From assembly GCF_000025945.1 (NCBI RefSeq), contig NC_006138.1, forward strand, positions 360,001 through 392,000: a DNA stretch of 32,000 nucleotides, read 5' to 3'. This DNA is from Desulfotalea psychrophila LSv54. Lineage in GTDB: Bacteria > Desulfobacterota > Desulfobulbia > Desulfobulbales > Desulfocapsaceae. Every line of letters starts with the position of its first letter. Positions within the stretch are counted from its first letter, which is position 1. This document shows positions 1 through 32,000 of the stretch, in pieces. The position numbers and the translations under genes are program-made. The notes under the pieces were generated by a model. That model searched no databases and was not told the origin of the DNA. It saw only the letters and a program-made list of their open reading frames with translations.

Positions 1-576
1 TATGACCTCCTGCTTCTCTTTTCGCACCCGCTTTTCATGCAAAAATTGCCGATGAACTAACTGCGCATCGACATTTTTTTGTTTTTGCAGAGAGGAGGCT
101 AACTTCTTTTTGATTCTCAAAAGCTCACTGACACTATCGTGAGACATCATATGCACATCCCCATAACACTCGGAGAGGACTGCCCCCGGAATATGGGGGT
201 GAGAGCACACTGCCCAAAAAGCACCGGCGACCTCTCCAGCCTCCAGAGACTTTTGCCAAAGCCTACACAGATCCTCGCTCTCCCTAAGTCTGTGAAAGGA
301 GATAATATACCTCTGATACTTCAAATTAAGAAGTTTCTGCATGGCCACACTTGCCACACATTGGTAATGGGCAAAACGAACAAACCTCGTGTGCAATTCA
401 AAAGGAGAGACAAATTCTCCACCACGAACCTCTCTCTTTTTATTTATCTTAACCAGTTCTGGCTGGGTGATACAGGTACCAATAATGGCACATTGATAGC
501 CATCTGGAACATCCCATAAATTCCGTCCCTTACCGCCAGTACAACGTTGAACCCTTCGCGCCTTTAAGCTTGCCAT
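1..576 (-). CDS. Hypothetical protein, N-terminal 192 codons only (runs off the left edge). Cys-containing domain followed by a Lys/Gln-rich coiled-coil-like segment.
   Basis: Manual reverse-complement translation from ATG 576-574 gives MASLKARRVQRCTGGKGRNLWDVPDGYQCAIIGTCITQPELVKINKK...EVAGAFWAVCSHPHIPGAVLSECYGDVHMMSHDSVSELLRIKKKLASSLQKQKNVDAQ..., with no stop down to position 1. A GAGGAGG ribosome-binding site (RBS) lies at 581-587 (minus sense), 4 nt upstream of the ATG. The ORF is missing from the track because it has no in-window stop. From memory, the CxIIGTC / WAxxxHP / HMxSH pattern resembles N-terminal regions of DUF2325-type proteins; this is unverified. Confidence 0.6.
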   Translation of the reverse strand, partial: MASLKARRVQRCTGGKGRNLWDVPDGYQCAIIGTCITQPELVKINKKREVRGGEFVSPFELHTRFVRFAHYQCVASVAMQKLLNLKYQRYIISFHRLRESEDLCRLWQKSLEAGEVAGAFWAVCSHPHIPGAVLSECYGDVHMMSHDSVSELLRIKKKLASSLQKQKNVDAQLVHRQFLHEKRVRKEKQEVI

Positions 577-1030
577 CCCCCCTCCTCAAAACATTATCAG
601 CCAAGCAATCAATATATTAAACACCCCTAACTTTTACCGTCTTAATATAAAAAAAGCAAATATCTTACCTAAAACAAGGAGGTTTCTCAAAAGAGGCTGA
701 CCAGCTCCACCACGCCAGTCAACAGGACTAGATCAGATGCCAGAACAAGCCCCGGCAGACTCTTCCGTTCATCGGCACCTAGTCAGCCCCATTCTGTTCA
801 TGCCCCCTTAGCCCTTGAGCCTCGGTAAAAATTTGCAAAAGCACTTCACCTGAAGGCCTGCATCGATCCGCAACGGATGAGGGTGAGGTACACGCTTCAC
901 TCTCTTTTTTCAAAGAGGGGTATAAAAAAAGCCCAACAAACCCAAGCAGATCTTTACGACCACCAACGGATCTGGTAAAAGAAATAATAGGGGCTATATT
1001 GCTGTAAGAACGTCTAGTTTCTCCAACTGA

Positions 1031-1373
1031 ACAACGGATCGCTCTGCTCTATTTTTTACACCAAGAGGACGCTATAAGAAGAGTTCTATTGTAGATGATG
1101 ATATTGCTCTGGATGCTGCAGAGAAATTTAAGTAAATGCTCCTCCATGTTGAATTCCTTGTTAGCAGTTCGGGGAAACAGACTCTCTCCTGCCTGAGTAG
1201 CAGAAGTGCTCAGTTGGTGGTAAACGATATCAATATGCCCGGGATGAATGGCCTGGACGAGGACGAACAATTTCAGGACGGCACCCTGCAAGTATCCGGG
1301 GAGCAGAGGCACCTGCAATAAGCGCCAGGACAGACCTGCAAACTCTCTTGCTAAAAGCTACAGTTAACAATAA
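1031..1373 (+). pseudogene. Decayed response-regulator receiver domain (in-frame TAA, probable frameshift, no usable start)
   Basis: One frame reads ...KKSSIVDDDIALDAAEKFK*MLLHVEFLVSSSGKQTLSCLSSRSAQLVVNDINMPGMNGLD... The IVDDD and D-INMPGMNGL motifs are the receiver acidic pocket and phospho-Asp region. A TAA at 1133-1135 interrupts the domain. After MNGL the receiver-like sequence (..APAISARTDLQTLLLKA) continues only in the +1 frame. Confidence 0.5.
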
Positions 1374-1763
1374 CGAAACAACAGAGAGGATAGCGAACGA
1401 GAAGAATTTGCAACCAATAAATTTGTTGAGCAGTGCATCGACATCAAAGGCGTTAACACCGCATACCTCGTTGGCCGGGATGGTTTTCCCCAGAACAGTA
1501 TCACCCGCCAGAGTATCAATACTGAAATGATAGGGGCAATTGTCTCCTCCGGTTTTAGTTCTGCCAAATCCATGGCAAACCAGCTAGGATAGTGAGAACT
1601 TAATACAACCATGTTAGAATATGAAAATAGCCCCGTCAGGACTGCCCCTTTTGCTCGCGAGGCATTTCTCGTTGCCATAGCTGATCGGGAAACAAATTTG
1701 GCTTGATCAAGAATCAGTATCAAGAAAAATACAAAGAGAATAAAACAGGCAGCGGGTCTCTAA
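1374..1763 (+). pseudogene. Decayed Roadblock/LC7 (MglB/CvnB-like) gene with three in-frame stops and no start codon
   Basis: The frame reads EFATNKFVEQCIDIKGVNTAYLVGRDGFPQNSITRQSINTEMIGAIVSSGFSSAKSMANQLG**ELNTTMLEYENSPVRTAPFAREAFLVAIADRETNLA*SRISIKKNTKRIKQAAGL*. This matches the Roadblock/LC7 pattern (pGV..a.lv..DG..i......d.e..aA..s......a...g.......v.e.e........a....L.v.a....nlg). Stops are TAG TGA at 1590-1595 and TGA at 1704-1706. There is no ATG/GTG/TTG after the upstream stop at 1371-1373. Confidence 0.65.
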
Positions 1764-1811
1764 AGGATCTGTAAAAAATATACGTGTTCCAAACACATAA
1801 CAATTAATTAA

Positions 1812-2510
1812 TTGCAAATGAAGATAATTGGACATAGAGGTTCAGCAGGTACGACACCGGAAAACACCCTCCTCTCTTTCGCTGAAGTGATGAAAAGTGG
1901 AGCATACGCCATAGAATTTGATGTACAAAAATGCGCCACAGGCCAGCTCGTTGTCATCCACGATCCACGCGTCGACAGGACAACAAATGGTTCAGGACTT
2001 GTTCGCGAAATGAGCTTAGATGAACTGCGAGCCCTGGACGCAGGAAAAAACGAACAAATCCCCCTTCTAACGGAGGTGCTTGACCTGGTTGCGGGAAGAA
2101 TTAAAGTGAACATCGAGTTGAAGAGCCTTGGTACAGCGGCAAAGACAGCTGAAATACTTGACCAATATGTCATTGATGGTAAATTTACCTACGATCAGTT
2201 TCTTGTCAGCTCCTTTGTCCATCCTGAGTTGATGCTCTTTCAGGCACTCTGCCCGCAGTGTCTTATTGCCCTGCTTATCGCCCATGTCCCGGCCAATCAC
2301 GCCGACACATACGCACAGATGAATATTTGGTCCCTTAACATCAACCTCAATAGTGCCTCTGAGGCATTTGTCCAATCTGCCCATAAAAACAACTTTCAAA
2401 TCTTTGTCTACACGGTCAACCACCCCGATGATTTTTTACGATTGCAACAGATGGGTGTTGATGGCATTTTTACCGATTACCCATCTCGTTTTTGCCAAGA
2501 CAAAAGCTAA
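1812..2510 (+). CDS. Glycerophosphodiester phosphodiesterase (GDPD family, cytoplasmic UgpQ-like)
   Basis: The N-terminus IIGHRGSAGTTPENTLLSFAEVMKSGAYAIEFDVQKCATGQLVVIHDPRVDRTTNGSG carries the HRG..ENT..E.D....DG..V..HD GDPD signature. No signal peptide. The start could instead be ATG 1818. Confidence 0.85.
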   Translation: MQMKIIGHRGSAGTTPENTLLSFAEVMKSGAYAIEFDVQKCATGQLVVIHDPRVDRTTNGSGLVREMSLDELRALDAGKNEQIPLLTEVLDLVAGRIKVNIELKSLGTAAKTAEILDQYVIDGKFTYDQFLVSSFVHPELMLFQALCPQCLIALLIAHVPANHADTYAQMNIWSLNINLNSASEAFVQSAHKNNFQIFVYTVNHPDDFLRLQQMGVDGIFTDYPSRFCQDKS

Positions 2511-2517
2511 CAATACA

Positions 2518-3303
2518 ATGAAAAAATTATCCTACACAAATTCTCACTACAGCTCTCCCTCTCATAACCCGGGAGCTCTCTACAAACTTTTCCCCAGCAC
2601 CTGTTTCTATCTGCGATTTTTAAAAGAGATAATGGTCTCCGCCCATAAGGCCCGGCAAGGGCTTTACACTGGCGAGGCTTGGGTAAACAGTAGTCTTGCC
2701 ATATTGGGTATGTTGGAGAAAATAGGGGTAAGCTTTGACATTTCCGGGATAGAGCACCTACAAAAACAAGACGGGCCAGCGGTAATTATTGGCAACCACA
2801 TGTCCGCCCTGGAGACAGCAATCCTGCCATCTCTTGTCTACCCAAAAAAGCCCGTTACCTTTGTGGTAAAGCAGAGCCTCCTGGACTACCCGGTCTTTAA
2901 ACATGTCGTGGGCGCAAGAAATCCAATAGCCGTAAGCAGAACAAACCCAAGATCAGACCTGAAAACTGTCATGACAGAGGGATGCAAGAGAATAGAAGAG
3001 GGTACCTCTATTATTGTTTTCCCGCAGACAACCCGTTCCCACAGCTTTTCAGCCACGGAGATGAGTTCTATCGGGGTTAAGCTTGCAAAGAAGGCCGGTG
3101 TACCAATAATTCCCCTTGCCCTGCGTACAGACGCCTGGGAAAACGGGAAAAAATTAAAAGATTTTGGCAAAATAAACATCACCAAAAAGGTGTACTTTGC
3201 CTTTGGAAATCCCTTAACAGTGCAGGACAGAGGCACAGAAGAGCAGGAGCATATCTGCAAGTTCATAGAGAACAAACTCCACGAATGGAGCCTCTCTCTA
3301 TAG
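2518..3303 (+). CDS. Lysophospholipid / 1-acyl-sn-glycerol-3-phosphate acyltransferase family (PlsC-like)
   Basis: VIIGNHMSALET (an NHxxxxD/E-type motif I) and IIVFPQTTRS (FPEGTRS-type motif III). I chose ATG 2518 (MKKLSYT...) because the longer track ORF from 2353 overlaps the GDPD gene. Confidence 0.75.
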   Translation: MKKLSYTNSHYSSPSHNPGALYKLFPSTCFYLRFLKEIMVSAHKARQGLYTGEAWVNSSLAILGMLEKIGVSFDISGIEHLQKQDGPAVIIGNHMSALETAILPSLVYPKKPVTFVVKQSLLDYPVFKHVVGARNPIAVSRTNPRSDLKTVMTEGCKRIEEGTSIIVFPQTTRSHSFSATEMSSIGVKLAKKAGVPIIPLALRTDAWENGKKLKDFGKINITKKVYFAFGNPLTVQDRGTEEQEHICKFIENKLHEWSLSL

Positions 3304-3322
3304 GGACCTGCAGAGCAAAAAA

Positions 3323-3350
3323 ATATCTCAGAAGAGATCTTCTGAGATAT
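3323..3350. terminator. Perfect 28-nt palindrome between convergent genes; likely bidirectional terminator
   Basis: atatctcagaagAGATCTtctgagatat is fully self-complementary. It is preceded by an A-run and followed by a T-rich stretch, and sits between the PlsC-like stop (3303) and the minus-strand stop (3356). Confidence 0.65.
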
Positions 3351-3355
3351 CTTAT

Positions 3356-3676
3356 CTACAACTCATCATCGACATCAAGTCCGTAATCTTCCTCTTCCTC
3401 TTCCTCATTTCCCTCATCATGGGTCTCAACTTCTTCCACAACCTCGTCGACTTCTGGCTCATCATCATGACGAACAGCCTTGGGAATTTTAGACTCAGGA
3501 AGAATCAATTCTGTTATTCTAGCAATCTCCCCTTTCAGGTCAGGATCGTGAAAGCATACATCACATCGCTCGGCATGCTGTTCAATAAACGATACCATAC
3601 GAGCTGGCGCCATTGTTTCGTCTTGGACATGTCGATGCCAAGATTTAATCAGACTAATAAGTCGTTCACACTGCAT
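3356..3676 (-). CDS. Small soluble protein with an HxxxCxxC (ZAS/zf-HC2-like) motif and a polyacidic C-terminal tail
   Basis: 106 aa: MQCERLISLIKSWHRHVQDETMAPARMVSFIEQHAERCDVCFHDPDLKGEI...EEVETHDEGNEEEEEEDYGLDVDDEL. The pattern is C3...H34-x3-C38-x2-C41. No transmembrane segment and no obvious RBS. Confidence 0.55.
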   Translation of the reverse strand: MQCERLISLIKSWHRHVQDETMAPARMVSFIEQHAERCDVCFHDPDLKGEIARITELILPESKIPKAVRHDDEPEVDEVVEEVETHDEGNEEEEEEDYGLDVDDEL

Positions 3677-3836
3677 TATATTTTATTTTAGTTAAATTAC
3701 TGTAGGTTGCTAGATATCTCTATCTAACACGGCTTAAAAAAATACCTTAACGATATAATTTTAAGTAAATCTATAAAATGTTGTTTTCAAGGTCAACAAT
3801 TATTAGTATAACAATATTGATTTTAAAAGTTAAGTT

Positions 3837-3934
3837 GGAAGTGGACGGAGCACTGGTGGCTCCCCCGGATTTCAAATCCGGTGTAACGGGTTAATAGCTC
3901 GTTAGGTGGGTTCGATTCCCATGCACTTCCGCCA
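3837..3934 (+). tRNA. selC: tRNA-Sec (selenocysteine, anticodon TCA reading UGA)
   Basis: GGAAGTGG...GCACTTCC-G-CCA acceptor with an encoded CCA. Anticodon stem ccgga/tccgg with loop TT-TCA-AA (anticodon at 3872-3874). Long variable arm (tgtaacgggttaatagctcgttag). T arm gtggg-ttcgatt-cccat. 98 nt, and a close overall resemblance to E. coli selC (GGAAGAUC...UUCAAAUCC...GGUUCGA...CUUCCGCCA). Confidence 0.9.
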
Positions 3935-4049
3935 CAACATTCGTCATGTCCCTCCCCATTATCCTGCATTCCCAGACACCTAAGGTTCTGACACCTAACA
4001 ACACATTCTCATTCAAAAATCTTTATTTATTGCTAAATTTACGAAAACT

Positions 4050-5423
4050 ATGAGCGAGAAAAAAAAACCTGCCATTAACGTAAGCGAAACAATCATCGAA
4101 AGTATTTCCGAAGGTCTTTTCACAGTTGACCACCAACTTAAAATAACGTCATTCAACAGGGCTGCAGAAAAAATCCTTGGTATCTCCAGGCAAGAGGCCA
4201 TAGGTAAGCACTGTTGGGAGATCTTTCAGTCAAACATGTGTGCATTCCACTGTGCCCTGAAACGCACCATAAAAGAAAAAAAATCGTTTACCAACTCATC
4301 TACCTTTATCAGAGACCACAAGCAACAAAAAATTCCAGTTATCGTCTCTACCTCTGTTTTACAAGATGAAGCAGGCAATATTCTAGGGGGCGTCGAAATT
4401 TTTCGCACCAAGGCCACCAGAGAAGAACTGCCAAGAGAAGCAACAGGCAATTTCCATTTGGAAAACATGGTCAGTCGCTCCCCCAAAATGCAAGACCTCT
4501 TCGCCATCCTCAAACAGGTTGCTCAAAGTGACAGTACCGTTCTGGTTGAAGGAGAGACAGGAACAGGCAAGGAACTCCTGGCAAGGGCAATCCACAATCT
4601 TTCCAGTCGAGCAAAACGGCCATTTGTCGCCGTCAACTGCGGCGCCCTCCCAGACACCTTACTGGAATCAGAGCTCTTTGGCTACAAGGCAGGAGCCTTT
4701 ACCGATGCGCGCCACGACAAAGACGGACTCTTTGCCGCAGCTGCAAACGGCACCATTTTTCTTGATGAGATAGGCGACACCAGCCCTGCCTTTCAGGTAC
4801 GCCTCCTTCGAGTTCTCGAAGAGCGAGAATTCCAGCCCCTGGGCAGTACCAAAAAAATAGCAACAAATGCCAGAATTATCACAGCAACCAATAAAGATCT
4901 CAGTCAACTGATCCATAAAGGACTCTTTCGTCAGGATCTTTTTTATCGCATCAACGTCATTATCCTCAAGCTCCCCCCTCTCAGGGAGCGCCGAGAAGAC
5001 ATCCCCTTGCTAATAGAACAAATTATCAGCAAGCTCAACAATATCAAGAATAGACAAATAACAGGCCTTTCTCCCGAGGCAGAAAAGTACCTGCTTTCCC
5101 ATGATTACCCAGGCAATATCAGAGAGTTGGAGAACATCATCGAGCACGCCTTTATCCTCTGTCGCGGCAACACCATTGATTATCCGCATTTCCCTGCCTA
5201 CCTCCAACAGGAGAGTAGACAGGTGACCCTCTCCGCTGACGAGAGCCCCAATAGCTTTGACTGGGCAGAGAAGGAAACTATCCTCAAGGCACTTGAGCAA
5301 AACGGCTATAACCGCCAGGCTGCGGCCGACCATCTCCGAATCCACAAAAGCACCCTCTTCCGCAAAATCAAACGACTCGGTATTAAGCTACCAAATCAAG
5401 ACGGACGTCACCGGAAAAGATAG
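4050..5423 (+). CDS. Sigma-54-dependent transcriptional activator (PAS sensor, AAA+ domain, Fis-type HTH; no receiver domain)
   Basis: PAS-like N-terminus (IIESISEGLFTVDHQLKITSFNRAAEKILG). Walker A GETGTGKELLARAIH. ESELFGY and GAFTDA (a GAFTGA-type sigma-54 contact loop). C-terminal HTH NRQAAADHLRIHKSTLFRKIKRLGI. Confidence 0.9.
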   Translation: MSEKKKPAINVSETIIESISEGLFTVDHQLKITSFNRAAEKILGISRQEAIGKHCWEIFQSNMCAFHCALKRTIKEKKSFTNSSTFIRDHKQQKIPVIVSTSVLQDEAGNILGGVEIFRTKATREELPREATGNFHLENMVSRSPKMQDLFAILKQVAQSDSTVLVEGETGTGKELLARAIHNLSSRAKRPFVAVNCGALPDTLLESELFGYKAGAFTDARHDKDGLFAAAANGTIFLDEIGDTSPAFQVRLLRVLEEREFQPLGSTKKIATNARIITATNKDLSQLIHKGLFRQDLFYRINVIILKLPPLRERREDIPLLIEQIISKLNNIKNRQITGLSPEAEKYLLSHDYPGNIRELENIIEHAFILCRGNTIDYPHFPAYLQQESRQVTLSADESPNSFDWAEKETILKALEQNGYNRQAAADHLRIHKSTLFRKIKRLGIKLPNQDGRHRKR

Positions 5424-5470
5424 TCGCATAGAGTCGCAACACCGCTCGGCGTGCGACCGTAATGGTCGCA
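5423..5470. promoter_or_regulatory. Four GTCGCA/TGCGAC hexamers; candidate upstream activator sequence (UAS) for the adjacent EBP
   Basis: GTCGCA at 5423-5428, 5433-5438 and 5465-5470; TGCGAC at 5452-5457. These form the inverted repeats GTCGCA-N13-TGCGAC and TGCGAC-N7-GTCGCA, about 105-155 nt upstream of the -24/-12 promoter. Confidence 0.4.
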
Positions 5471-5575
5471 AATCTACGCCACTATCTTTCCTAGATGAAA
5501 TGTATACAATTATAAATTGTTCTAAAAACAGACACCTATATCATAGCCCAGCTATTAATAACATATGCACAAAAC

Positions 5576-5590
5576 TGGCACTGCTTTTGC
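5576..5590 (+). promoter_or_regulatory. Sigma-54 (-24/-12) promoter
   Basis: TGGCACtgcttTTGC is an exact match to the TGGCAC-N5-TTGC consensus. It lies 52 nt upstream of ATG 5642 and directly downstream of a sigma-54 EBP gene. Confidence 0.75.
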
Positions 5591-5641
5591 CTATAAGAGA
5601 GTGACAGTTGATTAATCCTTCACTTAATATAGGTACATAAA

Positions 5642-6010
5642 ATGGATATACTTTTACTTGATGGACAAGAACCCTCTTTTCTCCAATTAAAAAAAAGTCT
5701 TGCTAAGAATGAAAAAAATGAGGTGACCTATACCTCTTCCAGCACAGAGGCAAAAAAGATCATAGGTGCCAATAAGGCAGCGGTCGTCCTTATTGCCGAG
5801 AATCTGGACAGCCAATCCGGGCTGGACTTTGCCAAAGAGATCGTTCCCATGAATCCTTTTATTAATTATGCCCTACAATCATCTCTCCCCTCTGAAAAAT
5901 TTCATGATGTAACGGAAGGATATGGCCTCTTTATGCAACTACCCCTCGATCCAGGAGCGGAAGATGCTGAACAGGTGACTCAAATCATCACCAAAATACA
6001 TCAAATTTAA
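5642..6010 (+). CDS. Stand-alone receiver-like (pseudo-receiver) protein
   Basis: MDILLLDGQ...AAVVLIAENLDSQSGLDFAKEIV has a CheY-like layout. However, the position after beta-3 is Glu (LIAE) where the phospho-Asp is expected, only one N-terminal acidic residue is present, and no KP(F) motif is visible (FMQLPLDP). Confidence 0.65.
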   Translation: MDILLLDGQEPSFLQLKKSLAKNEKNEVTYTSSSTEAKKIIGANKAAVVLIAENLDSQSGLDFAKEIVPMNPFINYALQSSLPSEKFHDVTEGYGLFMQLPLDPGAEDAEQVTQIITKIHQI

Positions 6011-6038
6011 AAAAATTGTTCAGTCCCGAGAGAAAACA

Positions 6039-6893
6039 ATGATAATAAGCATCGCCAGCGGCAAAGGTGGTACCGGCAAAACCACAATTTCCACCAACCT
6101 CGCCATAAGCCTTGAAGGTAAGGCCAAGCTTCTTGACTGTGATGTCGAAGAACCCAATGCTCACCTTTTCATCAAACCTGAGATCACTCTACGAGAAGAG
6201 TCCACCGTTTTTGTCCCTGTAATAGATGAATCGCTCTGCAACGGCTGTAAAAAATGTGCCGATATATGCAGATTCAACGCCCTTGCCGTCATTGGCAAGA
6301 AGGTACTCTGCTTCCCCGAACTCTGTCACAGCTGTGAAGGTTGCCTCCTTGTTTGCCCTGAACAGGCGATTTCTGCAGGCACCCGATCCCTTGGCTGGGT
6401 GGAAGAGGGAAAAAGAGAAAATATGGATTTTGTTCAGGGATGCATGCGCATCGGTGAGGCAATGTCACCTCCCCTTATCCGCGATGTCCGTAACAGAATC
6501 AAGGAAGGTGAAATTGCAATCATAGATGCCCCTCCAGGAACATCTTGCCCCGTTATTACCGCCATGAAGGATACCGACTTTGTCCTCTTGGTAACAGAGC
6601 CCACCCCCTTTGGCCTCCACGACCTTACCCTCGCTGTAGAGGCCGTCAAGGCACTTGGTATCCCCTGCGGGCTGATCATCAACCGGGCAAATCTGGGCTA
6701 TGACAAGGTACATGAGTATATAGCCTCGGAACAGATCCCCATCCTCCTGGAAATCCCCTTTGATCGAAAAATTGCTGAAATTTATTCCCAGGGAAAGATT
6801 CTTGTAGACGAATTGCCAGAATGGAAAGAGATTTTCCAGAGTCTTTTCAAAGACATTGTTAATATCATCCAGAAAGAGCAGGTGAAGCAATGA
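6039..6893 (+). CDS. MinD/ParA-family P-loop ATPase with an inserted 2x[4Fe-4S] ferredoxin domain (paralog 1)
   Basis: Deviant Walker A SGKGGTGKTT. Cys clusters CNGCKKCADIC and CHSCEGCLLVCP. Switch-region DAPPGTSCPV. Confidence 0.9.
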   Translation: MIISIASGKGGTGKTTISTNLAISLEGKAKLLDCDVEEPNAHLFIKPEITLREESTVFVPVIDESLCNGCKKCADICRFNALAVIGKKVLCFPELCHSCEGCLLVCPEQAISAGTRSLGWVEEGKRENMDFVQGCMRIGEAMSPPLIRDVRNRIKEGEIAIIDAPPGTSCPVITAMKDTDFVLLVTEPTPFGLHDLTLAVEAVKALGIPCGLIINRANLGYDKVHEYIASEQIPILLEIPFDRKIAEIYSQGKILVDELPEWKEIFQSLFKDIVNIIQKEQVKQ

Positions 6894-7789
6894 AAGAGCT
6901 TGTTATTATTAGTGGAAAAGGTGGCACAGGCAAGACAAGCATTACTGCGGCATTTGCCTCACTTGCCAAGAATCACATTCTCTGCGACGCAGATGTAGAT
7001 GCAGCCGATCTCCACCTGCTTACCCAGCCGACAATCGAACAGAGCCATGACTTCATGGGCGGCTGCCTAGCCGAGATCCGCCAAGACAAGTGCATAAGCT
7101 GCGGAACATGCCGAGATCTTTGCAAGTTTGGAGCCATCTCAGAAGATTTTGTCGTAGATCCCATTGGCTGTGAAGGCTGCGGTATCTGCGTTGACTTTTG
7201 CCCAGAACAGGCAATTGAATTTCCTCAGCAGAAGTGTGGCGATTGGTTTATCTCCTCCTGTAAATTCGGCCCCATGGTTCATGCCAGACTAGGCATTGCC
7301 GAAGAGAACTCCGGGAAGCTTGTCAGCCTCATCCGTAAGGAGGCAAAACAACTAGCCATGACAGATAGTTATGACTTGATCCTCACCGATGGCCCTCCAG
7401 GTATTGGTTGCCCTGTTATTGCTTCAATCACGGGAGCAACTGCCCTACTTCTGATTGTAGAGCCATCGCTCTCCGGCCTGCATGATATGCAGCGCGTGGC
7501 CCAGCTAGCCCAGCATTTCGCCATACCAACAATGGCCTGTATCAATAAATTTGACCTCAACCTTGAAGTAACAAAAGCCATTGAAGATTCTGCTGAAAAG
7601 TTAGGCCTGACAGTAGTCGGTCACGTTCCATTCAATCCAGTTTTTACCTACTCAATGGTGGAAGGTAAAAATATTTTCGAGTACGGAAAAGAGCCTGAAT
7701 TGCTCGATAATATTAAAGAAATTTGGCAGAAAATATCTTCTTCCAAGCCCATGACAGATAGCGAGAAAATCATACCTCTTGCCCAGTAA
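6890..7789 (+). CDS. MinD/ParA-family P-loop ATPase with an inserted 2x[4Fe-4S] ferredoxin domain (paralog 2)
   Basis: SGKGGTGKTS; CISCGTCRDLC and CEGCGICVDFCP; TDGPPGIGCPV. The start overlaps the previous stop (ATGA at 6890-6893), which implies translational coupling. Confidence 0.9.
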   Translation: MKELVIISGKGGTGKTSITAAFASLAKNHILCDADVDAADLHLLTQPTIEQSHDFMGGCLAEIRQDKCISCGTCRDLCKFGAISEDFVVDPIGCEGCGICVDFCPEQAIEFPQQKCGDWFISSCKFGPMVHARLGIAEENSGKLVSLIRKEAKQLAMTDSYDLILTDGPPGIGCPVIASITGATALLLIVEPSLSGLHDMQRVAQLAQHFAIPTMACINKFDLNLEVTKAIEDSAEKLGLTVVGHVPFNPVFTYSMVEGKNIFEYGKEPELLDNIKEIWQKISSSKPMTDSEKIIPLAQ

Positions 7790-7812
7790 TTTTTACAAGG
7801 AGAACTAAAAAA

Positions 7813-8193
7813 ATGGCTAAAATTCGCATTGCAATCCCATCCAACGGTGAAGGTGGTCTCGACGGAACACGTGCAGGACACTTTGGTCACTGTGATGTCT
7901 TTACCTTTATTGACGCGGAAGATGGAAAAATCATAGAAGTATCAACTACCGAGAACTTGGAGCACATTCAAGGCGGTTGCATGGTGCCTGTTAATCTACT
8001 TGCAGAGCACAAGGTCAACGCCCTGGTTGTCGGTGGTATTGGCATGCGCCCACTCATGGGCTTTAAGCAGGTCGGTATCGAAGTATATCACGATGCAGAA
8101 CGAATGGATATCCGCCCCGTTGTTGAAGATATGCTTGCAGGAAAGCTTCAACTTATTTCAAACGACCAAGTATGTGGTGGTGGTCAACAATAA
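7813..8193 (+). CDS. NifX/NifB-C-terminal-like protein (dinitrogenase FeMo-cofactor-binding fold, MTH1175-like)
   Basis: KIRIAIPSNGEGGLDGTRAGHFGHCDVFTFIDAEDGKI...ALVVGGIGMRPLMGFKQVGIEVY is a typical Nitro_FeMo-Co family layout. AAGGAG RBS at about 7797. Confidence 0.85.
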   Translation: MAKIRIAIPSNGEGGLDGTRAGHFGHCDVFTFIDAEDGKIIEVSTTENLEHIQGGCMVPVNLLAEHKVNALVVGGIGMRPLMGFKQVGIEVYHDAERMDIRPVVEDMLAGKLQLISNDQVCGGGQQ

Positions 8194-8220
8194 ACCCATT
8201 AGCCGGTAGAGGAAAATAAA

Positions 8221-8580
8221 ATGAAAATAGCCATAACCGCAACCGGCCCAAACCTGGATAGCCCTATTGATCCCCGTTTTGGCCGAGCTGCCTATATTAT
8301 TATTGTCGATCCAGAGAGCATGATCTTTGAGGCAGTAGACAATAGCACCAACGTCAACTCATTTAAAGGCGCGGGCATCCAAGCAGCCACTATGGTACAC
8401 GACAAAGGCGCAGAAGTGCTGATGACTGGATACTGTGGGCCAAAGGCATTTCAAATAATCGAAACTGCTGGCATCAAAGTGGTAAGCGATACAACAGGCA
8501 CCGTGGCCAATGCAGTGGAGAAATTCAACAAAGGAAATCTCCAATACACAAGCGCAGCAAACGCTGAAGCACACTGGTAA
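8221..8580 (+). CDS. NifX/NifB-C-terminal-like protein (second copy)
   Basis: MKIAITATGPNLDSPIDPRFGRAAYIIIVDPESMIFEAVDNS...GAGIQAATMVHDKGAEVLMTGYCGPKAFQIIETAGIKV. Confidence 0.85.
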   Translation: MKIAITATGPNLDSPIDPRFGRAAYIIIVDPESMIFEAVDNSTNVNSFKGAGIQAATMVHDKGAEVLMTGYCGPKAFQIIETAGIKVVSDTTGTVANAVEKFNKGNLQYTSAANAEAHW

Positions 8581-8625
8581 ACTGAACTTGGTAACTGAGT
8601 ATCTGCAGTAAAACGTTTACTCCCA

Positions 8626-8714
8626 TCAAGGTGAAAAAACAGCCTTTTAACTTTTATCCTAGTTAAAACAGTTAAAAGTCTGATATACTTTTTTCACCTT
8701 GAGTTTTTTATTTT
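8626..8714 (+). terminator. Long hairpin plus U-tract; terminator of the sigma-54 cassette
   Basis: A perfect 14-bp outer stem, tcaaggtgaaaaaa (8626-8639) with ttttttcaccttga (8689-8702). An inner 8-bp stem, cttttaac with gttaaaag. Followed by gttttttatttt. Confidence 0.6.
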
Positions 8715-8800
8715 ACACTTAAATGGGTGGCAAACAGTTCCAGAACAACCTCCCCTTTATAAGCTGACATCCCTTCTCCCGCTAACCATGAGGCTGTTTT

Positions 8801-9331
8801 ATGAAATCGGGTAAATTCATTGCCTATAGTGCAATTATTGCTCTATTCACTGCAGTTGTCCTGTTTTTCTATCTTCTCGACACGTCAAAGGCCCTCTCCT
8901 ATCTATCAACAGATCCCAAGGCCTGTATCAACTGTCACGTAATGAATGCCCAGTATGCAAGTTGGCAACATAGCTCCCATGCCAATCAGGCAGGTTGTAT
9001 TGACTGCCACCTGCCAACGGATAGCTTTGTCCATAAATACATCTCTAAGGCACGAGACGGATGGAACCACAGCGTCGCCTTTACCCTCAACACCTATGCA
9101 CCCCGAATTGAGATAAGTGCCGATGGGGCAAGACGGGTACAGGCCAACTGTATCTCCTGCCACAACAGGCTGACCGGCACCATCCGGGCAAACGAAGATA
9201 AGTACCACGATTTTTCAAAAGCAAAAGCGACAGAAAGAAAATGCTGGGATTGCCATCGAAACGTTCCCCATGGCGGCGTGCACAGCATCATATCAGCTCC
9301 AAATAATCTTGGTGTAAGAGAATTACAATAG
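8801..9331 (+). CDS. nrfH: NrfH, membrane-anchored tetraheme cytochrome c (NapC/NirT family), quinol-oxidising subunit of nitrite reductase
   Basis: N-terminal transmembrane helix plus four CxxCH motifs (CINCH, CIDCH, CISCH, CWDCH). Immediately upstream of nrfA. Confidence 0.9.
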   Translation: MKSGKFIAYSAIIALFTAVVLFFYLLDTSKALSYLSTDPKACINCHVMNAQYASWQHSSHANQAGCIDCHLPTDSFVHKYISKARDGWNHSVAFTLNTYAPRIEISADGARRVQANCISCHNRLTGTIRANEDKYHDFSKAKATERKCWDCHRNVPHGGVHSIISAPNNLGVRELQ

Positions 9332-9342
9332 GAGGAAACCCT

Positions 9343-10869
9343 GTGAATAAGTCCTATAAAATATTACTGACAGGATCGGTGATTGCAATTGGTGCCATGG
9401 GCCTCATGGCAAACTCCATCAACAGTCGAGAGGCAGAGCGAAAAGAGATCAACACGGGGCCTGTTGTCCAGGCTGAGGGAGTGGCCAGCAAAAACGAAGA
9501 GTGGTATCGTTACTATCCGCGAGAATACGATAGTTGGAAACAGACAAAAAAAAGCGACAAAATCACCGATCTTCTGAGAGAAAAGCCTCAACTTGCGATC
9601 ATCTGGGCCGGCTATGGCTTTGCCAAAGATTACAACGCCCCACGAGGTCATTTCTACGCCATCCAGGACAACATCAACACCCTGCGCACCGGCGCCCCCA
9701 CGGGACCATCCAATGGACCAATGCCCACGGCCTGCTGGACCTGTAAATCCCCCGATGTCCCCCGTCTGATGGACGAGGTGGGTGAAAATGAATTCTTTAC
9801 CGGAAAATGGGCCAAATATGGGAACCAAATCGTCAACCCCATTGGTTGCGCTGACTGTCACAATAGCCAGACGGGTAACCTCGGCTTTAGTCGACCTCAC
9901 CTGGGAAGAGCACTTGAGGCCAGTGGAGTAAATCTTGACGAGATCACCTTCCAAGACATGCGCACCCTGGTCTGTGCCCAATGTCACGTCGAATATTATT
10001 TCCGGCCAACGGAATGGACAGACAAAACGGGTAAGACAAAAACTGCCAAGGTGGTTACCCTGCCCTGGGCCAAGGGACTCTCAGCTGAAAACATGGAAGA
10101 GTATTACGATGAATATAGTTTTAAGGACTGGACCCATAAGATAAGCAAGGCCCCCATGCTCAAGGCTCAGCATCCGGGTTACGAACTCTTCTCCAAGGGA
10201 ATCCACGCCCAAAATGGCGTCTCCTGTGCCGACTGCCATATGCCCTACAAGCAACAGGGTTCCATCAAGTATACAGATCATAATATAGGCAATCCCCTGG
10301 ATGACATAGCCAGCACCTGCCTCACCTGCCACCGTGACAGTGAAAAGGCCTTCAGGGACCGCGTTGCCAGCAAACTTGAACGCAAAGAGCAGCTCATGAA
10401 GATGGCCATGGATACTCTGGCCGCAGCCCATCTTGAAGCAGGAAAGGCCTGGGAACTTGGGGCCACAGAGGCAGAGATGCAGCCCGTACTTGAGCTCCTT
10501 CGCTCCGGCCAATGGCTATGGGATTACTCCATTGCCAGCCATGGTTCCTTCTTTCACTCTCCCGAAGAGACCCTTCGGCTCTTGGGAGTAGCCAATGACA
10601 AGGGTGGCAAAGCGCGAATAAAACTTGCGGCAATTCTGGCTCAACATGGCCTGATCGGCTATCAGGTTCCAGATTTTTCTACCAAGGAAAAAGCCCAGGC
10701 ACTTGCCGGCGTCCCTCTCCAGAAGCTCATTACAGAGAAGAAGGCCTTCGAGTCAACCCTGCTTGAGCAGTGGAATGAGGAGGCCGTAAAAGCTGGCCGT
10801 CTTGATCCTAAAACCCTTGAAGGAATGAGCAACAAGAGTTCCTGGTCTCAAACCGAGCTCTCTCAGTAG
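9343..10869 (+). CDS. nrfA: NrfA, pentaheme cytochrome c nitrite reductase (ammonia-forming)
   Basis: Signal peptide. Diagnostic CWTCK (CxxCK active-site heme, 9733-9747) plus CADCH, CAQCH, CADCH and CLTCH. GTG start at 9343 with an AGGAGG RBS at 9331-9336. Confidence 0.95.
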   Translation: MNKSYKILLTGSVIAIGAMGLMANSINSREAERKEINTGPVVQAEGVASKNEEWYRYYPREYDSWKQTKKSDKITDLLREKPQLAIIWAGYGFAKDYNAPRGHFYAIQDNINTLRTGAPTGPSNGPMPTACWTCKSPDVPRLMDEVGENEFFTGKWAKYGNQIVNPIGCADCHNSQTGNLGFSRPHLGRALEASGVNLDEITFQDMRTLVCAQCHVEYYFRPTEWTDKTGKTKTAKVVTLPWAKGLSAENMEEYYDEYSFKDWTHKISKAPMLKAQHPGYELFSKGIHAQNGVSCADCHMPYKQQGSIKYTDHNIGNPLDDIASTCLTCHRDSEKAFRDRVASKLERKEQLMKMAMDTLAAAHLEAGKAWELGATEAEMQPVLELLRSGQWLWDYSIASHGSFFHSPEETLRLLGVANDKGGKARIKLAAILAQHGLIGYQVPDFSTKEKAQALAGVPLQKLITEKKAFESTLLEQWNEEAVKAGRLDPKTLEGMSNKSSWSQTELSQ

Positions 10870-10897
10870 AGATTCATAGCTTCCCTCTCCTAGAAAT

Positions 10898-10946
10898 GGC
10901 CCCATTGCCAGCAGACCCTATCTGCAGGTAATGGGGTATTTATTTA
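10898..10946 (+). terminator. Rho-independent terminator after nrfA
   Basis: ccccattgccagcag (10900-10914) pairs with ctgcaggtaatgggg (10922-10936) at 13 of 15 positions. Followed by tatttattta. Confidence 0.55.
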
Positions 10947-11047
10947 CCCAAAGCACAATCACGCCTGTTTTTTAAAGATCTATCAGCTCTTTCATAGTAG
11001 GTTGGCGGCCAAAACCAATAAACATTCCCCTCAACCAAGATATAAAA

Positions 11048-12427
11048 ATGGACTTTATTAACTTTTCTCACTCAGGCCTGAAAATCAAAGAACTCACCAT
11101 TACTCCGGGGGATACCTGGTGCTTTTATGGAGGAAATCTCTCGGGCAGTGAAGCGTTCCTCCAACTACTTACTGGCAACCTCGGTCACGAAGGAAAAAAA
11201 CACCCAGCCGTCCTGCCTCAGGCGAGCGTGGTCTCCTTTGATAAACTCCAAGAGGTTTTTGAAGCGGAACTGGCCAAGGATGATTCAGATTTCCTTGACT
11301 ACCTTGATCCCGGTACAGTTGCCGGAGACTTCCTGCCCCATGGTAGCCTCTACCACCCCCTTGTCAGCATCCTGGGAATGAAGGAAAAGCTGGAAACCGG
11401 TTTTAAGCAGCTCAGCTCAGGTCAGGCAAGAAAACTGCTTCTCCTGGAGGCCATCCTTGGTGGGAAAAAACATATTATTCTGCACACCCCCTACGACGGT
11501 TTAGACAGCAAAAGTTGCCTAGAGCTCAACCTTGCCCTCCAGGCCCTACCCGAAAACCTGACCCTGCTCCTCTTTGTTCATAACATAGATGACATACCTG
11601 ACTGGTGCAGCCACATTGGCTGGTTTAAGGACAATGCCCTCTACCGCCAGGGAGACTACAAAGAGATTATCGGCGATATTCGAAGTGAAGAGCTGGAGAT
11701 ACGAGAGATAAACCTGCCCAGCCAGAGCCGTCCCTCCTCCGAAGAGCTACTCTATCTTCGGGCAGGATTTGGCAGCTACCAGGGAAAAAATGTCTTTACC
11801 GGCCTTAATCTACACATCCACTCCGGCGACCACCTCCTTATTACCGGGGCCAACGGCTGCGGCAAGTCGACCCTCCTCCAGATCATCACCGGAGACCATC
11901 CCGACTGCTACGTCAACGACCTCCGTCTCTTTGCCCATAAACGAGGCAGCGGCGAGTCTATCTGGGATATCAAAAAACAGATGGGTATTGTCTCCCCTGA
12001 TCTACATCGAAACCACAGATGCCCGGGTTCTGCCCTGCATATTGTTATCAGCGGTCTCTATGACACCATAGGTCTTTATGTACGTCCCAGTCAGCAGGAG
12101 ATTAAAGAGGGATTAAAATGGATTGCCTGGTTGGGCCTAGAGGAGAAAGCGGAAAAGCCATTTCGCAGCCTGAGCTTTGCCGAGCAACGACTGATCCTCA
12201 TCGCCCGAGGTCTAATAAAGATTCCTCGCCTCCTCATCCTCGACGAGGCAAGTCAGGGACTGGACGAAAGCTACCGGGAACAGTTTATGACCGTTATAGA
12301 AAAAATTGCCCGGGAACAGCTCTCCACCATCCTCTTTGTCAGCCACCGGGAAGATGAACATCGCGATTTTTTCAAATACCACATAAAACTGGGTCAGTAT
12401 AGCCCGCTAAACAGAGAGGAGAAGTAA
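11048..12427 (+). CDS. modF: ModF-like soluble ATPase with two ABC nucleotide-binding domains; the N-terminal domain is degenerate
   Basis: The C-terminal domain is canonical (GANGCGKST, LSFAEQRLILIARGL, LLILDEASQGLD). The segment ITGDHPDCYVNDLRLFAHKRGSGESIWDIKKQMGIVS closely recalls E. coli ModF. The N-terminal domain keeps LSSGQARKL but has GGNLSGSEA in place of Walker A and ILHTPYDGLD in place of Walker B. Confidence 0.75.
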   Translation: MDFINFSHSGLKIKELTITPGDTWCFYGGNLSGSEAFLQLLTGNLGHEGKKHPAVLPQASVVSFDKLQEVFEAELAKDDSDFLDYLDPGTVAGDFLPHGSLYHPLVSILGMKEKLETGFKQLSSGQARKLLLLEAILGGKKHIILHTPYDGLDSKSCLELNLALQALPENLTLLLFVHNIDDIPDWCSHIGWFKDNALYRQGDYKEIIGDIRSEELEIREINLPSQSRPSSEELLYLRAGFGSYQGKNVFTGLNLHIHSGDHLLITGANGCGKSTLLQIITGDHPDCYVNDLRLFAHKRGSGESIWDIKKQMGIVSPDLHRNHRCPGSALHIVISGLYDTIGLYVRPSQQEIKEGLKWIAWLGLEEKAEKPFRSLSFAEQRLILIARGLIKIPRLLILDEASQGLDESYREQFMTVIEKIAREQLSTILFVSHREDEHRDFFKYHIKLGQYSPLNREEK

Positions 12428-12428
12428 T

Positions 12429-12734
12429 ATGATTACCGTTCTAGCCTCAATAACTGTCAAAGATGGCTCTATGGAGGAGTTTCTCCGTATATTCAAGGAG
12501 AACGTGTCAGCGGTTCTCGCCGAGGAGGGCTGTATTGAATACTACCCCGCCATCGATACCAGAACAGATCTCCCCCCCCAGATCTACCAGGAAAACACAG
12601 TAACCATCATAGAAAAATGGCAGAGCTTAGCCGCCCTCAAGGCCCATCTGGCCACAGCGCATATGCTTGCCTATAAAGAGGCCACCGCCTCCATGCTGGA
12701 AACACTCTCCCTCAAGATATTGGAAAACGCATAG
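12429..12734 (+). CDS. ABM-domain (antibiotic biosynthesis monooxygenase fold, YgiN-like) protein
   Basis: 101 aa. MITVLASITVKDGSMEEFLRIFKENVSAVLAEEGCIEYY...IIEKWQSLAALKAHLATAHMLAYK shows the typical ABM ferredoxin-like pattern. The start lies 1 nt after the modF-like stop, with a GAGGAG RBS. Confidence 0.7.
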   Translation: MITVLASITVKDGSMEEFLRIFKENVSAVLAEEGCIEYYPAIDTRTDLPPQIYQENTVTIIEKWQSLAALKAHLATAHMLAYKEATASMLETLSLKILENA

Positions 12735-12749
12735 GAGAGAGCACACTCT

Positions 12750-12873
12750 TTGCCCCCTCCTTGTCTCAGCCAATGACCAGGGCTACTGCCCCAAGTAGCC
12801 CATCGCTGAGAGCCTCAGGCCAACTACGTTCAGCCAATCTCATCGGTTGAGTAGCGGGCAGGAGGAGGGGCAA
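12750..12873 (+). other. Approximately 125-nt nested inverted-repeat element (multi-stem RNA structure or MITE/REP-like repeat)
   Basis: Outer arms ttgccccctcct (12750-12761) and aggaggaggggcaa (12860-12873). Inner stems are tctcagc/gctgaga (12764-12770 with 12805-12811), gggctact/agtagccc (12780-12787 with 12794-12801), gcc-tca-ggc, and cuac..ucagcc / gguuga-guag, which contains a G-U pair. Confidence 0.4.
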
Positions 12874-13281
12874 CCCCATAACATATTTTCCTACACTTAT
12901 ACCGACTCGACGCCAAAGGTAATCACACCCTGAAGGCTGTTACCCATCAAACTATTTTCTCCACCCAACTCGTTAATTCACCGAATCAAACTAAGCGAAA
13001 CTCTCTCTCCATTGATCTTCAATATCATTTTATTATCTCATTGCTATTTTTAAGAGGTAGCAGCGAGCTCTACAAACCAACATCCCAGAAAGCTGCTCTA
13101 TGGCAAATATGGATAAGCCCCGACAGCCATCACCCACAAATATTTCACCTTGATGGCGAACTACACAATATTAAAATCTATTTTAAACTCATTTTTTCTG
13201 TACTTAGTGATAAGTTTGTGGGATGCTAGCAGAAATCAGCTCTTCACCAGAACTCATCCGAAGAACCAAGGGCAAAAAATA

Positions 13282-14034
13282 ATGGTCAAGATACTCCTCA
13301 TACAGGCCGCCAGAAAACTGTGGACAGCAACAAAGGATCTGTTGCCAATAATCCTCATTATAGCCTTCTTTCAGATAGTTGTCATCAAACAGCCCCTGCC
13401 AGATGCAGGAGGGATACTGACAGGATTGCTCCTGGTAATCTTGGGTCTTGCCCTCTTTGTCGAAGGACTGGAAATTGCCCTCTTCCCCATCGGCGAAAGC
13501 ATGGCCCACGCCCTCTCTAAAAAAGGTAGTGTCTTTTGGGTCCTCACCTTTGCCTTTCTTCTCGGCTTCTCGACCACAATTGCAGAGCCCGCCCTGGTAG
13601 CGGTCTCCGGCAAGGCAGCAGACGTTGCCGTCCGGGGAGGCCTGCTGGAAAACACACCCCAGGCAATTGCCTCCTATGCAACAGGAATCCGACTTTCAGT
13701 GGCCTTTTCCGTTGGCCTTGCCATCCTCCTCGGCGTACTGCGTATCCTCCTGGGTTGGCCCATACATTTTATTATTATCGGCGGCTACCTGTTGGTGATG
13801 CTGATAAGCAGCGTCGCTCCCAAGGAGATAATCGGCATTGCCTACGATGCAGGAGGTGTCACCACCTCCACCATTACCGTTCCCCTCGTCACCGCTCTCG
13901 GAGTAGGTTTGGCAACGGTTATCAAAGGCAGAAGCCCCCTTCTCGATGGCTTTGGCCTCATCGCCTTCGCCTCCCTGTTACCCATGATATTCGTCATGGG
14001 CTACGGCATATTTATGTTTGGATGGGCATTATGA
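13282..14034 (+). CDS. DUF1538-type polytopic membrane protein (paralog A)
   Basis: [40 protein letters not shown]...[14 protein letters not shown]...[10 protein letters not shown]...[25 protein letters not shown]...[17 protein letters not shown] 13282 was chosen by alignment with the downstream paralog. The track ORF start at 13150 adds a non-homologous extension. Confidence 0.8.
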
Positions 14035-14807
14035 TAATTGAACTTTTTTGGACACTGCTCTCGACCATACGGGACGTTCTTCCCATCATCCTTCTCTTTG
14101 GTTTTTTTCAACTGGTGGTACTTCGCAGCGCCCTGCCCAATCCCAGACGTCTCTGCTTTGGCATTGTCTATGTTATCCTTGGTCTTACCCTCTTTTTAGT
14201 GGGACTTGAAAACGCCCTCTTCCCCATCGGCAAGATCATGGCTACCCAACTCACCGACCCCATCTTTCTCCAAGGTGACAGGGCAAGTATCGACCTCGGC
14301 TATTGGGCAAATTATGGGTGGATATACTGTTTTGCCGCCTGCATTGGCTTTGCCACAACCATTGCGGAGCCATCCCTTATAGCTGTCGCCTATAAGGCTA
14401 ATGAGGTGTCCGGTGGTGCCATTAGCAGCTGGGGCCTGCGCATCACCGTTGCCACAGGAGTTGCCATTGGCATCAGCCTTGGCTCATTTCGAATTGTCAC
14501 AGGAACACCCCTATATTTATATATAATGGTAGGGTATATTATTGTTATATTACAAACATTTTTCACCCCAAAATCCATTATCGCCCTGGCCTACGACTCG
14601 GGCGGAGTGACAACCTCCACGGTAACGGTACCCATTGTAACAGCGCTTGGACTCGGACTTGCCACCTCTGTGCCTGGACGATCTCCTGCAATTGACGGCT
14701 TTGGCCTCATCGCCTTTGCCTCTCTTTTTCCTATTATTACGGTATTAGGATATGCTCAATATATTCATTGGGTAAGTACTCGGAATAAGAAACCCATAAA
14801 GGAGTAA
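14031..14807 (+). CDS. DUF1538-type polytopic membrane protein (paralog B)
   Basis: [36 protein letters not shown]...[14 protein letters not shown]...[10 protein letters not shown]...[25 protein letters not shown]...[14 protein letters not shown]. The start overlaps the stop of paralog A (ATGA at 14031-14034). Confidence 0.8.
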
Positions 14808-14810
14808 AAT

Positions 14811-15158
14811 ATGCGATTTCAACTTATTCTAGCATCCGTTAAATCGGATATCACAGATAAGGTTGTTGATGGAGCAAAGGCAGCGGGAGCAACGGGAGCA
14901 ACAATTATCACTGCCCGTGGCACTGGCCTTCGTGAGGCAAAGACATTTTTTGGTCTCTCCCTGGAGGCTCAAACGGACATCATCATGTTCTTGGTAGAAG
15001 AACATGTTCTCCAACCCATACTCGATGCCATTGGTACCATAGGTGAGTTTCACAAACCAGGCACAGGCATCGCCTTTGTCCTGCCCGTGGACCAGGTTAT
15101 TGGCCTTGAAAGCCAGATAGAAAGATTTAAAGAAGAAGCGCGAAAAAAATACTTTTAA
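14811..15158 (+). CDS. PII-like signal-transduction protein with a shortened T-loop
   Basis: MRFQLILASVKSDITDKVVDGAKAAGATGATIITARGTGLREAKTFFGLSLEAQTDIIMFLV...HKPGTGIAFVLPVDQVIGL shows the PII beta-alpha-beta fold pattern. The T-loop is about 6 residues shorter than in GlnB and has no Tyr51 equivalent. AAGGAG RBS; the start lies 3 nt after the upstream stop. Confidence 0.75.
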   Translation: MRFQLILASVKSDITDKVVDGAKAAGATGATIITARGTGLREAKTFFGLSLEAQTDIIMFLVEEHVLQPILDAIGTIGEFHKPGTGIAFVLPVDQVIGLESQIERFKEEARKKYF

Positions 15159-15179
15159 TATCAATTAAGAGGTCACAAG

Positions 15180-15578
15180 ATGATTGAAAAAAAACTCGTC
15201 AGAGCCCGTGACGTAATGCGCAAACAGGTCCCCACCATCGATGGCATGGCCACCGCCCGCGATGCTGCCAATATGATGAAAGAGCATCAGGTCTCCTCAT
15301 TGATCGTCAATAAAAGGGACGAAAACGATGCCTACGGTCTTATCAGCATCCAGGACCTTATCACCGAGGTTATGATCCCGGCCCGGGAGGCAGATATGGT
15401 AAATGTCTATGAACTTATGACAAAACCAATCATTTCAGTCTCTGCTGATATGGACATCCGCTATGTAATCCGTCTGCTACACAGGGTAAATATGCGCCGC
15501 GCCCCCGTGGAAGAGAATGGTCACCTGGTTGGCATGGTCACCCTCACCTCACTGGTTCTCGACCACGATCTTTTTTAA
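15180..15578 (+). CDS. CBS-domain pair protein
   Basis: 132 aa with two CBS repeats (VRARDVMRKQVPTIDGMATARDAANMMKEHQVSSLIV... and VYELMTKPIISVSADMDIRYVIRLLHRVNMRRAPVEENGHLVGMVT). Confidence 0.85.
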   Translation: MIEKKLVRARDVMRKQVPTIDGMATARDAANMMKEHQVSSLIVNKRDENDAYGLISIQDLITEVMIPAREADMVNVYELMTKPIISVSADMDIRYVIRLLHRVNMRRAPVEENGHLVGMVTLTSLVLDHDLF

Positions 15579-15608
15579 CTGAAAAAAAACTACCTCCCTG
15601 AAACAGGC

Positions 15609-16214
15609 CTAATAGCTGGGTGCGCCCGCAAGCAACATCTCAGCAATAGTTTTCTTTACCTTGGGCAGAGAGGCCCGTTTATAGAGACAGAGCTCATTTT
15701 CAAGCTGAAGTAGCTGACTCAGATGAGGGGTGCGCTCAACATGGGGAGCACTCTCCGTTCCGGCAAAGCGTGAGGTCACAATCTCCTGGCAACGGAAACA
15801 ACCGAGAAAATGACGTATCTGCCCGTTGGGAAAGCGCATAACAGCAGGGACTCCATGGGTGCGGCAAACAAGCAAGCGGTGCTTATAAAGAACACAGAGC
15901 CCCTCCCGGTTAAGAGGACACATCAGCTGCGGACGCTCCTGACGCGCCTCTGCCATCTGGCAGCCAGCGACATAGTCCCGACAACGCCCCAGGATATCGG
16001 CCTGCGCCCCCGCTTCCAGCTCAGAGAACCCCTGCCAGAGATATGCCCACTCCACATAGGTATGGTGGAGAAAATAAGAGTCACAGCAATTATCAGCACA
16101 ACCATCACAGCTAAATCCTAACTCAGCCGCCACCAGGGAATAGGCATCTGCCATCTCTGCATAAGTCGCCTCCATACGAGCCATCTGCTCTGAAGAGAGA
16201 AGCAATTCAGTCAT
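15609..16214 (-). CDS. YkgJ/UPF0153-type cysteine-cluster protein (CxxCxxCC)
   Basis: FSCDGCADNCCDSYFLHHTYVEW plus further Cys pairs (CPLNREGLCVLY, CRTHG, CFRC). GGAGA RBS upstream of ATG 16214. Confidence 0.7.
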   Translation of the reverse strand: MTELLLSSEQMARMEATYAEMADAYSLVAAELGFSCDGCADNCCDSYFLHHTYVEWAYLWQGFSELEAGAQADILGRCRDYVAGCQMAEARQERPQLMCPLNREGLCVLYKHRLLVCRTHGVPAVMRFPNGQIRHFLGCFRCQEIVTSRFAGTESAPHVERTPHLSQLLQLENELCLYKRASLPKVKKTIAEMLLAGAPSY

Positions 16215-16528
16215 AAAAATCTCCTAGTAAATCATTAGAAAAAACGGGAAAAAGGCGCAAGCCTTCCTCTCACGGACACCCTCAAACAGCAGTGACCAGA
16301 GTACCATATTCCCACAAAGACCAACATTTTTAATGAATGCCAGCCCTTGCCAAAATATATTCACAGAAAGCAGGGTCTTACAGAATAAGGTCAATTCCTC
16401 AAAGCAGGCCCAAACAGAGGGCAGGCAGGGTTACGGGGGGAAGTTAGGCTGAGAGAAAGGGGGCGGTGAACAGGAGAGCAGAGGCATAGCTGGACAGACG
16501 AGGCAACTGCCCGCCCAGCTTTGAGCCA

Positions 16529-18400
16529 CTAGAGGTGCTGAGGAATATCCCGTGGATCGGTCATCTTTTCAGGCGAGAGCATATCATCCAGCTCCTTCTT
16601 GGTAAGCAGACCCTTCTCCAGGACAAGATTATAAACGCTGCCACCTGTCTTCAGGGCCTCCTTGGCAATGGCAGCAGACGGCTCATAACCGATAACCGGG
16701 ACCAAAGCGGTAACAAGACCAATGCTATTTTCCACATAGGAACGACAGACGTCACGATTCGCCTCAATACCGACGATGCAACGAGAGGCCAAGGTGACGC
16801 AGGCATTTTTAAGAATCATCATACCGTGGAGCAGGTCGTAGGCAATAATTGGCTCCGCCATACAGAGCTCCAACTCACTGGACTCGGCGGCCATGGAAAC
16901 CACAGTATCGTAGCCAATAACCTGATAGCAGATCTGATTGACCACCTCAGGAATAACAGGATTAACCTTGCCCGGCATGATGGAAGAGCCTGGCTGCATG
17001 GGTGGCAGGTTTATCTCATTGAGACCACAACGGGGCCCGGAGGAGAGCCAGCGCAGATCATTACATATCTTTGAAATTTGCACCGCAGCCCGTTTCATGG
17101 TCGCAGACATCTGGACAAAGGTACCCGCATTTTGGGTGGCCTCAACAAGATTTCCTGCTCTTTTCAGGGGAAAGCCACTCACCTCAACAAGCTTTTCAGT
17201 TACCAGATCGGCATAGCCTAGAGGACAGTTAATGCCGGTGCCAATGGCAGTAGCCCCCATATTAATATGCATAAACTCTTCGGATGCACCCTCTATGGCA
17301 CGCATGGCACTTCCCACCATTACAGCATAGGCACTAAATTCCTGGCCAAGAGTCATGGGCACCGCATCCTGATTTTCCGTTCGTCCCATCTTCAAAACAT
17401 CCTTAAACTCAACGGATTTTTGCAGAAGGGCATTTTTCAGATCCTCCATCCCTCGGGCCAGGTTACGATGCGAGAGCAGTACGGCAAGTTTGACCGCCGT
17501 GGGATAGGTATCGTTGGTCGACTGAGAACAGTTGGCATGATCGTTGGGATGCAGGTACTGATACTCTCCCTTCTCATGCCCCATAAGCTCCAGACCACGG
17601 TTGGTTATGACCTCGTTGGCATTCATATTGGTGGAGGTGCCCGCCCCGCCCTGGAACATATCCACTGCAAAATGCTCATGCAATTTACCCTCTAAGAGCT
17701 CAACACAAGCTCCACAGAGAGCCTCCATCTTCTCCCCATCCATCACCCCAAGCTCAAAGTTAGCGCGAGCAGCAGCAATCTTAATAAAGGCAAATCCTTC
17801 GATGAGATGACTAAAATTACTTACCGGCACCCCGGAGATCGGAAAATTCTCTATAGCTCTCTGAGTTTGCACCCCATAATAGGCATCACCGGGAATCTCC
17901 CTATGTCCCAGGGAATCATGTTCCAGGCGAAAACCGCTCATCGTCCGTCTTTTACAGGTTTCACCATAAAGCTGCTCGGAAAGTGTGCGCATACGCCTAT
18001 TGATGGCCACCGCGACCCGGGAAACCAATCGATAAAATATCTCCGGTTGCTCCTTTCTGAAAACATCAATCTTTTCCCGGGAAACCTGCCAGACCACCGC
18101 CCCTAAACGGGTATAACCTCCATTGGCATGGGAATCCTGATCAATAAAGACACCCTCGGATATCAATCCTCCCGCAGAAACGGTACCAACACGGTGAGAG
18201 CTACCATGCAGGCCACGAACAAGCTGAATCTCTCCGGCAAGAATAATTCCTGCCCAGTTTCTAGGAGTTGATTCCTGAAAGAGCCAATCACCGGCTGCAT
18301 ACTCTATACGCTCACCCTGAGCAAAAAATGTCTGTAAATCTACCTCTTCAATTCCCGCCGTCAGCGCTGCCTGCTTAAGAGTATTTTCATCTAACTTCAT
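16529..18400 (-). CDS. aspA: Aspartate ammonia-lyase fused to an N-terminal cyclic-nucleotide-binding-like domain
   Basis: The core is near-collinear with E. coli AspA (DSLGHREIPGDAYYGVQTQRAIENF, MGHEKGEYQYLHPNDHANCSQSTNDTYPTA, GSSIMPGKVNPVIPEVVNQ). The first ~155 residues form a cNMP-binding-like beta-barrel (IEYAAGDWLFQESTPRNWAGIILAGEIQLVRG...GGLISEGVF). I set the start at ATG 18400 (MKLDENT) because the track TTG at 18412 lies inside the GGAGGA RBS (18405-18410). Confidence 0.9.
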   Translation of the reverse strand: MKLDENTLKQAALTAGIEEVDLQTFFAQGERIEYAAGDWLFQESTPRNWAGIILAGEIQLVRGLHGSSHRVGTVSAGGLISEGVFIDQDSHANGGYTRLGAVVWQVSREKIDVFRKEQPEIFYRLVSRVAVAINRRMRTLSEQLYGETCKRRTMSGFRLEHDSLGHREIPGDAYYGVQTQRAIENFPISGVPVSNFSHLIEGFAFIKIAAARANFELGVMDGEKMEALCGACVELLEGKLHEHFAVDMFQGGAGTSTNMNANEVITNRGLELMGHEKGEYQYLHPNDHANCSQSTNDTYPTAVKLAVLLSHRNLARGMEDLKNALLQKSVEFKDVLKMGRTENQDAVPMTLGQEFSAYAVMVGSAMRAIEGASEEFMHINMGATAIGTGINCPLGYADLVTEKLVEVSGFPLKRAGNLVEATQNAGTFVQMSATMKRAAVQISKICNDLRWLSSGPRCGLNEINLPPMQPGSSIMPGKVNPVIPEVVNQICYQVIGYDTVVSMAAESSELELCMAEPIIAYDLLHGMMILKNACVTLASRCIVGIEANRDVCRSYVENSIGLVTALVPVIGYEPSAAIAKEALKTGGSVYNLVLEKGLLTKKELDDMLSPEKMTDPRDIPQHL

Positions 18401-18438
18401 AATATCCTCCAAAAAGTTGATTGATATGCGGCCCTATA

Positions 18439-19746
18439 TTAAAGAAACAGCCTGCCAAAAAGAGAGGCAAACACAACGGCAGAGGCAATTGTGACCAGGC
18501 CGGGTATTATAAAAGAGTGATTAAAAACATATTTACCAATCCGGGTGGTTCCTGTGTCATCAAACTCCACGGCGGCAATAAGGGTTGGATAGGTTGGCAG
18601 AACAAAAAGAGCACTGACCGCAGCAAAAGAGGCAATCGCGGTCAGCGGGCTCACCCCCAGAGTAAGAGCTACGGGCATCAGGGCCCTGGTTGTCGCCGCC
18701 TGCGAGTAGAGCAGGGTAGATGCCACAAAGAGCACTACAGAGAGAAGCCATGGGTAAGATCGTAGTAAATTGCCCGCAGTCATATGAATCTCTTCCATAT
18801 GAGCTGCAACAAAGGTCGTGCCAAGCCAGGCCACCCCAAGTACACAGACACAGGCACTCATTCCCGACTTAAAGGTCGAAACGTTAAGAATATTTTTTGC
18901 CTCTATCTTGCAAAAAAAGGTGATAAAAGAGGCCGCCGTTAGCATAAAGGCAATAATGGCATTGTTTACCGGTAAGACAGGCTGAGCAACCAGGCCAACC
19001 GTAGGACTGATGCCAATAGCATAGGCAACGACACAGAAAATAGTTATGGCAAAGATAAGAACAGAACGTTTTGCCGCATGCGAACTCTCTCTGGCAGCCT
19101 CTTCCTCCGTTACCTGACTTACCTGACCCTTACGAAGACGCTCCTGATATATGGGATCATCGGCCAGCTCCTTACCCAAAAAATTTGTGACGAAGGCACC
19201 GACCATAACGGCAAGAAAGGTACTGGGAATACAGATAAGAAGAAGATGTATATAATCAACACCATGCTTACCCAGTTCAGCAGCAAAGAAAACCACGGCG
19301 GCTGAAATAGGCGAAGCTGTTACTGCTATCTGGGAGGCAACGGTGGCGATGGCAAGTGGCCTGGAGGGACGGACACCAGCCCGCTTAGCCACTTCAGCGA
19401 TAACCGGCAGGGTTGAAAAAGCAGTATGGCCCGTACCGGCAAACAGGGTCATGGTATAGGTAACAATGGGAGCAAGAAAGGTGATATATTTGGGATTCGC
19501 TCGCAAAACCCTCTCGGCAATAGAGACAAGATAATCAAGACCACCAGCCTCCTGCATAGCCGCAATGGCAGCAATAACGGCCATGATAATCATAATCACA
19601 TCTATGGGCATATCCCCTGGAGGAATCTGAAAGACAAGGGCAAGTACCAAAACACCAAAGCCACCGGCAAAGCCAATACCTATGCTACCCATCCTTGCTC
19701 CAAACCAGATAAACAGCAGTACAACAGCGAGTTCTATAGCCCACAT
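18439..19746 (-). CDS. dcuA: Anaerobic C4-dicarboxylate transporter, DcuA/DcuB family
   Basis: Strong end-to-end resemblance to E. coli DcuA (GARMGSIGIGFAGGFGVLVLA, NPKYITFLAPIVTY, LPVIAEVAK, ASPISAAVV, YSQAATT, LPTYPTLIAAVEFDDTGTTRIGKYVFNH). GGAG RBS. Confidence 0.9.
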   Translation of the reverse strand: MWAIELAVVLLFIWFGARMGSIGIGFAGGFGVLVLALVFQIPPGDMPIDVIMIIMAVIAAIAAMQEAGGLDYLVSIAERVLRANPKYITFLAPIVTYTMTLFAGTGHTAFSTLPVIAEVAKRAGVRPSRPLAIATVASQIAVTASPISAAVVFFAAELGKHGVDYIHLLLICIPSTFLAVMVGAFVTNFLGKELADDPIYQERLRKGQVSQVTEEEAARESSHAAKRSVLIFAITIFCVVAYAIGISPTVGLVAQPVLPVNNAIIAFMLTAASFITFFCKIEAKNILNVSTFKSGMSACVCVLGVAWLGTTFVAAHMEEIHMTAGNLLRSYPWLLSVVLFVASTLLYSQAATTRALMPVALTLGVSPLTAIASFAAVSALFVLPTYPTLIAAVEFDDTGTTRIGKYVFNHSFIIPGLVTIASAVVFASLFGRLFL

Positions 19747-19785
19747 AATGTATCTCCAATAGGATTCTGTTTTATGGTAAAGAAA

Positions 19786-20277
19786 CTAGGGAATTGTATA
19801 CTCTCCGCCTAAATTCGTGGTATGCCCTGTTAACACGGTTCTTCCCTCTTCCCTGCCAAAAGAGAGAGCGGACCAGGTAAAGGCCACTGTTCCGGTTATG
19901 CCTGCATACTTCCCTGCACCACCGACAATATTACCTGCTACCTCAACCCCCTCCTGCAGACTCTGTCCACGCAGCTGTAAAATAATGCTGCCGCCATCGA
20001 GATCCTGCCAGAGACAACGAGCCTCAATATCCTCAGGAGAGGTACCGATCCCAACACATTGGGACCAGAAATCAAGTTCTCCCGCAATACCCTGAGTCAT
20101 ACTGACATGGCCTGAAAGGTCAAACTGATACAACTTAATAGGCGCAGAGACAAATATTTGTTGATAACCATTGGCAAGCCAGGCACCGGAAATGGTGGCA
20201 CTTTCCCCGGCAACTGCCCCCACCGGAATAATGCAAAAAAGAGTTAACAACAAACGAAGAAAGCTTTTTCTAAACAT
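19786..20277 (-). CDS. Secreted hypothetical protein (signal peptide; possible beta-barrel)
   Basis: MFRKSFLRLLLTLFCIIPVGAVAGE signal peptide, then a Gly/Thr-rich, beta-strand-like sequence (GGAGKYAGITGTVAFTW). Same strand as dcuA and 40 nt upstream of it. The track start at 20304 is an alternative. Confidence 0.55.
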   Translation of the reverse strand: MFRKSFLRLLLTLFCIIPVGAVAGESATISGAWLANGYQQIFVSAPIKLYQFDLSGHVSMTQGIAGELDFWSQCVGIGTSPEDIEARCLWQDLDGGSIILQLRGQSLQEGVEVAGNIVGGAGKYAGITGTVAFTWSALSFGREEGRTVLTGHTTNLGGEYTIP

Positions 20278-20432
20278 GCTCCACCCCATAACGTTGACAA
20301 ACATTTAATAAATTATAAGAGAATACTGGCGGAATAGCGTTTATACTAAATGCCCGAATAAACCTAACAAACTAAGAAAATGATATCGCAAGAGAGGGGT
20401 AATAGCAACAAGAAGATTTTTTTTAAGAAATC

Positions 20433-20460
20433 AATCGGAGTAAGATTTTCTACTCCGATT
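20433..20460 (-). terminator. 10-bp hairpin downstream of the EBP gene; weak terminator candidate
   Basis: aatcggagta-agattttc-tactccgatt. In minus sense it is followed by gatttctt and then an A-run, so the U-tract is poor. Confidence 0.35.
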
Positions 20461-20486
20461 AAGAGGATATGAAAGAAAGGGGAGAA

Positions 20487-22211
20487 CTACTCTTCGCAGG
20501 AATGAGCACTTGTAATATTGTACCGTTGCGCCTTGCGAACCACGGTAGACTGGCTCACCCCGAGGACCTTTGCCGCCTTATAGGTACTCTTACACTCCAA
20601 GAGGGCATTACCTATCAGGCGAATCTCTAAATCCTCCACGGCATCCTTCAGAGATTGGCGAGGAAGCGGATGAACAGACTCCTTATTAGAGGCAATACAG
20701 AGACAACCTGGTACATCGGTGATTTTAATAAGATCTGAATCACTCATGGCGGCAAGCAGTTGAATCGTTGCCCGCAACTCCCGAACATTGCCCGGCCAGG
20801 GATGTGCCACCAGGGCATCCAGTACCTCGGGAGCCATGCTCTTGTAGAGACCATATTTTTTATTAGCACGACCAAGAAAATGCGCCACCAGCAGAGGAAT
20901 ATCTTCGACTCGCTCTCGCAAGGGTGGAATATTAACCACAATAACCCGCAGGCGATAGTAAAGATCTTCACGAAACCGTCCTGCTTCAATCAAATTTTCA
21001 AGAGATTGATTGGTCGCAGCAACGATTCGGACATTGGGCATATGCAACTTTGTCCCGCCCAAACGACGGTAGCCTGAGCCATCAAGCACATGAAGAATTT
21101 TTACCTGCATATGCAGTGGCAATTCACCGATCTCATCAAGAAAAAGAATTCCGCCATCGGCAAGCTCAAACATGCCCGGCTTTCCCTTCTCCGATGCACC
21201 GGAAAACGCCCCGGATTCATAACCGAAAAGCTCCGCCTCAAGAAGATCCGCCGGAATAGCACCACAGTTCAGGGTCACAAATGGTTTATCGCGACGCACA
21301 CTTCGACTATGGATATTCGTCGCAGTCATTGTCTTGCCGGTACCTGTCTCACCGAGAAGCAGAACAGGGGCATCTACATTGGCCGATTTCTGTACATCTT
21401 TTTCCAACTGACGGGTTGCAAGACTGGTCCCCAGATATTCGCCCGGAGTTTCAAGGGAACGTAGACGGTCACGGTAGAGTTTAGCCTCCATCTCGGCCTT
21501 ATTCAGCTTTCTTTCCAGATCTTCCAGTTCACTGATATCACGAATACAGGCAATAACACGCCAGACACGTCCATCGTCATCAAAAATGGGGGTACTTGTA
21601 TTTAAGCACCTTATACCATTTGAATAATCATCAAATCTAGTCTGGGGTTTCTTAGTCTCTAAGGCCTTAAGGGTAATACAGGTGGTGGTAAGTCCCATTT
21701 CCACCGCAGCCGTTACATGCTTACCAATAACATCTTCGGCCCGGACTCCGGCAATACGCTCCATTGCCTTGTTCACTCGCAATGTAATTCCATCACCATC
21801 AATAACCCAAACACCGTCGTGCATAGATTCAAAAAGGATATCAAGCTCTTGAAATTCAATAATGGCATCCTGACCCAGATGCTGCATTGGCATCGAATAG
21901 GCAAAGACACTTCTGGTTTTTGTGGCTACATCCAACCAAAACCAGGTGAGAGCAAAAACCTGATCCTCATGATAATAGGGGACCAGAAATCCCTCTGAAG
22001 CCTCAACCAAACTCCCTGCAACAGCAAAGAGATCAAGTCGGGTACAACACTTTAAAAAAGACTGACCCTCCAGTCCGCCCTTATCATTTTTAAACGCCTC
22101 ACAGAAGTTATTGTTTGCCCGTTCAATAACCCACTGCGCCCCACGACAGGTACAAACCGCCACATGTTTCTCAAGGGATGAGAAGGTGGTCGCCCAATTA
22201 ATTGTTTCCAT
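20487..22211 (-). CDS. Sigma-54-dependent transcriptional activator (N-terminal sensory region with PAS, AAA+ domain, HTH)
   Basis: GETGTGKTMTATNIH, EAELFGYESGAFSGA (GAFTGA-type loop), ELRATIQ, and a C-terminal HTH YKAAKVLGVSQSTVVRKAQRY. A PAS segment (FESMHDGVWVIDGDGITLRVNKAMERIAG). Confidence 0.9.
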   Translation of the reverse strand: METINWATTFSSLEKHVAVCTCRGAQWVIERANNNFCEAFKNDKGGLEGQSFLKCCTRLDLFAVAGSLVEASEGFLVPYYHEDQVFALTWFWLDVATKTRSVFAYSMPMQHLGQDAIIEFQELDILFESMHDGVWVIDGDGITLRVNKAMERIAGVRAEDVIGKHVTAAVEMGLTTTCITLKALETKKPQTRFDDYSNGIRCLNTSTPIFDDDGRVWRVIACIRDISELEDLERKLNKAEMEAKLYRDRLRSLETPGEYLGTSLATRQLEKDVQKSANVDAPVLLLGETGTGKTMTATNIHSRSVRRDKPFVTLNCGAIPADLLEAELFGYESGAFSGASEKGKPGMFELADGGILFLDEIGELPLHMQVKILHVLDGSGYRRLGGTKLHMPNVRIVAATNQSLENLIEAGRFREDLYYRLRVIVVNIPPLRERVEDIPLLVAHFLGRANKKYGLYKSMAPEVLDALVAHPWPGNVRELRATIQLLAAMSDSDLIKITDVPGCLCIASNKESVHPLPRQSLKDAVEDLEIRLIGNALLECKSTYKAAKVLGVSQSTVVRKAQRYNITSAHSCEE

Positions 22212-22607
22212 GTTACTTCCTTTGCAAAAGTTTACTAAGGCGATAAACTACTACGCACGAGCAGAAGAAACAATGCAAAAATGAATCACACCATAAGGCA
22301 AAAAAAAGCTCCACCATATTTGACAATCACCTACCCTATATCCTAACAACGGCAGACCAAAAGTGACGATAACAAACCACCACTCACTACTCCTGCCATG
22401 CCCTCACCTTCTTCATTACTACAAAAACTTGACATGAGAAAACATTTGGCTATTCCACCAAGCGTCAAGCAGAGAATAACCTCTAAAAAAACAAGAGCAC
22501 TCCCACCTATTCTGATCGACAGAAGTAATAGAGTTATCAACCTGTCACCAGGTTTTCATCAACATAAATAAGGACAGAACATAAACAGTCTTTTTCATAT
22601 ATTTTAA

Positions 22608-23320
22608 ATACTTGCCGACTGGATCACTTCCAACCTTCTCGGTCTGGAGCAGGGGTAGCAGCGCACCGAAAGTGTCCACTTTTTTATATACGATGTCAGC
22701 AAGATCCTAGTTCTGATCGTCATCATCATCTCTCTGGCAAGCCTTGCTAGAGCATCTCTTGATATGGACAGGGTGTGTGACTACATCCAGAGCAAGAACC
22801 GTTTTATCGCCTACCTTCTTGCTGCTTTTTTTTGGTTCTATAACTCCATTTTGCAGCTGCAACAGCATCCCTCTCTTTCTGGGTTTTACCGCTGCCCGCA
22901 TCCCCGTAGGTATCACAGTGGCCTTTCTCATCACCTCACCTATTATCAATGAGGTAGCCATTGTTCTGCTTGGGTCGGTACTTGGCATAAAATTTATGAT
23001 TGCCTACCTGATAGTGGCTATATCCGCAGGTGCAAGAGGAGGCTTTTTCTTTGACCTGATAAAGGCGGAACGATTTATCTCTCCCATGGTGGTGACTCCC
23101 GCCCCGGCTATGGCTGCCACAAGCTCTTGTAAGAGTAGCAGGAGCCCCCCAACAACTCCTGGCAGGGCCGACATCTGTTTGCCAAACGTGAGACAAAAAA
23201 AATTGTGCAGAAGGTTTGGAAATGGGTCATCTTCGGCATTACAGCTGCTGCTATTTTCCACGGATTTATCCCGCTTCTGGTCCTCTTCACTCTCACAGGC
23301 TGGATATTTAACGCCATTGC
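22608..23320 (+). pseudogene. COG0701/DUF318-type permease (CSC motif) pseudogene with no start, an in-frame TAG, a +1 shift in a T8 run, a further frame break and loss of the 3' part
   Basis: Frame 0 reads ILADWITSNLLGLEQG*QRTESVHFFIYDVSKILVLIVIIISLASLARASLDMDRVCDYIQSKNRFIAYLLAAFF. After the T8 run (22826-22833) the sequence continues in another frame as GSITPFCSCNSIPLFLGFTAARIPVGITVAFLITSPIINEVAIVLLG. It is back in frame 0 at about 23139 as ...KVWKWVIFGITAAAIFHGFIP, then family-like sequence ends. TAG at 22656-22658. Confidence 0.65.
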
Positions 23321-23807
23321 CCCCCTGCTATGGCTACGACGAAGGGAAAGGACCTGCCTTTCCCTTTGCCAGATATACATCCCCTATTTTCTCGAAGCTT
23401 TTTTTCCTTCAAGCATTAAACTTGGTGGGCCAACCACTTACAGGGAGAAGAAGAACGCTCTAGCTAACGGCCACATCATAGGCTTCATGAAAGCGCTCTT
23501 GCAGATAAGAGGCCATGGGACCTCTCAGCCCCATGCCTATCAAAGCAGTAGGCAGCAGCACCGACAAGACCGGCGGAAAGCAGAGCAACTTCCCCATAGA
23601 GAGAACGATATATCACAGCCCCCTCTGCCAAGACCTCATTTTTTTTGGACATGGTTATCCTTAAAAGAAACACCACATTTCAGAGTAAAATCGACAAGTC
23701 ATATAAATTTTGCCGACTTAAAACTTGCCTTCACAAGAACTTTTCATTGACATAGACTCCGTTTACCACAATGTTTTCGGGCGAACATAATTGACCAAGG
23801 AGTTCAC

Positions 23808-24803
23808 ATGAAACACATTCAGTATATTTTTATTTCAGTAATCATCTTACTATGCACGTCCTGCTCAGAGAAAAAAGACCAAACCATTATCTTAAAATAT
23901 ATACGTTCAGCTGCCGTCAGCCATTTCAGTTCGCAGCAGATGCAACACTGGAGCACAGAGGTAGAGCAGAGAACAGCAGGCAGGGTAAAAATTATCGACG
24001 CCAGCCCTGCCCCTCTCTCTGCAAAAAATCCATACGATAGTCTTATCGCAGGAACAACTGATATTGCTATTTTCTGTACCACTGACAAACCTGACCGCTT
24101 CCCTGTTACCAACTCAATAGCCCTCCCCTTTGGCTTTGCCGATGCCAAGACAGCAAGTGCTGCCATGCGTGATTTAGTGCTGAAATATGCTCAAGAGGAG
24201 TTCAGTAATACCACCCTGCTCACAGTCTTCACCGGCGCACCGTCCAATTTTATCTCCATCAAACCAATAAAATACGCCAGTGACCTGAAAAATATCTCCC
24301 TGGGAATCCCTAAAGAATCCACCAGAAAAATTGCCAAAGAATGGGGAACAAAGCCCTTGCTTACAGCAGGCGCAGATATGACAGAGGCCATGGAGAAGGG
24401 CAGGATCGAAGGCGTCTTCACCTCCCTTGCGGCCATAAGAGAAAATAATCTTGCCCCCAACTGTAAGTTCATTACCCTTACCAATCAAATCGTCTCCCCC
24501 TTTGCCGTGGTCATGAACCAGAATCGTTTTACTCAACTTCCAGCGGATATTCAAAAAATCCTCCAGGGTCTCTTTGTAGAACAATCTGAATGGACAGCAG
24601 AGTATATCGATAGACAAGTTCAGGAATCCGTAAAGTGGGCCGTCACAGAACACAATATGCAGATAATACATCCTGCCCAAAGGCTCTCTACAAAGCTCAA
24701 CAAAACGGCATCCAACTCAATTGGCCTATGGGCCATCAATGAAAGTCAATACGGTGTTTCCACAGAAGAGATCCTTGCCACCCTGCAGGATTATATCAAT
24801 TAA
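23808..24803 (+). CDS. Periplasmic solute-binding lipoprotein, TRAP DctP-like (orphan)
   Basis: Signal and lipobox-like MKHIQYIFISVIILLCTSC. The DctP-like layout includes YDSLIAGTTDIAIF, ALPFGFAD, ASDLKNISLGIP, MTEAMEKGRIEGVF and NRFTQLPADIQKIL. AAGGAG RBS. No DctQ/DctM genes nearby. Confidence 0.55.
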   Translation: MKHIQYIFISVIILLCTSCSEKKDQTIILKYIRSAAVSHFSSQQMQHWSTEVEQRTAGRVKIIDASPAPLSAKNPYDSLIAGTTDIAIFCTTDKPDRFPVTNSIALPFGFADAKTASAAMRDLVLKYAQEEFSNTTLLTVFTGAPSNFISIKPIKYASDLKNISLGIPKESTRKIAKEWGTKPLLTAGADMTEAMEKGRIEGVFTSLAAIRENNLAPNCKFITLTNQIVSPFAVVMNQNRFTQLPADIQKILQGLFVEQSEWTAEYIDRQVQESVKWAVTEHNMQIIHPAQRLSTKLNKTASNSIGLWAINESQYGVSTEEILATLQDYIN

Positions 24804-24840
24804 TTTTTTGCATGCCTTGCACCACCCTTCAGGAGGACCA

Positions 24841-25608
24841 ATGCTTATCATCCTCGCCCCATCCAAGAAACAGACATACCCCAATTGCCCCAATCTGGTC
24901 AGCACCTGCCCGGAGTTTCTCCAGGAGGCTGGACAGTTAAACCAAATACTACGGGCAAAAACAGAGAAAGAAATTGCCCTGCTCATGAAAACCAGTAAGA
25001 TTTTAACCGAGAACACCCTAAGAGATATCAGGGCCTTTAATGGCAGCGAGGGCCGAGGTTTCCCGGCAATTTTCACATTTAAGGGCGACGCCTACGATGG
25101 GATCAAAGCAGAGGATTGGAACCAGGAGCAGATGTTCTATGCCCAACAACATCTCCGCATCCTCTCCGGACTCTACGGCATACTGCGCCCCCTTGACCTT
25201 ATGCAAAAACACCGTTTAGAAATGGGTCTGAAGCTCGCAACCCATTCGGGCACTCAGATGTATCAATTCTGGGGAGAGAAAATAACCGACACCATTAATC
25301 GACAGTTAGATAAAGGGGAGAGGTGCCTGATTAATCTCAGTTCCACCGAGTACAGCAGGGTCATACAAAAGAAAAAACTAGATGGAAGGATGATAGATAT
25401 CATCTTCCGGCAGATAAAGGATGGCCGAGCCAGGACCATCCCGATTTATGCCAAAAGAGCCCGAGGGGCCATGGCAAACTTTATGGTCCAAGAAAAAATC
25501 AGAGACAGTGAGAAACTCAAGAATTTTTCCTCCGAGGGCTACCGATTTTTACCAGGGGAAAGCAGCGAAGATAGTTGGGTCTTTTCCTGCACCCTGAATA
25601 AAAAATAA
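24841..25608 (+). CDS. yaaA: YaaA (UPF0246/DUF328) peroxide-stress protein
   Basis: MLIILAPSKKQ..., FKGDAYDGIKAEDW, AQQHLRILSGLYGILRPLDLMQKHRLEMG, YQFWGEKIT, INLSSTEY and IYAKRARGAM are collinear with E. coli YaaA. AGGAGG RBS at 24831-24836. The track start at 24721 overlaps the upstream gene. Confidence 0.85.
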   Translation: MLIILAPSKKQTYPNCPNLVSTCPEFLQEAGQLNQILRAKTEKEIALLMKTSKILTENTLRDIRAFNGSEGRGFPAIFTFKGDAYDGIKAEDWNQEQMFYAQQHLRILSGLYGILRPLDLMQKHRLEMGLKLATHSGTQMYQFWGEKITDTINRQLDKGERCLINLSSTEYSRVIQKKKLDGRMIDIIFRQIKDGRARTIPIYAKRARGAMANFMVQEKIRDSEKLKNFSSEGYRFLPGESSEDSWVFSCTLNKK

Positions 25609-25611
25609 CCA

Positions 25612-28344
25612 TCAGCTACGGGAGGCCAACAGACATTTGGCAATAGAGGCATCTAATTCCTCTATTTTGAATGGCTTTGCCACATGGTCATTCATCCCTG
25701 CCTCAAAACATTTTTCTATATCATCTGAAAGGGCATTGGCGGTTATGGCAATAATGGGCAGCGCCCGATATTTTTCATCTTTGCGGATTCTTCTTGTCGT
25801 CTCATAGCCATCCAACACAGGCATCTGCACATCCATTAAGATCAAATCATAGGAGCTCTCCTCAAGTCTTTCGAGACACTCCTGTCCATTTTCAGCAAGA
25901 GTCACCTCCGCACCTGCGGCCAAAAGAATGGCCTCCATCATATAAAGGTTTATCTCATTATCATCAACCAAGAGTATCTTAAGCCCCTCGAGCAGACTCT
26001 TACGATCCACGCTATTGACTTGAACAGCCTCTGTATTCTGGGCGTCACCCTCCTGCCCCACCCCCAAATCAAGGGTGAACCAAAAGGTACTCCCCGCCCC
26101 CGGACTGCTCTCAAGGCCAATATCCCCCCCCATGGCCACCACAAGTTTTTTACAGATGGTCAGACCCAATCCAGTTCCACCATAATTTCTTGTCACCGAA
26201 GAATCGGCTTGAGTAAATGGGACAAAGAGTTGTTTCTGAACATCCAGGGCAATTCCCACGCCGGTGTCAATTATAGAAAATTTGAGAATAACCCCCTTTT
26301 CGCCTAAGCCCATCGACACCACATGCAGAGAAACATGACCCTCCTTAGTAAATTTCAGGGCATTACCAAGCAGGTTTATCAGAACCTGACCGATCCTGAA
26401 ACGATCACCTATCAAATTTTCAGGGATGCCAGGGGCCACATCCAGACAAAACTTAGGAGAACTCTCCTCTTCGACAAAAACGCTATCAATAACTGGTTGA
26501 AGCAGGGCGTGTAAGCTAAACCCACTCTCCTCAATTTCCAACCTCCCCGCCTCCATCTTGGCAAAATCAAGTATATCATTCACCGTTGTCAAGAGCTGCT
26601 GTCCAGAATCTAAAATCCGTCTGACATAGGATCTCTGATCCACTGAAAGAGATGTCTTTTCAAGCAACTGGGCCAGGCCCAAGACACCATTAAGGGGTGT
26701 TCTTATCTCATGACTCATGTTGGCTACAAAGGTTGATTTCGCCTGATTCGCCCGTTCGGCCTCATCCTTAGCCGTAATGAGATCCTGCTGAAAACGCTGC
26801 AGATCAGCAGTTTTTTGATCCACCAACTCTTCAAGATGAAACTTATAGGCCTCCAGTTCACCGGCCAACTGATGACGTTGTTCCACATCGCGGATAACCA
26901 CCAAAAGACAATCGACGTCCTTTATTTGCATATAATTCAGGGTCATTCCTGCCCAAAATTTTTCTCCTGAATAACGTTTCATCTGCCAGTCAACGGTCAA
27001 GCTCCCATCTCTGACGGTCCTCTCAATTAGCTGCTGAAAGGCCTGATCGTCATAGGGCTCTTCTCCGCAAAAATTCCACCTCAAATCTGTCAATTTGACA
27101 AGTTGCTCCTCGGCACCTAACAGCAGTTCCGAGGATCTGTTAAATTCAAGCACCTGAAGCGTATCTATATCACAGACTAAAACTGCCTCGCTGGTCGCAT
27201 CAAATATCTCCACAAATTTTCTCTCCGCATTACGCTGCAGATGAATATTGATAAGCAGGGTCAGCAGGAGACTGACAAGAAGAATTGCAATAAGGGCAAT
27301 AAGATTGATGAAGGTGGTATTCTGCTCGTAGAAGCCCAAAGAAAGCTGATTAATAACTTCACTCCCTGGCGGAAGTTCGCTTACCTCTATTGAAAAGCGA
27401 TTAAGCACCTCATTATCAAACACAGGGGAGAAGTGCAACTCCTCCTTCACCGGGGCGGGAATATTGCCCGTAGTCAAAATTTTAACGGCCAACTCGGCAG
27501 CAAGCTGCCCCTGCTCCTTGCCCTCTAAGACATAACCACCAAGCGCCCCCAAGCCAAGATGAAAATCATAGGGAGTATAGACCGGAACAGGACTTGTCTC
27601 AATAATCAGGTCAGCAAGAGATCGAGCATCCATATGGGTACCCGGCTGAGAGGTGGCATAGGGGAGGAGGAGAACAATACTCTCATCTGAGGCCAGGCGC
27701 AGACGGGCAAGAATTTCTGGCAAGCCCTTCTCGGCCAGATATTCAAACCTAAGTCTGTCGCCAAATTGACGCAACTTAGGTTGGACATTGGTCAAAACAG
27801 CTCTACCGGTAATAGTATCCTCGACCACCACAAAGACATGCTTAATGCCGGGCTGTAATTTCAGAGCCATATTGATAGTCCCCACAGCATCTATCTCCTC
27901 AAAGACCCCGGTCACGCCCGAGCCAAGCGAATCGAGTAATCTATCATCGCCATTATATCCCGAAAAAACAATCGGGATATCAGACCAGAGCAGGTCTCTG
28001 AGACGAAGGGCAAAAGCAAAGGCGATATTATCATTTGCGATAATTATATCCGGTGAAAATTTCGCAAATTTAAATTCCAGCTGCTGAAGAGTATGCCTTT
28101 CGCCCTCCTCACCCGGAAAACGTTTCTGATCCATATGCTCAATATAGAGAGACATCTCAGGAAAATTCTCACGAAGCACATCAATCTCAGCCTCGACCTC
28201 GGCATCCCCCCAACCAAAACCTTGATGATAAGAGTTAAGGATCAAAACAACCGGAGCCTCTTGCCAACCGGCAAAGGCAATGGCAGAGGAAAAAAAGAAA
28301 AGAACAGCAAAAAATAGAGCTAAAAAAAAATTACGCAGGCTCAT
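25612..28344 (-). CDS. Hybrid sensor histidine kinase (periplasmic ABC-substrate-binding-like domain, TM, PAS, HisKA, HATPase, receiver)
   Basis: Signal/TM, then [21 protein letters not shown] (periplasmic binding-protein-like sensor) and a TM segment ([20 protein letters not shown]). H-box [11 protein letters not shown]; G-boxes DTGVGI and GGTGLGL; receiver [10 protein letters not shown]...[16 protein letters not shown]...KPF. GAGGAG RBS. Confidence 0.9.
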
Positions 28345-28374
28345 AATCTCCTCTTTACCAAATGAACCATCTGG

Positions 28375-29433
28375 TTAAATAACCGACATTTGCTCCAGCA
28401 GATCCCTGCCACTGGCAGTCAAACGATATTTTTGATTACGAGAACGGGGCGTTTGCGGAAATATCATCTCCACAACTCCTGCCTCCAATGCAGGTCGCAG
28501 ATAATTATAGAGAAATGTAGGACGATGCTTCAAGCCCAATCTCTTCATTAATTCTAAGGAGGGGCTGGTATCTGTGGCCACGGCCCGTACCAATATCTTC
28601 ACCTGTTCACCTATCTGAGATAAAACAGGTGCCCGAGGAGAAGAGGGTTCAGCTTCTGCCACTGCCGGCACCGGCTCTGGTGCCGGCAACTCAAAAAAGG
28701 GAGCAATCGACTTCAGCCCCACAAGAAGGGTGCGAAGAATAAATTCTATAAAGACCGTAGCCCGCCCTGAGTTCACTGCCTGCCAAAACCTCTCGTCATA
28801 CTCTGATTCAGCATCGAGAAGGAGAGCGGAGAGAGGCAAGAGAGCAAAGGTCTTACGCCACTTACTTAAGATAAGGATCTGCCATAACTGAGCGATATTA
28901 TGATTACCCTTACGAAATGCCTTCAAGCAGAGTAGCTCATAATGAATGAGGCAACTTGCCAGCAGTGGATGAATATCCACCCCCTTTAACCAGAGAAGCA
29001 GGGAACGCAGAGAGGCAAAGACCTCATCAATGGGAGAGGATATATCCATCATGGTACTACCCTCGGTCAACTTGTCGGGCACCCTCCCCTGCATCAACTG
29101 ATTATGAACAAAGAGGAGATCATTTTGCGAGGAAGGAGAAAGACCTAGAAAAGAATCATACATATTCACGGTACTGCAAAGAGTCTTAACCCCTTCAGGT
29201 AGCTCAGAAATATAATTCCCCTCCAAAATCGCGCCAACCTGCTCCAGGGTGAGGGAATTTTTCTCCACAGAGAGATAGGAGTGAACAAGTCTATCTCTAT
29301 TGGCAGTTTTAATTTCATCGACCACTACACTCTCTGGGATTTCGCCCATCAGGCCTATCTGTTCCGAAATGCTTGCAATAAGATCAATAATCACGGAAGA
29401 ATATTCAAAAGAGGGGCTATATACTGTTGCCAT
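28375..29433 (-). CDS. Fic-fold protein with a degenerate active-site motif and a C-terminal winged-helix region
   Basis: Fic_N-like SYLSVEKNSLTLEQVGAILEG. Core HPLLASCLIHYELLCLKAFRKGNHNIAQL, where canonical HPFxxGNGRxxR is expected (KAFRKGNHNIAQ at 28888-28923). C-terminal LGLKHRPTFLYNYLRPALEAGVVEMIFPQTPRSRNQKYRLT. The stop lies 30 nt upstream of the kinase start. Confidence 0.7.
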   Translation of the reverse strand: MATVYSPSFEYSSVIIDLIASISEQIGLMGEIPESVVVDEIKTANRDRLVHSYLSVEKNSLTLEQVGAILEGNYISELPEGVKTLCSTVNMYDSFLGLSPSSQNDLLFVHNQLMQGRVPDKLTEGSTMMDISSPIDEVFASLRSLLLWLKGVDIHPLLASCLIHYELLCLKAFRKGNHNIAQLWQILILSKWRKTFALLPLSALLLDAESEYDERFWQAVNSGRATVFIEFILRTLLVGLKSIAPFFELPAPEPVPAVAEAEPSSPRAPVLSQIGEQVKILVRAVATDTSPSLELMKRLGLKHRPTFLYNYLRPALEAGVVEMIFPQTPRSRNQKYRLTASGRDLLEQMSVI

Positions 29434-29463
29434 ATTTTACAAAAACAAACACAGGTTTAAAAA

Positions 29464-29481
29464 TCTAGACACATCTAGACA
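29464..29481. promoter_or_regulatory. Tandem TCTAGACA octamers with a 10-bp period upstream of the Fic-like gene
   Basis: tctagaca at 29464-29471 and at 29474-29481, each containing the palindrome TCTAGA. They lie 31-48 nt upstream of ATG 29433 (minus strand). Confidence 0.3.
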
Positions 29482-29947
29482 TGGAAATATCACAAAAAAC
29501 GGAGGACAAGATCGCAAGCCTCGGAAACCGGCTTCTCCACCACAGGACTAAGGCCCACTCCAAGCTGATCAAAACAGGCACCCTCAACACCCACCATCCA
29601 GGCAGCGACAGGTATTCGAACAAAATATAAGCTTTTGCAGACATGAAGGGCCTCTTGAGCACCGATAGCATGGCCACTCACAGGCCGGGCTACTCTCCGG
29701 GCCAGAGCCTGCCAATCAAGTAGGTATACAGTACCCGCCTCGGCACCCTAGCTGAACAGCGCCTCCATTATATAATTACAGGGACAACTGAATAAAACCA
29801 AGAAAACCATCTCTAAAACAAGCCATAGCCTAACGAATATTTCCATAGATAACAAGAAAAAACAAAAGATATGCTTCTCAAGAAGAGACCCGGCACGGAT
29901 CCTCAACTGACAGGTATTGACTCAATAGAAAAATCTGTAGGAAAAGA

Positions 29948-30307
29948 TCAACCACCCGCTAATTTAGCCTTATAGCCTGAGCTTAAAAGATAATCCAGGA
30001 GCAGGCTTCGATGATCTCCTTGAATTTCTATCACTCCCCCTTTAACGGTACCCCCGGAACCACATTTTTGTTTAAGCTGCTTGGCATATTTCTTTAGATC
30101 CGCCTCCACCAATGGCAGACCTGTAACAAGGGTCACCCCAGCGCCCTTACGACCTTTGCTCTGACGACTTACCCGCACGACACCATCAATGGCTATTACC
30201 GTTTTTCCCTGGCTACAGCGACAGGCCTTGACTGGATGACCACATTTAGGACAAACCTTACCAACTTCGGTGGAATAGACCAGGCCCTTATTTTTTACAT
30301 TTTTCAT
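29948..30307 (-). CDS. yciH: SUI1/eIF1-family translation factor YciH
   Basis: LVYSTEVG..., RQSKGRKGAGVTLVTGLPL, LKQKCGSGGTVKGGVIEIQGDHRSLLLDYLLSSGYKAKLAGG are collinear with E. coli YciH. Extra N-terminal CPKCGHPVKACRC. Confidence 0.85.
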   Translation of the reverse strand: MKNVKNKGLVYSTEVGKVCPKCGHPVKACRCSQGKTVIAIDGVVRVSRQSKGRKGAGVTLVTGLPLVEADLKKYAKQLKQKCGSGGTVKGGVIEIQGDHRSLLLDYLLSSGYKAKLAGG

Positions 30308-30660
30308 TGAGCACAGCCCCCTAGGGCAATTAATTTAGATAGAATTTTCACAACAGCCAACTAGCCCCGCAAGCAAGCTCATAACACTTCGATTTTTCCA
30401 AGCATTTCCAAACAATTTCACCAAAGCTACAAAATTTGCAAAAATGTTTTTACTTTTCCACAGAAAAAGTGAGACAATAGAAGTACCTCTTAAGTAGATG
30501 GGGGGGTAGTTACTGTTTTATGTCAATTGTTCTTGTTTCAAGGACGCACTCTGTTTCAGGACTGCAAATGGCAAGGAGCTGTCACACTAGATGTTAATAG
30601 CATCAGTAGGGCAGGTCTTTCCTCAAGTCCGGAGCACAAACTTTATTAAAGAGATTTATC

Positions 30661-30861
30661 ATGGCTGAAGGAACTGTGAAGTGGTTTAACGACGCTAAGG
30701 GTTTTGGTTTTATCGAGCAAGAAGGTGGAGATGACCTTTTCGTACATCACACCAGCATCAATGCTAGTGGCTTTAAAACCCTCGAAGAAGGTGCACGTGT
30801 AACTTTCGACATTGAACAAGGCCCCAAGGGTCCTGCTGCTGCGAATGTTACCGTTATCTAG
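30661..30861 (+). CDS. cspA: Cold-shock protein, CspA family
   Basis: [33 protein letters not shown] carries the RNP-1 (KGFGFI) and RNP-2 (VFVHH-like) motifs. 66 aa. Confidence 0.95.
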
Positions 30862-30935
30862 TGTCGAAAACTTTTAGGCAGGTCAGGGATAACAGCGCGT
30901 GTAGAGGCTTGTCCTTAACCTGGTTAACCGTCAAG

Positions 30936-30968
30936 AAGGCCCCTTTGGAGTAACCAGAGGGGCCTTTT
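30936..30968 (+). terminator. Rho-independent terminator after csp, between convergent genes
   Basis: aaggcccctttgg-agtaa-ccagaggggcctt forms a 13-bp stem with one G-U pair, followed by tt. Confidence 0.6.
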
Positions 30969-31002
30969 GAGTCTCAAGATAAGGGGAGAGAACTCAACTT
31001 AT

Positions 31003-31377
31003 CTAGACAAGAGGCTCTGCCTGAAATGTCTTAGAGACAATAATCCACTGGCCATTGTTCTTAATAAGGGAGAGGTAATCTGTAAAGAGCTTATCCACAA
31101 TGACAAGGTTAACCTTAACCATTGCATAGTTTTTATTGATAAAATCAATTGTCAAAACGTTATCTTCACGAGCTACCCCAGCCTTTTTAGAAGAAACACG
31201 ACTGGCAATACGCCCCTTTAAGACCTCACGATCTGCAATAACTACCTCGCCATTATCAACAAAGGAGATATGAGCATCTTTGTGAAAAACCTTCTCCATG
31301 GTTTCAGCATCACCTTCATAAAGCATAACAAAATACGTCTCTAAAAAATCTAAAATTTCTCTAATCTCTGCCTGCAT
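31003..31377 (-). CDS. NTF2-like / SnoaL-fold protein (putative lumazine-binding family)
   Basis: 124 aa. IREILDFLETYFVMLYEGDAETMEKVFHKDAHISF...DYLSLIKNNGQWIIVSKTF shows the NTF2-like pattern. GGAGG RBS upstream of ATG 31377. Confidence 0.55.
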   Translation of the reverse strand: MQAEIREILDFLETYFVMLYEGDAETMEKVFHKDAHISFVDNGEVVIADREVLKGRIASRVSSKKAGVAREDNVLTIDFINKNYAMVKVNLVIVDKLFTDYLSLIKNNGQWIIVSKTFQAEPLV

Positions 31378-31402
31378 ACGACCTCCTGTTAATTTTATTT
31401 CG

Positions 31403-31467
31403 CCGGTTATTAACCGGTCCGTTTTTCAGAAATGAAAAACGCCTCATATACTAATATATTAGTATAT
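31403..31467. promoter_or_regulatory. Three consecutive dyad symmetries upstream of the NTF2-like gene
   Basis: CCGGTTA-t-TAACCGG (31403-31417). cgtttttca-gaaa-tgaaaaacg, a 9-bp stem with a GNRA-type loop (31420-31441). A perfect 22-nt AT palindrome atatactaatatattagtatat (31446-31467). Confidence 0.35.
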
Positions 31468-31891
31468 TTGGGTAATATTACAACAAAAAAACGGACTGCC
31501 CTCTATGTAACGATTTGATACATGGTGTAAAGACATTAGAGGCAGCGATAATGCCCCATCCCCTTCCAACCATCTCTGCCCATGGCAGGCCCTGGCCAGC
31601 TCCAAAATCCTCTTAATCCCCAAGGCAGCTCACTGCCCCAACGCCACACACAATACGGAAATACATCGTAAAACCTATGTCTTCTTTCAAGAAAATAACT
31701 CCTTATCAGTGAAATAGCACCTGCTCTCATTAAAGAGATAGATTACCTCCCAACAGGGATGAAGAAAAAGCCAATAGATATTTGACTTGATTAAGTAACT
31801 GTGTTTTAAATATATTTTTAGATATACTCCGTGCATGGGAATGCCCCCCCCCGGCAAGGAAAAATGTGTCCCGAAACAATCTTGAAGAGCT

Positions 31892-32000
31892 ATGAAAGAC
31901 AATATCTCCAGAATTTTCCACACCTCGAAGCTAAGAAATATCTTCCTATTATGCTTTGCCATAGCAGCCCTACCGCCCGCCTACAACACATTCTTCCTAC
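31892..32000 (+). CDS. Possible start of a secreted or membrane protein (partial; runs off the right edge)
   Basis: ATG 31892 gives MKDNISRIFHTSKLRNIFLLCFAIAALPPAYNTFFL..., which looks like a signal peptide. Only 36 codons are visible and the RBS is weak, so this is speculative. Confidence 0.3.
   Translation, partial: MKDNISRIFHTSKLRNIFLLCFAIAALPPAYNTFFL

Follow-up and report, generated by a model that had tools for sequence, protein, structure and literature searches.

Organisation of the locus

Positions 4050-8714 of the window, a 32-kb stretch of Desulfotalea psychrophila LSv54, carry one unidirectional orp unit, in which a sigma-54 activator gene (orpR) precedes a sigma-54 promoter and an operon of five genes; selC and nrfHA flank it. 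The features are as follows:

3837-3934: tRNA-Sec (selC), flank of the cassette
4050-5423, + strand: orpR, sigma-54 enhancer-binding protein, 457 aa (Pfam PAS, Sigma54_activat, AAA_lid_14, HTH_8)
5416-5489, unstranded: candidate OrpR upstream activating sequence (UAS), a 74-bp imperfect palindrome with clustered GTCGCA
5576-5590, + strand: sigma-54 (-24/-12) promoter TGGCACtgcttTTGC, perfect TGGCAC-N5-TTGC
5642-6010, + strand: RecL, single-domain pseudo-receiver, 122 aa (AF2 model, Foldseek, column statistics)
6039-6893, + strand: first MinD/Mrp-class ATPase, in the position of Orp4 (Pfam CbiA/ParA, two Fer4 motifs)
6890-7789, + strand: second MinD/Mrp-class ATPase, in the position of Orp3 (Pfam CbiA/ParA, two Fer4 motifs)
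7813-8193, + strand: stand-alone Di-Nase/NifX-like protein (Pfam Nitro_FeMo-Co, 1.2e-18)
8221-8580, + strand: ORP, orange protein, Orp8 ortholog (Pfam Nitro_FeMo-Co, 6.8e-21; best PDB match 2WFB)
8626-8714, + strand: intrinsic terminator at the operon end (hairpin 8626-8702, then GAGTTTTTTATTTT)
8801-9331: nrfH, flank of the cassette
9343-10869: nrfA, flank of the cassette
11048-12427: ModF-like gene, nearby in the window

The five genes are separated by 28, -4, 23 and 27 bp, the negative spacer being the ATGA at 6890-6893 in which the stop of the first ATPase gene overlaps the start of the second. The terminator hairpin has a folding energy of -28.5 kcal/mol (z=-5.8), and its T-run follows directly. 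An initial annotation of this DNA had described the gene content, the promoter, the five packed genes with their ATGA overlap, the strong terminator and nrfHA as the next operon, and every checkable detail was confirmed, positions included. It had also proposed HMM searches, in which the cassette proteins matched Sigma54_activat, CbiA/ParA, Fer4 and Nitro_FeMo-Co, with Response_reg below the Pfam cut-off.

Taking identity and regulatory logic jointly, the locus is very probably the D. psychrophila version of the described orp (ORange Protein) cluster with its redox-sensing OrpR. The cassette is already a named and partly characterised system, not an orphan and not new as a discovery.

The activator and its promoter

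The activator call is borne out by Pfam, which finds PAS, Sigma54_activat (E=1.9e-68), AAA_lid_14 and HTH_8 in OrpR. The PAS domain contains C55, C64 and C68 (C-x8-C-x3-C) together with E57, and each of the three cysteines is present in 100% of 39 homologs. This spacing is identical to the PAS signature of Desulfovibrio vulgaris OrpR (DVU2106), which is C52, C61 and C65 with D/E at 54 (PMC8359166). The two proteins also have in common the PAS-AAA+-HTH architecture, the acidic residue at C+2, a gene beside the target promoter (a predicted target in D. psychrophila) and a GAFTDA variant of the GAFTGA loop, which reads KAGAFTDAR in D. psychrophila and is entered for DVU2106 as well (PMC4641369). 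As in D. vulgaris, repeated palindromic half-sites, here candidate ones, lie upstream. In D. vulgaris, OrpR senses redox state through the [4Fe-4S] cluster of its PAS domain, works when the redox potential is low and is needed for orp expression; the orp promoters were its sole targets in ChIP-seq (PMC8359166).

The consensus promoter that had been noted after the activator, 52 bp 5' of the first ATG (the RecL gene), is the sole perfect TGGCAC-N5-TTGC on either strand of the 32 kb. Chance would give 0.08 such matches, and 8 of 100 shuffled sequences had one. At least 25 related loci have a sigma-54-type motif upstream of their ATPase genes; in those with an orpR gene, the motif follows its stop by about 150 bp.

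The window contains ten GTCGCA hexamers, and four of them cluster within 5423-5470. These half-sites (5423, 5433, 5452 on the minus strand, and 5465) form inverted and direct repeats that include a perfect TGCGACC-N5-GGTCGCA, and the palindrome around them (5416-5489), whose centre precedes the -24 element by about 125 bp, is a candidate site at which OrpR would bind. Related loci have GTCGC-N6-GCGAC palindromes at the same place, although their spacing is unlike that of the D. psychrophila copy, and the D. vulgaris OrpR site, GGGCGYRTTTTGCGCCC, is built on GGGCG...CGCCC rather than on GTCGCA half-sites. In D. vulgaris, orp control depends on sigma-54, OrpR and IHF (PMC3897727); between the UAS and the promoter of D. 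psychrophila no good IHF consensus was found, the best match having two mismatches.

Proteins of the operon

RecL reaches only E=1.3e-3 against Pfam Response_reg (score 19.3, below the cut-off of 30.2), and 37 of 44 RecL homologs match that family. Its AF2 model (pLDDT 94.4) has (beta-alpha)5 topology and superimposes on REC domains with Foldseek TM values of 0.75-0.80, so the fold is the one found in single-domain response regulators such as CheY, Spo0F and DivK. The active site, however, does not match: Ala52 occupies the phospho-acceptor position, the acidic pair is absent and Leu100 replaces the conserved Lys. We therefore rejected a canonical response-regulator receiver, and the first gene does encode, as had been proposed, a pseudo-receiver. 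The protein has no cysteines, and it matches a D. psychrophila database protein at 100%.

The family to which RecL belongs comprises 814 representatives and lies in orp-type clusters in every context that could be inspected. Of 70 members, 34 retain the acceptor Asp, whereas the Mg-binding acidic pair and conserved Lys are missing family-wide. On the alpha4-beta5 face the family has a signature of its own, the invariant FH-x3-EG-x-G, which sets it apart from CheY, Spo0F and DivK. That RecL belongs to a small, discrete pseudo-receiver family is a modest new point.

The two ATPases are 29% identical to each other, and both have one-to-one orthologs in a distant cluster (L081). Each matches CbiA/ParA and two Fer4 motifs in Pfam, so the description of two paralogous MinD/ParA ATPases with a 2x[4Fe-4S] insert holds. 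The insert motifs are C67/70/73/77 and C96/99/102/106 in the first ATPase, which has the deviant Walker A SGKGGTGKT, and C68/71/74/78 and C94/97/100/104 in the second, which has C32 and C116 as extra conserved cysteines. The GxxCPV switch cysteine noted earlier is indeed conserved, with Cys170 of the first (PPGTSCPV) and Cys174 of the second (PPGIGCPV) invariant in 81 and 77 homologs, respectively. In L081, Leu takes the place of C34 of the first ATPase, leaving the switch-II cysteine as the one universal extra cysteine per subunit.

Database relatives of the first ATPase number more than 8000 at E<1e-10. Its AF2 model (pLDDT 87.8) ends in a long helix (260-283), and its top Foldseek matches are archaeal MinD, ApbC, FlhG and Cfd1 (E=1e-9 to 1e-11); the best PDB sequence matches of the ATPases are MinD. 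In both proteins the hydrophobic moment peaks in the C-terminal helix, where residues 266-279 of the first and 270-283 of the second are the most amphipathic 14-mers. Deviant Walker A, fold and C-terminal amphipathic helix are thus shared with the SIMIBI P-loop ATPases Mrp/NBP35/ApbC and MinD/FlhG. The D. psychrophila ATPases differ from Mrp and MinD in having a ferredoxin domain of about 60 residues with two clusters inserted after switch I, and they do not have the Mrp-type CXXC of Mrp/NBP35/ApbC. PDB sequence and Foldseek searches matched the insert to none of the solved structures.

Both small NifX-like proteins match Nitro_FeMo-Co, as annotated, and the idea that they bind clusters fits. 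The Di-Nase protein has three invariant cysteines (HFGHC27, GGC56 and C121GGG) and aligns to positions 264-365 of the NCBIfam MrpORP model (E=8e-14); HFGHC has been proposed as a [3Fe-4S] ligand set in MrpORP (PMC6345978). Against 2WFB, the Desulfovibrio (Megalodesulfovibrio) gigas ORP, it reaches E=2.7e-6 only. The last gene product has 2WFB as its top PDB match (E=5.9e-28, 49% identity over 114 aa) and, judged by this match, is the ortholog of the D. gigas orange protein (Orp8). The two are of equal length and of the same Nitro_FeMo-Co fold family, but D. gigas ORP has Val in place of Cys72 (GYCGPK), which is conserved in the Desulfobulbales set. Orange proteins are distinguished by a non-covalently bound [S2MoS2CuS2MoS2] cluster.

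Comparison with the D. vulgaris orp system

The orp1 and orp2 operons and the ORP complex of D. vulgaris Hildenborough span DVU2103-DVU2109 (Fievet 2011, PMC3897727, PMC6345978). They too have a sigma-54 promoter, a dedicated adjacent EBP, ORP plus another Di-Nase protein, and an operon that opens with a small non-ATPase gene, after which come the paralogous pair of MinD-type ATPases, each with two ferredoxin motifs. Orp3 and Orp4 are described as MinD-type, with a deviant Walker A, two CX2CX2CX3C motifs and a C-terminal amphipathic helix (PMC6345978), a description that the D. psychrophila pair fits. On published motifs and signatures together with the ORP, rather than on direct alignment to DVU2103, DVU2104 and DVU2106, the two ATPases and the activator are probable orthologs of Orp3, Orp4 and OrpR. 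The earlier idea that the ATPases act as a pair agrees with the co-purification from D. vulgaris of His-tagged Orp3 with Orp4 and Orp8; all three take Fe-S from MrpORP (PMC6345978).

The two systems also differ. D. vulgaris has two divergent operons, whereas D. psychrophila has one unidirectional operon and a single predicted target promoter for OrpR. The first gene encodes the small, cysteine-containing [2Fe-2S] protein Orp5 in D. vulgaris but the cysteine-free pseudo-receiver in D. psychrophila, where Orp5 was not found. A "41% similarity" is quoted for Orp3/Orp4, against the 29% identity of the ATPases studied here. MrpORP (Orp9), an Mrp/NBP35 P-loop with CXXC fused to a Di-Nase domain, has no counterpart in the cassette and is absent from the window: matches to the NCBIfam model reach 23-52 bits where the cut-off is 450, and tblastn of an MrpORP-like protein on the window returned the Di-Nase gene only. 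That the D. psychrophila copy does without MrpORP and Orp5 is a second modest new point. Because both of these and an IscU-like gene are absent, the predicted D. psychrophila complex differs from that of D. vulgaris.

Gene neighbourhoods in relatives

Neighbourhoods were counted in the best 80 related loci from a genome scan, all of them from Desulfobulbales or Desulfobacterales (Desulfobacterota). The neighbourhood comparison that the initial annotation had suggested found the five-gene order conserved: it is colinear in 38 of these loci, 24 of which have the activator upstream on the same strand, and the arrangement is therefore far beyond chance. Relatives also add genes, which is likewise a modest new point: an IscU-like NifU_N gene lies immediately 3' of ORP in 40 of the best 80 loci, 48 of the 80 have a further NifX-like gene, and 23 encode an MrpORP-like fusion. 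Further orp-type clusters have CGGC, radical-SAM or Mrp genes alongside. Cluster L081 contains a Cys-rich Zn_ribbon_8 protein, missing from the D. psychrophila copy, which is possibly of the Orp5 type, although this is a guess.

Similar gene sets in Desulfovibrio and archaea had been mentioned in the initial annotation, correctly in substance (Scholten 2007, cited in PMC8359166). The accompanying remark that they lack an assigned function was too simple, as orp and OrpR are named and partly characterised: sigma-54/OrpR/IHF control, the PAS sensor, ChIP-seq targets and a morphology phenotype have been published.

Proposed mechanism and alternatives

By homology with D. vulgaris, OrpR would sit on the GTCGCA repeats that begin at its own stop codon, with a redox-sensitive [4Fe-4S] cluster on C55, C64 and C68 of its PAS domain. 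Remodelling of sigma-54 RNA polymerase by the AAA+ domain, at the promoter at 5576-5590, would take place at low redox potential only. The resulting transcript, reaching to about 8700, would supply RecL, the two ATPases, the three-cysteine Di-Nase Fe-S protein and ORP. The two ATPases and ORP would join in one complex, as shown in D. vulgaris, and this complex may serve as an ATP-dependent device to hold, reduce or hand on metal-sulfur clusters, possibly at the membrane via the C-terminal amphipathic helices. The Di-Nase proteins would then be carriers, and RecL would partner with the two ATPases or regulate them independently of phosphorylation.

We regard the biochemical role as an ATP-dependent metal-sulfur cluster device as a real possibility, somewhat short of probable. 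More tentative is the fuller version, in which the five-part module would be a self-contained, anaerobe-specific, ATP-driven cluster machine, not one for cell division, that assembles or inserts Fe-S or Mo/W-Cu-S clusters; in it, RecL would be devoted to regulating the ATPases without phosphorylation, and an inter-subunit metal site would be formed by the switch-II cysteines.

A cell-division role is rather unlikely in our view. This hypothesis (Fievet et al. 2011) takes the ATPase pair to control, in the manner of MinD, where anaerobes divide or place their septum, with the Fe-S and NifX-like parts as redox inputs only. It draws on the closest solved folds (archaeal MinD, FlhG and MinD), the MinD sequence matches, the amphipathic C-terminal helices seen here and in Orp3/Orp4, the localisation of MrpORP at the poles (PMC6345978) and the altered cell morphology of the D. 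vulgaris orpR mutant, the sole published phenotype, whose authors lean towards a division role (PMC8359166). However, ApbC, Cfd1 and HypB-type Mrp proteins fit the fold about as well as MinD, the morphology phenotype could be indirect, and the MinD models score far under their cut-offs (34 and 47 versus 213 bits for TIGR01968; 65 and 64 versus 202 for TIGR01969). No minC, minE or fts genes occur in 80+ neighbourhoods, and the conserved neighbours are all metallocluster proteins. Metal-cluster handling is favoured over cell division because of the five-gene core, the pseudo-receiver family and the IscU-like, Mrp, CGGC and radical-SAM neighbours; the comparative picture points more towards it.

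We consider it improbable that the pair is instead an ATP-driven low-potential reductase like NifH, BchL or CfbC, passing electrons from a switch-II-bridged cluster to a separate client. The invariant switch-II cysteine of both paralogs lies seven residues past the Walker-B Asp, which would agree with the spacing from D125 to C132 in Azotobacter vinelandii NifH, and the ferredoxin insert would offer an electron path. NifH structures appear among the fold matches at rank 31, and C34 of the first ATPase aligns with C38 of NifH, but the HMMER alignment to NifH leaves out the switch-II region, C34 is not universal, and one universal extra cysteine per subunit is left. Pfam Fer4_NifH matches are partial, confined to the C-terminal region and below the cut-off of 25 (22.7 and 19.5 bits). 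The window encodes no NifDK, BchNB or CfbD-like partner, nor is one conserved among the neighbourhoods, in line with the earlier remark that no nitrogenase, CfbCD or other obvious client enzyme is present. It is very improbable that the cassette serves a neighbour, be it the nitrite reductase genes nrfHA, selC (selenium metabolism) or the ModF-like gene (molybdate handling): these genes are close in the D. psychrophila genome only, a strong terminator stands between nrfH and the cassette, no ABC/ModF family is among the conserved neighbour clusters of the best 80 related loci, and nrfH/nrfA homologs lie beside the ATPases in 0 of those 80, on which ground the nrfHA link was rejected.

Significance

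The ORP system occurs widely among strict anaerobes and is tightly tied to low redox potential, and 15 years of work on it have concerned one organism. With its five genes, the D. psychrophila copy is a compact version and could be simpler to reconstitute.

Layout and identity of the cassette

The initial annotation had described the cassette as a sigma-54 activator and promoter followed by a pseudo-receiver, two Fe-S ATPases, two small NifX-like proteins and a terminator. The ORF list, the Pfam scan and our reading of the sequence matched this description exactly, and the ATGA overlap it had claimed between the two ATPase genes is present in the sequence. The features are as follows:

3837–3934: tRNA-Sec, upstream of the cassette
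4050–5423 (+): OrpR-type activator, 457 aa, with PAS, Sigma54_activat (E=1.9e-68), AAA_lid_14 and HTH_8 domains (Pfam)
5576–5590 (+): sigma-54 promoter TGGCACtgcttTTGC, inside the 218-bp spacer that follows the activator stop codon
5642–6010 (+): receiver-like protein, 122 aa (RecL)
6039–6893 (+): first CbiA/ParA-type ATPase, two Fer4 motifs (Pfam)
6890–7789 (+): second CbiA/ParA-type ATPase, two Fer4 motifs (Pfam)
7813–8193 (+): first Nitro_FeMo-Co protein (Pfam), the first Di-Nase protein
8221–8580 (+): second Nitro_FeMo-Co protein (Pfam), the orange protein (ORP)
8626–8702: terminator closing the unit, a long hairpin (−28.5 kcal/mol, z=−5.8) and then a T-run

The intergenic gaps in the five-gene run are 28, −4, 23 and 27 bp, and nrfH and nrfA lie downstream of the cassette. 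A perfect match to TGGCAC-N5-TTGC occurs at only one site on either strand of the 32-kb window (0.08 expected by chance). tRNA-Sec was the sole match in an Rfam scan of the window. Just upstream of it, on the opposite strand, a 106-aa ORF (3356–3676, −) had no match in Pfam or NCBIfam; it contains CDVC, and its C-terminal tail is strongly acidic.

The product of the last gene matches the Desulfovibrio gigas ORP structure (PDB 2WFB) with E=5.9e-28 and 49% identity over 114 residues, and we therefore assign the cassette to the orp clusters; the first Di-Nase protein matches 2WFB at just 2.7e-6. In D. vulgaris Hildenborough, the orp genes form divergent operons, DVU2105-2103 and DVU2107-2109, on either side of DVU2106, which encodes OrpR (PMC4641369, PMC8359166, PMC3897727). 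Orp3 and Orp4 are paralogous ATPases, each with two [4Fe-4S] ferredoxin motifs; Orp5 is a homolog of a small [2Fe-2S] protein; Orp8 is the orange protein, homologs of which hold a Mo-Cu-S cluster; and Orp9 (MrpORP) fuses an Mrp/NBP35 domain to a Di-Nase domain (PMC6345978). Unlike this arrangement, the D. psychrophila orp genes form a single unidirectional operon, from which MrpORP is absent.

Judged by its sequence, then, the cassette is a compact, unidirectional, MrpORP-less form of the already known ORP/OrpR system. What the initial annotation had observed is borne out, and its interpretation of an Fe-S ATPase/NifX-like cassette is supported in part, the system being one already described. 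Our assignments of Orp3, Orp4 and OrpR come from published motifs together with the ORP match, rather than from direct alignment to DVU2103-2109. Literature searches on Orp function and on the D. psychrophila orange protein returned nothing beyond the known ORP/OrpR papers, and comparative genomics by Fievet in 2011 may already list D. psychrophila.

All ORP orthologs of the window clade have a cysteine at position 72 (GYCGPK), where D. gigas ORP has Val. Cys72 could act as an additional ligand in ORP, which reportedly binds its cluster non-covalently.

Conservation across related loci

Using the first ATPase as the seed of a genome scan, we kept the best 80 loci, all from Desulfobacterota, and mapped the window proteins by phmmer onto their mechanically called ORFs. 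In the gene-order comparison that the initial annotation had proposed, the order pseudo-receiver, ATPase, ATPase, Di-Nase, ORP was colinear in 38 of these 80 loci; several further loci are interrupted by contig ends. Of the 38, 24 also have a co-oriented OrpR homolog upstream. In a second architecture, seen chiefly where the locus label is Desulfobacterales or Desulfobacteraceae, the genes upstream of the ATPases encode a longer ORP-like protein and a ParA/Nitro_FeMo-Co fusion of ~420 aa (MrpORP-like).

None of the best 80 loci has nrfH or nrfA beside the ATPases, so the nrfHA adjacency is peculiar to the D. psychrophila genome. The adjacency of a ModF-like gene is also absent from related loci. 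We rejected a functional tie to nrfHA, selC or the ModF-like gene because adjacency is not conserved.

All-against-all clustering of flanking ORFs revealed a seven-gene operon in most Desulfobulbales relatives. An extra NifX-like gene (~137 aa, C-terminal MPGC, Pfam Nitro_FeMo-Co score slightly below cut-off) comes after the sigma-54 promoter in 48 loci, and a NifU_N/IscU-like gene (~150 aa) lies downstream of ORP in 40. For example, related locus L003 has them at 9096–9509 and 12562–13014, respectively. The D. psychrophila window has neither gene.

A protein search with D. gigas ORP yielded metagenome proteins, whose contigs (L081–L083) belong to another lineage. The ORP of L081 is 68% identical to that of D. 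gigas, and in this more distant cluster each of the five window proteins has one ortholog (identities 46%, 49%, 45%, 51% and 29%). This one-to-one orthology argues that the ATPase duplication is old.

OrpR and its regulatory region

In D. vulgaris, orp transcription requires OrpR, a regulator that works at low redox potential only and whose PAS domain holds a [4Fe-4S] cluster; the cluster needs C52, C61 and C65, near which D/E54 is also conserved, and ChIP-seq showed no OrpR targets other than the orp promoters (PMC8359166). The window activator shares the C-x8-C-x3-C spacing (C55, C64, C68) and has its acidic residue (E57) at the matching place, two residues past the first cysteine; none of the three cysteines varies among 39 activator homologs from related loci. 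Its loop reads GAFTDA, the unusual form given for DVU2106 (PMC4641369). The OrpR homolog of related locus L007 (7145–8569) has GAFTGA in its place.

Four of the ten GTCGCA hexamers in the window fall inside 5423–5470. They are enclosed by a 74-bp imperfect palindrome (5416–5489) that starts at the orpR stop codon and contains a perfect TGCGACC-N5-GGTCGCA. The centre of this candidate upstream activating sequence (UAS) lies ~125 bp ahead of the −24 element, which is usual for an enhancer. Related loci carry GTCGC-N6-GCGAC palindromes in the equivalent spacer, often two, so half-site spacing in the window is unlike that of its relatives. The spacers downstream of L007:7145–8569 and L011:7070–8569 have TTGCAT/ATGCAA-type palindromes, not GTCGC/GCGAC. 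At least 25 loci have TGGCA[CT]-N5-TTGC upstream of the ATPase genes; in those with orpR, the motif comes ~150 bp past the orpR stop codon. The window's short promoter-to-gene spacing recurs in a Desulfotalea MAG (L012).

The D. vulgaris OrpR site, GGGCGYRTTTTGCGCCC (PMC8359166), is unlike the GTCGCA half-sites of the window. Between the UAS and the promoter, a stretch with 67% AT (53% window-wide), the best IHF match had two mismatches and was unconvincing. We only infer that OrpR binds the candidate UAS, because half-site sequence, spacing and IHF site do not fit neatly. Lineages with the TTGCAT/ATGCAA repeat include loci with a GAFTGA OrpR, which suggests that OrpR and its target site changed together from lineage to lineage.

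The ATPase pair and the first Di-Nase protein

The two ATPases are 29% identical to each other. Both have the deviant Walker A motif SGKGGTGKT, and the eight ferredoxin cysteines are invariant, as is a switch-II cysteine (C170, PPGTSCPV, in the first; C174, PPGIGCPV, in the second). A PDB sequence search found no solved structure of this ATPase family, the best match being archaeal MinD (1.6e-10). An AlphaFold model of the first ATPase (pLDDT 87.8) is nearest to archaeal MinD, ApbC, FlhG, Cfd1, MinD and Mrp-type HypB, with NifH at rank 31. In each ATPase the most amphipathic segment is the C-terminal helix, as published for Orp3/Orp4 (PMC6345978).

The two switch-II cysteines may, as the initial annotation proposed, bridge a cluster between the subunits. 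The switch-II cysteine lies seven residues past the Walker-B Asp; by this spacing it would be equivalent to C132 of NifH, likewise seven residues past D125. A HMMER alignment to NifH covered only the N-terminal P-loop/switch-I region and paired C34 of the first ATPase with NifH C38, which is not known to be a cluster ligand. The L081 ortholog has Leu at the C34 position, so a single extra cysteine per subunit is universal.

The first Di-Nase protein aligns to positions 264–365 of the NCBIfam MrpORP model, the Di-Nase portion of that model (E=8e-14), and has three invariant cysteines: C27 (in HFGHC), C56 and C121. An HFGHC motif and a C-terminal Cys are the proposed [3Fe-4S] ligands of MrpORP (PMC6345978), and the first Di-Nase protein probably binds an Fe-S cluster as well.

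An orp-associated pseudo-receiver

RecL fell below the Pfam Response_reg threshold, although 37 of its 44 homologs match that family (best 3e-10). Its model (pLDDT 94.4) folds as a (beta-alpha)5 receiver, with TM 0.75–0.80 to REC domains. In this family the acidic pair is missing, the conserved-Lys position is always taken by Leu, Ile or Val, and only 34 of 70 members retain the phospho-acceptor Asp; the window RecL has Ala52. The family motif FH-x3-EG-x-G (E92, G93 and G95 invariant, F87 and H88 near-invariant) maps to the alpha4-beta5 face.

Among 1.84 billion representatives, a profile search returned only 814 RecL relatives at E<=1e-3, so RecL forms a small, discrete family distinct from the general receiver superfamily. 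Every informative context sampled contained two ferredoxin-insert ATPases and two Nitro_FeMo-Co genes, and homologs at L081:13089–13460, L084:5732–6121, L085:6001–6399 and L087:6001–6363 lie in orp-type clusters. The distant contexts L084, L085 and L087 also hold DUF134, stand-alone Mrp (ParA), radical-SAM and CGGC-domain (PF08821) genes.

In the ORP literature searched, no pseudo-receiver appears among the D. vulgaris Orp components. RecL sits at the orp5 position of D. vulgaris, yet it is cysteine-free and so is not Orp5. L081 has an ankyrin-repeat protein upstream, as well as a Cys-rich Zn_ribbon_8 protein; the latter may be of the Orp5 type.

Other genes in the window

The ModF-like gene (11048–12427, +), 2.5 kb downstream of the ORP gene, encodes a double ABC ATPase nearest to ModF of molybdate transport (323 bits, equivalog cut-off 459); an ABM monooxygenase-like gene (12429–12734) comes next. 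At 13150–15578 (+), two DUF1538 membrane proteins come first and then a P-II-like and a tandem-CBS protein, an arrangement suggestive of a transporter and its regulators. The stretch at 16529–22211 (−) encodes another PAS/sigma-54 activator, this one with an HTH_50 domain (20487–22211), upstream of an unannotated 172-aa ORF (19786–20304), a DcuA/DcuB C4-dicarboxylate transporter (18439–19746) and an aspartate ammonia-lyase (16529–18412), whose ~160-aa N-terminal extension may reflect an over-long start. The 16529–22211 stretch has no perfect −24/−12 motif.

Regulation and function

By homology to D. vulgaris, the OrpR/sigma-54 regulatory logic is well supported: OrpR would sense low redox potential and activate the sigma-54 promoter, giving a five-gene transcript. 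Complex formation by the orp products is supported by co-purification in D. vulgaris, where Orp4 and Orp8 co-purify with His-tagged Orp3 and MrpORP can load them with Fe-S in vitro (PMC6345978).

As to what the complex does, we lean tentatively towards metal-sulfur cluster handling because its neighbours include IscU-like, Mrp, extra NifX-like, CGGC and radical-SAM genes. These neighbours also include, in 12 loci, a pyridine-nucleotide-disulfide oxidoreductase, which has a rhodanese domain in at least one of them (L033). The original authors, who call the role unclear, favour a direct or indirect part in cell division (PMC8359166), which we consider rather unlikely given that the orp neighbourhoods examined contain no min or fts genes. 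That the ATPase pair acts as a NifH-like reductase is improbable, since no client enzyme is conserved.

To the known ORP/OrpR system, this analysis adds GTCGC-type candidate OrpR sites, IscU-like and extra NifX-like genes in the orp operons of relatives, and an orp-associated pseudo-receiver family.

Follow-up and report, generated by a model that had tools for sequence, protein, structure and literature searches.

The closest described relative of the membrane proteins considered here is the DUF1538 pair UmpAB from Halomonas zhaodongensis, which was characterized in 2017 as a Na+(Li+,K+)/H+ antiporter made up of a heterodimer (PMC5484666). The umpAB genes alone confer salt and alkali tolerance on E. 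coli KNabc, a strain without Na+/H+ antiporters; everted vesicles containing UmpAB perform Na+, Li+, and K+/H+ antiport, and UmpA and UmpB co-immunoprecipitate as a heterodimer (PMC5484666). The antiport was followed by acridine-orange dequenching in one heterologous study, which covers the two membrane genes only, does not mention PII or CBS genes, and assigns homologues from Desulfobacula, Mariprofundus, and Methyloglobulus to the UmpAB clade (PMC5484666). UmpAB homologues have also been reported in the genomes of cable bacteria, in saltwater and brackish groups and from saline sites, and UmpAB-type genes now serve as markers of salt adaptation, as in cable bacteria. Among the PII-like proteins linked to transporters, SbtB contacts the phosphates of ADP/ATP through Lys and Arg residues of its T-loop (bioRxiv 10.1101/2023.08.10.552651), and the PII-NG clade (Sant'Anna 2009) is described, in the account cited in PMC7726332, as linked to the czcABC heavy-metal/proton antiporters.

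The window, i.e., the whole stretch of 32,000 nucleotides of Desulfotalea psychrophila that was analysed, harbors two DUF1538 genes (A and B), a PII-like gene, and a CBS-pair gene arranged in an operon (Table 1). Genes A and B overlap by the ATGA at 14031-14034, the start of B lying inside the overlap, while B and the PII-like gene are separated by 3 nt, and the latter and the CBS gene by 21 nt. The A and B proteins are 47% identical (BLASTP E = 2e-69) and have in common the motifs GLE.ALFPIG, TIAEP.L.AV, AYD.GGVTTST.TVP.VTALG.GLA, and [11 protein letters not shown]. This layout, with its overlap, spacings, and shared motifs, had been described in the original prediction and was found correct on recheck, as were its family assignments, all of which agree with Pfam: PF07556 (DUF1538) gave 220.3 bits for A and 227.6 bits for B (cut-off 22.6), PF00543 (P-II) 39.3 bits for the PII-like protein (cut-off 25), and PF00571 83.3 bits for the CBS protein, in two CBS stretches.

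Table 1. Operon of Desulfotalea psychrophila (13282-15578 of the window, four genes) and the stretch preceding it.
Feature	Position	Strand	Description
Non-coding stretch 5' of gene A	12735..13281	.	547 nt; no ORF with homologues
Gene A, UmpA-type DUF1538 membrane subunit	13282..14034	+	250 aa; Pfam DUF1538, 220 bits
Gene B, UmpB-type DUF1538 membrane subunit	14031..14807	+	258 aa; Pfam DUF1538, 228 bits
PII-like gene, DUF1538-associated clade	14811..15158	+	115 aa; Pfam P-II
Stand-alone CBS-pair gene	15180..15578	+	132 aa; Pfam CBS x2; accessory cassette member

The non-coding stretch upstream of A is presumably the site of the promoter and of the 5' leader. No Rfam riboswitch or other RNA was matched at E ≤ 1 in the region 12000-16500; promoter-like sites upstream of A were not more frequent than in shuffled sequence, and no element was identified in this stretch.

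With the NCBIfam models, A scores 347 bits as UmpA and 201 as UmpB, and B 301 bits as UmpB and 213 as UmpA, values that in both cases stay under the equivalog cut-offs (490 for UmpA and 500 for UmpB). The same cut-offs were reached by none of ten gammaproteobacterial orthologues scanned, which carry the same cassette and score 368-401 bits, and the two models appear from these scores to be limited to the Halomonas group. A tblastn search of plasmids gave no Halomonas record. Like Halomonas UmpAB (NF041627, NF041628), the locus comprises two overlapping paralogous DUF1538 genes of ~250-270 aa, and B shows two traits of UmpB, a longer II-III loop and a basic hydrophilic C-tail; the differences lie in the scores under the cut-offs and in the PII and CBS genes, which here are part of a conserved module. 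On these grounds, A and B are very probably UmpA-type and UmpB-type DUF1538 paralogues, orthologous to UmpAB. The transporter belongs to a known family and, by its relation to UmpAB, would carry out monovalent cation/proton antiport. The statement in the original prediction that DUF1538 lacked an experimentally defined substrate is outdated, given the antiport reported in 2017 (PMC5484666) and the existence of NCBIfam UmpA/UmpB models; a published substrate assignment, which it had listed among the findings that might speak against it, does exist.

The AF2 model of A (pLDDT 83) shows helix breaks at TTIAEP and at GGVTTST.TVP. The summed Lys and Arg content of alternate loops (79 orthologues) is 7.7 vs. 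1.7 in A and 2.65 vs. 8.3 in B, and the predicted termini are cytoplasmic (N) and outside (C) for A, with the N-terminus of B outside and its basic C-terminal tail in the cytoplasm. Since the positive-inside bias of the two subunits is opposite, and natural A-B fusions are joined via a short linker, A and B are likely inserted in opposite orientations. An antiparallel heterodimer, effectively a 14-helix inverted-repeat transporter, is thus strongly suggested, in which the invariant TTIAEP and GGVTTST.TVP, placed by the model at the breaks of two helices per subunit, would occupy the typical position of an ion site. An internal repeat inside the DUF1538 subunit was also considered and rejected (hhalign of the two halves, probability 0.3%). 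The predicted antiparallel A/B with its four broken helices would represent a new transporter architecture, because the DUF1538 family has neither a solved structure nor a detectable structural relative: the PDB sequence search with A gave no match at E ≤ 1, the best Foldseek match of its model had E = 0.75 and TM < 0.3, with no solved structure or antiporter alike, and Pfam at E ≤ 10 returned for the transporter only noise.

The organization of the cassette was analysed in the genome loci of the best 80 relatives of the window protein, 77 of which were informative for A-B-PII and 75 for CBS. The 77 loci comprise 67 A-B-PII-CBS, nine A-B-PII, and a single orphan A; the order A-B-PII is kept in 76/77 of them, in several bacterial phyla, and the sampled hosts range from Clostridia to Proteobacteria. 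Loci from the three genera placed in the UmpAB clade, Desulfobacula, Mariprofundus, and Methyloglobulus, all contain the PII gene and mostly also the CBS gene. In distant relatives (~30% identity), the PII gene is located directly 3' of DUF1538 in 5/5 cases, and in the metagenome loci retrieved with PII as a seed (using a narrower PII alignment, the first set being too diverse), a DUF1538 gene is directly upstream in 76/76. The co-occurrence that the original prediction proposed to measure is, as regards PII, close to 100% in both directions, and it is accompanied by gene fusions. Fusion P0122 (three members, five contigs) consists of A-B-PII, with PII joined to the C-terminus of B, and further DUF1538-PII fusions are P0130, P0138, P0169, and P0150. 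DUF1538 loci of distantly related phyla have the PII-like gene as a constant third member, and the PII partner of the UmpAB-type family is apparently obligate. Stop and start codons overlap between B and PII in 30/76 loci and between PII and CBS in 37/67, the latter overlap being of 4 nt in 34/67.

The four genes do form one conserved module, as originally proposed, but only PII is essentially universal in it. The CBS gene is accessory: it follows PII in 67/75 informative genome loci and in 62/75 metagenome loci (~83-89% in this clade), and it is missing from ~11-17% of close loci and from 5/5 distant relatives. In the 80 loci, no further conserved neighbor gene was found, and no nitrogen- or carbon-assimilation gene is kept beside the cassette. 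A search of the literature yielded no description of a link between DUF1538/UmpAB and PII or CBS proteins.

The AF2 model of the PII-like protein (pLDDT 84) carries an extra C-terminal helix (residues 99-114) and was matched by Foldseek to GlnK, GlnB, SbtB, and CPII at E ~1e-6, the top matches being GlnK1 (2j9d) and GlnB (1hwu), with E ~6e-7 and TM 0.6-0.66. The protein shares 26% identity with E. coli GlnB, and none of the NCBIfam models, those of GlnB/GlnK included, matched it at E ≤ 0.01. According to HMMER and MAFFT, its T-loop is five residues shorter than in GlnB; the original prediction had rightly noted the shortening and the lack of Tyr51, its count of about six residues being one too many. 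The position of Tyr51 is occupied by Ala, no Tyr exists in the whole T-loop, and the same deletion is found in the distant, tandem, and fused versions. Of the residues K58, K90, R101, and R103, which from GlnB/GlnK structures we take to contact ATP and 2-oxoglutarate, the first is lost with the T-loop deletion, while K90 has given way to Ile, R101 to a conserved Gly, and R103 to Glu or a variable residue; a G27-like glycine, G37, G87, and G89 are kept. The T-loop is the most conserved part of the protein, with the short-loop signature RG.G....KTFFGL.LE.Q.D and a Lys44 invariant in the whole DUF1538-associated PII clade, and an invariant EEH motif is located beside the cleft. Judged from sequence comparison, the DUF1538-associated PII is a clade of its own, whose nucleotide/2-oxoglutarate site looks degenerate, so that nucleotide binding is not assured.

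The comparison with other PII-linked transporters discloses both likenesses and differences. As in GlnK-AmtB, a PII-fold protein is encoded beside a transporter and has a conserved T-loop that could enter its cytoplasmic face; unlike there, the transporter is of another family, the T-loop is shortened and devoid of the Tyr51 uridylylation site, and the canonical ATP/2-oxoglutarate residues are absent. The two systems also differ in stoichiometry, the AmtB homotrimer matching the PII trimer and UmpAB being reported as a heterodimer. PII proteins are trimers, and this mismatch counts against a PII-UmpAB complex. With SbtB-SbtA, the operon has in common a PII-like protein encoded together with a transporter coupled to Na+; the best structural matches include SbtB, and the invariant Lys44 recalls the basic T-loop residues with which SbtB binds nucleotide phosphates. 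Since it contains no cysteine, the PII-like protein lacks the C-terminal redox R-loop (two Cys in SbtB), and it has the extra C-terminal helix instead; no sbtA is present in the operon, and the transporter is unrelated in sequence to SbtA and without a detectable structural relative in the PDB. PII-NG is another PII clade that departs from the canonical type and is linked genetically to cation/proton antiport, but its partner is the RND-type CzcABC and its gene lies 5' of the pump, whereas here PII is 3' of B; as far as PII-NG is described, identity with it was discarded on the basis of its czcABC linkage instead of DUF1538. Finally, YitT-DUF2179 proteins (e.g., Borrelia BB0017) bear a PII-like domain on the cytoplasmic end of a polytopic membrane protein whose function is scarcely known, which parallels P0122, but the membrane domain is another one, with no sequence relation to DUF1538, and both PII-like loops are truncated there.

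In the CBS protein, the first domain contains the sequence G53-L-I-S-I-Q-D59, with Gly53 and Asp59 kept by 90% or more of the 67 orthologues compared; it corresponds to G-h-h-(S/T)-x-x-D, which on the basis of CBS structures we take to be the motif with the ribose-binding Asp. In the second domain, Ser replaces this Asp. Weak NCBIfam matches are to the CBS regions of MgtE, ClcB, and ProV. A CBS pair is associated with an ion transporter also in MgtE, CLC, OpuA/OpuC, and CNNM/CorC, but here it is a separate protein, optional across the family.

The operon thus probably codes for a monovalent cation/proton antiporter of the UmpAB type and for cytoplasmic proteins dedicated to its regulation. In view of the co-occurrence and of the fusions, a transporter under PII-type (and usually also CBS) control, as originally proposed, is still the best reading. 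The dual ligand control proposed along with it overstates the role of the CBS protein, given the loci without it, and ligand binding is putative for both proteins. By analogy with GlnK-AmtB and SbtB-SbtA, PII might dock on the cytoplasmic face of A/B, its short T-loop gating or locking A/B in response to a small molecule bound to PII. This molecule would most likely be an adenine nucleotide, held partly by basic residues of the T-loop as in SbtB; the canonical contacts K58, K90, R101, and R103 are lost. The CBS pair, which keeps the ribose-binding Asp in its first domain and in half the loci is translationally coupled to PII, could be a second, clade-specific sensor modulating the same complex. 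Physiologically, the system might serve this bacterium of marine sediments to expel Na+ (or K+) and to keep its pH constant, being switched by energy or ionic state.

A bolder version of this reading, advanced here tentatively and with more doubt than confidence, is that an antiparallel UmpAB-type antiporter of new structure has the DUF1538-associated PII as a regulatory subunit that it cannot do without. AmtB-GlnK and SbtA-SbtB would then be joined by a third, independent pairing of PII with a transporter, and the reach of PII control would widen from nitrogen/carbon to Na+/K+/pH homeostasis. Having lost the ATP/2-oxoglutarate residues, the ligand site of this PII may read a different signal, such as AMP/ADP, a cyclic nucleotide, or even cations or pH via EEH; if so, the published antiport would be the activity of a deregulated core.

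Other explanations can be weighed against a PII-regulated antiporter. A rather unlikely one is that the true substrate is not Na+/K+ but, e.g., NH4+, bicarbonate, or another small solute, with the antiport seen in E. coli as a side activity and PII in its classic role on a carbon/nitrogen transporter. The PII family is indeed best known for the plugs of AmtB and SbtA, the functional data come from one heterologous system with an indirect fluorescence assay, and the DUF1538 fold has no match among solved antiporters. However, an antiporter-less strain was complemented and vesicles showed antiport of three cations (PMC5484666), the PII clade is devoid of the 2-oxoglutarate/ATP contacts coupling PII to the C/N status, the cassette has no conserved nitrogen- or carbon-assimilation neighbor, and the reported cable-bacteria homologues come from saltwater and brackish groups.

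It is quite improbable that PII and CBS are a c-di-AMP receptor pair controlling the antiporter. Such receptors have precedents in Firmicutes (PstA/DarA, DarB/CbpB, OpuCA, CpaA, KhtT), and the PII-like and CBS folds recur among them. The cassette is abundant in Gammaproteobacteria, e.g., Enterovibrio, Shewanella, Colwellia, and Hahella, from which, to our knowledge, diadenylate cyclases are generally absent. [quoted passage not shown] On the other side, c-di-AMP governs K+/osmolyte transport, cation/proton antiporters included (partly after PMC4316997), and it is also bound by SbtB (PMC8654305).

There is only a slight chance that PII and CBS, though co-transcribed with A/B, have their targets elsewhere in the cell, or help in assembly instead of being ligand-controlled gates. 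Because UmpAB works in E. coli without them, the two proteins are dispensable for basal activity, and CBS is dispensable in many lineages, which would suit this explanation; the strict adjacency across phyla, the frequent translational coupling, and the covalent fusions point instead to an action on the transporter, and the T-loop is just the part of PII that is conserved most. It is scarcely credible that we are dealing with a standard nitrogen regulator of the GlnB/GlnK type whose gene merely adjoins those of the transporter, since the PII fold, the above-threshold Pfam P-II score, and the database name "P-II family nitrogen regulator" are contradicted by sequence (low GlnB identity, no NCBIfam GlnB/GlnK match, a T-loop five residues shorter and without Tyr51, loss of K58, K90, R101, and R103), by the DUF1538 linkage of all PII-seeded loci, and by the fusions.

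Returning to the PII-regulated antiporter, the antiporter family was already known, while the PII partnership appears to be undescribed, with a ligand and a gating mechanism proposed by analogy. This partnership suggests that Na+/H+ exchange may be tied to a metabolic signal, and that the sole functional study of the DUF1538 family might have covered the transporter without its regulators. The current labels "DUF1538" and "nitrogen regulator" are both misleading, and the PII field gains a new, readily testable transporter target. In one further protein family, P0123, the place of PII is taken by a cytidylate-kinase-like P-loop nucleotide-binding domain.

The gene layout of the original prediction was confirmed by the ORF listing and the raw sequence: two paralogous membrane-protein genes, A (UmpA-type) and B (UmpB-type), overlap by an ATGA (14031-14034), and are followed by a PII-like gene 3 nt after B and by a CBS-pair gene (CBS) 21 nt further on. 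A and B share 47% identity (E = 2e-69) and the four motifs quoted for them. Pfam returned the expected families: DUF1538 with 220 bits for A and 228 bits for B, P-II with 39 bits (cut-off 25) for the PII-like protein, and a pair of CBS domains (83 bits) for the fourth. The non-coding stretch of 547 nt upstream of A contains neither an Rfam match nor a convincing promoter.

Features of the window and of other loci (the four cassette genes from ORF listing and raw sequence)
Feature	Location	Strand	Length	Remarks
NrfH-like and NrfA genes	8801-10869	+		upstream in the window
ModF-like ABC ATPase and ABM genes	11048-12734	+		ABM gene 1 nt after ATPase gene
Non-coding stretch	12735-13281		547 nt	upstream of A
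Gene A	13282-14034		250 aa	DUF1538
Gene B	14031-14807		258 aa	DUF1538
PII-like gene	14811-15158		115 aa	P-II
CBS gene	15180-15578		132 aa	two CBS domains
Cysteine-rich protein	15609-16214	-	201 aa	convergent to CBS gene, gap 30 nt
Aspartate ammonia-lyase	16529-18412	-		NCBIfam NF008909, 711 bits
DcuA C4-dicarboxylate transporter	18439-19746	-		adjoins aspartate ammonia-lyase gene
Sigma-54 PAS regulator	4050-5423			
Sigma-54 PAS regulator	20487-22211			
Orphan UmpA-type gene	L075 5283-6020			Candidatus Parabeggiatoa communis MAG
Fused DUF1538 and tandem double-PII	L082 3200-5351			Clostridia
Fused DUF1538 and tandem double-PII	L084 3842-5993			Clostridia
Fused DUF1538 and tandem double-PII	L085 3830-6024			Clostridia

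When one genome per species was scanned with an A+B alignment, at least 555 relatives were found. The best 80 of them, 59-73% identical to A, belong to Desulfobacterota, Gamma-, Zeta-, and Alphaproteobacteria, Magnetococcales, Bacteroidota, and Gemmatimonadota, and the six-frame ORFs of their loci were searched with the four window proteins. In three loci the contig ends too early to show the PII position (immediately behind A in two, inside B in one), leaving 77 that are informative for PII, which are arranged as A-B-PII-CBS (67), A-B-PII (9), or orphan A (1). Hence, PII lies directly after B in 76/77 loci, and CBS comes next in 67/75 of those with room for it. In the sole orphan locus (L075), B, PII, and CBS are absent within 6 kb downstream of A, a region with no run of N. 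Overlaps are found between A and B (4 or 1 nt; 32/77 loci), between B and PII (30/76), and between PII and CBS (4 nt; 34/67), a spacing that points to translational coupling. No further conserved neighbour was found in the 80 loci, so the cassette is self-contained.

The association with PII extends to five distant DUF1538 relatives (28-32% identity, on annotated plasmids/chromids), in every one of which (5/5) the next gene downstream is annotated "P-II family nitrogen regulator" and none of which (0/5) has a CBS gene. Methylocystis and Chelativorans harbor A and B as split genes with the PII gene next, and in Paraclostridium, Peptoclostridium, and Vescimonas a fused DUF1538x2 gene product of ~500 aa precedes a tandem double-PII of 222-224 aa, with a short T-loop in both domains. 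A metagenome scan seeded with the motifs of the PII clade, covering PII proteins of 63-85% identity, gave 80 loci; B is directly upstream in all those whose contig extends 300 nt or more on that side (76/76), and CBS follows in 62/75. Together with the fusions described below, these counts strengthen the proposed regulatory link between PII and DUF1538; they weaken it for CBS, the other half of the supposed dual control, which is an accessory, frequent among close relatives and absent from the distant loci.

Fusions were surveyed in 150 representatives, obtained by clustering the 2912 family hits (E <= 1e-3) at 50% identity. One of them, P0122, is an A-B-linker-PII fusion; the 3 proteins of its cluster are equally long and occur on 5 contigs. 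DUF1538 is also joined to PII in P0130, P0138, P0169, and P0150, single-member clusters of which some could be frameshift artefacts. The metagenomic P0123 (724 aa; 6 contigs, the longest of 689 kb) differs in that its fused DUF1538x2 carries, where PII otherwise stands, a C-terminal cytidylate-kinase-like P-loop nucleotide-binding domain. Some 40 of the 150 reach a length of 560 aa or more (P0159, P0167, P0170, P0173, P0212, P0223, P0227, and others); those scanned with Pfam (seven, in a set of ten proteins) consist of two DUF1538 halves and a further 100-300 aa, in which neither a Pfam family nor a match to the PII/CBS profiles used here was found.

Judging from its sequence, the PII-like protein is not a canonical PII: no NCBIfam model matches it, and it shares only 26% identity with E. 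coli GlnB. In its AF2 model (pLDDT 84; T-loop floppy), the beta-alpha-beta-beta-alpha-beta core of PII is supplemented by a C-terminal helix (residues 99-114), and Foldseek retrieved GlnK1, GlnB, TTHA0516, SbtB, and CPII (E ~1e-6, TM 0.6-0.66). Conserved positions in 76 orthologues are GATGAT, RG.G, KTFFGL.LE.Q.D (T-loop), EEH, pGtGIAF (B-loop), Gly98, and Gln102. The T-loop is indeed shorter than that of GlnB, by 5 residues rather than the ~6 predicted, and lacks a Tyr51 equivalent. Of the GlnB residues with roles assigned from PII structures, K58 is within the deletion, Ile stands in for K90 and a conserved Gly for R101, and R103 is lost. Since the 5-residue deletion and the B-loop type recur in the versions from Alphaproteobacteria, in the clostridial tandem proteins, and in the fusions, this is an old, distinct DUF1538-associated PII clade. 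In SbtB, T-loop Lys and Arg residues bind the beta and gamma phosphates (bioRxiv 10.1101/2023.08.10.552651). By analogy, the T-loop Lys44, which is invariant here, may permit nucleotide binding.

As for the CBS protein, Gly53 and Asp59 of CBS1, each shared by at least 90% of the 67 orthologues, fit the ribose-binding motif G-h-h-(S/T)-x-x-D; CBS2 has Ser where the motif has Asp, so that one predicted adenosyl-ligand site per monomer is plausible.

The substrate had been regarded as unknown; this is refuted by a study of an overlapping DUF1538 gene pair, umpAB, of Halomonas zhaodongensis (Meng et al., Sci Rep 2017; PMC5484666). In the antiporter-less E. coli KNabc, umpAB allows growth at 0.4 M NaCl, 30 mM LiCl, and pH 8; UmpA and UmpB co-immunoprecipitate as a heterodimer, and in everted vesicles protons are exchanged for Na+, Li+, and K+, best at pH 9 (PMC5484666). 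The best NCBIfam match of A is "Na,Li,K/H(+) antiporter subunit UmpA" (347 bits vs 201 for UmpB) and that of B is UmpB (301 bits vs 213 for UmpA), both under the equivalog cut-offs (490 for UmpA, 500 for UmpB). The UmpAB clade of that study (54-93% identity) includes Desulfobacula, Mariprofundus, and Methyloglobulus (PMC5484666), genera also present among the loci analysed here, and papers on cable bacteria already name such genes UmpAB and tie them to saline habitats. The A/B transporter adds a member to an already known family. The cloned Halomonas insert contained only a truncated ORF1 and ORF2-4, umpA being ORF3 and umpB ORF4, and the paper mentions neither PII nor CBS (PMC5484666).

A PDB sequence search with A matched no chains, and Foldseek with its model found no structural relative (best E = 0.75, TM < 0.3). 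The AF2 model of A (pLDDT 83) has nine helices, two of them helix-break-helix, with the breaks exactly on the invariant TTIAEP (100-103) and GGVTTST.TVP (196-199). Lys and Arg were counted in the loops of orthologues of A (79) and B (75): in A, the N-tail together with every second loop totals 7.7 vs 1.7 in the other set, and in B the pattern is reversed (2.65 vs 8.3, including a basic C-tail of 4.6). According to the positive-inside rule, A would be N-in/C-out and B N-out/C-in, from which we infer an antiparallel heterodimer. The odd number of membrane passes (seven per subunit), the short, non-hydrophobic linker of natural A-B fusions, and the joining of PII to the C-terminus of B are consistent with this arrangement. 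An internal repeat within the DUF1538 subunit was also considered, and none is detectable.

On these bases, A and B would act as a monovalent cation/proton antiporter, a function carried over from the Halomonas study, and synteny and fusions argue strongly that the PII clade is its dedicated cytoplasmic partner. By analogy with GlnK-AmtB and SbtB-SbtA, docking of the conserved T-loop would open or close the transporter in response to the bound ligand, most likely an adenine nucleotide; CBS may provide a second input in the clade bearing it. Since UmpAB is active in E. coli without PII and CBS, these should modulate antiport rather than enable it. PII is a trimer and UmpAB a reported heterodimer; Na+ extrusion may be the native role of A/B. 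Known parallels are PII-NG, a PII clade tied to czcABC, and the YitT membrane proteins, which have a PII-like DUF2179 domain fused on. Full-text searches, in a collection with few subscription journals, brought up no account linking DUF1538 to PII or to CBS; as far as we can tell, neither the obligate partnership with PII nor the distinct clade of this PII nor the antiparallel architecture predicted here has been described before.

Regarding the other genes of the window, the Nrf genes (NrfH-like, of the NapC/NirT type, and cytochrome c552 nitrite reductase NrfA, 701 bits) and the sigma-54 PAS regulators show no link to the cassette. The ModF-like ATPase (323 bits) is under the ModF cut-off, ABC_tran matches its second nucleotide-binding domain only, and no permease gene is nearby; ABM denotes an antibiotic biosynthesis monooxygenase-like gene. 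The cysteine-rich protein has no Pfam or NCBIfam family, the sole hint being CxxCxxCC (E = 1.8). The aspartate ammonia-lyase carries an N-terminal extension of ~155 aa with a weak, below-threshold likeness to a cyclic-nucleotide-binding domain (PF00027, 21 bits).
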